A DNA stretch of 64,000 nt from Mayamaea pseudoterrestris (taxonomy: Eukaryota), in NCBI GenBank assembly GCA_027923505.1, contig BROI01000019.1, positions 248,001-312,000 on the forward strand, in the 5' to 3' direction. The stretch's first letter is position 1, and each line of letters begins with the position of its first letter. A model generated the notes under the pieces. It was given only the letters and a program-made list of their open reading frames with translations. It had not been told where the DNA came from and made no database searches. The position numbers were made by a program, and so were the translations under genes. Shown here one piece after another: positions 1-64,000 of the stretch.

Positions 1-2
1 CG

Positions 3-1739
3 CCCACGACGAGCACGGCAGCGTCCTTGACACCAGGATCAACGTATTCTCCTGCTGCTCCAACGCCCGCCAAGACTCCAACTCCAGTTCCAAACTTGGC
101 AGCGGCCATTGAAAGTACCTTGGAAGACTATTTAAAGTCGGGCGCCATTTCGCTTCCATCCATTGGACAGCTTGGATTGGATGCAACATACGCCAGCGAG
201 CATGAAAAGGAGGTGCAAGACTTTCGCAACTACTATCGACAGCAGTTGGAGCTTGTGCACTTGCAGGATGATTCGGACAAGCAGCAGCAAGGCAAGCTCG
301 AAACGACGCCGGAGGAGTTGGAAGGAGAAGTTGAAATGGAGCAGGAGGATTTTTCTGCAAACGCTCCAAACAACTTTTTGCAAAGCATTGAGAATGCACT
401 GGAAGCAAAGACTCCACAAAAGGCTGGCAAGATTGTTACTCCAGGCAAGGAAGAGGAGGAATCCATTACTGCTGTACAAGATGATGATGACGAAGAAGCT
501 GACTGCTTCACCCCCATTGACTTTTTGCAGCGAAACAATGACTCGGATTCCGATTCGGTCGTTTCCGGCTTGACCATTAACTCGGCCTTGACGAGAAAGA
601 TTATCGATGACTGCGAGCGCACCGTCATTACATTCTTTCACGAGGAGCAAGCCTTTGTTCGGCAGCAAATGGAAATGGACGAGCACATGAACGCATCCAG
701 CTCGTCGCACGTTGGCTCCATGAGCGAGGTTCAAAGCGTACAAATGCAGGCTGCCCTACAAGCGGAAAGCATGGCCAAGCAAATGAAGGAGATTTTGGAA
801 AAGTTTGAGCGAGACCAGGAGCAGGCGAGTGCGACGGATACTAGTGGCAGCGTTGCAACTTTGCACAAGAGTAAGGAGAGTCGGCCATATCCAACCAACA
901 ACGACAATGAGGACTGGGTTGTTTTATATGACTCGAACTTTGACCGCGAATATTACCACGAGCGTAACTCTGGTCGTACGCAGTGGGAGCCACCGTTGGA
1001 TGAGGACAGCATTGATTTGATCAGTGGTTCAGGCGAGGACGCCACTTCATCGGGTACGAGTCGTCAGCAGTCGGTCATGCTGGCCGACGCCGAGGTGGAA
1101 CCGCAAGTCAATGCAGCCAGTCGACCCGTTTCACGCATCGCCCTCTATCGCCGCAAGCGCCGTCGCCAGCGTCGGCGCCGCATATTGGCGGCGGGTGTAT
1201 TGATGGGTCTTTGTGCCGTTCTTGGCTCCGTTTGGGTTTATTACAATTCTGACTCAATGATTGCCAAGCGACTCAATATTTTGACGCAGAAGTATGTTCA
1301 GCCTCTGCTGGACAAGTACACGGGCAAAGAAAAGACGGCAGCCATGCTGGAAGAGTTGGCCCGAGAGGAAGCGGACCGCCTTCGCGTCGTCGCAGAGGAA
1401 GAAGAGCGTGTTGCCCGGGCCAAGGCGGAGGAGGAGCGTCGCTTACAGCTGGAACGTGAAGTAGCGGAACGCAAGGCGCGCGAGGAGGAAACCAAGCGTC
1501 TCAAGGCCGCTGCTGCTGCCGAGGAGCAACGACGCAAGAAGGAGCTTGCAGAGGCTGCGGCAGCCGAAAAGGCCAAGAAAGAGGCGGAGCTCTGGATTCA
1601 GCGTCAAGAGGAGGAGCTCAGACGCCCCGTGGGCTGCAACATTCCTTTGGCATACGCCTTTCATGGGAAGTGCCGTCGCTTGGCAAAGGCGAACCCAGTG
1701 TTTGACTTTCAAGGACTTGTAGAATCGATGCTTCAGTAA
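3..1739 (+). CDS. WW-domain membrane protein with coiled coil (5'-partial; frame is open to the window edge)
   Basis: WW motif DWVVLYDSNFDREYYHERNSGRTQWEPP; poly-Arg run followed by hydrophobic helix ILAAGVLMGLCAVLGSVWVYY; E/R/A/K coiled coil; C-terminal Cys pair. No stop upstream of 27 in this frame. Confidence 0.8.
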   Translation, partial: PTTSTAASLTPGSTYSPAAPTPAKTPTPVPNLAAAIESTLEDYLKSGAISLPSIGQLGLDATYASEHEKEVQDFRNYYRQQLELVHLQDDSDKQQQGKLETTPEELEGEVEMEQEDFSANAPNNFLQSIENALEAKTPQKAGKIVTPGKEEEESITAVQDDDDEEADCFTPIDFLQRNNDSDSDSVVSGLTINSALTRKIIDDCERTVITFFHEEQAFVRQQMEMDEHMNASSSSHVGSMSEVQSVQMQAALQAESMAKQMKEILEKFERDQEQASATDTSGSVATLHKSKESRPYPTNNDNEDWVVLYDSNFDREYYHERNSGRTQWEPPLDEDSIDLISGSGEDATSSGTSRQQSVMLADAEVEPQVNAASRPVSRIALYRRKRRRQRRRRILAAGVLMGLCAVLGSVWVYYNSDSMIAKRLNILTQKYVQPLLDKYTGKEKTAAMLEELAREEADRLRVVAEEEERVARAKAEEERRLQLEREVAERKAREEETKRLKAAAAAEEQRRKKELAEAAAAEKAKKEAELWIQRQEEELRRPVGCNIPLAYAFHGKCRRLAKANPVFDFQGLVESMLQ

Positions 1740-2060
1740 CTCCTCGGTTTCGCTTACTACCAAATCCCACGAACAGAGCAAAAGCTCGTGCAAAACGAGT
1801 AAACGAATCAGACTGCTAGCAATCAAAGCGCTACCGGTACCACAATGGATCAGCGGAATTATTATATCGTCGACTTTTGCATACCTGCGACGATTATCTG
1901 TGTGTGGAAAAGGCTAATAACATACAAAGTACAGTTAAAATCAAATATAAATAATGATGAGAGTTTCATTTGCTCCGTGCGGTCTCATACTGAATGCGTG
2001 CGGTTCCCAGTTTTATGCAACCTCTTACTTCTTTATATCGAGCCCTTCACTTTAAAGAAT

Positions 2061-3122
2061 CTAATAGGTGAGCTCAACCTTTGAAACGCGGAAAGAACCA
2101 CGAATAGAAATAAAAGGTGTTGCAATCAGCAGGCATGGGGTCCAGTTATCAATGCGCTTGGCCCGCTTGTCGTAGGCCACTCCAGCGGTGTATGCCACAA
2201 GGCTACCATCAACATACCACTTCCGACCAAACTCTTCACAACGAATAACAGAGCCCTGATAAATTGATTGAACGGGTATGTGAAAAGCTTTCGTGTAATG
2301 CGAGTCTGGCCTTTTATAGACCACGCTAAGTTTCGAACTGTCCAAACCGATTGAGTTTTTGACAAAGCCAACTCCTTGGCCTTCTTTCTTGTGACAAAAG
2401 TGGCCTCTCGCTTTGTAGGAAGCCCAGCCTACTGATGCGTAATCAAAATTTTCGAGAATGATTTCATAGGATTTGATGCGACGCTCGTGGCCGCAGCGCT
2501 CTTGCGTTAAAGTAAATGTTGCAAATTTCTCTGGGCTATGGACAGAATTGTACGACATACTACTAGCCACAACCTCTCCAATGTCACCCAATTTATCGAT
2601 ATAACAGACATGGTTTGGATAAAGACTGGACGTCATCTGATAGTACTCCACCATTCGATAGAAGCGATCGGTCATAGATTCTGAGTTGTCTCCCGCAAAT
2701 GCTGGTGGCGAGGCAACTACCAGAGAAAGCGGTGTTTCGCATTCTTTATCAAGCAAATAGTCAATCATTGGCTTCCAGAGTTCGTAGGGTTGATTGATAA
2801 AGAAATTGCCTTCATTATCCTTTGGCAAACTCTCATCCCACCGACCACTAAACTGAGCCGCAAGCAACGACCCCTCTACCGACGTTAACGTTCGACGAAG
2901 TATCTGCATTTTGGTCCCCATCACATTCAAACAAAGAACATCGCTAGAGTCTCCAAGTGGAGGGCGCTCAAACGTTAGGACTCTCTCCCTCTCATCATCA
3001 AGCATTCGCTCACGTTCATCGAGCTCTTTCTCCCGCAAGCACAAGCGTTCCACATATTTTTGATGACTTGCGTTACCATTATCGTCTTCCACAACCGCAA
3101 TCTTAAAGTCTGATTCTCCCAT
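2061..3122 (-). CDS. BTB/POZ (KCTD/T1-type) domain protein
   Basis: LNVMGTKMQILRRTLTSVEGSLLAAQFSGRWD...GNFFINQPYELWKPMIDYL is a KCTD-like BTB signature, preceded by a coiled coil. Likely start is the ATG at 3122 (MGESDF). Confidence 0.8.
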   Translation of the reverse strand: MGESDFKIAVVEDDNGNASHQKYVERLCLREKELDERERMLDDERERVLTFERPPLGDSSDVLCLNVMGTKMQILRRTLTSVEGSLLAAQFSGRWDESLPKDNEGNFFINQPYELWKPMIDYLLDKECETPLSLVVASPPAFAGDNSESMTDRFYRMVEYYQMTSSLYPNHVCYIDKLGDIGEVVASSMSYNSVHSPEKFATFTLTQERCGHERRIKSYEIILENFDYASVGWASYKARGHFCHKKEGQGVGFVKNSIGLDSSKLSVVYKRPDSHYTKAFHIPVQSIYQGSVIRCEEFGRKWYVDGSLVAYTAGVAYDKRAKRIDNWTPCLLIATPFISIRGSFRVSKVELTY

Positions 3123-3665
3123 AATTTTGATGAGTTTGGTAGTTAGCAGAATAAGTGTATGAGCCTGCCGAGAAAGATCATCGTGGACGGGGTGATGGTG
3201 AACATGAAAGCGTGTTGCGAGCGCAGCTGAAGCAGCCACATAAAGCGCGAGTGAATATTGCACCGTGGGACCGGGGTCTGACCTGGCTGCGTGGCAGATC
3301 CAATGTAACTAGCGCTGCACCTGGATTGTTAGCACTAATTCTCAGTTGAACAAAGAATAAGTGCAGCTGTGGGAATAGCACAGATGGGAACCCACCGAAT
3401 GGGGGCTGCTGAAACATGAACTCATAATAATATGTGCTTGAAACAAACTGGGAGCCACAGAGGGTGATTACCTTGGTGCTGCACTGCGAACGAGACTGGG
3501 TCCTGCACAAGGCAACTCACTGGATTTGTCGCTTATATCACTCGATGGCATACTTGATGGCATGCTGCTGGGATAAGTGCTGGAAGACAAACTGGGAGCC
3601 ACAGAGGGTGATAAGCTTGGTGCAACACTGGGAAGGAGTCTAGTCCTGCGCCAAGTTGTGACCTG

Positions 3666-4132
3666 GGACATCCGAAATTTGAAAGTAACCTGGATGTTAA
3701 CAGCTCATGGTGCGACATTTCCGATTATCAACGCGTCTGTCCGCAACGCATGTCAATGGCGCGTCCGGCGCGAAGAGTTGCACCCGCGCCGGCAAGCATC
3801 CACATTCGCCAATGAAATTGGCGATCGTCTTAAGATGCGTCTTAAGACGCGTCTTAAGACCCGTCTTAAATTAAGACCCGTCTTAAAATATATACAGAGA
3901 CGAAGATAAGTTTATCTTCGAGAAACGTCTTAAGACGCGTCTCAATTCCAGACGCGTCTTAAACGATCTTAAGGCTAAATATTTCGCATTCTGCGAAGCA
4001 CGAGTCAGAGTTCCCACGCCAGCCGATCCATTGTTGGCACGCGCGGGTCCTTATCCGTTGACACTGGGAATCGATCGCCAAAATTAGCGCGCCAACCTGA
4101 GAACCGATACGATTGCCTGTTTTCACATGTCC
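3666..4132. mobile_element. Non-autonomous DNA transposon (MITE), PIF/Harbinger-like
   Basis: Terminal inverted repeats GGACATCCGAAA (3666-3677) and TTTCACATGTCC (4121-4132) match at 10/12. CTG is duplicated on both sides (3663-3665, 4133-4135). Removing the element restores the host repeat unit. No credible coding sequence inside. Confidence 0.75.
3826..3972. repeat. Tandem array of the palindromic 12-mer CGTCTTAAGACG inside the MITE
   Basis: Full or near-full units at 3826, 3838, 3850 and 3926; partial units at 3862, 3879, 3938 and 3955; a hairpin at 3901-3920 separates the two blocks. Confidence 0.9.
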
Positions 4133-5708
4133 CTGGCTTGTCGCTTGAATCACTTCTTGATGGCAAACTTGATGGTAAGCTGCCAGGATGAGTGCTGGGA
4201 GACAAACTGGGAGCCACAGAAGGGGACAAGCTTGGTACTGCACTAGGAAGGATACTACTAGGCCCTGCGCTAGGTGAGGCATTGGGCTTGGCGCTTGGTG
4301 TTGCACTGGGAAGAAGAGTGGGTCCTATGCTAGATGTCTCACTGGGCTTGGCACTTGGTCACTTGATGGCACACTTGATGGCATACTGCAGGGATGAGTG
4401 CTGGGAGACCAATCGGGAGCCACAGAGGGGGGCAGCTTGGTGCTGCTCTGGGAAGAAGAGTGTGTCCTGCGCTAGCGCACTGGGTTTTGTGCTTGGGTCA
4501 CAAACTTGATTTAATGCTGCTGGGATGAGTGCTGAGAGACAAACTGGGAGCCACAGAGAATGACAAGCTTGGTGCTGCACGGGAAGGAGACTGGGACTTG
4601 TGCAAGGCAACTCATTGCACTTGTTGCTTGAATATGTCAAGCAGCTGGAGTGAGTGCTCGGAAACAAGTTAAGAGTAACTGGGAGAGGACATGCTTGCAG
4701 CGCTAGGTGACACACTGGGTTTGGCGCTTGGGTCACTTGATGGCATGCTGCTGAGATGAGAGTGCTGGGCGACATAAAGGAGTTTGCAGGGTGAAACATT
4801 GGTGCTGTACTGGGTAGGAGACTGGGTTTGCGCAAGGCAACTCACTAGACTTGTTGTTTGAATCACTTGAATCACTTGATGGCAAGCAGCTGGGGTGAGT
4901 GGTTGGAGACATACTAGGAGCCAAAGAGGGTAAGGAGCTTGGTACTGCACTGGGACATTTGATGGCACGCTGTTGGGGTGAGTAAGTGCTGGGAGACAAC
5001 TGAGAGCCACAGAGTGACAAGCCTGGCGCTGCACTGGGAAGGAGATTGGGCTTTGCGTTTGATGACACAATGGGCTTGGTGCTGGAATGACTTGATGACA
5101 CACTTGATGAAAAGCTACTTGGTTGAGTGCTGGGAGACAGGACATACAGGGAACCACAGAGGATGACAAGCTTGGTGACAAGAAGTTGTAACATACTTGA
5201 TGCATTATGAAGAAGGCACAACTTTAAGGGCATGCCCTTGAGCTGCCTCATTCAGCATTTTTTGTGCTTACAAGGCTAATTGTTTGTGCTTACTTGCAAG
5301 AATGCTTAAACATGCCTGCAAGTCCATGCCCAGTGAAAGTGTAGCTCTGGTCATGCTACGATACCAGTAGATGCTCGTGTGGGTCTGCTTTGTGCGCAAG
5401 TAGCGCTAAGACACGACCGTTAAAGAGTCGTTACACGTCTGGGGGCAACGGAAATGAGCACGGGTGATTTCTACAGCGTGAGTACTGAAAACGTGTTCCG
5501 CGCGCCGGCAATTTCACTTTGCGCCAAGGGAAGGGACCGTTCTGACTCTGATCGAGTCAGACCGAACTGGTCACACTAAGACATTTGCTCGACTTTTGAC
5601 CACCATCATCCCATCATATTCTCCTTGCACGACCATAAAGTTCATAGCTGCTCACCGTTTAGCTAGTTTATTCTTTGGAATTTTGGACGAGGAGCTAAAC
5701 GTAAAAAC

Positions 5709-6341
5709 ATGCCAAGCGATAATGTGGTAGATGATTATGACAATCCTCCTCGGCGCGCCACCAAGAAGGAGGAAACGGATGCCGACGACCCTTGGGACAC
5801 TCTCTGCATTGACCCACATGCTTCCTACTTGGAGCAGGGTCGAATGGAAGGCAGCCAAGCTGGTCGCGACAGTGGTTATCAGGCAGGCTACGACATGGGC
5901 CGAGTCACGGCGGTTGACGTTGGATTGGAGCTTGGTTTCATACAAGGCATTGTTTCGAGTTTGACTGCTGGCAATGGCGACGCATCATCATCATCTTCTT
6001 CTTCGACTACAATGAGTCAACGAGCAGAAAGAACAATACGAGAGCTGCAAGACCTTATAAGTGATTTCCCAACTGTTGATCAAGTTTTTCGAGAGCAGGA
6101 ACGCGAGCGACAACGAGAGTTGGCCGACGAGGAGGTCGACGACTCGGAGCGACCCAGCGACTCGCGCAGTGTCCGAGTCGAGATTCAACGAATTCGAGCC
6201 AAGTTCAAGCTATTAACAGTTCAGCTTGGATGTCCTCATTTGTCGTTAAAGCAAGTCATGGATGATGCAGCGGACACGCTGGAAGTCCACACTGCGGATG
6301 GAGATGGAGAGGGAAACAACAATCAGACCTCTGAATGGTAA
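5709..6341 (+). CDS. LTO1: LTO1/ORAOV1-like protein (Yae1_N domain; Fe-S maturation adaptor for ABCE1/Rli1)
   Basis: GxxxG repeat YLEQGRMEGSQAGRDSGYQAGYDMG...GLELGFIQG and C-terminal IQRIRAKFKLL. Confidence 0.7.
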   Translation: MPSDNVVDDYDNPPRRATKKEETDADDPWDTLCIDPHASYLEQGRMEGSQAGRDSGYQAGYDMGRVTAVDVGLELGFIQGIVSSLTAGNGDASSSSSSSTTMSQRAERTIRELQDLISDFPTVDQVFREQERERQRELADEEVDDSERPSDSRSVRVEIQRIRAKFKLLTVQLGCPHLSLKQVMDDAADTLEVHTADGDGEGNNNQTSEW

Positions 6342-6410
6342 AACAATGCTTTTAACAAGTAAAATATACAACACGTATAAGATCTAAATACGTGCGAAAG
6401 TACTGCACTG

Positions 6411-7700
6411 TCATCTCTCTTCGTCAACGTCATCGTTGCTGTCGTCGTCTTTTCCGTCCTGCTCTGCATCTGAACTCTGGATATTCGACAATTGCTGCTG
6501 CTGCTGCTGCTCCAACAGTCCAATCCACATGACACGAGCCTTGACGTCATAGGTTTGATCGGCATCAATACAGACTCCGCTGCCAGTAAACTTTGGCAAC
6601 CGCCGACTCATCCAGGCGACGCGAGCATGCTGCGGCAAGGCAGCTTTGAGGCGTTGGTTGAGTTGCCGCTCAAAGTCATGGACAAAACGCTGGGAATCGG
6701 ATACCAGTACCACGGGAGGTTTCGACAAGAGTCGCGCTTCGACGCATCGTTGAATGACTTGCTCCGCCAGCTGATCATTGTACAAGACGTCAGCTACAAT
6801 CATTACATCACATTCAGGCAGTGGATGGTGCTTGTGATTGTACAAGTCCAATACTTGCGTCGATATTATTGATTGCAAGTTAGCCTGCGTGGCGCCATAC
6901 TCGAGTAGCTGCAGGGTCGTTGGATGAACGTCCGTCGCAATCACTTTCGTGGCGCCAAGCATGGCGGCCGCTTGGGCTTCCACGCCAACGCCGGCGCCAA
7001 GGACGAGCACCGTCCTGTTGCGAACGGACAAGAGTTCGTGTTGCTGAAGCAGCAGTTCCTGAACGGCAACGACGCTTCCCGGCCATGTGACTAGACCAAA
7101 TGGATCAAGCATTTGTTGCTGTTGCTGTTGCTGTTGTCTATTGCTACTTCTCGTCTTGTTTTGATTCGCTCGCGCCGCTTTGCCATGGTGCGTCTTGGTC
7201 AATGCCAATCCTTGCTGCTGGACTTGCCAGTAGGTTTCCACGACGGCTGCTGGCTTTTCCCACTCCCAGACGGTCACTGAAAAGTCGCTCGATACGTTGA
7301 CGTCGCGCGAGCGAATGCGGGCCTGCTTGGGGCTTTGGTGCGGCGATTCGACGGAAATGGTGCGTGAGATGCGAGGAGGCTGCTCCTGTATTATTGATGA
7401 TTCGTCTTGTATGCCATTATCTTCTTCACCATTGCTCTGAGTATATTCATTATCGTCCATAGGCGAAGGTTCAGCCATGGACACGGCGGCATCTTTTCTT
7501 GGTAAGTCAAGAAAGTTTGCTTTGGTGCGATGAGTATTGGCTCCATGACAGATGTTTCGTTGTCGTTTGATGATATTTATCGGTCGTCGCTTGTAATGCA
7601 TAATATTCCAAGTCCAAGCATTCAGACAATATGGACAATACGAGAGCCAGAGAGCATAAAATAGCCGTATTCGACGCGTGGCTGAAGAGGAGAGCGCCAT
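6411..7700 (-). CDS. Seven-beta-strand protein lysine methyltransferase (Methyltransf_16/METTL21-like), possibly plastid-targeted
   Basis: DPFGLVTWPGS, motif I VLVLGAGVG, ATD and ADVLY. N-terminal signal-like segment ending CLNA|W. Confidence 0.8.
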   Translation of the reverse strand: MALSSSATRRIRLFYALWLSYCPYCLNAWTWNIMHYKRRPINIIKRQRNICHGANTHRTKANFLDLPRKDAAVSMAEPSPMDDNEYTQSNGEEDNGIQDESSIIQEQPPRISRTISVESPHQSPKQARIRSRDVNVSSDFSVTVWEWEKPAAVVETYWQVQQQGLALTKTHHGKAARANQNKTRSSNRQQQQQQQQMLDPFGLVTWPGSVVAVQELLLQQHELLSVRNRTVLVLGAGVGVEAQAAAMLGATKVIATDVHPTTLQLLEYGATQANLQSIISTQVLDLYNHKHHPLPECDVMIVADVLYNDQLAEQVIQRCVEARLLSKPPVVLVSDSQRFVHDFERQLNQRLKAALPQHARVAWMSRRLPKFTGSGVCIDADQTYDVKARVMWIGLLEQQQQQQLSNIQSSDAEQDGKDDDSNDDVDEER

Positions 7701-7881
7701 GGTTGGAAGGATGAAACATCATCGCACGGATGTGATCGTCGTTGCTTTTGATTCTGCCGTCGCACCGAGTACCGTAAAAAGTCGTTCCGGTAATGGCAAC
7801 GAAACGCGAAATTCTCCTCGACGCGACCACAAACCGTACCAAAGAGCGAGATGTGAGCCTGCGCTCGTCCATGAGTAATCT

Positions 7882-9831
7882 ATGAAGCCACTACACTCCA
7901 AACGGGCCTTGCTGTTTCATCAAACAATCCTACTTGGAATTGCGGTGCAAATCTTCCTTTTTGCAGCCGCTTCCTGGTACAGCTTGTCAGCGTCGTCCCA
8001 TGATGGCAGCAACGAACAACCGACGCATCTCCTCATGGAACGATTTCTTCGCAAACCATTAAACATGGAGCAGCAAATAGATGAAGCTTCCATGGGAACC
8101 AATCATACACTCAGCAATTTTGTCCATGCCGTCTCTCCACTCGCTGGATTGATTCGAAGCTACCCAAACTCGATGCATCACGACCCCTATCAAAAGCGAC
8201 GCTGTCTAGCCTTTACGGCCGTACCCAAGGAAGTCAGCAAGCTATTTGACGCTATTGAAAAGGATTTACTGAGTGATCAGCGTCTATCCAGCATTCTTGA
8301 CTGCATTCACGTGACAATTCCCGATCGATCCATGCGATACAGCACCAATGTCTACCCGTCGACGCGTCAGTTGCAGCAATTGGCGGGCAAAGATCCGCGC
8401 ATTATCATTACGCGGACATCCTTTGACTATGGACCAATGACGCGATATCTTGGTCCATTGCATTACGAAAAGAATGACTTCTCTACAATGATACTGTTTG
8501 ACGTTGACACCGACTTGTCGCAACTGTTGCATAGACCGCATCACGACTTGGCGCTGCTATATTTGGCCGCCGAGTCCATTGACAGGCGAGCCATGTGGTG
8601 CTGGCAGGGTGAAAACTTTGTCATTGACAATGAAAACGTTGTGCATCCAGCCTGGGATACCTTTGCGTTGCATCAAGTGACTAGACTTGCTGATAACGAG
8701 CATGCTGCTGCAAGTGTTGGTAACATAAAAGACGACGCATCAATCAACAGCAACAATAACGCGACAGCTTCTTCCTTGGCATACAATGAATGCCATTTTT
8801 GTCGTGGCGTTGGTGGCTTGGTGTTCAAGCCGCTGCATTTCAGAGACTTTTGGTGGAACCAATCCGACTACCACGAATCTTGCTTTTGGGACGATGATCG
8901 GTGGGTTTCCTATCAAATGGAGCGCCAACACGTTCCGTTGAAAGTGTTGCACTATAACGCCACAAAGCAAATGCAATTGGCGATGAGCAGTAATGTTAAT
9001 AATAGCTAACATTTTCACAAAGAGTGGTTTGATGTGACAAGGCATGGAATTGTCCGCAATTCCATTCCAAGCGAAATAGCTGCTCGCCAAGTCCCAGTCG
9101 AATCATCGGAGGAGCGTCAGCGCAAAATGGAGGAGGCAATTTTGCTCGAAAATCGCAAGCAGGGTAATGGTCGCCAGCGGCTGCAGGGACGGCAGAAACT
9201 ATTGCACTTGCGTAACCGGGAGCGATTGCGTCAAGTCCAAATGGCAGCGCAACAAGCTATGCTGAAAGAGGAGCAGGCAAAGCACGATGCTATTCTGGCA
9301 GGCGATGCGAATATGGATATTGCAGCAGCCGCGGATGACAATGACGTACGATGGGAAGAAGCAAAGGACAACAGTAAATCCAGTGTTGACGATCATGCGC
9401 ACAATGAGATGAGAGTAGTTGCAACTGGCAATTCACGCAAGGGTGATGGCATTTCTGACGGGCACGACAAAGATGAGAAAGGTGAACCATCTGGCGATAC
9501 GGCATTCACAGTCAGTCAAGTCGATGATGGCGCGGAGCAAATGCATCGTCGACTTGGTAGTCTCACGCAAATTACCAATAGCTTACTTTCTGATCAAACA
9601 TGTCCTCTTGCGTGGCTGTCAAATCATCCTGAAGCATATCCGTCTGCAAGAATCAATCGAAAGGATCCAAAACACATTCCACCGCCGCCGGAAGACTTGG
9701 CGCTTTTGCGGGTCAAGTTGAAACGTCATGGTCGACTCGTCACGCATGAGAACAACGGTGGCGCTGGAAGCAAGCGGATTGCAAGTTTACTGCGTGAACG
9801 TGCTGCGATACAGGGAGGGCCTCGTGAATGA
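7882..9831 (+). CDS. Glycosyltransferase-like type II membrane protein interrupted by one in-frame TAA (9007-9009)
   Basis: N-terminal TM helix; motifs DYGPMTRYLG, FDVD and WDDDRWVSY. ORFs 7882..9009 and 9034..9831 share one frame and are separated only by that TAA. Confidence 0.55.
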
Positions 9832-10115
9832 CGCTCTTCTTTAGATGCAAAGTGATACTGAAGCCAGGCAGGCAATAGATCTATTTATAACCATATCTAT
9901 TCATCATACTCGCTGGTCTATTGTTACCAGTCCAACGGGTGAGCTATTCAGTCGAATGAGGCTTCTTGTCGGCGGCATAGTTTTTCTCGTCATGTAGGAA
10001 GTGTGATCTTTTAGGGCTCGGGTTAACAGTCTGACCGTCGCACGGACGGAATCCGGCCGGAGAATCTTTTCGTCGTCGCACAAACGCCTTCCATCGCTTG
10101 CTTCGCCTCTCCACC

Positions 10116-10610
10116 ATGATGTCCATGAAGCTACTATCGGCGGCCTCTCGTCGGGCTGCAGTCGCACCACTGACTCGTCAGCAACAAACTAGAAATTTGG
10201 CGCTCGGTGGTCACCATGGTCCGCCTCCCGAATGGACCGGAATTGATAAAGTAGTCCGAGGAGTCTTTCCGCAGGATTATCAATGTACGTGAATTCCAAA
10301 TTCCGTCTATTGTGGTGATGCGATTCGTCGCTCCATAGTCGTTAATCAGCTAACGTATTCCTTTTGTTTAACAGTGGCAATTGCCATTCTAGGCGGCTAT
10401 GTTGGTCTTGCAGTCGTTGGCAAGCTCATGTCGGGCGGCAAGAAGAAGGAGGAACCAGTTGCAGCTGCTCCAGCATCGCCGTCTTTTTCGACAAGCAGCA
10501 GCAATGCCATTCCCAGCATTGAATCGGACGACTTTGCCAAGTACTTGGAGACGGATGCCTTTTTGAAGTTGCTCGAAAACGAAAAGGAGTTGACGGCTGC
10601 CCTTGGTTAG
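10116..10610 (+). CDS. Small mitochondrial single-TM protein (possibly ATP synthase accessory subunit-like); 2 exons, 10116-10284 and 10375-10610
   Basis: Arg/Ser/Ala-rich presequence. 90-nt intron 10285-10374 (GTACGT...GCTAAC...ACAG) joins the two ORFs in frame (YQ-L-AIAILGGY). One TM helix. Confidence 0.75.
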
Positions 10611-10800
10611 GAACATTGATGTTTGGTGACACGGCAGTGAACGTGAACTGAGTTAACTGACGTTTGTTTTAGCAACTATAATCATCTTAACACTACTTTA
10701 TAGAAATGGAACAATGGTTGGTGCTGTATTTGCGTTGTTAAGTTGTATCAATGCTCGACAGGATATGCAAGCATCGTTGACATACAATTGTTGTTTCAGA

Positions 10801-11547
10801 TCAATCTTCCAAATCATTGGCGCTCATCACTCCAGTCCGAGGCCGACTAATGTCTCCAACAATCACATGCGGCAGCGAGCGACAAAAGTCTGCTACTGTC
10901 ACGCGGAGTTTCACATGCACGGCACCTCCACCCATCCAAAAGTACTTCAGCGGCACCACGGCGTCAGTCAACAAAATCGGAACGTCTTGCTGCAATAGTC
11001 CAAACGGTGTCACCGAGTTGTGCGAGTAGCCCGTGACTGCATCGTTATCTTCGGAGGAGGCGATGCGCAAGTCAAACTGGCCAGCGTCCAATCGACTGCC
11101 AACGGGTCGGAGCGATCGAAGCACGTTGATCGTCTTGCTGACATCCAAGGTTGCAGCATACTGAATGACAACTAGAAAGAACTTTGGGTTTGTCACGTCG
11201 CTGACAGATTCTTTATCGTTGTTCATTGAACTATGCTTCTTGTTTTCCATTAAAAGACTCTTGCAAAGGTAGTGAATCGAAGGTGCCTTTAGACACTTGG
11301 CTCGCTCCTCGAGCGTCCACGTGTAGTAGTCTGGCTGCGGTACCATCGCCCATTGCGCCGAGTAGATGTTACTCGACTCGACGGCGAGTCGCGCCCGCCG
11401 CATGGACTCGTCGACCACCAAAATTTGCGCGTCGCTGTCGTCATCATTGCTCTTTTTCTTTCTCAATGACGAATAATGACGTGACACCTCGAGCTTTTCA
11501 ACCCGAGCAACAAGAGTGTCTATGGAGCTGTCGTCGATCGAGGTCAT
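10801..11547 (-). CDS. YbaK/aminoacyl-tRNA deacylase-like domain protein
   Basis: LCKSLLMEN, TGYSHNSVTPFG and FWMGGGAVHVKL motifs. Likely ATG at 11547. Confidence 0.8.
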   Translation of the reverse strand: MTSIDDSSIDTLVARVEKLEVSRHYSSLRKKKSNDDDSDAQILVVDESMRRARLAVESSNIYSAQWAMVPQPDYYTWTLEERAKCLKAPSIHYLCKSLLMENKKHSSMNNDKESVSDVTNPKFFLVVIQYAATLDVSKTINVLRSLRPVGSRLDAGQFDLRIASSEDNDAVTGYSHNSVTPFGLLQQDVPILLTDAVVPLKYFWMGGGAVHVKLRVTVADFCRSLPHVIVGDISRPRTGVMSANDLED

Positions 11548-11706
11548 GGCGTTGCTCTGCTTACTTTTCTGCCTCGTCTCTTGCGACGCTTTGCGTCGCC
11601 ATGGTGACACGGAAGTTTCGGCGTGACAGTTCCGATGCGACTTGATGACGTTTTCTCGCGACTTCATCACTTTCGCTTCGAAACGCGCACATGCTCCACA
11701 ATCACC

Positions 11707-12762
11707 ATGGCGCGGCATCCAAAGCTACCGTGGCAACTGCTCCTCGTCTTCACAGAGAAAATTGAATCATTTACCGTAAACTCTAAAGCTGCAGGGAACT
11801 ATCGAAATACTCGTTGCTTCTCCGCGGGAGCCTCGGCGTCATCGGCAGCATCGGCACCTCCTCACGATCACTTGCAAGAATCAACGCGTATAGTAAAAGG
11901 CCGCATACCATTCGGCGGCGACTATTGCGGACTACTTGCAACGTTTACAGTAAATGGAAGTTTGATTCCACTTCCCGAGAATTGGATACCCAAGGAGCTA
12001 TTCGAGTGGGGACAAGTGCCGTCTGCCCTCGAAGTGCTCGTTTCCGAGGAATCAGCAGCTACAAGCGGGGATGATGCAACGAAGGATACTTTCACAAGAC
12101 TAGTAACCACCATTCTTCCTGCCACCGGATGCGCAGTCGATAATCAAGAGGTTGTAAAGAGTTCCGAGCAGTTCAAGATTGTGTCTAGACTCGAAACGGA
12201 CAAGATGCGAGCGTTGATCCTTGAGGATGCAAATGCTGATACCACCATCAAGTCAGGCAGGCATTTGTTAGAAGTGTCTTTTGCTTTAGTGGATGACGAA
12301 CATCGAGTAAGAATAACAATTCCAATTTCGACTCTCATACACATGGAAACCCGCAAGGAGACTGGCGACGGCTCGACCAACGAGTCTGCTCAATCACCAT
12401 TGCCGCCACAACTTATTGATCCCATTTCCATCTGTCTCGAACGTCAAGTCTCCAAAACCTCGACGCACGGAACAATTGCAAATGGTGGAGGATTGGATGG
12501 TCAGAAAGTGGCCCGCGTGCGAGGACCATGGCTCTCAAGCCAAATGGAGTTTGCGTCGCAGCCCATGGCCAATGATAAAGACAATGATGAGCACAAGTAC
12601 AACAGCATAAGGTTACCGCTGAATATCACAATAGCGTCGCTTGTGGCGAGTAATGGGTGTCTGGACGTGCGAGTGCAACACAGCTCGGGCGCTGGCGTTC
12701 GAGCAGTCGTTGCAGCGATGGATGCGGGTCCTTTCTATGAGCTCAGCTCACTTTTAACTTAA
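11707..12762 (+). CDS. Hypothetical protein, possibly organelle-targeted
   Basis: Long ORF from the ATG at 11707 with a globular-looking sequence. N-terminus has a short hydrophobic stretch followed by an S/A/R-rich segment. Confidence 0.6.
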   Translation: MARHPKLPWQLLLVFTEKIESFTVNSKAAGNYRNTRCFSAGASASSAASAPPHDHLQESTRIVKGRIPFGGDYCGLLATFTVNGSLIPLPENWIPKELFEWGQVPSALEVLVSEESAATSGDDATKDTFTRLVTTILPATGCAVDNQEVVKSSEQFKIVSRLETDKMRALILEDANADTTIKSGRHLLEVSFALVDDEHRVRITIPISTLIHMETRKETGDGSTNESAQSPLPPQLIDPISICLERQVSKTSTHGTIANGGGLDGQKVARVRGPWLSSQMEFASQPMANDKDNDEHKYNSIRLPLNITIASLVASNGCLDVRVQHSSGAGVRAVVAAMDAGPFYELSSLLT

Positions 12763-12858
12763 TACAAATAGTAAAGGCACTATTTCAATCTGCATAAAAC
12801 TACTGCGGAACGCAACATACATTCATCCGTAGTAAACGAACTGCCAGCAACCAGCAAC

Positions 12859-13716
12859 TCAACGCTTTCGTCGCTTGGAAACGTCTCGAACAGGCGCCAC
12901 AGTCGCAATGGAATGTTTGTGCGCCGACGCTTTTTCCGAGGCATACGCGCTCAGCTTGGTAAAGATGGCAGTATCCTTGATTTCGTCAAACATGATTTCC
13001 ATGCGGTCCTGGACGTCACCACTAATCTGCAAGGCTTGCGGACAATGCTCCTCGAGTTGTGTAATGACATGTCCAAGTTCCACGCCATTCAAGCGAAGCA
13101 AATTGGATGCAAACTGGGCCTTTGCATCCATTCCAACAGCGTTTGAATTGCCTGCCGATCTTGTCTTTAATGACGCAGGGCTCAGATCGGATCTTGCTTC
13201 AGCTTCGTCGTCGTCAAACTCCGCTTCCTCCTCCTCATCATCGTCGTCGTCCGCTTCTTCTTCCTCTTCCTCTTCCTCGCCTTCCACCTCTTCTGCAGCT
13301 ACCTTTTCATTATCTTCGTCATCCTCATCCTCATCATCTTCCTCCACCTGAACCTGGCCAACGTCATGCTCGGCCTTGATTTTTCGGTATCGATCCTCGA
13401 ATCGCTTACTCAAAGATTTAGCCAAGTGCCAAAAATCCGATTTCTCCGCGTTAAACAGCATGCAGTTCTTCCACACCAGCCGAACGTCATGAGCGCAGGC
13501 AGCCGCGTTTGCGTATTGGCGGCGATCAAGCTTGCGCTTGACAGTCCCCAAGTCCATGGGATGCTTGATGATTTCGGGATAGTCGAAAAGCTCGAGGCCC
13601 CGCCAGTCGACTGGCTCCAAAAAGGGACCTGCGTCGGGGCGTGACATGATGGAATTCAACAGCTTGGTGAGCTTTTGGAGTGGCTCCTTTTGGCCTGGTT
13701 CTTCGAGTGATGGCAT
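12859..13716 (-). CDS. Bromodomain protein (BET/GTE-like) with acidic tract and ET-like C-terminus
   Basis: PFLEPVDWRGLELFDYPEIIKHPMDLGTVKRKL...DVRLVWKNCMLFN; D/E tract; C-terminal NLS KRRKR. ATG at 13716. Confidence 0.9.
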   Translation of the reverse strand: MPSLEEPGQKEPLQKLTKLLNSIMSRPDAGPFLEPVDWRGLELFDYPEIIKHPMDLGTVKRKLDRRQYANAAACAHDVRLVWKNCMLFNAEKSDFWHLAKSLSKRFEDRYRKIKAEHDVGQVQVEEDDEDEDDEDNEKVAAEEVEGEEEEEEEEADDDDDEEEEAEFDDDEAEARSDLSPASLKTRSAGNSNAVGMDAKAQFASNLLRLNGVELGHVITQLEEHCPQALQISGDVQDRMEIMFDEIKDTAIFTKLSAYASEKASAHKHSIATVAPVRDVSKRRKR

Positions 13717-14065
13717 GGTGGTGAATGACGCGCGCGTACACAAGTTGAGCGAATAAATTGATGAAGTGGAAAGTAAAGCAGTCGCTTGAGCGTCAACGTA
13801 ACGAGGATGAATAAGCAGCGCTTTCAAGGCTTGTTTCTATTGGAAGGATTGCACGCCATGGCAGCAAAAAGCGCGGCGTTCTGTAGCGGAGTCTTGGTGC
13901 GACATGGATTACGTCACGACGAGTTTATCCGTTTCCCGCCGGTCGGCCCTAGTAAAGAGTGCGTGTTGCCTATAACTTACTAGCAGTACAGTATAAAATC
14001 AAAAAGTCCTCTCTTAACTTGACTTTCGGTCCTCATTTGCCGAACTTTACCACCACCACTACTTG

Positions 14066-15316
14066 TCAAACAACGCCCCATGCTCGGTCAAACTCATCCA
14101 CTGCTTCGTCGCCTTCGGGTAACACTCGAGCTCCAATATTGTACAAAAATGCTTCGCGCCATTGTATATCATTGGTAATGAGCATGCTGGAGTCGTCATG
14201 CAACTGTCCAAGGTTGGCAGTCTCGGGCGCTCGAGCCTGCTGACTCGCACCTCCAGCGTCACCACCAACATCATCCTCCTCATCATCATCGTCCTGTAGT
14301 CGCAGTATAGTGCCTTCCTCCGATCGTCGCAGTATGGTTCGTCGCTGCCGCTTCCTCGCAGCTTGCTCATCATGCTCTCCTTGCTTGGGCGGCAGTTCAA
14401 AGCTAGCATACAATCCCCAGCATGACTCCATGATGAAACCCCAATTGCCAGTGGGTGATCGTCGCACCGAATAGGTCGGAACGTCGCGACCGCCAACGGT
14501 CAAGCGAATGTAGGAACCGAGTGGACGGGTCGGCAAGTCCATGGGGCGCGTCAAGAACCGCCATGTCATGGGGGATGGTGGGTCTGTAATAGTGGCGGCA
14601 GCAGCTGTATCTGCTGCTGGTGCTGCTGTCTGCCGATGCAACGCCGCAGCACTTGCTGTCTGACACTGAGGCTGAACAAGGTCAGCATGTGCTTCTTCAT
14701 TTCCCAGTAAACTATTCGCCGTCGACTCCGGCGCCGGAACGTACTGCTGCACCAATCCATTCTCCAAAAAAACAAACTGCCTTGGCGTTTTTCCATTGTA
14801 CCACGGATCCACCCGCGTCCAGTCTGTTCCTGCCGATTCCTTGAAGCGAAAGCTCCAAATGGTTCCAACTCGTGTATTTGGATGATACACCAACTCCTCC
14901 CGATGTACATGGTTTCGCGTCTTGGCGTCAATGAGTGAATTCAAGTATGCTTCGCGACGATTGTACGTTTGCAGTTTCGCCACTGGACAAACGTGAATCT
15001 TGTCGTGCCAGAGCGTTTGACACTGCATGTCCCAGTCGGCGAGCCGGCAAAAGGTTTGATTCACGACGCGGACTTGCAGTAAACTCGAGGCATCCAAGAA
15101 TCCAGTCATGCGAACAATCACATCGTCTGGTAGCAGTTGAAAGACATCGACGGGTGGTGGTAGCTTTCCAATGAGCTCTTGAGATTGTAATAGTGATGAA
15201 TCAGCAATAAAGTCAACATGCCGCTGCTCCTGCAGTTGCTGATGGACTCGCTTTTCGGCCATGATGCGTTTCCGAGCGACTAGGACGTGACTCTTGCCGT
15301 TCCGAGGTGTCGACAT
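14066..15316 (-). CDS. F-box protein
   Basis: LLPDDVIVRMTGFLDASSLLQVRVVNQTF F-box motif. Confidence 0.75.
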   Translation of the reverse strand: MSTPRNGKSHVLVARKRIMAEKRVHQQLQEQRHVDFIADSSLLQSQELIGKLPPPVDVFQLLPDDVIVRMTGFLDASSLLQVRVVNQTFCRLADWDMQCQTLWHDKIHVCPVAKLQTYNRREAYLNSLIDAKTRNHVHREELVYHPNTRVGTIWSFRFKESAGTDWTRVDPWYNGKTPRQFVFLENGLVQQYVPAPESTANSLLGNEEAHADLVQPQCQTASAAALHRQTAAPAADTAAAATITDPPSPMTWRFLTRPMDLPTRPLGSYIRLTVGGRDVPTYSVRRSPTGNWGFIMESCWGLYASFELPPKQGEHDEQAARKRQRRTILRRSEEGTILRLQDDDDEEDDVGGDAGGASQQARAPETANLGQLHDDSSMLITNDIQWREAFLYNIGARVLPEGDEAVDEFDRAWGVV

Positions 15317-15814
15317 GATGGTCGTGTCGCTTGTTCCTTCCGCTGTTTGCTCTGCCTTCTACTATTACTCGTGCTGAAAGTGCCCTTCACCTGGAGCATT
15401 TCTTGATGAAACCTGATTTACGCAGTCAAGTGACCCTGGTACGTGTATTATTTGTAACTGGTTGACTGGTTTCGTGTGTACTGTATCTTGGAACGTTGAT
15501 GTGCGAGTTTCGTTGGAGGCCGTTCGCGCATTCGAAAAAGCGCGCGCTTTCGAGTCATGATTGGTCGCGGCGTGACTGGAACACGTGCTGAAAACCTGAT
15601 CGTATCGGTACTCCAGCTGTCCAAAATCAAAACGAGCGATAAAGTTTACCGCAAAGCCGCCGACGTCGTTCTCATACCGTAGGTATGTCTTTCGCTGCAT
15701 GCTGATTGTGTCGAACGACGACAGCAAGTTGCAAAGCTAAAATTAAGTTATAGTCTCGCTTGCTTGCATATAATATACTCGACAACCCGTCACGCAGCTC
15801 TAAAAGCTCACACG

Positions 15815-18268
15815 ATGGACATAAACATGAATGAGCTAGACGATGCGCTTCGTCGTTGCTGCCAAGCCACTGCCCTCGAGCCAGGAAATCATGAAGAGGA
15901 GGACCGCGAAGCCGTGACAGCAGCGTTGCTCCAACGTATATTCAGTTCGCGACAGCTGGTGCCTCAAGAGTATTCAGCAAAACTATTACCTCCAAAATTA
16001 TCGCGTCATTTGTACATGCAATTTTACAGTCGCGCTACTGAAGGTCAACAAGCCAAGGCGCAAACATCGCGAACGACAATGACTGCGGCGCTCAAACATG
16101 GTCCCGTCGCCCCGTTAAAGTCATTGAAACGGACGACGTTGAAAGAAGTGGCTCGACGCGTGAACTACATTCACAGTGATCTTGTCCTTTTCTTATCGAC
16201 AAGCGAACCAGCGTGTATGCTCGATGGAGCACTTGTGTTTGTTGAAGATGATTGCGGTGACTGTATCCCACTCTCCCTGCGTAACTTTGTTCAACCAGAT
16301 CAAAAGGTTGCCGAGCTTTTACCGAGTGGCATGAAACTCGCGTTGTTAGCTCCCTATATGAAAAACATGGAAGATGACTTGGATGAACCACTCGAGCTCC
16401 GATGCGATAATCCCCAGTGCATTGTACGATATGACACAACGTTGGCATGGGAGGCAGCCAAAGCTGGAAAACTGCCCCCATCTGAACCCTTCAGCCCGGC
16501 TTCACTGAAGAAACGCGGAAACGAAGCGTTTCAACACAAAAGACTTGACCTCGCTTTTAGATATTACTCTAGAGCAGTGTCGTGCCCGTCCATTGAGCCC
16601 GGCGACAGGATCAATTGTCTTAGCAACCGCGCACTCGTCTCACTTGGAAGGCAGCAATGGGAACAGGCAGCAAATGATGCTCAGGGTGTACTTTCGCTCG
16701 ACAGCAGCCACGTCAAGGCGAAGTACCGGCTCGCAAAAGCTTTTTCACGTCTTGGAAAGGTGGACGAAGCGCTTGTTGTTGCGAAAGAGCTGCTTGTTGC
16801 TGAACCGGCAAATGATGATTTCAAGTCGCTTTTAGGTGAATGTGAGATATCGTCAATTGAGCACCGCGGTGAGTACGATCTAGAAAGGATGCGAAAGGAA
16901 CAGGCTGCCGGCAACCACAGTACGTTTCATGCTGATTACGTATCTGCGAAAGCAGCTTTTGGTGTGGATATCTTACTGCGCTCCGGTGAGACATACCGTG
17001 GCTGCAGGGCATTGCAAGATATTGATGAGAATGAACTCATTTGCGCATCCAAAGCAATGGTATATGTCAAGCATGAGAAAGACGTCGCAGCCCAACTGGA
17101 AGTGGACGTTTATTCAAGTCGATTGGATAAGGGATCGCGAATCAAAGCGTGCTCACAGGCCGTTGCATTGCTGTATAGCCGGCCATCTCTTGGGCGCAAG
17201 CTTTATCGTCTTAGTGCAGGTCCAGCTTACAGCGAAGTAGCAACCGAGAACGTTGAGAAGATTGATATTCCGCGTATTCAGGCCATTCTAGCCTCTAATG
17301 TATTCGGTACCCACGACGAAAGTCTTGAGGCCAAAGTCAGCTGGAAGCGATGGAAGAGAGTTCAAGAGATTCATCGGCCATTAAGTGATATGGAGCACGC
17401 TGCGATTGGCAGCGAGATGGAACCCGGGACGGGGCTTTGGCTAACCGAGTCCATGTTCAACCACTCGTGTGTCCCAAACTGTACCTGGCAGCAGATCGGT
17501 GATCACATTTTCATTCGAAGCACACGTCCCATTTCATCGGGAGAAGAGCTAAGTGTCACATACGTCCCTCACCAGGACACTTACAGCGAAAGAGTCGCAG
17601 CATTTGGTCGCTGGGGCACTGGTTTCGAATGTAAATGTGAATGGTGCCATACAATCCGAACAGACCATCGGCTAAGGAAGATGGTAACTACTATTGAAGA
17701 AGCACACAAGCAGGCCGCCAACCTGGTCACGGCTAAGGGTTTATCAACGTGGGGAGCAGCGGAACGCGTCTTGCCCTCATCGAAGCGCGTACAACTCTTG
17801 TCGGATATGAAGCAATACTCGCCTCACCTGCAGCACATTGCTGGCGCTAATCTGCGCATTATGCACGGAGCTTGCCTCGCTCATGCTGGTAATCATGCTA
17901 CGGCTCTGGCCATGTACGAGGAAGCAGCTGCTATCACGTATGCAGTGCGTGGTAGTGCTGGAGTGGGTATAATGCATGATCTTTGGCGCATTGCCGCGGC
18001 TGCTATGAAGTGCGGAAACGAACGGAAGGCCGTGAATGCTTTGATGGATGTGTGGAAGAATCCTCAATTTGCAGCTTTTTCTTCTGTTGTTGAGGCGCAG
18101 CAGGCGTTTAAAAGCTTGACCTACCAGTATGGTTCGGCATGGTTTGGTGACAAAACGCTTTCTCCAAGCGACGTCAGAAAGTGGACGAAGCTCGCTCGGG
18201 ACGTTTGTGAAAACAAGTCGACCGCAAAGTCGAGCAAGGCAACGAAGCGCAGAAAAGGCCGCAAGTAA
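15815..18268 (+). CDS. TPR + SET domain protein (SMYD-like lysine methyltransferase)
   Basis: TPR repeats (LKKRGNEAF, SNRA, KAKYRLAKA); SET motifs RGCRA, MFNHSCVPN, GEELSVTY; post-SET FECKCEWC. ATG at 15815. Confidence 0.9.
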   Translation: MDINMNELDDALRRCCQATALEPGNHEEEDREAVTAALLQRIFSSRQLVPQEYSAKLLPPKLSRHLYMQFYSRATEGQQAKAQTSRTTMTAALKHGPVAPLKSLKRTTLKEVARRVNYIHSDLVLFLSTSEPACMLDGALVFVEDDCGDCIPLSLRNFVQPDQKVAELLPSGMKLALLAPYMKNMEDDLDEPLELRCDNPQCIVRYDTTLAWEAAKAGKLPPSEPFSPASLKKRGNEAFQHKRLDLAFRYYSRAVSCPSIEPGDRINCLSNRALVSLGRQQWEQAANDAQGVLSLDSSHVKAKYRLAKAFSRLGKVDEALVVAKELLVAEPANDDFKSLLGECEISSIEHRGEYDLERMRKEQAAGNHSTFHADYVSAKAAFGVDILLRSGETYRGCRALQDIDENELICASKAMVYVKHEKDVAAQLEVDVYSSRLDKGSRIKACSQAVALLYSRPSLGRKLYRLSAGPAYSEVATENVEKIDIPRIQAILASNVFGTHDESLEAKVSWKRWKRVQEIHRPLSDMEHAAIGSEMEPGTGLWLTESMFNHSCVPNCTWQQIGDHIFIRSTRPISSGEELSVTYVPHQDTYSERVAAFGRWGTGFECKCEWCHTIRTDHRLRKMVTTIEEAHKQAANLVTAKGLSTWGAAERVLPSSKRVQLLSDMKQYSPHLQHIAGANLRIMHGACLAHAGNHATALAMYEEAAAITYAVRGSAGVGIMHDLWRIAAAAMKCGNERKAVNALMDVWKNPQFAAFSSVVEAQQAFKSLTYQYGSAWFGDKTLSPSDVRKWTKLARDVCENKSTAKSSKATKRRKGRK

Positions 18269-18596
18269 AGTTAAAAGTGCTGGTCAGATGCATTCGGGCG
18301 GTGTAACGCAGGCAGGTGAATTGTGAAAGTGGTCGCTTATCCGTACTGTTTAATGTAATGCGTTTAGCAAGTTAGGTAACGAGCAGTGTGCATAGTTATT
18401 GTTCCATTCGCTCATTTGAACTTAATAGTAATGAGCTTAATAGTAATGAGGTAATCTCCTGCTGATCTCCGTGTCGTCGTATGATGCCACTACAAGTTAC
18501 AAGTCTGCATGTCATATCATATCTGACTGGAAAAGACATGCATCGGCTTCTAGCCGCCGCATCAATTCTTTCATTCGATATATATATATATATATT

Positions 18597-18959
18597 TCAC
18601 AATCTTTTCCCTCCTAAACCAATCCATCGTAACCAGCCTCTCTTTGCTTCCGACGCAGCAGCGTCATCTTTTACTTCATGCGACTGCTGCAACGTCGCCG
18701 TCGTTCGATTCGCTTGCTTGTTCAATTCACGCAATTGCTCTCGATACGCCTGATGCTGCTCCTGCTGCTTTTGTAGTCGTTCAATCTGCTCCTTCATGTT
18801 GGTATTTGGATTGGCTGGATACTTGACGTATTGGTAGTATTCGACCGCCTGTCGTTGTCGCACTGGATCGCTAAACCACCAGGAAGCAATGATTGGAATT
18901 CCAATGTATATGCCAAACTTCCATGCTTCCAACTGTAATCCCTGTTTTCCTTTCGCCAT
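18597..18959 (-). CDS. PET100: Pet100-like cytochrome c oxidase assembly factor
   Basis: LEAWKFGIYIGIPI...F.DP N-terminal signature followed by a coiled coil. ATG at 18959. Confidence 0.7.
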   Translation of the reverse strand: MAKGKQGLQLEAWKFGIYIGIPIIASWWFSDPVRQRQAVEYYQYVKYPANPNTNMKEQIERLQKQQEQHQAYREQLRELNKQANRTTATLQQSHEVKDDAAASEAKRGWLRWIGLGGKRL

Positions 18960-19208
18960 GGTAAATACGTTGTTGTTGCGCTGTGATTGACAATGGAGAA
19001 GACTTGTCGGTTTCAATGCGTGGCGGCTCGTTCCATGGTCGAACGTCAATGTGCGAAAACCACTGCGATAGTGTGTGACTGATGTCGTAGAACCACTCAG
19101 CTGCGAACCATCCGTTTCCACCAAAGCGACCATGGAACAAAACGCTCACTCGCGCGCGGTTACTCGTCGTAAAACATTGACAAAAGCACTCACATCGCTG
19201 TCAATACC

Positions 19209-20087
19209 ATGCCACCAACTAGCGCTCCTCAAACAAAGCCAAAGAAGAAGAAGGGCCGCGCTCCCGCGCACCAAAACGCCGTTGCCTTTCACCACAATCC
19301 AAAGTCGAAAAAGACGGCGCACATACTGTCGCTTCCGATTCAGCACGTTTGCTTGAAATGCAAGGAGAAGCTAGAGTGGCGCAAGCAGTATCGCAAGTAC
19401 AAGCCCTTGACGCAACCAACCAAATGCAATATTTGCGAAAAGCGCAACGTGATTGCAGCCTATCATACAATTTGTCGAGACTGCAGCTGTCATTCGGCAA
19501 AGGCAGTTTCGTTGCTTGGCGAGTGGAATGAGAATCGGGGAGAGCAGCAAGAGGAAGAAGATCATTTGGAGACTTCTGATTCTGCGGAGGATGGGGAGCA
19601 AGACGTTGCTGTTGCTGCAGTAGTCGGCGATGACGATGGCGCTGCCGCGACGACGGAACATACTGTCGACGCACAAACTCCAGACGCACATCCTGCTCCG
19701 TACGTCAAGAGAATCAAGCAACCCTTTACTCGCGTCTGCGCCATTTGCGTCAAGGAACCAGCGCTCCGCGACCATGATGACGAAAACGACGAAGATGCTG
19801 GAGTGAATCTCAAGCGCCTCAAGCTTCGCGAGCTCAAGACGCTGGAGCGAAAGCAGGAACGCGCCAATCAAAAGCCGCGGCGGAAGAAACAAGCGAGTGA
19901 GAATGACGATGAAGTCGAAGGATGTGATGATGAGGAAGAAGAAGATCAATTTGATACGGATGAAGACGGAAGCGACGATGAGGAAGATCCGTTTCTACTT
20001 GCCGTCGGAGGAGCGGACAAGCTTGCAGTGGGAGACGCTTACCAGAAGCTTGTACTGGAGCGACAGCAAGCACAAGCTGAAGCGTAG
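19209..20087 (+). CDS. C9orf85/DUF2039 zinc-binding protein
   Basis: HQNAVAFHHNPKSKKT, CLKCKEKLEWRKQYRKYKPL and KCNIC...AYHTIC..C motifs; acidic tail. Confidence 0.85.
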   Translation: MPPTSAPQTKPKKKKGRAPAHQNAVAFHHNPKSKKTAHILSLPIQHVCLKCKEKLEWRKQYRKYKPLTQPTKCNICEKRNVIAAYHTICRDCSCHSAKAVSLLGEWNENRGEQQEEEDHLETSDSAEDGEQDVAVAAVVGDDDGAAATTEHTVDAQTPDAHPAPYVKRIKQPFTRVCAICVKEPALRDHDDENDEDAGVNLKRLKLRELKTLERKQERANQKPRRKKQASENDDEVEGCDDEEEEDQFDTDEDGSDDEEDPFLLAVGGADKLAVGDAYQKLVLERQQAQAEA

Positions 20088-20361
20088 CGGACACTGACAT
20101 GAGTCGAGACAATATAGTGTGTAATTGGTAATAGCTATTGCACTCCGTTTCGATGTCGTTGATTCACTGTCATCCCATATCGCATCGGGATTTGGTTTCC
20201 ATTAACAGTACGACGTACAATATCTTGTTCGCATCTTCCCAAAACGCTTCCACGCTCGCACTCTTCGCGCAAGATCCGCAAGATATACCGGACACCCAAA
20301 ACGAAGATTGAGCATCTCGTCTCAAGCCAGACTACGTACCAAGACTTGTCCTGCCACTACC

Positions 20362-21217
20362 ATGGATGAACTACAGCGCGAGATTGATGAATATGAGATC
20401 TTTCTTCGAAACGTCCCAGACCAAGACTCGCCTCTTGCACATTGACGCGCATGCTCCCTAAATATACGACGTTACGTTCACGATTGATGACGAAGCCAGG
20501 CGCAGAATCGTCAGCGCCGTCAAGGTTTCAGCCGAAGTCGAGTTGGCGGATGCTGTGGAATCTTTGCGCTTGGCGGAACAAGAGCATGACGTCAAGTCGA
20601 TCACCCTATCTTTGTTGCGCTGCAAATACCTTTCGTTGCAGCTCTATAATCCAGACATTATTACTTGCTATGCAAACGGACATGATGAAGAATATCCTAT
20701 GCGCTCTCGCGTAGACCATCTCCTTTCAGTCGTGCACCTGGAACCGGAAAAGGCGGCGGACGTACTCCTCGCGACATTTATGACGGTTTACACACCAGTG
20801 GTAGAAGACGGGAAACGCATCATGCATTTCGACGTCTTTTCTCCCGGAAAGAATCTCTGCAAGTGTCTTGATTCGTTAGTTTTGGCCATCAAGATGAAAG
20901 CCGAATTGGACAACTATGATCACGATACAGTCGATGAGTGGATTGCAAGCCGAGGTGGAATGAATAAGTTTGCTTCAAACTACTCTCTGCTCGATGGCGC
21001 TCATTTCGAGACAGCCTTGGATGCGTTGTATCTGGCCTTCAAATCGGATGTGGATGAAATTGTGGAAGTTTATGTAGCTGAAGGGGGTGAGAGTAGCGAT
21101 GGCGAATCGAGTGTCGACGAAACTGACGGATCGAGTGTCGAAGAAGGTGACGAGGTGAGTATGGATAGCGGGCGAGTCAATCTGATTGAGGACGATAGTG
21201 ACGGTGACGTACGCTAG
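20362..21217 (+). pseudogene. Orphan ORF with a disrupted 5' end (probable pseudogene)
   Basis: ATG 20362 (MDELQREIDEYEIF...) stops after 27 codons. The long downstream frame (open 20462-21217) is a different frame, has a TAA at 20459, and no convincing intron links the two. Confidence 0.45.
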
Positions 21218-21313
21218 GGCCAAGAGCGGATCATTGAGTATGGATTGCGGGCGAGTCAATCTGATTGTGGACGATTGTGAGGGTGGCGTGCGCTAGGGCC
21301 TTAAAGTAGATCA
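21156..21313. repeat. Imperfect 79-bp tandem duplication of the orphan ORF 3' end
   Basis: TGAGTATGGATAGCGGGCGAGTCAATCTGATTGAGGACGA... (21156-21221) is repeated with a few substitutions at 21235-21300. Confidence 0.9.
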
Positions 21314-21481
21314 GTGGGTGACGCCTACCAGAAGCTTGTTTGAGCAGTAGCAAGCACAATCTGACGCAAAATAAGAGTAGGAGAAAAGTAAAGAATATAT
21401 ACTAGACGCGTCTTTTCACATCTATCTTTCAAAGTTTGCCCATGCTACCGTACATGCTTCCACATGACATGACGAGCGCTC

Positions 21482-21685
21482 TCAAATTCCTTGCAAATTG
21501 TCAGAAGAACTTGCCTCGGACATGGCAATGAACGCATCCGTCACGAAAATGGTGCAGGCCACGGGTATGGCTATCGCGATCGTTTTCTTCCGCACGCGTC
21601 GCCACAAAAAGGCAATACCCATCCGAGTGCATAAAGTAAATCTTTGGTGCTTCGTGCACAACTCATTCCTCACAACATTGAGCCA
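21482..21685 (-). pseudogene. Diverged duplicate of the 3' end of the neighbouring mitochondrial carrier gene
   Basis: MGIAFLWRRVRKKTIAIAIPVACTIFVTDAFIAMSEAS versus MGMAFLWRGMGKNTIAVAIPVACTIFLTDAFIAMSKAS. Nucleotides 21510-21623 align with 21924-22037. Confidence 0.85.
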
Positions 21686-21907
21686 TCAACCTCGGATGTG
21701 AAAGTTTTGCTCGGCATCATTTATGCCAAGGGCACCCATTATGTCAATATCCCATCAACAAGCTTTGATAACTACACAAAAACGCTGGCAGCAACAATTA
21801 TCTGAGCTCGTAATTAACTTTGATAAGTATAGATACACTTCTCCAACTATTAGCTCACACTTCCAAACTAAATTGTGACGCAAAATCGGCAGCCACCGCA
21901 AATGAGT

Positions 21908-22810
21908 TTACTTACTGGATTCGCTTGCCTTGGACATGGCGATAAACGCATCCGTCAAGAAAATTGTGCAGGCCACGGGTATGGCTACCGCGATCGTATT
22001 CTTCCCCATGCCTCGCCACAAGAAGGCCATACCCATCTCTGCGTGCAGCTGCCGCACTGTATCAGTCAAGCCTCGGTGTGTTTTAAACATCTCGTTTCGT
22101 GCGACATCTAAGGGATTACTTAACACTGCTCCAGCAACTCCAGCAGCAACAGCCTTGTAGGCAGACTTAGTCAGTTGCTCGCGCTCATAGTTGGGACTCG
22201 CTGGATCCGGCTCAGGCAAGTACTCGTGCACGAAATCCTTGATGATTACAGCGGTTGAGTACTTTGGAACAGTCTTTAATATGCCTGCACTAGTTCCATG
22301 CCAAAGTCCTTGAAGACCATGATGCTTGTAAATATGTTTCAGTGCCTCTCGCGTGTTGCAAAGCTTTTGGTTCGGATCTTGCAGCGTGATGGTCGCGCGC
22401 ACCAATGGCTGATTCATAATCTGCACAATGGTGGAAATAATCAATGGCGGAACAACCGTAGACAACGATTCCGTATTGACATTCCGCGTATAACCTCCCT
22501 CCTTGAACTGCGCTCGCATGTAGTCTCGTCCAACATCGGACGTGTAGAAAATGGCGGCTCGCGCCCACGTCATGCCTCCAACCGTCGCCAGCATGCCCTT
22601 GTAGGGCGGCTGAAAGGCGTACAAGTAGGGACGCATGACACCGGGAACATTGGCAGCAAAGTTTCCAGCCATGTGCTCATTGGCAATCACAAAGCCAGAC
22701 TGGCCAATACTGCTCACGCGCCATAGTGGATAGTTGATGCTAGCGGCAATGAAACTTGCGCCAAAGTACTCGAGTGGATGCTCCTTGGCAACGTTGCCGC
22801 TGCCTCCCAT
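21908..22810 (-). CDS. Mitochondrial carrier family (SLC25) protein
   Basis: Three-repeat organisation with carrier-like motifs (YPLWRV, QPLVRA, NPLDVARNEM) and GLQGLWHG / FLWRG. ATG at 22810. Confidence 0.85.
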   Translation of the reverse strand: MGGSGNVAKEHPLEYFGASFIAASINYPLWRVSSIGQSGFVIANEHMAGNFAANVPGVMRPYLYAFQPPYKGMLATVGGMTWARAAIFYTSDVGRDYMRAQFKEGGYTRNVNTESLSTVVPPLIISTIVQIMNQPLVRATITLQDPNQKLCNTREALKHIYKHHGLQGLWHGTSAGILKTVPKYSTAVIIKDFVHEYLPEPDPASPNYEREQLTKSAYKAVAAGVAGAVLSNPLDVARNEMFKTHRGLTDTVRQLHAEMGMAFLWRGMGKNTIAVAIPVACTIFLTDAFIAMSKASESSK

Positions 22811-23916
22811 GATGATCAAGCTTAGTTAGTGTTTTTAGAAGTGATAGCCGCTCAGAGTAGCAGCGAGCAGGTTTGTCGACTAGCGAGTCGATTGGTCTTG
22901 TAGAGGCAGTGAGTGGAATGAGTCGGGAAAGACGAATGAAGCTGTGCGATTCAAGACGACGCGACCGTTAGCTCCTACACTGTTAGTATGAGATTCTTGG
23001 CTTGCTGGATGCACCAACTTTCTCTCGCTCTCTCTCCTTGACAAGTTAATCTATCCCCGTTGCTGCGGAAAAAAGTGGAAAGCGTTCCTTCGACCGAGAA
23101 GAGGTTCAACCCTACGATTTCTACGCGCCGCTGTGGGCTCGTCATCGATCCTCTTGACACCGCCCGGTGCGACATAGAACTGTCGTGGTGCGACTCAACG
23201 AAAGGTAGCTTCCGCACGATCAATCAGGCGGTCTTTGCGCTGCAGGTTGCGAAAGCTACATCTACCGGTAGCCTACAATATAAAAGAATGCATGCAATTG
23301 AAATGAAAGCGTGAACTGCATGAGATTTCAGTATCATGTCACTCATTGTGCACTAGGGCAACAATTGGAAATGCAAAAAGCTACAAAATGATAATATACC
23401 ATGGTGATCAAAAAAACGTATGCTTTGATAAAGAGAACGCATTGTATGATAAGTTTGACAGCAACCAAATTTGCAAAAAACAAGAACACCTGGGATTCCA
23501 ACGTGGTCCCCCACCGTAGTACTAACCAGGCCAGGCGCTGCTTAACTTCGCAGAGCAGACGGGATGCGGTGCTGTCAGCGCTGTATGGTCCTTGCTGACT
23601 GACATGCAGGATGAGTCGTATATAAAGCTCTATATAAGAAAAGCCCAAGGCTGGACCTTGAGGAAGGCGCGTCATGGGGGAAGATCCGAATACCGAACGA
23701 GAAATGCGGAATGCGAAACATTCCCCGCCTAGTGGCATAAATATCGAAAGTCATGTTGACAGTCATAATGGTCGTGCATGTTGGTGTTGATCTTCCGAGA
23801 CTTCTGCATTTGCGGAAAAGCGAACGACTCTCCGCTTACTGTTAGTCGTCGTCAAACAACTGCAGCCATAATCTCTGAAAGAGACTCGCTCATTCCGCTA
23901 ATTGACAGTGAAGACC

Positions 23917-25197
23917 ATGCCTACCAAAACTTGTCACTCCAAAGCTGGCGCTCAAGCATCCAAAATGACCAAAGTGAAGGGCAAAGCAGGCCTCATGCCA
24001 ATAGAAAAATACGTCAAGGCCTCCGACATTTCGCCACATCTGGATATTTTCATTCGTCGCCAGTCTTCGTCGATCCCAATCAAGAAGTCTGATCGTCCAA
24101 CGCGTTTGGAAGAAGTCGTCAATAAGTGGATAAAAGAGTTTAGCCAAGCCAAGTCATATGAACGTCGCGCCCTTGTTCCAATCATTACACAGGAACTCGC
24201 TGACGGAGGCTGTCGGTTCCTCGTTCTATCCGAAGAAAAAGGTCCTGGCGGGATGCCGCTGTATGAACGTGTCTTCAGCACGCGCCAAATTCACGCCAAG
24301 ATGAACCGGGTGCTCGCGCAGGCTGTCAAGGCGTACGAAGCGACCGATGAGGGCAAGGCGGAAAAGCAGAAACAGGAAATGATCAAACGCGCCGTGGAGT
24401 TTGCAACAGCAAGCAAGCCACCAGTTCAAGTCCCAGTCGCCGCAGCAAGTGTCCCAAAGTCAGTCGGAACTACTGCGTCTCCCGCTATCGAAAGCCAGGC
24501 ACCGCCCAAGTCACTCTTTTGGCCCATTTTGTCTCGGGACAAGTCTGCCATGCATGCTCCATTGTTGACGCGCAACGCGTCCATGCTCAGCATCCTCTCC
24601 GGTACTCACAGCGTTGATTGCTTGATTGGCAGCATGATTGGCGATGGAGTCTTTAGTGAGCTCCCAAAGGCTGTCCAAACGTACAGCATGGATGACTCCG
24701 CGAATCACATGTCAGTAGAGGCGCAAGCCGATGCGTACAATTTGCAGCGTCAGAGTTCGCTGGGATCGACGACGATGCTGTCATTCGAGGAATGGACGCG
24801 CAACATGCCCAAGAGTCCACTTGTCTTCAAGCACATCAGCAACGAATTGCAGGATGCCCTTGCTCCACCGTTGAATGGTCCTGCGTCAGCTGCCGTTGCT
24901 TTCGCAGGATCTGGCAAGCTCGAAAAGCACGTTGGGTTTGACGCTACTTGCGTGTCACCTGCCTTGTCGGCAAGCACCGCTCCAACTTCCAACGTGGCGA
25001 GTGGATCAGTGAGTTCCCATCATGATCATTCGACGGTTGACGGCAGCATTGGTAGGGACCAGCCATCGGTATCAATCTTGGTTCGCCTCAATCGCTTGGA
25101 GCTGACGGTGCTTGCCTTGCTGCATGAGAATGTGAATTTGCGTCAACTCTTCAACGAGCGGTTGATGGCAGAGGCCTCACCTTTCGCTCCCAATTAG
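23917..25197 (+). CDS. Diatom DUF6824-like domain protein with low-complexity middle and a C-terminal leucine-zipper-like helix
   Basis: RRALVPIITQELADGGCRFL...IHAKMNRVL resembles the DUF6824 core; RLNRLELTVLALLHENVNLRQL coiled coil. ATG at 23917. Confidence 0.55.
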   Translation: MPTKTCHSKAGAQASKMTKVKGKAGLMPIEKYVKASDISPHLDIFIRRQSSSIPIKKSDRPTRLEEVVNKWIKEFSQAKSYERRALVPIITQELADGGCRFLVLSEEKGPGGMPLYERVFSTRQIHAKMNRVLAQAVKAYEATDEGKAEKQKQEMIKRAVEFATASKPPVQVPVAAASVPKSVGTTASPAIESQAPPKSLFWPILSRDKSAMHAPLLTRNASMLSILSGTHSVDCLIGSMIGDGVFSELPKAVQTYSMDDSANHMSVEAQADAYNLQRQSSLGSTTMLSFEEWTRNMPKSPLVFKHISNELQDALAPPLNGPASAAVAFAGSGKLEKHVGFDATCVSPALSASTAPTSNVASGSVSSHHDHSTVDGSIGRDQPSVSILVRLNRLELTVLALLHENVNLRQLFNERLMAEASPFAPN

Positions 25198-25367
25198 GAG
25201 TTAGAAGTAGTCAACGACTCGGCTGCAGTCGTCGACAGCCAGAGCGTCGGTACCCAGGAAGACTGGCAGTCGAACGACTGACTTTAAATTGGAAGCGCCT
25301 TCAACCACTGCATCGGCCCTCATGCTAAATTAACCAGTAGAGTAATGATAACAAAACAACTTAATGA

Positions 25368-28346
25368 CTAGATTATGTTGAACACCTTCTTTAGCTTGAC
25401 TACAAGTCGCCAGTCGTCATTCTCCAACTGATCCTTAAAGTGAGCCTTGAGCGCATCGATTGATGCTCGCGTCAAGGTTGAGTACAGCATGTTCGTCGAA
25501 TCAAACTGTCGACCGTAGGTAATGTTCGGATTGCCCTCATTGACAATCTTGACAGCCACACTCGCGCCCTTGCGTGCCGTATTTTGTTCGCGGCCATTCA
25601 TTTCAATCGAGGTCACATTGCCAACATGCAAGCCGCCAATGGCTGGGACGCAGAGCGGCGTACCAACCTTCAAAATGCCTTCCACCACTTCAACGCCGAC
25701 AATAATGGGATCTTTCTGGTTGAAAACGTGCTGCGGTAGAATTTTGATAATGGATGGAAAGACGGCGACGGCAGACGCTTCCTCGCGGCGTCGCTGGTTC
25801 AACTCATCCATGAAACGAGTGAACTGGTCGAAGAGATGGTAGATAATGTCGGCAGTCATAATGCGGACTCCCATTTCCTGCGCATACTCGCGAGCGTCTC
25901 GTTCGATATCAACATCAAACGCTAGAATTGTGGCGTATTCAGAGTGACCCTTTTCGTTCATGATGGAAATTTTTGTAACATCGCGCTTGTGGATCTTGCC
26001 AATTCCAATCGCACTCACTGGTATGGGCGGTTTAGTATCCTCTCGCAAGAACTGCAGCAAGGCTTCCAAAGCACCGAGTGTCGACGCTTGCACTAAGACA
26101 CCAACCTTGTCGGTTGACAGCTTGTCTTCGAGGTTCGTCAAGTCTGACATGACTTCGGCCTTAATGTCTTCTTCCTCGTCATCTTTTCCAATAACCATGA
26201 CAGGTGTTCCCGCCATGACCTTCTCTAAATGATTGCCGATAACTTTGACTCCAAGAGCACCCTTGACTTCCTTGTGGTGAATGTACTCGGATTTGATGCG
26301 CATTTCTCGACTCGGAGGAGGCGTTAACAATCCACGAATCTCCGTAACAATCGGTCCATCAAGCGTGCAAAACACAGCCTTGTCGCCTTCGCGAAGTGAG
26401 CCATTCACAACCAGCACGTCGACTGTCATGCCAAGACCATCAATTTGTTTAACTTCCAAAACTGTCGCTTGCAGGTTCGCGTGCCACATGAGATGCTCTC
26501 GAATCGTCAACTGTGACATCTTTGCCAAAAGCATTAAAACATCCTGTACACCTTCGCCAGTCACAGCAGACGTTGGCACGAGAGGAACAAAGTCACTGTT
26601 CGTCCAGTCTTCCTTTCCCATTTCCCAATATATATTTGAGTTGACGCCTTGCTCTTGCAGCTGTACCTTGGCGTCAGTTGCCCGACCACGAAACTCCTGA
26701 ATGGTGTTATCGTCCTGTGCCTTCAAGGCCTCGCGAATTGGAGTGTCCTTGCATGTCTTCCATCCGTAACAACGATCCACCTTGTTCAAAGCAATAACGA
26801 ATGGAACGCCGCGTTTCCGAAGCATGGTAAGACTTTCAATCGTCTGCTGCTCGAGACCGTGCATGAGATCAACGACAAGAATCGCCACATCGCACAGCGA
26901 TGAGCCACGCGAGCGCAAGTTGGAGAAAGACTCGTGACCAGGCGTATCAATAACGAGCATACCAGGTATTTCAATTTCAAACTTTTCCGTCTCGTTGAGC
27001 TTCTTTGTTTGTGCCTCCAGCGTCTTCTTCTCGAAAAAGGTTGCACCAATTTGCTGCGTAATACCACCGGCTTCTCCTTCTTGGACATTCGTCTTTCGAA
27101 TCTTATCAAGTAATTTTGTCTTTCCTGTATCGACATGTCCCATAATGACAACGATTGGACACCGCAGATCGTTAGGTGATCGAGCGGCCAGATTCTTCTT
27201 TTCCAGCTCGAGGCGTCTTCGCTTGCCATCATCCCGCTTTTGTGCCGCCATGGCCTTTTGCTTGTCTTCCTCCATTTGTTCAGCTTCCATTTTTGCGCGC
27301 TCCTCGGCTTCCTTCTTTTCTCGCTCGGCTCGCTGGATTCCAAGTATTCTCAGTCGCTCCTCTTCCTTGCGCTTTTCCAGTTCGATGAGGTCCACGTCTT
27401 CGCCATTAGTTTGAATAGCAACATTTTGCAAGCGCGCTTCCAGATGGGCAAACTTGTCATCGTCATCATCGTCGCTGTCTGCGTCCCATTCGTCGCCAGA
27501 CGATTCAGCTTCCTTTGTCTCGTTCTCTGCAACGTGCTCGTCGGCAAGTGGAACTTCTACAGATGCAGCCTCCGTCAATGTTGTCGATTCTTTTGTCGCC
27601 TCTTCTTTCTCGTCATCTTGCTCCTCAGAAGCCGCAGTATCAACTGATAGCTTGCCTCCTCGTTTCCGATTGTCGTATATAGGCTTCTTCGGTTTGGCGG
27701 CTTCCTCTTGCTCCGTCAAGGGCAACATTCCAGCCGCTCGCATCGCTTCCAGTCGAGCCTCGGCCTGCTTCTGCTTTGCTTTTTGGGCCTTTGTCATGTA
27801 TGTTCCTTCCTTCTTTTGTCGCTCGACCTTCTCCTTTTGCTTTTGCCTCTTTTTCTCTCGTTCCTCCTCCTTGATACGCTGTTCTTCCGCCTCCTTGCGT
27901 TCCTCTTCCTCAATGCGCAATCGTTCCTCCTCCTCCAATTTTCGAATGCGCTCCTCCTCTTCGCGTTGCTTTCGAATACGCTCCTGAACAAGCTTTCCGC
28001 GAGCCGACACCTTTTCCTCCTCCTTTTTTGGTTCAGCTGCTGCTGCTCCAGTCTTTTTCTTTTTCTTCTTCTTTTTCTTGTCGGCGGCCGACTCTCCTCC
28101 CAAGCCTTGCGACGCCAAAAAGGCTGCTGCAGCGTCCTGGACATCAACGGCACCGTCATCATCTCCATCGTCGTCGGCTTCGTCTTCCTGGTCTCCATTT
28201 TTTACTTCTTCTGCTGCTTTAGATTCTGGTGCGACTGCCGTAGCGTTGAGCTTTGCTTCCGCCTCTAGAAACGCCAAGTCGTCATCGTCTTCTGCAGTCT
28301 TTTTGCCGCCAGCAGCAGCGCCTCCTTTCTTCTTGGCTTTTCCCAT
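25368..28346 (-). CDS. eIF5B: Eukaryotic translation initiation factor 5B
   Basis: GHVDTGKT, GGITQQIGA, DTPGHESF, NKVD, ASTLGALEAL and ADIIYHLFD motifs; K/E-rich N-terminus starting MGKAKKK at 28346. Confidence 0.97.
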   Translation of the reverse strand: MGKAKKKGGAAAGGKKTAEDDDDLAFLEAEAKLNATAVAPESKAAEEVKNGDQEDEADDDGDDDGAVDVQDAAAAFLASQGLGGESAADKKKKKKKKKTGAAAAEPKKEEEKVSARGKLVQERIRKQREEEERIRKLEEEERLRIEEEERKEAEEQRIKEEEREKKRQKQKEKVERQKKEGTYMTKAQKAKQKQAEARLEAMRAAGMLPLTEQEEAAKPKKPIYDNRKRGGKLSVDTAASEEQDDEKEEATKESTTLTEAASVEVPLADEHVAENETKEAESSGDEWDADSDDDDDDKFAHLEARLQNVAIQTNGEDVDLIELEKRKEEERLRILGIQRAEREKKEAEERAKMEAEQMEEDKQKAMAAQKRDDGKRRRLELEKKNLAARSPNDLRCPIVVIMGHVDTGKTKLLDKIRKTNVQEGEAGGITQQIGATFFEKKTLEAQTKKLNETEKFEIEIPGMLVIDTPGHESFSNLRSRGSSLCDVAILVVDLMHGLEQQTIESLTMLRKRGVPFVIALNKVDRCYGWKTCKDTPIREALKAQDDNTIQEFRGRATDAKVQLQEQGVNSNIYWEMGKEDWTNSDFVPLVPTSAVTGEGVQDVLMLLAKMSQLTIREHLMWHANLQATVLEVKQIDGLGMTVDVLVVNGSLREGDKAVFCTLDGPIVTEIRGLLTPPPSREMRIKSEYIHHKEVKGALGVKVIGNHLEKVMAGTPVMVIGKDDEEEDIKAEVMSDLTNLEDKLSTDKVGVLVQASTLGALEALLQFLREDTKPPIPVSAIGIGKIHKRDVTKISIMNEKGHSEYATILAFDVDIERDAREYAQEMGVRIMTADIIYHLFDQFTRFMDELNQRRREEASAVAVFPSIIKILPQHVFNQKDPIIVGVEVVEGILKVGTPLCVPAIGGLHVGNVTSIEMNGREQNTARKGASVAVKIVNEGNPNITYGRQFDSTNMLYSTLTRASIDALKAHFKDQLENDDWRLVVKLKKVFNII

Positions 28347-28661
28347 CTTGCATTTATGTAGAGAGTGAGTGAATGCGTGTAAGCAATTAGATGCGGAAAG
28401 GCGGATGATGTTTGAACGCGAGGATGGATGAGCGCTGTGATGGACGGTGGTGGGAAATCGTGCGTTCGTCGCTGAAGCACAAGCACCCATTTTTGCTTTG
28501 TGAATTAGCTACGTATGATGCCGTACTATCGCATTGCCAGAAACAGTATGCGCCACTTGCCTTACGGTTCTGTAATGATGGACGTGCACGCAGTACTGTA
28601 AACGAGCATTCTAGTATTACAAGTGTCAGTCGGTTAAGAGCCAAGTCCAGTGAAACTCACT

Positions 28662-29590
28662 CTACAACTCGTCATTCATGGCTAAACCGTCAAGCAAGGC
28701 TGATGATCCCTCCTTGACAGTATCTCGCCACTTCTTTGAGTCGTACAAGATATCCTTCATCTCAGGGGAATCAAACATTCCCATCATGTCGCTCTTGAGA
28801 ATTTCCAACCGTGCTTCCTCAATCTTTTCGTCGCTGTCAAGTTGGTCCTTGAGCGTGCCCATGACACCGCCCATCATTTCCGTCAGTTTGCTAGGATCCT
28901 TCAGTAACTCCTGTGTTTGACCAAAGATACCTTGCACAGCCTCGAGGTAGTCCTTGTTGCCCAAAATATCGCCCATCTGATCAAACGACTCGCGCATCTT
29001 TAGCTCAAAGTATTCTGGGTCGGCCTTGAACTTGGCAAGCTCCTCCGGCGGAACAGCACCGGAAGCTTCCAATGTTGCCAAGATTTCATCACGCTTTCCA
29101 ACAACTTGTTCAACAATCTCTCCTCCCGAAATCATTTTGAATGCCTCCTCCATTTGTCCCTGCAGCTCCTCTGGCGACATTTGCGCCAATAGTTCCATTG
29201 CCTGCGTGAGCGAAACGCCCATTTGGTCCTCCAGACCCTTCATAGCGCTCGGATCTCCCAGTGCCTTGGCCCATTGCTCCTGCATGCTGGCCAAATCGCC
29301 GACTCCGGCTGCTCCAAGTATGCTGTCTTGCTGTTGCATCTGTTGCTTTTCTTGCTCCTGCTGGAACTGTGTCTTTTTCTTCTTGCCGGCAATGCCGAAC
29401 TGAGCGCATGATGGCTAATTTTGTAGGAGAAGTAATAGGTTGAGATAATGAATGAGACTCTTATCGTCGATATACTTTAGCGATACGCTAGATGCCAATC
29501 GAAACGTGACAGTTCCAAGTTTCGCTGTCACTGACGTACCAGTACAAGCAGCGAGACGGCCACTAGGATCTGTAACGTTCTTCGAAACAT
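28662..29590 (-). CDS. ER-lumenal STI1/DP-repeat-like helical protein; 2 exons, 29590-29540 and 29414-28662
   Basis: Exon 1 encodes MFRRTLQILVAVSLLVL. A 125-nt GTACGT...TTAG intron (29539-29415) joins in frame to PSCA|QFGIAG. Met-rich DP motifs and C-terminal NDEL. Confidence 0.75.
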
Positions 29591-30073
29591 GATGATTGAC
29601 TGATGCTTTGTGTGTTTAACGATTTTTTTGTATTGTCACGACAGGCTCGAAGGAAGCAAGCGGAGCACAATAGTAGAGCGAGATTGGATGTGCCGTTCGT
29701 TTTCGACTTGTTCATGCTCGTCTCGATCGAATCGACGCGTGGCGGCGGAGTGTGTCGCACCCAGTCACAGTGAGACTTCGATTTATAACCGATACGACTT
29801 TATTCATTCATGCTTTGCTCTCTCTCATCAAGCTCTTACAGTTAATTGCCAAGTCAAAGCGCGAGTTGAACTTGAAGTGAGAAAGGCTGTAATAATCGAC
29901 GCGTGCGTGGTTCTAACTTCAACTACACATGGTGCATAGCAATACACAGGTGACTCATAGATCGTGATCTCGTCACATGCCAATGGCGCTTCACACGTTC
30001 CATCTCCGTGTTGAGCATAATTACAACTGTTTCGTTATTGAAGTAGGTTGACTCATCCAGTGGCTCGGTAGCC

Positions 30074-30096
30074 ACGTCAATTGGGGCCGATATAAA
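30074..30096 (+). promoter_or_regulatory. Possible bZIP-type box (TGACGT on the minus strand) next to a TATA box
   Basis: ACGTCA at 30074-30079 and TATAAA at 30091-30096, about 200 bp upstream of the ATG at 30295. Short motifs that could occur by chance. Confidence 0.25.
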
Positions 30097-30294
30097 TCAG
30101 CTGCCACGAGTTCCGTTTGGAGCTGGTTTCCTGGATCGAATTGGAGCGATCAAAAGTTCACGATCTCGATGCCCTCTTCCTTGTGCGAGCACAAACGCAA
30201 CAAAGTCAAGTCAGCGTTTTCCTACTTTGTGAGTAAAGCCGTCGTATATCATACCGGCCAGCTACTCATCAACAATCATACAGCACACAGCAAC

Positions 30295-31002
30295 ATGCAA
30301 TCATCACCCACCCGCACAGAAAAATTGGTGTCGACCTCGAGCCACAGTATGGCCACCAAAGAACTGGTGGAAGACTGTCCTTTCGAACAAGGCATTCATA
30401 GACATCGATGGAGCCTCGCATCGTTGCAAATGAGAGGAGCCTTGCTGCAATCTCTAACAACACCCTTGGTACCAAACGAAAGCGACGACGAACAAGACTA
30501 CAAATATGATGACTCCATTTCGTCGTCGGCCATGTTTGCGCACGTGAACCATGCGCTTGGGTGTCATGACTCGAGCCGGTCGCGTCTCGACGCTTCCGGT
30601 GGCATTCACGCCTACGATCAAGAGTATGCCAAAATGTTGAATGGAACCATTGGTTATCGAAAACTTGATTTGTCAAGCGCCAGCCTGCCCGTCGTGGAAC
30701 TCGCTGCCGATACTACGAGTAGATATTGCGACCATGATGGTGACAAAGCCAATGCCTTTTACTTGCTTCGCGTTCCGTGTCGATACTCCGAGACTCGCGT
30801 CTTGCGCCAAATGGCTTGCCTTGCACAAGAATATCAGGTTGTCATTCATCAAACGTTGCTGGACGGCACGCATGACCACCTTCCCGACGTTGCGCTTTTC
30901 GTCAGCGGAGCGTGTGAAGAGATTGAGGAGTTTTGCCTCGTTTTGGAGGAGCTGGATTTTGTGCTGGCGGCGCCCACCGCCTTGCCAGTTGTAATCGTAT
31001 GA
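30295..31002 (+). CDS. Hypothetical protein
   Basis: ORF from the ATG at 30295 with a plausible alpha/beta C-terminal domain. No family recognised. Confidence 0.55.
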   Translation: MQSSPTRTEKLVSTSSHSMATKELVEDCPFEQGIHRHRWSLASLQMRGALLQSLTTPLVPNESDDEQDYKYDDSISSSAMFAHVNHALGCHDSSRSRLDASGGIHAYDQEYAKMLNGTIGYRKLDLSSASLPVVELAADTTSRYCDHDGDKANAFYLLRVPCRYSETRVLRQMACLAQEYQVVIHQTLLDGTHDHLPDVALFVSGACEEIEEFCLVLEELDFVLAAPTALPVVIV

Positions 31003-31389
31003 GGAAAAACGCGGAGCCGGCATGAACAAGCGAGCATGTACATAGTGTTGTTATGATAAAATGTAAATAGATTTGAGACTCATATCGTCCACTATCATCT
31101 CATTTTTGCATGAATTTTGGTATTAAGTCTTACGCTATCAATGATTATGCTCAGGCTGAGCCTGAAAAGTGTCGTAGGAGTACGATTAGAGAAACATGAT
31201 GTGGTTAGCTGAATGGCATGAAAAAAGTCTTTTCATTCCCGCGAAACTGTTGCAATCGGCGACCGTTTCACGATGAAACGGAGTGGAGTGTCTTCTTGTG
31301 CTTTTACGATAACCGCTAGGGGATTACAGTCAAGACTCTATAGAAACTGTCGACTTAAAAGATTGGTTTGAACAAGAGAATCCAGTAGA

Positions 31390-32937
31390 ATGCGGTTGCT
31401 TATGCTCGTGGTGTTGCTGAAGCAGGCGGATGGCTTTGACTTGGCGGGAATGTGCACAATGAAACCATCACGACAAGCCTTCGCATCCATGCGACGATCC
31501 AAGTCGGCTACATTGACGGCTGCAAGTACGACTAGTGATAACGTGCCGGATCCCGATGATGCTAAAGATGACTCAAATTTTTTGGAACAGGCTGACATGA
31601 TGACCGGGTTTTTTGTCGATAATCAAGGTTTTCTCGTTAAGGCAGCAACGGTGAAGGTTAGGCAAGATGCAGTTGCGTATAAAGCCAGATTGGGCGAGCG
31701 AGAGACGACTTCTTCTATATTTTCGGCGTTTAAGGGCGCCGACGAAGTACTTTTGCACGACGAGGAAAAGTTGAAAAATATTGACGAATATACTATGCCT
31801 CCTGCTTTCAATAAGCCGTTTATCCCTCGACGTGTCGAGGAGCGCGCGGACAGATATTCGGAAAACAAAGACGACTACGCTGTGCCTATCGTCATTAATG
31901 GTTTACCTACCTGGTGTCAAGTCAAGGCGCGTGCGAATGAAGCAGTTGGGAATGACGAGAAATCTTCGGGAAACAATGACTACGCTAAGCCTCTCGTGTT
32001 TGATGGTTCATCCATTTCTCGTCAGGTCAAGGAGCTCATGTATTTCGGTGAAGATTTGGACCTGTTGATGATTCACCGTAACACGGGCGGTCGGTCTATC
32101 AGGAAGGGCGACACGCGACTTAGGTACATTGCCGATTACAACAGAAATGAGCCACCGGGAAAACGAGACAGTTTGTTGTATATAATATTGATGTCGCTGT
32201 ACGAAGAAGGTCTCGATCATGTCCTGTTTGACTTTTGTTTGTTCACGGATTTACACGAAATCGTACATTCCGGAAAGGAGGTCATGAATTGGAAACCATT
32301 CTACTTGGACTTGGTGTTGCGCCATGTGCAATACGAGAGCGACGAAGCTCAGTGGACCTCGAAGTCAGTCGTATATATTTTGGAGCGTTTCGTTACTGGA
32401 GTGCGCGACCAGTGGGGCCCTCTCTTCGTCTTGTTCTTACTAGCGCGTGGACTTAACGGAGACGACGATGGTTACTTTCTGCCAGAGGATTGGTTTGCCA
32501 AGAAACCTGAAGTTGAGTTTCATCCAGAACTGGGCAAGTTTTTGGACCTCAAGCCAAACACCAAGGAGACTTGGGAAGATTTCAAGATCGCCTTGAGCGC
32601 TAGTATGAGCACCGACGACCCCACTATTGTCATTGTCTATCCTGAAAGTCGGCGCTTCGGCGCTGATGCCATTATTGCCTACGTGGAGAACAACAAGGTG
32701 TTGCGCAGTCGTGGATTTCAGTTCTACAATGGCAAAATGAAGATGGAAACAAACTTTTGGCATGGGTTTGAAAAGCTGATTGGAATTTCAGGCAACCCTC
32801 CAGTTGATGACGAGCTGTACGTCGACTATTTGACGTGCGTAGCAGGCGAGCAAGCGATTCGAACATTCTTTGGAGATGCAGGCGAAACTTGGTCACCTTT
32901 ACATTGGCAACGCATTTATGATTCCCCTTACCGATAA
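31390..32937 (+). CDS. Hypothetical protein with signal/bipartite-like N-terminus and possible restriction-endonuclease-like C-terminal domain
   Basis: 515-aa intronless ORF; MRLLMLVVLLKQADG|F followed by an S/T/R/K-rich segment; internal 36-aa repeat; YPESRRFGADAII...GFQF. Confidence 0.6.
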   Translation: MRLLMLVVLLKQADGFDLAGMCTMKPSRQAFASMRRSKSATLTAASTTSDNVPDPDDAKDDSNFLEQADMMTGFFVDNQGFLVKAATVKVRQDAVAYKARLGERETTSSIFSAFKGADEVLLHDEEKLKNIDEYTMPPAFNKPFIPRRVEERADRYSENKDDYAVPIVINGLPTWCQVKARANEAVGNDEKSSGNNDYAKPLVFDGSSISRQVKELMYFGEDLDLLMIHRNTGGRSIRKGDTRLRYIADYNRNEPPGKRDSLLYIILMSLYEEGLDHVLFDFCLFTDLHEIVHSGKEVMNWKPFYLDLVLRHVQYESDEAQWTSKSVVYILERFVTGVRDQWGPLFVLFLLARGLNGDDDGYFLPEDWFAKKPEVEFHPELGKFLDLKPNTKETWEDFKIALSASMSTDDPTIVIVYPESRRFGADAIIAYVENNKVLRSRGFQFYNGKMKMETNFWHGFEKLIGISGNPPVDDELYVDYLTCVAGEQAIRTFFGDAGETWSPLHWQRIYDSPYR

Positions 32938-33705
32938 AGATTGCGCGGGCGAAAATATACCGGTACACGAGCGACAAGTGGTACGCCAAAATCGATGACT
33001 TGTGAAGTTGAAGCAGAGCTCTGAGCCGAGCTTATATTAGTTATTGTCATAGAAACTAGCTGACATAGGTAGTGTTTCTTCGCTTCTTAGCGTTATTTGC
33101 TGACTTTCGTTGAAGTCGCAAGGACGGATGAACCTCCTTGAGCCAAAAGACGGGTCGTTCCGCGGGATGTTTGTCTCGCGTGTCATCTTGCTTCAAGAGT
33201 TTTTAATTTGGGTGTACTATAGCAGTGCTATTCTTTGATAAGGAGAGCGAAGTAAAATGCATTAAAAAGAATTTCGTCAAATCATATGACCCTCTCAATT
33301 AGTCCACTTGCTGCTCGCATACAATAGTAAACAGCATATGTGTAATGAAGGCTGTATCATAATATGAGCATCCGATGACAATTTAGGCAACGCTACCTGA
33401 GCGCAAGCTCCAGGTAAGCCTCTGCTACCGTTGCCGGAAGATATGGTACAACAATAATGTTGTCGCCAGATGTTTGACAGTTGTTAGGATAGTGACACAA
33501 TGGTCTGGTGGGCAGCACATAGCTACCCTGCTCATTAGCGTTCTTCGTTAAGGAGCAGGTTAATCCTCTGACAGCCAACGATTTCTTGCGCATTTCATTC
33601 GACTTGGATTTGTTCTTCCAGGAGACGCCTTGCTATTGTGATCGAAACGACGGCTGTAGAGGAACTATAGATTAGATAAGCGTGAAATAACGAATCCACA
33701 TAACC

Positions 33706-36700
33706 ATGGTTGTCATTGAGGACATGAAGATGGAGGAAATGGCAACGCCGACGGAAGCTTCTAGCCGCGAAACGCTCGTCGTTTACCTCATGGCAATTCG
33801 ATCCGCCGCCACTCGATTGGCGACCCGTCCTACCAGCAACGACGGAGTGCAAGACATGGATGTGGAGGAAGCTCAAATGAAAACCGATACTACATTGGAG
33901 GATCCAGCACTAATGATGGAGCAGATTGCCCTCTTGCTCTTGGACGCGAGTCACTTGTCAATATTGTCGGCGCCAATTACCAATCTCCCAGACTTGCCCA
34001 TCATTTGGGGCTCGCACGGCGAAGCAGCCTTTCGCGACTACCTAAATGAAGACTTGCTCTACAAGTACCGGCGCATTGATTACTTGCGCATGCTGCTGCG
34101 AAGCACTGCGCCAATTGCCATTGACTTGGCGGCAAGTATTTGTCACTATGTGCAAAAGCAGTTGGAGCAAGCGAGCGAAGAAAACACGCAGCAATCGAAA
34201 CAAAAGGCAAATACGACACTGGCAGCCTTTGTCTTGTTTTCGCAGTGGCTTCCCTTTGCCTCGCACTTGGTGCCGATTGTTTCTGACTTGTTTGCGCTGC
34301 AAGCCTTTCAGTCGCCATTGATGCTCGTCGAGACCTTGATCCAAACGTCGTCGGCGGCGGCAAGTATGAACGATGACGATTACAATCAACAAGAGCAACT
34401 CGACTATGATTACAAGCATTTGGTCATTGAAGCGGCCTACCATATATGCGAACTGTACAGTGAGCGACGCGAGCACTTCGTCATGAAGGAGTTTTGGCAG
34501 TGGGAATCAGTCTTTGCTTGGTTTGCGAGTGACGGTCCGGCAAGCGACGACGCAGTCATGAGTGACAATGAATTGCAACTAGACAATGAACAAGAGGCTG
34601 GTGACGCTATCAGTAACGGGGGTGAGGATGATATGACAAATGTTGACCCGATTCGGTGGTATGCCGTTCGCGTAGCTGCCCGCGTTTTGAAACTTTCGGC
34701 CAGCGTTTGTTGCAAATATTTCAAGCTGCATAAAGCACACCAAGAGTTTGTTCCAGGCATGATGATACATCCCTTTGATTTAGATCATGAATATTGCCAT
34801 ACACAGTCATTGGCGCTGCGGGGGTTGGCGCAGTTTTGGCGACTTGGTGAACTGACGCTGCCGACGCTGGCAGCGGTAAGAAGATATGTTCCGCTGCATC
34901 ATTGCTTGGTGGATTTGGGCAAGGGCTTGGTATTTTACAAGCATGGAGCAATACGAAACAACTCGTCGCAACATTTATCGGCAGAATCTGGCAAACAACA
35001 ATCAGCATCGCAGAAACGACGATTGGTAATGACGCCAACGACGGCCGACAATTTGTCGAACATTGGCGTCGCCATGTGCCTCAAGGAGCCCCCTCCTATT
35101 TTGGTTTCAGGTCCGCGAGGATCGGGAAAGTCGAGTTTGGTGCGCGAATTGGCCCGGCTATTTTGCAATGACGATGAAACCTACAATCACGATGCTCACT
35201 TGCTTGAGATTCATGTCGACGATGAGACAGACACCAAGACGCTAATCGGATCATACACTACTTCGGACATCCCTGGTGAATTTGAGTGGCGGCCAGGAGC
35301 ATTGACAATTGCTGTGCGGACCGGTCAATGGGTGTTGATGGAGGATATTGACGGCGTACCGCAAGAAATTCAAGCGTCGTTAGTGCAGCTGCTCGAGTCT
35401 CGACTGTTGCCGCTTGGAAATGGAAAGGTAGAGCGATGTCACCCGAATTTTCGATTGTTTGGAACAATAACGCCGTTTTCGGGCAATGCAGATGCTAGTA
35501 GGAGGACGAAGCGCGATCGAACAGTTGGTGGAAAGCGCTTGCTTAATCCAGATTTATGGCGAGTTGTGGACATTCGGCCACTTCCTGCTAGCGAGCTGAA
35601 AAACATATGCGTTGGCTTATATCCAAGCATTCCAGAATCGATTGTTGATTCAGTGATGAAGGTGTTCCAAGCTATAGATCCAAGCGGTCGCGCTCAGATT
35701 TATGAGATAGACGACACGGCCAGTAGGATACGGATTGACCGACCACCTTCCGTCCGAGACTTGTTCAAAGTGTTTTCAAGGATACGGCGTGCCGTTGCTT
35801 TTGAACGATGGACGCAATATGTAACTGAGGCCCAAAGAACACTGTGTTTTGCGGAAGCAGTGGACGTCTTTATTGCTGCATCGCCGGATCCAGAAATGCG
35901 GCGAAATTTTGTCCGGCACATTGCAGCGCCGTCCTTTGCGATCACTGCTGATTTGGGTTTTCGTTACGTGGAGACGAGATGCCCAACTCTTGATGTGCAC
36001 GACACATGTACTGCAATTGGGCGTGTCAACCTAGAAGTGCCGCGAAATGCTTTGCGAAGGGCGCATGCGTCCACGTTTGCGACAACTGAGTACACGTTGC
36101 GGCTTATGGAAGCCATTGGTGTGTGCGTGCAGGAAACTGAACCTGTTCTACTTGTCGGAGAAACTGGCTGCGGGTAAGAACTTTCATATTAGGTTTATGT
36201 GAAGATATTTATCACGTTGCTCATGCTTTCATGGATTATCAGGAAGACAACAGTGCTGCAACAATTGGCTGCCTTGTGCGGGCGTGAGTTGACGGTGCAA
36301 AACTTTTCATTACAGACCGATTCCAACGATATACTTGGTGGTTATCGGCCTTTAGAGTTAAGGCTGATAGCTGCCAAACTATACAATGATTTCGTCGACC
36401 TATTTGTTTCCATATTCAGCCGAAAACAAAATGCTGAGTTCCTTCAGTTTGCTCACGAGGCTTTGAAAAAACAAAATTGGAAGAATTTATCACATTGTTA
36501 TCAAAGAGCCGCAGGACTTGGGATGGGCAAAGTTAGACGTGGTAATGTCGACGCGGCAAATCATGCTCATTTGAACGCCTGGATGGACTTTCATGCGAGA
36601 GTAGAAAAGTTCGAGCAACAGCGTCTTGCAGCTGATGCTGGTCTGGCTTTCGTTTTTACCGAAGGGGCATTGGTTGATGCTGTGCGGACGGGAAAGTGGA

Positions 36701-39700
36701 TTCTACTGGACGAGATAAATCTTGCTTCGAGTGAAAATCTGATGAGAATTTGTGGTCTACTCGACGATCCTTTTGGAAGCTTGACTTTGACGGAGAAGGG
36801 CGACACTGTTCCGCTCGAGCGACACCCTGATTTCAGATTGTTTGCTGCCATGAATCCTGCGACGGACGCTGGGAAGAGGGACCTTAATGCGACAATCCGT
36901 TCACGCTTTACAGAAATATATGTCACCGAGATAATGGATCCAGTTGAGTTACGCACTATATCCGTACGATACATTGCTGACATTTTGCCGAAAACGGAGG
37001 CTCAATTACAGCATAGTGATATGGTTATTGCTATGGTTGATGTTTATTTAAGCTTAAGAAGTCTAGCCGACACGAGTCTGGTTGATGGTAGCGGTCAAAG
37101 ACCACGATATACTTTGCGGACGCTTACGCGAGCCTTGACTGCTGCTCGCGCCCTCGTAAAACATCAAAAGCTCCCTCTAAGGCGAGCAATATATGAAGGC
37201 TTTGAGTTGGCTTTTGAGGGGCCTCTCGATGCAGCATCAACTAAGTCGATGCGAAAAGTTCTTCGAACTGGGTTAAAAGTTGATTTCAACGCCGACCAGG
37301 TTGATCAACCCAGTCGGCGACCTGGAAAAGATGATGAACACGAGTTAATTGCGCCGTTTTGGTTAAAAACGGGCCCACTGGGTCGTGCAGACTGGTCGAC
37401 TATGTCAGCAGTGAGACATCGGATGTTTGTCTTGACGCCGTCGACAAGGGCAAACCTTCGGAGACTTTCGCGTGTCGTGGCTGCTGGGCCTTGGCCTGTC
37501 TTGCTGGAAGGTCCAACAAGTGCAGGGTACGTGATTCTTGCTTGTTCTCTATATAATGGTTTCATTGTGTCTCACACCATCGCTTCTTGCATTTGCATAG
37601 CAAGACGACTCTTATTGAGTACCTAGGCGCTCGTCTTGGTCATCCTGTCACACGTATTAATAATCACGAGCACACTGATGTCCAAGAATATCTGGGTAGT
37701 TTCATTGCGTCGTCTACAGGTTCATTATTGTTTCGAGATGGCTTGCTAGTTCGTGCTTTGCGGCTTGGCGAGTGGGTAATTTTAGATGAGCTCAACTTGG
37801 CGCCCACAGAAGTCTTAGAGGCTTTAAATCGACTACTTGACGACAATAGAGAATTATACATTCCTGAGACGAACGAGGTAATTGTTCCTCATGAAGGTTT
37901 TCGACTTTTTGCGACGCAGAACCCTAGTGGAGCATATGGTGGTCGTAAGCAATTGTCGCGTGCTTTCCGAAACCGGTTTGTTGAGCTTCACATGGGTGAC
38001 ATCGCGTCTTCGGAGATGGCTCAGATTCTTGTCGAAAAGTGCTCATGCGCGCCCTCGCAGGCTGATCTGCTAGTTGCTGTTATGGATCGACTGCGCTTAC
38101 GGCGCAGGAAAAGTGGTGTATTTCTGGGTAAAGATGGCTTTATCACACCCCGAGACTTGTTGCGGTGGGCGAATAGGAAGGCCGCTTCGAAGCATGAGCT
38201 GGCGAGGGAAGGTTATATGCTTCTTGCGGAGCGATTACGTACACTAGACGAAAAGCAATGCGTGAAGGAAGAGATTGAGCGGGTAATGAAAGTGCAAATA
38301 GAGATCGACAAGGTGTACAGCGACAAAACCTCCAAGCCTTATCGGCTCCTTCAAACAACTGTTGAGTCGTCTAATGACGATTTCATCGGCAACATTGCCA
38401 TAACAAAGAGTTTGAAGCGCCTTGTAGCGCTCGTAGCTCGATGTATCGAGCATAATGAGCCCGTGTTGCTTGTTGGAGGTGAGTTTGTGGGAAAGCATTT
38501 ATATACTGTCGTGTAGTTTTGAAGTGACGCAGTTTGCGTGCTCACACTCCGTTTCATCATCTATCAAGATACTGGGTGCGGCAAGACGACAGTCATACAG
38601 TTATTAAGCATCGCTTTTGCCAAAAAACTTCATACTATCTCTTGCCACGCAACTACAGAGACCGCCGACCTTCTTGGTGGTCTTCGTCCTGTTCGGGGTC
38701 GAGCACTTTTGTTTAATCAGATGATTCACAAAGGCAAAAAACTTCTTTCTGTGTTCTCTCCGGATGACGACATAATGACCGAAATTTCTATTCCTTTAAT
38801 TTTAAGACAGGTTGGACAAGTAATTGAAACAAGTGACCAAGCGACAGACTCACAAAGCACTTTAGTACGCGATATTGCTCAGTTCGTGCAGCAGATTACA
38901 GTGTTCCAATCAAGCCGTGGCGGACATCGAGAAAAGAAGCGAATCAAGCTCGATTCTGGGAATGCTTCACCTTCAAGCGAAACGACAGAGATCCGTGGTC
39001 GTGACATGGATACCACGATGGCCATAGTAGATGAAATCCACGAACTTATTAGCCGATACAATTCTCTGTTTGAGTGGTCAGATGGACCTCTTGTCGAAGC
39101 GATGAAACAAGGAGATTTTCTCCTTTTAGATGAGATCTCGCTTGCAGAAGATGCTGTCTTGGAGCGCTTAAATTCCGTTTTGGAACCATCACAATCGCTT
39201 GTCTTAGCCGAAAAAGGAGCTGACGTTTCAGAGAATCCGACAATTACTGCTGTTGTTGGATTTCATGTCTTCGCCACAATGAATCCTGGTGGAGACTTCG
39301 GTAAACGAGAGCTGAGTCCGGCACTTCGCAATCGATTTACAGAAATTTGGGTTCCTTCGATCGATAACTGGTCCGACATTGATATTGTGTTGAAGCAAGC
39401 GCTAAAGTCGGTAGACTCGGAATTTCCACTTGTCCATCCTCACATGCTAGACTATGTCCGGCACTTCAACGACTATCTTTGTGGTCCTCTGCATTTTGCT
39501 TTGGCATTGTCGCTGCGGGACATGCTATCCTGGGCTGGTTTCATGGTTACGACATTGTCTGGAAATGAGAGTCAATTTGGCTGCTGGGATGCGTATCAAC
39601 ATGGCGCATCGATGATGCATTTGGATGGACTCGGCTTGGGCACTGGCATGAGTACTGATGGAGCGGCCGAATTAAAAGGGAAGGCTGAGTCTTATTTACG

Positions 39701-42700
39701 TGATCAGATACAGGCATACGTAAACGGCTTACCAGACGACAAAAGTGGCGCAGTCGGCATAAGTCGTGGTGGCTTTGGGTTGGCGCCGTTTTATGTGAAG
39801 CTTGGTCCGTGCTTACGAGGGACACCCAGCTTTTTGTTTGAAACGCCGACAACCTCTGCGAACTGCCTCAGAATTTTAAGAGCGCTACAGCTGCCAAAAC
39901 CTATTTTGCTTGAAGGAAGCCCCGGCGTTGGCAAGACCACAATCGTGCATGCCCTTGCTGCTGCATCTGGCCATAGGCTCGTGAGGATCAACCTCTCAGA
40001 GCAAACGGATTTGGCCGACTTAATTGGGCAAGATCTTCCTTCGCCCGCTGCAGAAGAAGAAACTAGCATGCTTTCTTTCCAGTGGTTCGACGGTGTTTTA
40101 CTGGCCGCGATCAAAGCCGGTGACTGGGTTCTGCTCGATGAAATTAATCTTGCCCAGCAGGCCGTTTTGGAAGGTTTGAACAGTTGTCTTGATCACAGAG
40201 CCAGCATATTCATACCTGAACTTGGCCGCGAAATTGCATGCCCTACGACCTTCCGAGTGTTTGCAGCGCAAAACCCTGTCGCTCAAGGTGGTGGTCGAAA
40301 GGGATTGCCGAAGTCGTTTTTAAATCGGTTTACGAAAGTTTACATGGACCAATTGACAGATGACGACATGAGACAAATTGCAATATCAAAATTTCCTTGC
40401 ATTGGCACTGCTGTTCTCAATAAGATGATAAAATTTGGGAATCATGTACATGGCGCTGTCGAAGCACGAGTCATCGGCCAGCTTGGTTCGCCCTGGGAAG
40501 TCAACCTCAGAGACCTTTTTCGATGGGGAGAGCTGCTCTCTGATGTTTCATGTGCCAATGAGTCGGATTGTACGCGCTTCGCCTGGGAGCTATACATCCA
40601 TCGTTTCCGGACAAGGCAGGATCGAGATTTCATTTCTTCGCGGTATAAATCTGTCTTTGGTAATGACATTATACGGGAAGTTCCGATGATAGAAATAACT
40701 GCATCACATGTATCAGTCGGATCATCGAAGTTAAATCGAAACGCTGACCAGGCGATTCGCTTAGATTCCGATGCCCCTGACGCACAAATTCCATACATCA
40801 TTAGAGACTCCCTTGAGGCTGCAGCTCGTTGCGTGCTTATGGACTGGCCATGCCTTCTAATCTCAAGCCATGAGCGTCGTGCATCAAATATAGTCAATTC
40901 ACTTGCTGCTTTTACCGGATGCACGGTTGTTGAAGTGGCTTTGAGCTCATCGTCGGATATATCGGAGCTAATTGGCGGTTTTGAGCAAGTTGTTGAGACC
41001 ACCCAGGTAAGGGACATGCTTATTACAGCACGTCGTTTAGCTTATGAATACATGCTGACTGTGAGTTCTGCTCAAGTTGGCTGGCTTCTGTCGAAAGTGA
41101 GTCTCGATGCAAGCGACGCCACTATTGATGCGGCAATTGAACTGGTTGCCATTCTTTTTCGCAATAAATCTATAGCCAAGTCGAATGGTGTCGAGCTAAA
41201 AAGAATCGAGCATTCGTTGAAGGCATTCCGACAACGAACTCTCCAACGGTGTACGTCAAAGGGTGTCTTTTCGTGGACTGATGGACCACTCACGCGTGCT
41301 ATGATTGATGGGCATTGGATTCATTTAAGAGGCTCTAATCTCTGTCCGGCTACGGTCCTTGATCGCCTTAACTCAATATGCGAACCCGATGGTAGTCTGC
41401 TTGTTGCCGAATGTGGAAGCGAACGAATTATCAAACGGCATGCCAGATTTCGAGTGTTCCTCTCGTACAATCCGGATGCGGGCGAAATTTCAAAAGCCAT
41501 GCGAAATCGCTGCGTTGAGCTGTTTCTGGACATCGAGCCAAATCCTTGCCTTGTTGATGTTTATGACCGCATTTGGCATTCAGGCCTCCGCGATAACGCT
41601 GCCGTGTCCGCACTTGTGGATAATTATAAATCGTTTGAACCTTCACAGGAGCCCGCTGACTACATTAATGATGTGGGTCTCGTGGCTGCATTCTTTTGCG
41701 AACGAGGATGTGGACCAGACGCACATGTCCAATTATCTTCGCTCCCTCAAAGACCTATAGGTAGTGGTGGATGCAATTCATTGGCCTCGGCAACTTCATT
41801 GCTTCGGTTTCCATCAGTTGCGAGGGTACTTGAGGATGCCCGGCTTATTCGGTATCTCGCTACGTGGGCTGGCGAACTTCCACAGTTGCATCCATTAGAT
41901 ACGAAACGATTTGACGCTCTCGGTTACAAAACTGCACGATGTCCGCTTGGCGAATTGTATGACCGCATTTCTCCTTTGTTGCCTGCAGATTTAGACGTCT
42001 TGCTGCTTAGGGATATTTTGCTGCTCCTGATGGTGGGCCGCAGCTCGCTAAATGATGTTCAGACAAAGGCACTGATGCTGGGTAGCATTCAGTCCGCTTT
42101 TGGCGGTGTAGCCTCTTTTCTCACTAGTCAAGCCGTCCGGATTTCGGCAACTGCGACGGATGGAGTTGTTGGGAGTAAAGTTGATAATCAATATATCCTG
42201 ACCAGAACAATATTGAGTTCACTGGAGCAGCAGCTTGAAACGTTGCGATTTCACCGTCTGCCACAGCAGGCACTGGAAGCAAGGGATACCGAGTGCATAA
42301 TTCATTTGCCGTTGCAGAAAATTAACCAAATGAGCGTACTGAGTGCTTCTATTTTGATTTCTCGTGGGGCACTTGATAAAAGTGTTTTGGGATGCTCGCT
42401 CACGGCTTTGTACTATCCGTTTCTCAAGGCCTTTGACGAGGCAATGAGTTTATTAAAAATTGGTGCACTGGGAGAGAAGCAATTGCAAAAGATTCAAAAT
42501 TTATTCTCCCAGAGAGATCAGCTTTGGCATGTTGGAAAGGATACTCTCATCGACCAGTCCAGGCCGGGTATGTTTCTGTTCGACGAGGCGGAGATAGTGC
42601 TACAATGGACCGCTTGCCGGAGATATCTCCAAAGTTTTGGATTGTTAGTAAATTTGGAATTTCGTGACGATGAGAAAAAATGGAATCGGCTGGAAACGAT

Positions 42701-45700
42701 TGTTGATGCGATTGACGGAGCTATCTACGGGAGCCTCGGAAAGACAACTTTCTGTATTCTTGACACTGCCATCAAACCGCTTGTCCCTCAGACGACAGAG
42801 TCATGGTCAATCATTTTGTCCCTGAAACGTCTCGCTAACTCATATTCTCTAGACTATTGGCTTCTTGGTGAGAAGTCGTTGCGATTGGACGACCTTTTGG
42901 CACAACGACATCCATACCTTTTTGTTTCGTCCGGCTTGAAACGTGACTTAATGACGGCTTTGAGCACTATATATCTTGCCGGTACCAGTCATATATCGAC
43001 ATCAAGTAATTTTTCATTTGGCAGAATTGGCACAAAAGCCATGGTCGACCTGGTTCAGCAATGGGATGACGCGGCGTCATCATTTGGCTGCATGCTCAAT
43101 AGCATCCTTGTTGATCCGAATATCGAGACACCGGAAAATGCAATAGCTATTGCTGACTTCCCGAAACATGGGCAGTGCAACAATTTACACCTTGTTCACG
43201 TTGAGTCACATTTGCTTCAACGGTTTGCAGATCTCCAGTTAACGCCCTTGGCCGAGTTTTACAGTGAACTTGTCGAGCGAAATTACGTTCGGGAAATAAG
43301 TCGCCTGCTTTTGGCTGACGACAACATTGACTGGACGCAGCTGAAGAATCTAATTGGGTTCGCGACTGGGCATACTCGATGGAACGTTGAATTGCACCAA
43401 ATGCTTGTTTGGGCATCTGAAATTGGTGACAAACAGTTGATGTCGCGTCTTTTGTTGTCCTTGTCGTGTGCCTCTGTGCGGCGTAGTTGGTCAGGTGCTT
43501 CATGGCTTTTCGATCGCATAACATGGGACCTTCGGTTACCCAGCCCTGTAGCGACTAGATGTGAAGAGTCTGCGTCAGCATCGCAGAGACCCTTGACGTC
43601 TTCCATCGACCGGGCATCGATCCCTATCGCCACAGTGTACAGGCTACTTCGTAACGAGTTCCGCTGTTTGACGTTGTCGAATAAGGGTGGAAACTTTGGT
43701 ACAATTGAAAACTACGAAACGAGAGGGAAACAGGCAAACACCTTGATGCAGATGTTGTGCTCGTTAGATATCGTCGAATCCCGTGATGGCCCATGGGAGA
43801 TAAATATGCAGGTAGTTGATACTTTTTCTGCAATACGCGATAACGTGCCTCAGGAAGAGCTGGACATGTTAATCCAGGCACTATCTTGTCCAGAAGGCCT
43901 GTTAGCAATTCAGGTAGACTGCATTCCAGGCATGATGCAAATTTTTGGGAGTGTTATGCCTGCACAACAACTCAACAGTGTATTGATTCCATTGCTGAAA
44001 TGTTTGAAAGGACTTTGGGCCACCGCAAATGCTTCGAACAATACCTCGCTCGATTACGGGAAAGCTAGAGTCTACCTCGGCGTTTTTCGATTCCACTTGC
44101 TTATCCCGGATTCCCCATTGGATCCTTGTCGAAAGCCCCAGGCTGCGGTTTCGACAATTGACCGACAACTCCAACAACTGCGAACTAACCTTTCAGCTAT
44201 CCGTCTGGATGGGATTTTCACAAAATGCAATCATTCACCCGATTATGGAATTTCGCGACAGTTACTGGATGAAGGTGATAGACTGATGTCTCAACGAAAT
44301 GTGGAAGAACAGAAGATGTTCCAGCGTCCTGCCATTGCGCCACCTTTCCAAAAGTTATTTCAAGAAATCAGAGACTTTGCTGAGCAAGTCCTGTGCGCCG
44401 AAAAAGTCCTTCTGTTGCTGGACGACAGTGTGAAGTTGCTAGAACCACCCTCTGACAGACTCCAACATTTTGAGATAACTGCTGTTGCTTTCTGCCGTCG
44501 TTTGATTGACCAATATTCTATTTACGAGGACGTGGTTATCCCATTGCTTGATGCTATTGGAAGCGTATTGATAGGCTTCAAGGTCGTAGCTGACGTGCAT
44601 GCGCGTAGAAGCGCGTCGTTAGGAAGCCTTTTGGCGTCCTTGTCAAGTTTTCCAATGATCGACAGTAAGGAAGATTACCACGATGTCAACACGACTTATC
44701 GACACTCAGTTGGAGTTGCAAGGCTCGCTCGATGCGGAATTCTGAGCAAAGCTGGAGATATTCAAGCGCTGACGAGCTGGTATGGAATCGTTGATGGCAT
44801 TGTAGAGTCATGTCATACATTCGAAATAGGGTGTAGCAAAAGCGACAGTAATCCTGTTGCGACGGAAGATGACTACAAAGAACATTTTCCTGATTTTCGC
44901 GAGGATTATCAGCCAGTGCAAGCTATCGATGACGACGACCAGCACGCGGAGATAGTATATGAGAGGACGACTCCTCCACCAGCTTTGCTTCGAGACGAAC
45001 ATATCTGTATCATGAGCAACATTCACGAAAGCGTATTTATGTGCGATTATATAAGTGATGCAATGCGTATTGAGGCATTTCGTCTCTCATTTGAGGCGTC
45101 ATGCGAAATATTTGAGACGCCCGGGACAAATATATCGTCGGAGAGTTTTGTCCCAGCATCTGGCTATGCCATGGCGCTCTCCCTATTCAATCTGCAAGAA
45201 AAATACGCAGTTGACGCACTTCAGCAGCAGTCGAGCTCGCCGGACTTTTATCGCGCTGCCAATCCCATCGAATCTTCCCGTGCCGCTCCCGTACTAACTA
45301 TGCTTATGGGGCGATTAACAGCACTCCATACTGCATTTCCTGACAACGAGGTTCTCCTTGCCGTCATAAGCGTCACCGAACAGATAAGAAAGTTTGATTT
45401 GTACTCTGTTCCTCTCGCCAAGGTGATGGTGGGTCTTGAGTTGATTTTAAAACATGCTCAAGACTGGGAACAGCATGCCAGCCGAAGAGTAAAAATCGGG
45501 GAGCCTCTTACGTCGCTGCGACACCTTGTCTCATCGTGGCGCAAGCTTCAGCTGCAATGTTGGTCGCTGCTGCTCGATTCAAGACAAGAGGCTTTCAACC
45601 GTCGCGCTCGGCTCCATTGGGCTAGCATACACATGATGCTACGCCCGTCGGCCCTGCCGCCTGCCCCGGCAACGTCGCTCACATTCTTAACGCCTCTCTG

Positions 45701-48700
45701 GGTCCTCCGATATCACGGGCGCGCTGCGAAACAGTCCCGACCAGAGGTTGCAGCTATAATTAAGACACTTGATACTTTTATACTCACCTCATCATTGGGA
45801 GAGTTTTTCCAACGTCTGCGCATAATCGAATGCTTTGCACGGCAGCTGCAGACAGAAGAGCGCCATCAGCTGCTTGACGACATTCGAGTCGCTCTGGCCA
45901 GATCTGTCCGGTCACTCTTTGTGTATTACAACCAATTTGTACCCTGTATCAAAAATAAGCTTGATAAGCTTCACCAACCTATCGAAGTCAAACTCGCGGA
46001 TGAAGTAAAGCTGGCCAAATGGGACGAGCAAAGTTATTATGCAGCGGTAGATGCAGCAGAGCGAAATTACAAGAGCTTGATGCGTTTGATAAAAGAGTAT
46101 GATGAGGTTCTTCATTTACCTGTCACCCAAATGCTTGAACAAGAACTTTGTCGCGGAGTTGGCGACGACCAAGAAGATGCATCTGCCGTTACAAAAATCC
46201 CAGCTAGATCAATTCTTTTCTCGGCGTTGCAGGTGGAGGGCGCTCTTAAAAACAACCGCAAGTTGTTTGTTCCAGAAATTACTAAACTCAGCGAAACCAT
46301 TCCTGAAGCCTGTGATGGCGGAATGCAACTCGTAGCGGATGAAAAATGCTTTGCGGCGCAGATTAAACAATATATCAAGAGAATGTACACCTTCCGGCGT
46401 GAAGCAATATCAAATAGCATGTATTCATCAACACATGAAGCGTCTGACTTAAATGCCACTATTTTTGAAAGAATCGACTCTCTTCGATCGGATAAAGTTA
46501 CTCGTCCGATGAAGGAACGAGCTCTTATTGACTTGCTGAAAGAATTGAAGCATCAAGGGTACGCTGAGTCGAAATATAGTACACCTATTCAAGTCAGCAG
46601 TCTAAGCGAGCTATTTCAGCTTCCAACTATGACATTTTACAATGACTTGGACGGAATGGCGGACCTCTCTGTTCTTCAATCGGCGGAAATGTACTATCAA
46701 CGAGTTCTCGCGGAGATGGATCGTTTTCGCGGTGAAGTTTGCTTAATCGGAAGTAGACATCTTACTCAGCGTCAAACTAATTTGATGCTCGCGCTCTCTG
46801 ATAGCGGCCTTTATATGCTTGTTCGTCTGAGGTGTACTTTGTCCATAAACATGACAGCGTGCGGACAAATGAGAAAACTGACTGAAAATTTGGCTTGTTG
46901 CAAAACGATTATTCCTGTGGGGCAAAAGGTTCTTACAAGTAAAGTGGGGCGTTTTAATAGACAGTCGAATGAATTGCTTGAAAACCTACGGCAACATAAG
47001 CTGCTTCTCGCACGTACAAAGTATCTGTTCGCGGAAGATGATAAAGCAGCGCTGGCTGACGAGCTAGCCCGGCAGCTTGACGCTGCCATCTTGAAACAGA
47101 AGGATCATCTTTGTGCAGCGAGTATTATAACAACTGAGGACCACTTACATCAGCTTACGCAAGAGCTTGACTCGCTGATTGCCTTCCGCGATTTTCTCCA
47201 GAAACATCTTGAGAAATGCAAAGGACTATTGCCGATTGATGCGATACGCGACACTCTCGCGCTTGTATACAAATCTATCAATGCAGCGGAATCCTGCACG
47301 AGTGTGACAGCAAATGAATCGCCACCGTCAAGCCAGTCTGATCCTCACGATTTAGTCAACTGCGTGTCGCTGGCGGTTGAAGCTGCCCTTCTGTCGGTTC
47401 AGCCCTTGGTTGCCAGACGCGATGCCAACGACAGCAGCACTTCATCGATTTGGCATCACCACCAGTCGTTTGTAGAAACATCTGCAAAGTCGAATATCAT
47501 GAGTATGATCGGCAAGGTCAACACTGTTATTTGCACACTTCAAGGCGTAATTGACAATCAAGAACAAAATGTATCCATAATACCAGTCTGTGTGAAGCTG
47601 TGTGCCGATCTGAGTGTCTTGCTTGGACTTACAGTTGACCTGTTTGACGAGTTTTTGCGTGAAACGATTTCCTTTTATAGAGTAACGGCCAAGCTTCAGT
47701 ACATTATTCTGAGAGTGTTCCGAGTCCTTGTCGCTAAAGGTTTCTGCTCAGATGACGTCGACGAAAAAGAGCCGGAAGGTGAAGGTACTGACGGGTTAAA
47801 CTTTGAAGAAAAAGATGGCACTGGTATGGGTGACGGTGATGGCAAGAAAGACGTGACTGACCAGATAGAGGACGAAGAACAGCTACTGGGACTGAAGGGC
47901 GATGAAGAAGAAGGTCAACAACAGGACGAATCTCGTGAATTAGACAAGGAGGAAGCGGAAAAGGGTATGGAGATGACGAACGAATTCGATGGCGAAATAT
48001 TCGACGTTCCCGAGACGGAGAACGGAGACGATCCTAATAACGACGACGAGGAAGGCGAAGAACTTGACCGAGAAATGGGTGATGGCGAAGGGCAGAATGA
48101 CCGAGTCGTCGATGAAAGAATGTGGAACGAAAGTGACGACGAAGAAGAGGGAACTGAGGAACAGAAGTTTGAAAAGGGCAGTACTGTCCAAGGCGGCGAA
48201 AAGAGCGATGAAATGGCAACCAAAGACGACGAAGAAAAGGATGCGGCCACCGACAACAAATCTGGCGAAGCTCCTGACAGTGAGCGCGCGGACATCGAGG
48301 ACAATGGAAAGAGTGGTGACGATGCGATCAATGAGGACCTAGATGAGCAGTATGAAGAAAGCCATGGTGTGCCTGTTAGGCAAGAAGAAGATGATAAGGA
48401 CGAAGGCCTAGAGATAGCCGATGACATGGAGCTTGACGAGGCGGACGACCAAAAATCGGAAACTGGCGACAACATCGACGACGCCGACAATTCTGAAAAT
48501 GATAACGAATCCATCCACGGAGAGCCGGATGTCAATATGCTGCCTGATCTCACCGCAGATGAGGAAAAAAATGACGATGAAAAGCCTCAAGATGAGACCG
48601 AATCATCATGCAACGCAGCAACTGCTGCAGCTCAGGAGGAGCATGGCTTACCCGAGGAAGATAAAGCCGATGAAGCAGACCCTGAACGTGAACCGGAGCT

Positions 48701-50417
48701 TCGTGTCGAAAATGACAAGAGCGAGCCTCAGCATGGATTGGGAGTCCAATCGCAAGAAGGAAAAGATGTTATTGATCACTGCCTGGACGACGACAAGGAC
48801 GGCCAAGGAGAGAACGATGGCGAGCAGACGAATGATAATGAAGGAGCTGGTGACTCTGAGACCAATCCTTCTGGAAAGAGCGACGGTGGCGGTTCCGGCA
48901 GCCAAGGTCAGAATGTTTCAAATGGTGTCGATGCTGAGGCAAAGCGTTCGAAAGTAGAGAACGAGGTTCCCAATCCATTAAAACATCCTGGCGATGCGAG
49001 TAAATATTGGCACCGCAAACTCAACCTTGTTGAACCACAGAACCCAGAAAGCGAAAAACAAGAGACTGACGACTTGGAAGTCGGCGAAAAGCAGGCGGAA
49101 CACAATGGCGACTTTGAATTCGGCAATGACAACGACAGTTTGCAAGCGCTAGCAGAGGTAAATGATGATGACGTTGCTTCTGGAGAACGCAATGAGCAAC
49201 ATAATTTTTCCAGCCCCCCAGAATTGACAGATCACAAAGCTGAGGAAGCCAAACAAGATCAATCGCAAAATCGCCAATCATCCCGACCAAGTACACGTCC
49301 TTCTAATGCGAGGCAGGAACATACGGAAGCAATGGATGAAGACGAGGAATTAGAGTCGACGATCGAACATGCTGATGAACTCACGGACAACGAAGACGAG
49401 GCAAACGAGATGGAGGATTCACCATATGATCCCATCGATGCAGTCGGCAATGTGGTTGTGTCAGACACATCTCAACTACAACAAGAAGAGTTAGATGCAA
49501 CAGTTCAGAAACTCAACATTAAAGGCGAGGAATCACAGCTCGCCGGCCTCACTGCCGCGGAAGAGTCGGTTGCAAGACGTCACTGGAACGAGCTACAATT
49601 GGAAACGTATGCACTTAGCCGCCGGCTTTGCGAAAAGTTGCGGTTAGTCATGGAGCCACTGGTAGCGTCCAAACTCCGAGGCGACTATCGAACCGGCAAG
49701 CGCATCAACATGAAACGTGTCATTGGCTACATTGCGAGTGGATATCGCAAGGACAAGATTTGGCTACGCCGCACCAAGCCAGCCAAGCGCAACTACCGAG
49801 TCTTGATTGCAGTGGACGATTCGGAAAGCATGCGCAAAACTGGCGCCGGAGAAATGGCGTTGAAGGCATTAGCGACGTTGACTACCGGCATGAGTCAGTT
49901 GGAGATTGGCGAAATCGGAGTGGCATCTTTCGGAAACGAAATGAATCTGATTCATTCGTTTGATCAACCGTTTACTTCGGAGAGTGGGCCAAACATTGTC
50001 GGCAACTTTCGGTTTGAGCAGCAACGAACTCGAACCGCGCTGTGCGTGGAGAGTGCCATGATGGCGCTAGAGTCGCACGGAAGCCAGGTGGCTCCAATGC
50101 AGCTCGTTTTTATGATTAGCGACGGTCGTATTGAACGTGATAGTCGGACGGCGCTCCGGCGTTTGAACCGCGAGCTGACAGAGCGCAACATTTTAATGGT
50201 CATGATGATTGTGGAAGGCGAAAACAAGAAGGATAGCATATTGAATATGAAGGAAGTGACCTTTGACAAGGGCAAGCCTATTGTCAAGTCATTCATGGAC
50301 GACTACCCGTTTCCTTATTACATCGTTTTGGAAGACATGCAGAGTCTTCCCGAGGTGCTTGGCGATGCCTTGCGACAATGGTTTGAAATGTTGGCCGGAC
50401 TACAGGGAAACAACTAA
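33706..50417 (+). CDS. MDN1: Midasin (Rea1/MDN1) AAA+ ATPase; 4 exons, 33706-36173, 36243-37526, 37601-38478 and 38569-50417
   Basis: Six AAA modules (GPRGSGKS, GETGCGKT, GPTSAGKT, GDTGCGKT, GSPGVGKT, degenerate sixth), long linker, D/E-rich region and MIDAS domain (GDYRTGKRINMK, DDSESM). Three GT-AG introns of 69, 74 and 90 nt restore the frame. Confidence 0.97.
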
Positions 50418-50526
50418 TTAAATACAATGAACATAACATACATAACATACTTTTACAAACAGTATATACACCATGTATACATTCACGCCATGTGCAGTCG
50501 TACACCACAGCACGACTCGACTCGAT

Positions 50527-51189
50527 TCACATGATTTCAGTGTCCAAAAACGTGAGCAGTCGCCGGGCCTTTTCCTGCGCCTTGGTTTCCCACTCCCACT
50601 GCAGCTGGTACTTCATGCCGGCAATCGTTTCCGGATCACGAACGTCGTCGGCCGTCACTTGCCTCTTGGGTCGACTGGACGTGGCCAAGAGTTCCGGTGG
50701 CGTCGGAACAAAGAGCTTGGGTGTAGGCTTGATTGCCGTTTGTTCCTTTTGCTGTTCCAATTTTGCTTGAATGATAGCCTTATGAACTAGCTTTTGCTCA
50801 TACTGGAGTTGGGCGGCTTGGCGGGTTGTGAGTGAAGCGTGATGCTGCTGCTGTGTTGAATCGGCCTTCTTGGCCTCGCCTTGGTGTTCCAGCTGCAGCG
50901 CATGGGCAGCTGCCGTGGCTTGCTGTAGCAGCATCAAGGCGCGAGCAGTCGTTGGATCGTTTTCAACAATATTTTGTTCGTAGTCACTGTTGCTCATGTT
51001 GATGGCGCGCGCTGCCGCCAGTCGACTCTTGCCGTTTAATTCAATGTTGGGCAAGTCCATGGCTGATCGAGGCGACTCACTTGGCGACGGCGACGTCTCA
51101 CTTGCCTCGGGAGAGTGAGGAGCAGCCCAATTCGGATGAGAGTCAAAGGGATTCATAGTGACTGGCGAGCTTGGGCAGGTGCTTGTCAT
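50527..51189 (-). CDS. Hypothetical Ser/Pro- and Gln-rich protein (start uncertain)
   Basis: Long ORF with SP-rich N-terminus and helical C-terminus, convergent with MDN1. Candidate ATGs at 51189 and 51156. Confidence 0.5.
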   Translation of the reverse strand: MTSTCPSSPVTMNPFDSHPNWAAPHSPEASETSPSPSESPRSAMDLPNIELNGKSRLAAARAINMSNSDYEQNIVENDPTTARALMLLQQATAAAHALQLEHQGEAKKADSTQQQHHASLTTRQAAQLQYEQKLVHKAIIQAKLEQQKEQTAIKPTPKLFVPTPPELLATSSRPKRQVTADDVRDPETIAGMKYQLQWEWETKAQEKARRLLTFLDTEIM

Positions 51190-51615
51190 GCTGGGAGGTG
51201 AAGCTCGATCAGGGTTTGGTTGTTGATGAATTTGGAGGTGAATTGGTTGTCCGTACGCAACAGTCATGAGATAAATCAACTTCCAATTTCTATGCGATGG
51301 ATTAAGGAAGGATGCACGACGATTCTGCAGATTCCAGTCTTGAAGAAAATGAGCGATTGAAACAATCAAGGTCGCCAAAGGCGTCGTCGTTTACAAGAGC
51401 GCCATTCGAAATTTCAGCCAAGATTTTAGAACCGGAACGACAGTGTGACGGATTAATGATCCGCGCGAGCGTTGGCTGCATCCGCCTTTCGCAGTCAACC
51501 ATTGAATCCATCCACAAATTATGGGAGTGAAACGTTGGCTCTTACATAGTCGTGTTCGTCTCTCTCCGTGGGCCATTGTCAATTTGCATAACAGTCAAAC
51601 GATTAGTCAGAAGGA

Positions 51616-52053
51616 ATGGATTGGCAATCGAGTGCTGCTAGCGACACCGACGAACGATTTGATCATGACGAAGGTCGGCATTCGCCCTCGTCATCTTGCT
51701 CGTCATCTTCCAACAACAGCAGCAGCAGTCCAAACTGGGGATCGATATTGGAAGGAAGGGATGATTGGAATGATGCAGAGTGCTACTCTACAGAGGCGCT
51801 CCATTCATCCTTTGCATCACTGCAGCGACAGGGATCCCAACGGACTCTTGTTTCGCTCGATCCGTTTAGCTCTCTTGACATTTGCCCTTCTGCACCAAGG
51901 AAACGATCCTTTGCGTCAAAGACTACTACGTTTGATGTTAATGGAATGAATCAGTGCAGGGCTGCTACGGCTACACAACAATCCTGCGAATTGGAAATGT
52001 TCAACGAGTCGCCCCAGCCTTGTCAAGATCGATGGAAGCGACGACGCCTGTAA
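51616..52053 (+). CDS. Small disordered Ser-rich protein with CPSAPRK motif and C-terminal NLS
   Basis: ATG-initiated 145-aa ORF containing LDICPSAPRKR and ending WKRRRL. Confidence 0.5.
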   Translation: MDWQSSAASDTDERFDHDEGRHSPSSSCSSSSNNSSSSPNWGSILEGRDDWNDAECYSTEALHSSFASLQRQGSQRTLVSLDPFSSLDICPSAPRKRSFASKTTTFDVNGMNQCRAATATQQSCELEMFNESPQPCQDRWKRRRL

Positions 52054-52111
52054 CAAATTTTGCTACTCTTAACAAGTAATGGCTAATTTTTCAACACTAG
52101 ACTTTAATTAT

Positions 52112-53829
52112 TCATCGTAGCCGAGGCTTGGCGTAGAGTGCTAGTGAAAGCAAAAAGCACGAGGCTGACACTGCTGTCGCCACTGCCAATGGAGCAATCA
52201 ATGACTCCAAATATGTCGCCTCGGCTACCGGTAATTTCGTTTCATTTGCAGCAGGAGTAGTCGCGCCATGGTCCAATGAACTCGATAATATTGTCTTTTT
52301 GCCTTCTGCAGCAGCCGCAGCAACGTTACTCTTATTCGCACCCACGACATCTTCAATATCCACAACGTTACTACTACAGTCACTCTTTTGCTGCCGCTTC
52401 TCAAACACATCCTGCACTAGCTGTCCACAGGCACTATCAATATCTGCTCCCATGGTTCGTCGAATGGTGCAAAACACCTTGTAGCTGGCGACAATGCGAC
52501 GAAAGTCCTGCATGTGCTCCTCCGACGGACAGTGCAGCACGTCCGCCACATTGGTGGCATTGTACGGAATCAAATTGACAATCAAACTCTTGTGTTGACA
52601 AAGCTGACCCAATTCATGCGCGCACTCCAACGTACTGGTGGGACCTTGCAGCATGACGTATTCAATCATGGCGCGTCGCTTGTAGGGCGTTCGCGGCAAG
52701 GAACCTTTTACAATGCTTCCATCGCTCCGTCGCTTGTGTTTGAACGAGTTCATGTGATTGTCGAGCGCTTCCACGAGTTGTTCGATTGGATAGCGCGACG
52801 CCGTTGGCACAATGGCTTGGCGGGCCGCTTGGTTGGGAGCGTGCAAACTCAGCGCCAAACTGACCTGGGGAAGATCCGCCGTGAGCTTGCGAATCTGACT
52901 GACAATGCCGACGGTTGATACAGTGACGCAGTGGTGCGCCAAGTTCCAGCGCCGGGGGTCAATGAGGGCCCGACATGCGGAAGTCACGTGCGTGTAATTG
53001 TCGAGTGGTTCGCCTAGCAAAAAGACAAAGGATGTCAATTGGTCAGCATGATAGCATCATTGTCAACAACATGATCGCCAGCACATTACCTACCCATTCC
53101 CATGAATACCACATTACGAACAAAGTCATGCGTCGCCGTCCGCAACTGATTTTCATTTTCACGTTCATTCTGAAATCGCTCCGCCGCCAAAATCTTGTCA
53201 GCATGAACAATCTGCTCCAATATTTCTCCCGCCGTTAGATTGCCAAACAGTCCCATGGTGCCCGTGGCGCAAAAGGTGCATCCCATGGCGCAGCCCACCT
53301 GCGAGCTCACGCAGAGACTGGCGCGTCCACCGCTCCGGTTCGGTTTGTGGTGGTTGGCGTAGCGCATCAAGACACTCTCGACGACGTTGCCGTCGTGTAG
53401 CTCAATCGCGAGTTTCGTGGTGCTCTTGTCGTTTGATGTTTGTTGCTTTAGTATTTTACTCGTCATTGTTGTCAGACTGGTGGTTGTCTTGAGAAAATCT
53501 AAAAAGACTTTTGGCAAGTGCGTCTTGTTGCGGTTCCTCTTGAGAGTAATGCTGTTGCGCAAGGGAATTTGCTGCACTGGCGGCAACACGTCGACATTTC
53601 CAATATTTTCGGCATAGAATTCATACGTCTTGCAAAAGTCTGGCAGCGAAGGATAGCCTTGTCGATGGAGTGCGTGGTAAAAGGCGGAAATGTGAGCCGG
53701 ACTGACGGTAATGTTCGCGTCGTCCAGCGCTCTGCGCAAGGCAGCGGGATCAAGCACCGAATCAGGCGATGGAGGCTTGCGGCGGCCGCGGGGCTTGTTG
53801 GCGGTCGCTGCTGCAAAAGGCGCTGTCAT
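52112..53829 (-). CDS. rlmN: RlmN/Cfr-family radical SAM RNA methyltransferase; 2 exons, 53829-53094 and 53013-52112
   Basis: [18 protein letters not shown] (CxxxCxxC); FMGMGEP rebuilt across an 80-nt intron (53093-53014); VSTVG, SLHAP, IEYVM, NLIPYN and DIDSACGQL motifs. Confidence 0.93.
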
Positions 53830-54084
53830 GGTGATGAATTGCAGTCGACTGATGAAAAGATGGAACGAATGATGCTGTACGTTTTGTGGTGGTCGTTTCG
53901 CTTGACATACGCGTTTCGGTGTCTGTGCTTCCCTTGTTCACAATGACGCAGCTGTTTCAAAAGCACTGCATTCAATCGTGTGAAACTCTCGCTTGTCACA
54001 AATCGAGGACTACTGAAGTCATACCGGTACTGAAATAGATGAGGTCGACGACCGACGGCGACGAAACAACCGAAGCTTTCGACC

Positions 54085-54696
54085 ATGGCAATCCTCCACA
54101 ATGCTACAATTCTTGCTATTGTGCTTACAGCAAGCATCATTTCCAGCTCAGCTTTACAATTCAGTGTAAACCGACGAGACTGGCTGCTCGGGAGCGCCGC
54201 GACTTGTTCATCGGCACTCATTGCTAATAGTGTATTGCCAGCGAGCGCCAGTCAATACTGCGCCTCGGGCATTGGCGATGGCTGCAACGACCTTGCGGAA
54301 GGAAACGATTTCATCAAGACATTGCAGGAAAAAAGTGCAGCGAACAAGGACAAGTACACCAAGGTATGTGCATGAATGAACAGGTGTCGAAGATGTAACT
54401 GGCCGGCATGGCTTTGGACAGCATCTAATCTACCGGTAGATCATTCATTCTAAACACTCATAACTTTCTTTCATCAGGAAGCCCTCAATGCATACTACAT
54501 GAAAAACTACCCCGACTTTTTTGCGTCTAGTGGAAAGAAGCTTGTCCGGAAACCAGACGGAAGTTTCATTCTGCTGGATGAAGCGGAGATTGATCGATTG
54601 AGCCGCGCAAACAAGCTGTCTACCGAAATGCCTCGAGCGTTGAAGGGTCGCGTCACTGACTTGACGCAAAAGCCAATACTAGTGCTGAAGGAATGA
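54085..54696 (+). CDS. Thylakoid-lumen (Tat) protein, PsaN-like; 2 exons, 54085-54363 and 54478-54696
   Basis: Signal peptide, then RRDWL twin-arginine, hydrophobic helix and ASA cleavage site. A 114-nt intron (54364-54477) gives LQEKSAANKDKYTKEALNAYYMKNYPDFF. Confidence 0.75.
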
Positions 54697-55010
54697 TTTG
54701 GATGCATTTGTGTTGGGAAACAGTGGGCCAACTGCTGAAGTTGAAACACACTAGCGACTTTCGCACGCTGTTGCCCCGAACCTATGATTCGAATCTTTTC
54801 GCCCGGCAAGTTTAAAACGCAATGCTGTAGATAGACTTTTGATTTGCTTTGCATCAAGATGGCTTGCTTGCGTCGTAGATAATGTCATACCGTTACACCT
54901 TTTCATTTGCGCTGAAGATTGCTGATTCGCGAAAGTTGACAATGGCCGCACGCAAAACCTCGCCGATTCAATGAATCTCTCGTCCATTCTACCAGTCAAG
55001 CGAACCAAAC

Positions 55011-57419
55011 ATGCTCCGATATCTACTTAAAGGTAGATCCATCAAAGACCGTTCCAAGTACCAGGAGCTTCCGTCGGTCGACGTTGACAATGATGAGCAT
55101 TCTGCAAGCCGAGCAGATGCTGACGCTTCAGCAATGCACGCTCGGAAGCAGTGGGATTATGGAACCCAGAAGCCTCATTCTCGTTGGCAGCAGTTTATTT
55201 CATCTTTTACAACTTGGTTCTTGTTAAAGTGCATTGCTGGTGTAGCTGTCCTGATCATCTCTGTGCAAGTAGCCGCACACGCAAAACGACGAAAAAATAC
55301 CTCTGCTACCGTGCCTCCCCAACGAATCCATCACGGAACATTGCCGACGTTGCTTAACGTTGTGAATGTTCGAAAAGATTCAACAAGACAGTATGCTACC
55401 GATGATTTTGAACCATTGTACGTTTACTCGCTCGATAATCCGCAATATGATCGAATCCAAAAGGCAATGTTTATGCATCAAGTTGATTGGTTACTACATG
55501 AGACTGCGAACAACGTGACTGAATGGCCAGAATTATCAGTCGATAGCACAACTATCTCCTTTTACGAGCCGCTCGTCCTGTCTTGGACAGCCGGAGCTGT
55601 CAAGCATAGTGCTAGCACGCGCAACGTCTGGTCGCAGTTGAAAACGAACAAACACGACATTCGGCAGCCACTCGTGACAGACGAGACGCTCATTATACTA
55701 GCATGCTACGATGAACATGATGAACCGAACTTGGAGGGTATGAATGATATTGCAAGTAGGATTGTTGAAGTTGCCACTGTTGAGCAAGCCTTGCAAACCT
55801 CGGCCCATCACATTACGCAAACTTGTAGCGCAAAAACGTTGGCGCAATACAACATTTCGCAAAATGACGAAGCCTCGTCATGGTTCATTCCTCGTTTTCC
55901 AGCGATTCGACGCAATTACTGCCAATTTGCACTATATCAGCCAATGCAAGTGACTGCAAATGACAAGATGGAAACATTGGTTGAGCTTGCGAGATCCCCT
56001 CGCTTGTCCATACAGTCGCTGCACAGGCCAATGGCAATTCACTTGGCACTATCAAGTAATTCTTTACAAATGGTGGTCGACTTTACGACTGGAAAAGGCG
56101 GAGAGAGTGCATGCATCGGCGTACCAGTCGTGGAGTACGGACTCGTCGAGCCGGCAACGTCGATGCAACCACCTTTTTCACAGCGGCTCCGTAGATTGGG
56201 AACCACCAGCACGTACGCAGCCAGCGACATGTGCCAGGCGCCTGCCAATCAAAGGGAACCAGGCAAATTCATAGCACCAGGCTGTCTCCACTCGGTCACC
56301 ATGGAAGGATTACTGCCCGACACACGCTACTGGTATCAGGTTGGCGTCAAAGACGGAGAAAACGTTCTGGAATGGTCAAACGTCAAGGAATTTACTAGTG
56401 CGCCAGTGACTGGCGTTGACATGGATGAAGATAATGACCTTGACTTTCAGCCGTTTACATTTTTGGCATACGGCGATCAAGGTTGCCCATCGACGGGCTG
56501 GACCAAGGGTGGAGAGTGGATTGCACGCATGGTGGAGGCGGAACTGGATCACGACGTCACATCAAAGACCGTGCGCATGGTCCACCATATCGGAGATTTG
56601 TCATACGCCGAAGGAGCGGCTCATATTTGGGACGAGTGGCAGCATATGATCGAGCCAATTACAAGTCGTGTTCCTTACATGGTTGGGGTTGGAAATCATG
56701 AATATGACCATACTGGCGGAGGCATTGGCAAGGATCCGAGCGGAGTTAATACTCCAGATGGCTTTCGTCCCGACTGGGGCAACTTTGGGACCGACTCGGG
56801 AGGTGAGTGTGGGGTTGCCACAGCCAAGCGATTTACCATGCCGCAATCCGATACAAGCAATGGTGTGTTTTGGTACTCATATGAGTTTGCCAACCTGCAC
56901 ACCATCATGATCAGCTCTGAGCACGATTTAGCAAAAGGTTCACCACAGCATACTTGGTTGGAGAATGACTTGCGCTTAGTTGACCGTACGCGGACGCCTT
57001 GGATCATTGTTGAAACACATCGTCCCTTGTATAACCCAGAGACTCTTTGGGAGCAAAACAATGTTGGCATTGCTATGCGCTATGAGATTGAGGACTTACT
57101 TTACACATATAAGGTGGATCTCGTCCTTGCTGGCCACTACCATTCTTACTTTCGCTCATGCAATGGGTTATACCGCGATGAATGTAACAAAGGCGGCCCA
57201 ACCTATCTAACAATTGGAAGCGCCGGTGCACGCCTTGACGAAGCATGGTTCTATCCCAACGCGTGGACAGCAAAGTCCATTCAGAAGCAATATGGCTACG
57301 GGCGAATTACAATCATGAATGCCACTGCTGTGCACTTTGAATTCGTCAAGGTTGGTGACTATAATGATGCAACGTCTGGCCAGATTGGGGATGACTTTTG
57401 GCTACATCGCAACAGATAG
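55011..57419 (+). CDS. Purple acid phosphatase, type II membrane-anchored (tandem copy 1)
   Basis: Metal-ligand motifs GDQG, GDLSY, GNHE, ETH and GHYH; Fn3-like PAP N-domain; N-terminal TM helix. Confidence 0.93.
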   Translation: MLRYLLKGRSIKDRSKYQELPSVDVDNDEHSASRADADASAMHARKQWDYGTQKPHSRWQQFISSFTTWFLLKCIAGVAVLIISVQVAAHAKRRKNTSATVPPQRIHHGTLPTLLNVVNVRKDSTRQYATDDFEPLYVYSLDNPQYDRIQKAMFMHQVDWLLHETANNVTEWPELSVDSTTISFYEPLVLSWTAGAVKHSASTRNVWSQLKTNKHDIRQPLVTDETLIILACYDEHDEPNLEGMNDIASRIVEVATVEQALQTSAHHITQTCSAKTLAQYNISQNDEASSWFIPRFPAIRRNYCQFALYQPMQVTANDKMETLVELARSPRLSIQSLHRPMAIHLALSSNSLQMVVDFTTGKGGESACIGVPVVEYGLVEPATSMQPPFSQRLRRLGTTSTYAASDMCQAPANQREPGKFIAPGCLHSVTMEGLLPDTRYWYQVGVKDGENVLEWSNVKEFTSAPVTGVDMDEDNDLDFQPFTFLAYGDQGCPSTGWTKGGEWIARMVEAELDHDVTSKTVRMVHHIGDLSYAEGAAHIWDEWQHMIEPITSRVPYMVGVGNHEYDHTGGGIGKDPSGVNTPDGFRPDWGNFGTDSGGECGVATAKRFTMPQSDTSNGVFWYSYEFANLHTIMISSEHDLAKGSPQHTWLENDLRLVDRTRTPWIIVETHRPLYNPETLWEQNNVGIAMRYEIEDLLYTYKVDLVLAGHYHSYFRSCNGLYRDECNKGGPTYLTIGSAGARLDEAWFYPNAWTAKSIQKQYGYGRITIMNATAVHFEFVKVGDYNDATSGQIGDDFWLHRNR

Positions 57420-57883
57420 CTATAAGTTGAATGGTAACACCCGCTTACCAAGATAATTTGCTTGTCTGCTAAGCCTAGGTATTGAAACATTGTGTTTATA
57501 CAACGCAGTAAAAACGATTTCGAACGCGAGGACTGACCGGTGTGTCCATGGGTAAACAAGGTGCAGCACCCACCCGATGACCATACGGCCATGCTTAAAG
57601 TCTTCCGGTATGAAAGCAAACATGGGCAAACATATATTTACGAATATACGCTGTAGTCAGAGTCAATGTTGGACAAAAACTGGCAACTATGATTGTGAAT
57701 CTGGACGAGAAGCGTCGAGCCTAGAATAGTAGCTAAAGTTGATCATGAAAATGACTCATTTAAATTCGGAAGGCATAAATAAGCACGTGCTGCGACACGA
57801 ACAAACGCAAATCCTGTGATCACCATGGCAGAACGTCCAAACTTTCTTGTAATTACATCGCTGCTGCATCTTCACGTCCTACG

Positions 57884-60250
57884 ATGAATCGCCAGAAGCA
57901 TGGTCAAGCCAAAATCCCGTTGGAGGATGACTTTCAAGAGGAATTCTGCTGCGTTTCCTTCGACGAAGAACATACCAAACGTTTGCTTGCAGGTCATCGA
58001 AACAAGGATCATCAATACAAGTCTCGATATGGATTCCACTCGAGAATTTACAAACGCATATTTGCGGCTACTGCCTTGGGCGTTGTGTTGCATGTTTCGT
58101 CAAAGCACCATCACTCTTGGAAGAAATCCACTGGATCAAAATTTGCTGCACCAAACGACGAAACACTCCCCACTTTGCTGAATGTCTTACTTCCATCCAT
58201 TAATATAGACGAATTGGATTTTCAAGATTCTTCAATATACGTGAATGCTCTCAATAATCCGCTCTACGATCGTTTGGAGCGAGCCGAGTGGAGAGTTGAT
58301 CGATCCGATGAGGCTTTGCGCTTTGCGTTGGGGTGGGTGCTGGAGCCTTGCGAAATATCAATTGATCGCACGAGCATTGCCGCTTACGAACCACTCACTG
58401 TTTCATGGTCGACTGGAACAATGCATGCGGCGACTGCCAGCGGAGAACGAAGTCGTAATATAATTTCAGTTGTGACGGAGGAATCAATTATGATATTATC
58501 TTGTAGCGACGACGCCAACGACTACAGTCGCGCAGGAAGCAGTTTGGAAGTATTGAATGCATCAAGAAAACAAATTCAGGATGCTGCAATGATTCAGCAG
58601 GCCAAGAAAACGTCTCGCTACCATTTGCGATTGGCGGCAAGGACGAAACGCTCGCTGCTTGGTGACGACGAAAATGTTTGGTTCATTCCAAGCTTTCCCG
58701 TGATCCGCCACAAATACTGTCAATTCAAGCTCTATCAATCGATAATTACAACGAAAGCTGATACAGAACAGGAAGTTTTGGCTCCAATCGCCGAGTCGCC
58801 ACGCTTTACCATTGACTCGTTGAACAAACCCTTGTCAATCCATTTGGCGCTAGCGCTTGAACCGTCACAAATGGTTGTCAACTTTGTGACTGGCACTGCC
58901 ATCGAATGCCGCCAAAATACAAGTCTTGCAATTGTCGAATATGGTTTGGTCTCGTCATCAATTTCGTTCCGGCAATTTGGAACGACAACTACCTACACGG
59001 CCAGCGACATGTGCCAGGCTCCTGCCAATGTGACGGCACCAGGCAAGTTTAGGCCGCCTGGTTGTCTTCATTCCGTTACCATGGATGGTTTGGAGCCGAA
59101 TGCCCAATACTGGTACAAGGTAGGCGTTCAACAAGAACACGAGGATGGAGTCGTTGATTGGTCGGACGTTTACGAATTTACAAGCGCACCAACGGTGGGT
59201 TCCAGTGGAAACAAGCATGGCTATGTGGACGAGGCTTTGGACGACGCTGAATTCGAGCCATTTGCATTCATTGCTTACGGCGATCAAGGCTGCCCTGCGA
59301 CAGGTTGGACCAAGGGAGCCGCTTGGGTTGCCCGCATGGTGGAAGCGGAGCTGAATTACAATGCCACGCCAACGCGGCCCGCTGTCCGCATGGTTCATCA
59401 CATTGGCGACTTGTCGTATGCAGAAGGCGCTGCACACATTTGGGATGAGTGGCAACACATGATTGAACCAATCACCGCACGCGTCCCGTATATGGTCGGC
59501 GTTGGCAATCACGAGTACGATCACAAGAATGGCGGTACTGGCAAGGATCCGAGTGGAGTCACAACAGACGGTGGTTTTCAGCCTGACTGGGGAAACTTTG
59601 GAGACGATTCACGTGGCGAATGTGGTGTACCTACCGCAAAGCGATTTACCATGCCAAAGTCTGACACGAGCAATGGTGTTTTTTGGTATTCGTTTGACTT
59701 TGCCAATGTCCATACTATCATGATCAGCTCGGAGCATGCTCTTTACCCGGGGACACCGCAATACACTTGGTTGGAGCATGACTTGCTCACTGTGAATCGA
59801 CTCAAAACACCATGGCTAATTTTAGAGACGCATCGTCCCATGTATACGCCCGACAATATTTGGAAGCGCGACAAGGTATCCGTTGGCATGCGACGGGAGT
59901 TTGAAATGCTATTAAAGCAATACAAGGTCGACCTTGTGCTTGCTGGACATATGCACTCATATCATCGATCCTGCGATGGTTTGTATGAAGAGACTTGCAA
60001 CAACGGAGGATCAACTTATGTCACTGTTGGCAGCGCCGGCGCTAGGTTTCAGCCAGTGATTAGCCGCCACAACTCCTGGACTGCCAAGTCGATACAACGT
60101 CAATTTGGTTACGGTCGGATTACAGTCATGAACGCGAGCGCTTTGCATTTTGAATTTGTCAAGGTTGGCAAAACTGACGAGGATTCTGGAGCCGTCGGGG
60201 ACGACTTTTGGTTGTATCGCGAACATGACAGCGTGAGTGAAGATTGCTGA
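57884..60250 (+). CDS. Purple acid phosphatase, type II membrane-anchored (tandem copy 2)
   Basis: GDQG, GDLSY, GNHE, ETH and GHMH motifs; collinear with copy 1. Confidence 0.93.
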   Translation: MNRQKHGQAKIPLEDDFQEEFCCVSFDEEHTKRLLAGHRNKDHQYKSRYGFHSRIYKRIFAATALGVVLHVSSKHHHSWKKSTGSKFAAPNDETLPTLLNVLLPSINIDELDFQDSSIYVNALNNPLYDRLERAEWRVDRSDEALRFALGWVLEPCEISIDRTSIAAYEPLTVSWSTGTMHAATASGERSRNIISVVTEESIMILSCSDDANDYSRAGSSLEVLNASRKQIQDAAMIQQAKKTSRYHLRLAARTKRSLLGDDENVWFIPSFPVIRHKYCQFKLYQSIITTKADTEQEVLAPIAESPRFTIDSLNKPLSIHLALALEPSQMVVNFVTGTAIECRQNTSLAIVEYGLVSSSISFRQFGTTTTYTASDMCQAPANVTAPGKFRPPGCLHSVTMDGLEPNAQYWYKVGVQQEHEDGVVDWSDVYEFTSAPTVGSSGNKHGYVDEALDDAEFEPFAFIAYGDQGCPATGWTKGAAWVARMVEAELNYNATPTRPAVRMVHHIGDLSYAEGAAHIWDEWQHMIEPITARVPYMVGVGNHEYDHKNGGTGKDPSGVTTDGGFQPDWGNFGDDSRGECGVPTAKRFTMPKSDTSNGVFWYSFDFANVHTIMISSEHALYPGTPQYTWLEHDLLTVNRLKTPWLILETHRPMYTPDNIWKRDKVSVGMRREFEMLLKQYKVDLVLAGHMHSYHRSCDGLYEETCNNGGSTYVTVGSAGARFQPVISRHNSWTAKSIQRQFGYGRITVMNASALHFEFVKVGKTDEDSGAVGDDFWLYREHDSVSEDC

Positions 60251-60341
60251 TGAACGATTACCTGCGCATGTATGCCATGTACAAAGCGATATAAGAAAGT
60301 TTAATCGTTTATGCTGCTGTACAAAGATTATGCAACCTATT

Positions 60342-63300
60342 CTACCCACTGTTCCGCATGCCTTGCGCGATACCGTTGATACTAATCATCAACGCATCCT
60401 GCAAGTGCTCCACGCTCTTTTTGGAGGCGTCGTCGCTCTCCTTCTCCGTAGCTCTTAATCGCTTGAGGAACTCAGCTTGGCATACATTAATTGGGTCAAG
60501 GAACGGGAAGCGAATTGTGTTCGAGGCTCGGGTAAGTGCAACGTGTACACCAGCAACATGTTTGCTTTCGGTGATATCAAGGACTGCCTGACGGGTCTCA
60601 ACCAACTTATCTCTCACTTCCTCGCCAAGTTTTTTCAAATCTTCTGATTTATCCACCAACTGTGTATCGTAATTTTTGGCAATCGAATAGTCGGTTTTAG
60701 AAAGAATCATGGCAATTAGGTCGACAGTCTCGCGGAACCAAGGCCATTTTTGATACATATCTCGAAGTGTCTCAAGCTCCTCATCGTTCTCCGCATGCAA
60801 ACCTTTTCCAACCCCAAGCCATGCAGACAGATGCGTCCTAGTCTGTGTCCAAGCAAAAGTCCAGGGAATAGCTCTAAGCGATTCAATGCCTCCCATGGGG
60901 TTACGTTTTGCAGGTCGACTCCCAATGTTCAGGCGGTTGAGCTCGAGTTCAGGCGTGGCCTGCCGGAAGTATGGAACAAATCGAGGCTCTTCTCGAACTA
61001 GCTGTCTGTATTCCTCGCAGCTGTTGTCAGAAATCTTTTCCATTTGCTGCCTCCACTTCTTTTTCGGTTCCACGTGCTTTGTAAAGTGCTCCCGACATAC
61101 GGCTGATGTGTACGTGTCGAGCGTCCGCTCCGCTATAGATTGAGCGCCAAAATTCTGCGTAATCATCTCTCCCTGTTCCGTCACTCTGAAGCGCCCGTTA
61201 ATGGTATTTGGAGGATGCGCCGACATAATTGCCCGGTACACTGACGGATTGCCGCCTCTTGAAACAGTGCCTCCCTTGCCGTGGAAGAATGTCAGCTCGA
61301 TACCAGCTTGCGCGGCAACGTTTACCATATCTTCCTGCGACTTGTACTGCGCCCAACACGCCGCCAGTCGACCGGCATCTTTTGCGCTATCACTGTATCC
61401 CACCATGACCTCCTGTTTGCCGCGGATAACACCCACGTACACCGGTACGGAGAAAAGCGTTTTCAATACACTGGCAGCATTCGTCAAATCATTCAGCGTT
61501 TCAAAAAGCGGAACGACACGCATTAAATTGCCCTTGTCTGCTGTCATTCCAAATTGCTTTTGTAGCAGCATTACTGCAAGAACGTCACTCGCGGTCTGTG
61601 CTTGACTAATCACATAGGCACCGAGACTATCTGAGCTGAGACTTGCTGCAGTTTCAAAGGTTTGCAAGGTATTGACGACAGTTTGTTCAAAGCCCATTTC
61701 TTCAAGATCGCGGATACGAAATAAAGGACGTCGATTGACAAGTTCACTCGTCAGCCAGTTCAATCGCGCTTCTTCGGTCCATTCATTGTATGATCCAATG
61801 CCAAGATACCTCGTGATGGCATCCAAGGCTTCAGTGTGACGGCCTGACTCTTCTCGAATATCCAACGGCAGCAATGATATTCCAAAGCTCGCAACACGTC
61901 GGATAATATCCACAAGCTTGCCGTCGGCAACGAGGCCATAGCCAGTCGACACCAGAGAGTCGTACATGATACGAAGAGGTTGCATAAGGTCTTCATCCTT
62001 GGTTATTGGATCGACATCACTCCATCCATCCGCCAAATCATCCACAACGGTATGCTGCAAGTGTCCACCACTAGAAAGTTTAGCCAACTCCATCTCACAT
62101 TCGCGCGCCGTCTTGACTAAGCGCTTGATCAAGTGACTAACAACACGTCGATACTTTTCGCGTATGTGCAGACTCTGCTTGATACTTCCAGCCAATTCCA
62201 ATAATGCTGGCGAGAATCGGGCCGAAATGTTAAGCTCGCCCAAGAGGTCATACATGTCGCGCATAAAGAGGCGAGCCGCCCGTAAATGCTGCTGCAAGAC
62301 AACCTCGCGTGTAACGAGCGGCGTAACGTTTGGATTGCCGTCGCGGTCACCACCAATCCATGACGCGAATTTAATGGGTACAAAGTCTATAGGAAGTCTC
62401 ATGCCAAGTGTAAGTTGCACTTGGGCATCAAGTTTACGCAAGTAAGCTGGGACAGCATCCCACAAGACACTCTCCAAAATGGCATTGCCACCAGTTGCCT
62501 CCTGCTGCGGAGTTGGCTTCAACCGCCTAATTTCGTCGGCTCCCAGTATGCTAGCGACAGTTCTTTGCAAGTCCATTTTGATGTGAGTCTTTTCAAAGGC
62601 CGACAAGTCGGGTCGTTCAAGTGTCGCTAGTTGATCGGAAATGTGACTGTACTTGCGGAGCATACTCTTACGCTGAACCTGAGTCGGATGCGCCGTCAGC
62701 ACAATCTCCACCTTTTGCTGAAGCAATTGCCTAAAAATTTGTTCCTTGGTCGCCAATCCAGATTCCAGCAAAGCATCCATTGTTCCTCGCATAGAGTCTT
62801 CGACGACTGGAAGCGGACCTCCCTGACTATCGCGCACCGACTCGTGGGCTCGCATTTGTCGCGTCCGGTGCTGAACTTCGGCCGAGTTCACCAAGTTGAG
62901 CATGACGGAGAAGGTTCGCATGACTCCAACAGCATCCTGTGCATCCAAATCAGCAGCAAGCTGCACCATGCGTTCCATGGTTGACTCCTGATTCTTACTG
63001 GGGTCGGCTCGTTCCAATCCTAGCGAGCGGAATTGCTCGTACAGGTCGTGGACTTTTTGGCTCTCCGAGTTGACAATATCCGACAAAATGTCGGAAAGTA
63101 GTTGAATGTCGTTCAACAAGGGAGCATCTCTATCCATATCAATTGATCCGCTCTGAGAAAGAGGCGCCGCAATCTCCAAGTCCATGGTTTCGACATTGGC
63201 ATTCGGTTCCTTGGTGGAGGGCTGTGTGACGCTACCGGTAGATGGATTCGTTCCGCGAGCCGGAGCTGCATTTTTGCCGCTGCTAGCACATTGTACAGTT

Positions 63301-63353
63301 GCTGGCAAGGTAATCAGCAGTGCTGCTATACGCGACAGTCGATTAAATCTCAT
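60342..63353 (-). CDS. PEPC: Phosphoenolpyruvate carboxylase with signal peptide (PEPC1-like, probably periplastid)
   Basis: VLTAHPT, WIGGDRDGNP, QEVMVGYSDSAKDAG, FHGKGGTVSRGG, LRAIPW and C-terminal MRNSG. ATG at 63353 gives MRFNRLSRIAALLITLPATVQCA. Confidence 0.96.
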   Translation of the reverse strand: MRFNRLSRIAALLITLPATVQCASSGKNAAPARGTNPSTGSVTQPSTKEPNANVETMDLEIAAPLSQSGSIDMDRDAPLLNDIQLLSDILSDIVNSESQKVHDLYEQFRSLGLERADPSKNQESTMERMVQLAADLDAQDAVGVMRTFSVMLNLVNSAEVQHRTRQMRAHESVRDSQGGPLPVVEDSMRGTMDALLESGLATKEQIFRQLLQQKVEIVLTAHPTQVQRKSMLRKYSHISDQLATLERPDLSAFEKTHIKMDLQRTVASILGADEIRRLKPTPQQEATGGNAILESVLWDAVPAYLRKLDAQVQLTLGMRLPIDFVPIKFASWIGGDRDGNPNVTPLVTREVVLQQHLRAARLFMRDMYDLLGELNISARFSPALLELAGSIKQSLHIREKYRRVVSHLIKRLVKTARECEMELAKLSSGGHLQHTVVDDLADGWSDVDPITKDEDLMQPLRIMYDSLVSTGYGLVADGKLVDIIRRVASFGISLLPLDIREESGRHTEALDAITRYLGIGSYNEWTEEARLNWLTSELVNRRPLFRIRDLEEMGFEQTVVNTLQTFETAASLSSDSLGAYVISQAQTASDVLAVMLLQKQFGMTADKGNLMRVVPLFETLNDLTNAASVLKTLFSVPVYVGVIRGKQEVMVGYSDSAKDAGRLAACWAQYKSQEDMVNVAAQAGIELTFFHGKGGTVSRGGNPSVYRAIMSAHPPNTINGRFRVTEQGEMITQNFGAQSIAERTLDTYTSAVCREHFTKHVEPKKKWRQQMEKISDNSCEEYRQLVREEPRFVPYFRQATPELELNRLNIGSRPAKRNPMGGIESLRAIPWTFAWTQTRTHLSAWLGVGKGLHAENDEELETLRDMYQKWPWFRETVDLIAMILSKTDYSIAKNYDTQLVDKSEDLKKLGEEVRDKLVETRQAVLDITESKHVAGVHVALTRASNTIRFPFLDPINVCQAEFLKRLRATEKESDDASKKSVEHLQDALMISINGIAQGMRNSG

Positions 63354-63579
63354 TGTTCTTTCAAAACTGAAGAAGAAAATCGGATGGACCATGGTGTCGA
63401 GTTCGTCGAGGTTTCCGGGTCGTCGAAACGTCACTCACCTTCTAACAGTACCGGTGCGATAAATCGAATCGTACCGCGTCACTTCAATCGTGCGAACACT
63501 CTGACCTCGAAACGTGAACGATTCGGTTCTCTTCCACATGGTGCACCTCAGCAGTTCACAACGAAGCATTCCTTTCACC

Positions 63580-64000
63580 ATGAGCAACAATCACCATCCA
63601 ATGATGCAATACAGCAGCAGTTATACTGCATCCGCAGAGACTCTCCTGCATATTCCTCGTGCCCAGGATTGGAGCAAGGGTGTTGCCATTCACGAGCAAG
63701 GCAATACATCTGCTGTTGTCTTCCGAGTGCTCGAAAATTTGAATCGCGGCAGTCTTCTCGAACCAAAGTTTCGCACCATTCTCACCAACGCGGATGGTGA
63801 GCAAGTGGTTGCGCTTGTCAAACTAAACCGCCGCAGCATTCGTCCGCACTGGTGCATTTATCTGGCGACGAGTGCTGTGACTGGCTGTCCACGACGAAGT
63901 GCAAGCGGCGACTTGACAAGTGGCGATCGCGATCAATTGCCGCCGAACATGATACTATATGGAGTATTGCACAGGAATGGTGACTTTACGACGACTGGAT
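63580..64000 (+). CDS. LURP-one/Tubby-C-like protein (3'-partial)
   Basis: My translation from ATG 63580 stays open to the window end: ...AVVFRVLEN...TILTNADGEQVVALVKLNRRSIRPHWCIY..., resembling the LOR fold pattern. Not in the ORF track because it has no stop in the window. Confidence 0.55.
   Translation, partial: MSNNHHPMMQYSSSYTASAETLLHIPRAQDWSKGVAIHEQGNTSAVVFRVLENLNRGSLLEPKFRTILTNADGEQVVALVKLNRRSIRPHWCIYLATSAVTGCPRRSASGDLTSGDRDQLPPNMILYGVLHRNGDFTTTG

Follow-up and report, generated by a model that had tools for sequence, protein, structure and literature searches.

All three introns of the midasin (MDN1) gene in the window (the whole stretch of 64,000 nucleotides analyzed here) interrupt Walker A loops (P-loops). 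The Walker A loops look like a hot spot of repeated intron origin, because related midasin loci share the loop bias at other positions within the loops. The explanation preferred here, given an even chance of being correct, is that introns were gained or copied recurrently, and probably neutrally, at the P-loop codons of diatom-type midasin. A preliminary description of the same DNA had reported the placement of the introns and had rightly included targeted gain among its options, as the loops of relatives are occupied at many different positions.

Gene identity and structure

The gene is located on the + strand at 33706-50417 and was identified as midasin/MDN1 by Pfam and by Rea1 structures. 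Its best named matches are to Phaeodactylum, Cylindrotheca, Thalassiosira and Bacillariaceae; the source of the gene is a diatom-type stramenopile, not an oomycete. Four collinear + strand ORFs, joined as 33691-36173, 36243-37526, 37601-38478 and 38569-50417, form a continuous reading frame of 5497 codons that has its lone stop at the terminus (Table 1). Pfam reported AAA_5 in all four exon translations (in three stretches of exon 4), as well as AAA_lid_7 and AAA_lid_5. Residues 1-426 of exon 2 align end to end with residues 612-1039 of Rea1 (6i27_A, E 9e-140), a stretch that begins at the Walker A Lys of AAA2 and reaches the AAA3 loop, and the matches of this exon to 6i27_A, 5jcs_s and 6or5_A are collinear (E 9e-140 to 1e-137). 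The last 405 amino acids match positions 4328-4715 (of 4717) of 6or5_A, the C-terminus of Mdn1/Rea1 (E 8e-68), and also the isolated MIDAS-domain entries 6qt8 and 6qta, which identifies a C-terminal MIDAS domain.

Five canonical loops (G....GK[ST]) are present, at codons 474, 823, 1251, 1548 and 1998. Exon 1 holds AAA1, with its Walker A motif GPRGSGKS uninterrupted at 35110-35133, and ends with the first six codons of the AAA2 loop; one contig of public run X4 begins at 33684, near the start of this exon. Exon 4 contains the remainder of AAA4, AAA5 (Walker A GSPGVGKT, uninterrupted at 39915-39938), AAA6, the linker and the C-terminal MIDAS domain. The Walker A motif of AAA6 is degenerate, as it is in other midasins; Phaeodactylum has GPAVVGKS at the same position.

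Table 1. Exons and introns of the midasin gene, in window positions
Feature	Position	Strand	Description
Exon 1	33706..36173	+	First ATG to donor 1; Pfam AAA_5, AAA_lid_7
Intron 1	36174..36242	+	69 nt, GTAAGA..CAG; phase 2 in Gly828; AAA2 Walker A GETGCG|KT (loop 36157-36249)
Exon 2	36243..37526	+	AAA2 Walker A Lys to sixth codon of AAA3 loop; Pfam AAA_5, AAA_lid_5
Intron 2	37527..37600	+	74 nt, GTACGT..TAG; phase 2 in Gly1256; AAA3 Walker A GPTSAG|KT (loop 37510-37607)
Exon 3	37601..38478	+	AAA3 Walker A Lys to first Gly of AAA4 loop plus one base; Pfam AAA_5, AAA_lid_7
Intron 3	38479..38568	+	90 nt, GTGAGT..AAG; phase 1 in Asp1549; AAA4 Walker A G|DTGCGKT (loop 38475-38588)
Exon 4	38569..50417	+	11.8 kb, single ORF including stop codon; Pfam; no joints

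Intron properties

Contigs of public run X3 show exact skips of 69, 74 and 90 nt with GT..AG ends, and those of X4 show the 74- and 90-nt skips and a loose end at 36242 that carries the end of exon 1 (both sets are RNA-like by behavior only, the kind of library not being on record, and contigs drop rare variants). The contigs of X1 and X2 continue through all midasin introns. The junctions and phases given in the preliminary description were reproduced, and introns 1-3 are ordinary short GT-AG spliceosomal introns, the removal of which restores intact Walker A loops. In contigs of public runs, the only joints within 33000-51000 are those of the three introns, in agreement with the earlier statement that the rest of the gene, including the 11.8-kb exon, is intron-free; Rfam gave no matches in the same interval.

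The loops comprise 120 of 16494 nt, below the 1% of the coding sequence stated previously, and the probability that all three introns fall within them is (120/16494)^3 = 3.9e-7, or 9.9e-6 if only the AAA ring is considered. Four other Walker A motifs occur in 87.9 kb of flanking DNA, all without interruption. Chance placement within midasin alone could appeal to the small number of introns (three), but the low probabilities (p ~4e-7 for the gene, ~1e-5 in the ring) and the recurrence of the bias in relatives leave it practically no credence; it was rejected on the comparative data from related midasin loci.

The exon contexts of introns 1, 2 and 3 are CGG|G, AGG|C and GAG|A, none of which is (A/C)AG|G, so that the earlier suggestion of Gly-codon proto-splice sites holds only weakly. 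By exon context, introns 1 and 2 are poor proto-splice sites, which counts against gain. Retention of intron 1, 2 or 3 leads to an early stop, the ORF ending at 36177, 37626 and 38516, respectively; intron 1 supplies an immediate TAA at 36175-36177 and intron 3 an in-frame stop at 38514-38516.

Comparison with related midasin loci

Of 80 metagenome midasin loci, the 27 with the highest similarity were compared, together with the window for position counts. Intron positions are denoted by codon and phase (e.g., 823-1 for codon 823, phase 1). The AAA2 loop contains an intron in 11 of the 26 covering loci (823-1 in one, 824-1 in four, 826-1 in five and 828-2 in one), and the AAA4 loop in 14 of 20 (1548-1 in one, 1549-1 in ten and 1554-0 in three), with no locus having two positions in the AAA4 loop. 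Among the 27 most similar loci, loop introns were found neither in AAA3 (0/22 covering loci) nor in AAA1 (0/21). For AAA5, none of 13 loci has an intron in the loop, and four have one located one codon past it (2006-2). Gaps are left in L017, L018 and L025.

Within ring codons 440-2300 of the 27 most similar loci and the window, Walker A loops account for 8 of the 21 distinct reliable intron positions and for 2.06% of the junctions (binomial 5e-9); the score filter behind 'reliable' favors conserved flanks, and with six lower-scoring calls added the count becomes 8/27. Considering only highly conserved codons, five of nine intron positions are in loops versus 7.6% expected (p=2.5e-4). Further loop positions (828-1, 1256-1, phase 0 after Gly1256, 1551-1 and 1998-1) were read at the protein level, from translated ORF fragments that run into introns; fragment counts refer to 90%-identity clusters, not to independent lineages. 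In total, at least 13 intron positions occur in four 8-codon loops (32 codons). The mapping of MDN1 introns in relatives, a part of the mapping that the preliminary description had called for, shows that the bias recurs, at other positions of the loops. The 53 more distant loci have no loop introns among about 12 reliable positions. Every intron seen sits in the 5' third of midasin, and the 3' part of the relatives is likewise a single ORF.

Loop introns of this family are GT-AG introns of 57-167 nt. Phase-1 loop introns all come after a codon-initial G (codons 823, 824, 826, 828, 1256, 1548, 1549, 1551 and 1998), and the contexts in relatives are mostly NG|G or NG|A (e.g., ACCG|G, GTTG|G), with A rare at position -2. 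If composition alone were responsible, random gains would land or survive more often in P-loops because these abound in G|G and G|A junctions (minimal proto-splice sites) and because Gly-Lys codons resemble a 5' splice site; the codon-initial G and the proto-splice preference at conserved Gly codons, as described in an excerpt of PMC3488318, fit this explanation. The density of G|R junctions in the loops is, however, only about 3x the average (a rough estimate) against an observed enrichment of ~17-fold, the scarcity of A at -2 is not as expected, and the AAA1 loop, similar in composition, is never occupied; composition as the sole cause is regarded as quite unlikely.

Age of the intron positions

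Judging from its distribution, intron 3 (phase 1 after VLLVG) is at an old, widely shared position, 1549-1, which was found in 10 of 20 related covering loci; 75 of 276 collected fragments stop exactly at residue 1548. The DNA-level comparison covered metagenome loci rather than intron-rich lineages (animals, land plants and brown algae), and 1549-1 may be of deep antiquity. Introns 1 and 2 are, as far as their occurrence among relatives indicates, later additions limited to particular lineages, and both lie at the corresponding Gly|Lys site of their two paralogous loops. The position of intron 2 occurs only in a small clade (the window, P0002, P0006 and P0011; tree support 0.94), which sits among 68 genomic relatives in which the AAA3 loop is intact. 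Introns in the AAA3 loop were found in 7 of 92 tree tips, in four groups and three phases, with the loop intact in 68 genomic tips; this corresponds to four origins, versus a single origin with 11 losses plus phase shifts. For the AAA2 loop, P0173 shows an intron-like pyrimidine tract and CAG immediately 5' of GKTT, and the loop is intact in P0163, which is 95.9% identical to P0173 over 735 aa.

Paralogous loops of one lineage carry equivalent positions: 823-1 and 1548-1 in L017, 824-1 and 1549-1 in L004, L021 and L032, 826-1 and 1551-1 in P0169, and 828-2 and 1256-2 in the window. These equivalences are lineage-specific and differ between lineages, which dates them long after the module duplication. 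The proposal of relics of module duplications, made in the preliminary description, is unlikely for introns 1 and 2, the latter being clade-restricted among the intact-loop genomic relatives.

More generally, P-loop introns may have been present in the diatom ancestor or in a pre-LECA AAA repeat unit, with the other introns lost in a 5'-biased manner and positions shifted by sliding. Such ancient retention would account for the very wide distribution of 1549-1, for an AAA4 loop intron in most covering loci and never two there, and for the confinement of introns to the 5' third; many LECA introns are common to pre-LECA paralogues according to an excerpt of PMC9120149. In L005, introns of 95 and 90 nt flank a 19-nt micro-exon (L005:2042-2060), both within one loop, which shows that two introns can share a loop and also favors retention. 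Against it, at least 13 positions in four short loops cannot all be ancestral, sliding within an invariant motif would have to keep every residue, introns 1 and 2 are limited to small clades amid intact-loop genomic relatives, the 53 more distant loci lack loop introns, and intron presence differs between the 96%-identical P0173 and P0163. Ancient retention is considered unlikely.

Origin of the loop introns

The placement in the window is one instance of a lineage-wide bias: introns repeatedly occupy the Walker A codons of AAA2-AAA5 in diatom-type midasin genes, AAA1 is never occupied in the loci seen, and the 3' two thirds of the gene carry none. We infer that this bias arises from recurrent intron gain or copying, probably guided by the sequence of the P-loop itself and by paralogy between modules, and that it would have no regulatory role. 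Parallel intron gain is an accepted phenomenon in the excerpts of PMC9120149 and PMC3488318. Against this origin, the introns bear no trace of such a mechanism. No likeness was found among introns of one locus (27 within-locus pairs, highest z 1.9; one gene per genome). Intron-to-flank duplication exceeded z 4 in one of 104 tests, a case unconvincing by eye, and target-site duplication gave no signal (67 introns, mean 6.52 matches versus 6.83 in mismatched pairs). A tandem-duplication signal would be gone from old introns. The AAA4 loop is occupied almost throughout while the position shifts, and never twice in one locus; a single old intron could instead have moved over short distances, or selection could maintain an intron in that loop.

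The translation factor eIF5B, an unrelated GTPase, served as a control. An intact GHVDxGKT is spanned by 101 of 120 listed fragments, and four (P0380, P0381, P0382 and P0384) have unrelated residues directly 5' of (T)GKT. On this pattern, some diatom-like relatives have an interruption in the P-loop of eIF5B. This suggests a feature of the DNA that encodes P-loops in the lineage, rather than one of midasin biology. It is conceivable, if doubtful, that the DNA coding for Walker A motifs (GxxxxGK[ST]) serves in diatoms as a general and still active target of spliceosomal intron gain, both in unrelated NTPase genes and between paralogous loops.

The interruption of eIF5B is not predicted by a midasin-specific role, in which a loop intron would be kept for regulation (retention and nonsense-mediated decay throttling midasin and 60S) or against ectopic recombination between modules. 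Such functional selection would be consistent with loop occupancy that lasts while the exact position shifts (three DNA positions across the 14 occupied AAA4 loops), and with truncation of the protein before or within the AAA ring when any window intron is retained. The premature-stop argument is not loop-specific, however, because an intron anywhere in the 5' third would give one. Furthermore, the genomic relatives L002, L010 and L013 have a wholly intron-free midasin (each with minus-strand ORFs upstream), and the loops of L015 are all intact where covered (AAA1 not covered). Selection of this kind is judged decidedly improbable, and the splicing checkpoint on 60S biogenesis put forward earlier is unsupported.

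Implications

The origin and placement of new spliceosomal introns has long been an open question, with few clear examples of site-directed gain. The midasin family offers a compact natural experiment: one 16-kb gene with four near-identical motif copies, lineage-specific paralogous matches, a 19-nt micro-exon and an intron difference between 96%-identical proteins. Should other P-loop genes show the bias too, as the eIF5B result hints, the motif could be used in transformable diatoms for testing gain mechanisms; candidates include reverse splicing, repair of breaks, copying from one paralogue to another, and Gly-Lys codons that imitate a 5' splice site. If P-loops are a general target, spliceosomal introns would parallel the group I introns and inteins that home into P-loops, and P0173/P0163 would be a catchable recent event that makes the gain mechanism directly testable. 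Even simple retention would be a warning to annotators that diatom Walker A motifs are often split; some of the splitting introns in diatom genes are in-frame and stop-free, and homology searches read through them.

Comparison with known systems

The following comparisons refer to excerpts of the cited papers. Parallel or recurrent spliceosomal intron gain is known from new introns in Daphnia (PMC4202315) and from parallel gains between separately acquired paralogues (PMC9120149). As in these cases, midasin lineages carry introns at identical or adjacent positions, with presence varying among close relatives; unlike them, the midasin sites crowd one catalytic motif that is repeated in paralogous modules of one gene, and short direct repeats or other insertion scars were not found in the midasin introns. 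Introner-like elements (PMC4457414; Micromonas, PMC3879977) likewise mark waves of gain confined to particular lineages of aquatic protists, whereas the midasin introns lack both within-locus similarity (27 pairs) and target-site duplication (67 introns). In line with the proto-splice-site model, (A/C)AG|G (PMC3488318), midasin loop introns have an exonic G on their 5' side and G or A on their 3' side, and the phase-1 splits of Gly codons fit; they differ in mostly lacking A at -2 and M at -3, and the density of such sites is too low for the excess. Equivalent position and phase across paralogous AAA modules recall the introns of pre-LECA paralogues (Vosseberg et al. 2022, PMC9120149), but in midasin the equivalences are lineage-specific and vary by lineage.

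Midasin gene and its introns

Four ORFs lie in collinear order on the plus strand, and three GT..AG joins unite them into a single open frame of 5497 codons. The predicted product is identified as midasin/MDN1 because the exon translations contain AAA_5 (dynein-type) and midasin lid domains, exon 2, which spans the stretch between the Walker A lysine of AAA2 and the loop of AAA3, aligns along its whole length with yeast Rea1 (E 9e-140), and the last 405 residues match the C-terminal MIDAS domain of Mdn1/Rea1 (E 8e-68). Canonical Walker A loops (P-loops; n=5) lie at codons 474, 823, 1251, 1548 and 1998. As claimed in the preliminary description, all three introns of the joined frame interrupt such loops, those of AAA2, AAA3 and AAA4, and introns 1 and 2 occupy the same codon and phase of paralogous modules (phase 2 of the loop glycine in both). 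The chance of three of three introns lying in loops, which make up 120 of 16494 coding bases, is 3.9e-7, or 9.9e-6 when limited to the AAA ring.

Features of the window
Feature	Position	Strand	Description
eIF5B-like GTPase	25371-28508	-	one ORF, GHVDTGKT intact; only other P-loop gene of the window
Midasin/MDN1	33.7 to 50.4 kb	+	four ORFs
Midasin intron 1	36174-36242	+	69 nt; GETGCG|KT (AAA2), phase 2 of Gly codon
Midasin intron 2	37527-37600	+	74 nt; GPTSAG|KT (AAA3), codon and phase as intron 1, one module on
Midasin intron 3	38479-38568	+	90 nt; G|DTGCGKT (AAA4), phase 1 of Asp codon
Midasin AAA6 Walker A	approx. 40500-41000	+	degenerate, WPCLLISSHERRAS; Phaeodactylum counterpart WPCLLVGPAVVGKS
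Purple acid phosphatase	54975-57416	+	single ORF, ~820 codons; Pur_ac_phosph_N, Metallophos, Metallophos_C; tandem paralogue of the next
Purple acid phosphatase	57779-60247	+	single ORF, ~820 codons; same three domains
PEP carboxylase	60345-63434	-	single 1030-codon ORF; PEPcase E 1e-276

The other genes of the window (eIF5B, PEP carboxylase and two purple acid phosphatases) are mostly one long ORF each, and the genome is therefore intron-poor. Of the named relatives of exon 2, diatoms come closest (Phaeodactylum 59%, Cylindrotheca 58%, Pseudo-nitzschia 54%), with lower identities outside the diatoms (Chrysoparadoxa 44%, oomycetes 39-40%); the neighbouring eIF5B showed an identity of 79-84% to proteins of Bacillariaceae and Thalassiosira.

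Intron skipping in public sequencing runs

Four public runs from a single study (X1 to X4) cover the stretch, and their contigs were placed on positions 33000-51000. The predicted junctions were borne out: contigs of X3 omit precisely the 69, 74 and 90 nt of the three introns, with ends GT..AG, and contigs of X4 omit the 74 and 90 nt, a loose end at 36242 bearing the end of exon 1. Contigs of X1 and X2 continue unbroken across the midasin introns, and no further joints were found in these 18 kb among the contigs of the four runs. From the skipping of introns we infer that X3 and X4 are RNA-like. In-frame length variants were also seen among the runs within midasin (some X1/X2 contigs lack 9 nt at 36541, 6 nt are absent at 41620, and 6 nt are added behind 49337); together with roughly 1% substitutions, these indicate that the runs contain other strains or alleles.

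Introns in related midasin loci

At least 80 midasin loci were obtained when metagenomes were scanned with aligned homologues of exon 2 (406 of 590 stretches confirmed). The spliced window protein was aligned to the loci, hits were chained collinearly because paralogous modules cross-hit in plain P-loop coverage, and GT/GC..AG junctions were fitted. Every loop was looked at again, since in-frame stop-free introns are otherwise read through. Positions are given as codon-phase in the numbering of the window midasin.

Loop introns in the 27 most similar of the at least 80 loci (L001-L025, L032, L042)
Loop	Loci with intron/covering loci	Positions (loci)
AAA1	0/21	
AAA2	11/26	823-1 (1), 824-1 (4), 826-1 (5), 828-2 (1)
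AAA3	0/22	
AAA4	14/20	1548-1 (1), 1549-1 (10, including L001 and L025, both called from read-through sequence), 1554-0 (3)
AAA5	0/13 inside loop	2006-2 in 4/13, one codon past the loop

Locus L005, resolved by hand, has GT-AG introns of 95 and 90 nt flanking a 19-nt micro-exon (L005:2042-2060, within 1947-2150) that is predicted to code for the AAA2 loop core; its second intron lies at 828-2, the position of intron 1 of the window. In these relatives and the window alike, a single ORF covers the 3' two thirds of midasin. Regarding L002, L010 and L013, the visible midasin (4546-4831 codons) is one ORF without introns; these loci are judged genomic because minus-strand ORFs lie upstream, and they represent total intron loss or a never-gained state in near kin of intron-bearing lineages. 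L006 and L011 look transcript-like. Among about 12 reliable positions in 53 more distant loci (33-53% identity), none was in a loop.

Five of 23 split-Walker-A candidates (L005 at 849, L010, L017 at 8363, L018, L023 at 5404) were judged spurious, the loop being intact in the DNA and the upstream context not LLV/LLE. Many midasin introns of relatives (L004, L005, L007, L008, L012, L014-L017 and L042) are stop-free multiples of 3 (57, 60, 75, 78, 87, 90, 111 and 120 nt), which tblastn takes for insertions; such introns are a pitfall for homology-based annotation, and their excess may be an ascertainment effect, as only they can hide.

Introns marked by protein fragments

In 276 collected proteins, the end of homology was taken as an intron mark because gene callers on eukaryotic contigs yield ORFs that read into introns. 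Regarding AAA4, 75 fragments (counted, here and below, as 90%-identity clusters rather than as independent lineages) stop at residue 1548 and continue with Gly and unrelated residues, as read-through of G|GT predicts, and at least 16, including a Cyclostephanos protein, terminate GDTGCGK|V (1554-0). A further 28 terminate HEHT|G, and 65 begin at residue 981, mostly preceded by unrelated residues and Arg. Additional loop positions, known from protein fragments alone, were 828-1 (P0173), 1256-1 (P0013, P0200), phase 0 after Gly1256 (P0199), 1551-1 (P0169) and 1998-1 (P0167, P0260, P0272).

Enrichment in Walker A loops

Within ring codons 440-2300 of the 27 loci and the window, 21 distinct reliable positions (junction-fit score at least 120, a filter favouring conserved flanks) were considered; intron mapping of L017, L018 and L025 includes gaps. 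Walker A loops contain 2.06% of the junctions and eight of the 21 positions (binomial 5e-9); with six lower-scoring calls added, the figure was 8/27. The loop excess is more than a preference for conserved sequence, because, when only codons in 5-codon windows of high conservation are counted, loops hold 5 of 9 positions versus 7.6% expected (p=2.5e-4). Several non-loop positions also adjoin ATPase motifs: one, at phase 2, splits the Trp ahead of the Walker B strand of AAA2 (8 loci), another splits FATQ|NP at sensor 1, and in AAA3 and AAA4 there are sites just upstream of the Walker B strand.

That composition alone places the introns is quite improbable in our judgement. A codon-initial G precedes every phase-1 loop intron, and the exon contexts are poor as protosplice sites, measured against the consensus (A/C)AG|G as given in PMC3488318.

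Age and paralogous positions

In a 92-tip tree built from residues 870-1250, the window formed a clade with P0002, P0006 and P0011 (support 0.94), and in all four the sequence ends or is split at GPTSAG in phase-2 manner. Intron 1 is also common to P0002 and the window, because P0002 starts with unrelated residues and Arg, then KTT. The tip next to the clade, P0182, and 67 other demonstrably genomic tips have an uninterrupted AAA3 loop. P0173 has a pyrimidine tract and CAG immediately ahead of GKTT, whereas P0163, 95.9% identical across 735 residues, has an intact loop, which suggests that an intron was gained or lost very recently.

Ancient introns retained with sliding of their positions are an unlikely, though the least improbable, alternative to repeated gain. 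The position of intron 3, 1549-1, occurs across most of the diatom-like clades and, within that group, is probably old; AAA3-loop introns fall into four separate groups and three phases on the tree, at a cost of four origins versus eleven losses plus phase shifts under a single origin.

Within a lineage, introns tend to take equivalent positions in different modules, with numbers too small for a firm test: 823-1/1548-1 (L017), 824-1/1549-1 (L004, L021, L032), 826-1/1551-1 (P0169) and 828-2/1256-2 (window) are matched, and L005 and the Thalassiosira-like group (826-1 and 1554-0) have no between-module match.

Other P-loop genes

Among 120 listed fragments of eIF5B relatives, GHVDxGKT is intact in 101. 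Unrelated residues abut (T)GKT upstream in P0380, P0381, P0382 and P0384, and MGHVDTGKT in P0379; five fragments, a Thalassiosira pseudonana model among them, start at the Met of MGHVDTGKT. Since homology starts at (T)GKT, these protein fragments suggest that a second, unrelated P-loop is split by an intron in some diatom-like relatives. Flanking DNA of 87.9 kb contains four other Walker A motifs, all uninterrupted, which are too few for a test.

Functional selection, as in the splicing checkpoint of the preliminary description, would keep introns at the loops for a role of their own. Any of the three window introns, if retained, introduces a stop codon (ORF ends 36177, 37626 and 38516). A midasin-specific role is opposed both by the genomic relatives without introns and by the eIF5B result, and we hold this reading to be very doubtful.

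Proposed origin and comparison with known systems

The reading we prefer, with about even confidence, is recurrent and probably neutral gain or copying: P-loop codons would receive introns repeatedly, directed by local P-loop sequence and by the paralogy between modules. Regarding the route, no introner-like likeness was detected among the introns (27 pairs compared), intron-to-exon comparison gave nothing convincing as duplicated flanking exon sequence, intron junctions showed no direct repeats, and no structured-RNA family was matched in Rfam. No report of Walker A as a hot spot for spliceosomal introns was found in a literature search that did not extend to Garbarino and Gibbons 2002, and the available parts of PMC5583752 and PMC5100056 do not address the P-loop pattern. 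Both parallel intron gain and introns shared between paralogues are already known (PMC9120149, PMC4202315).
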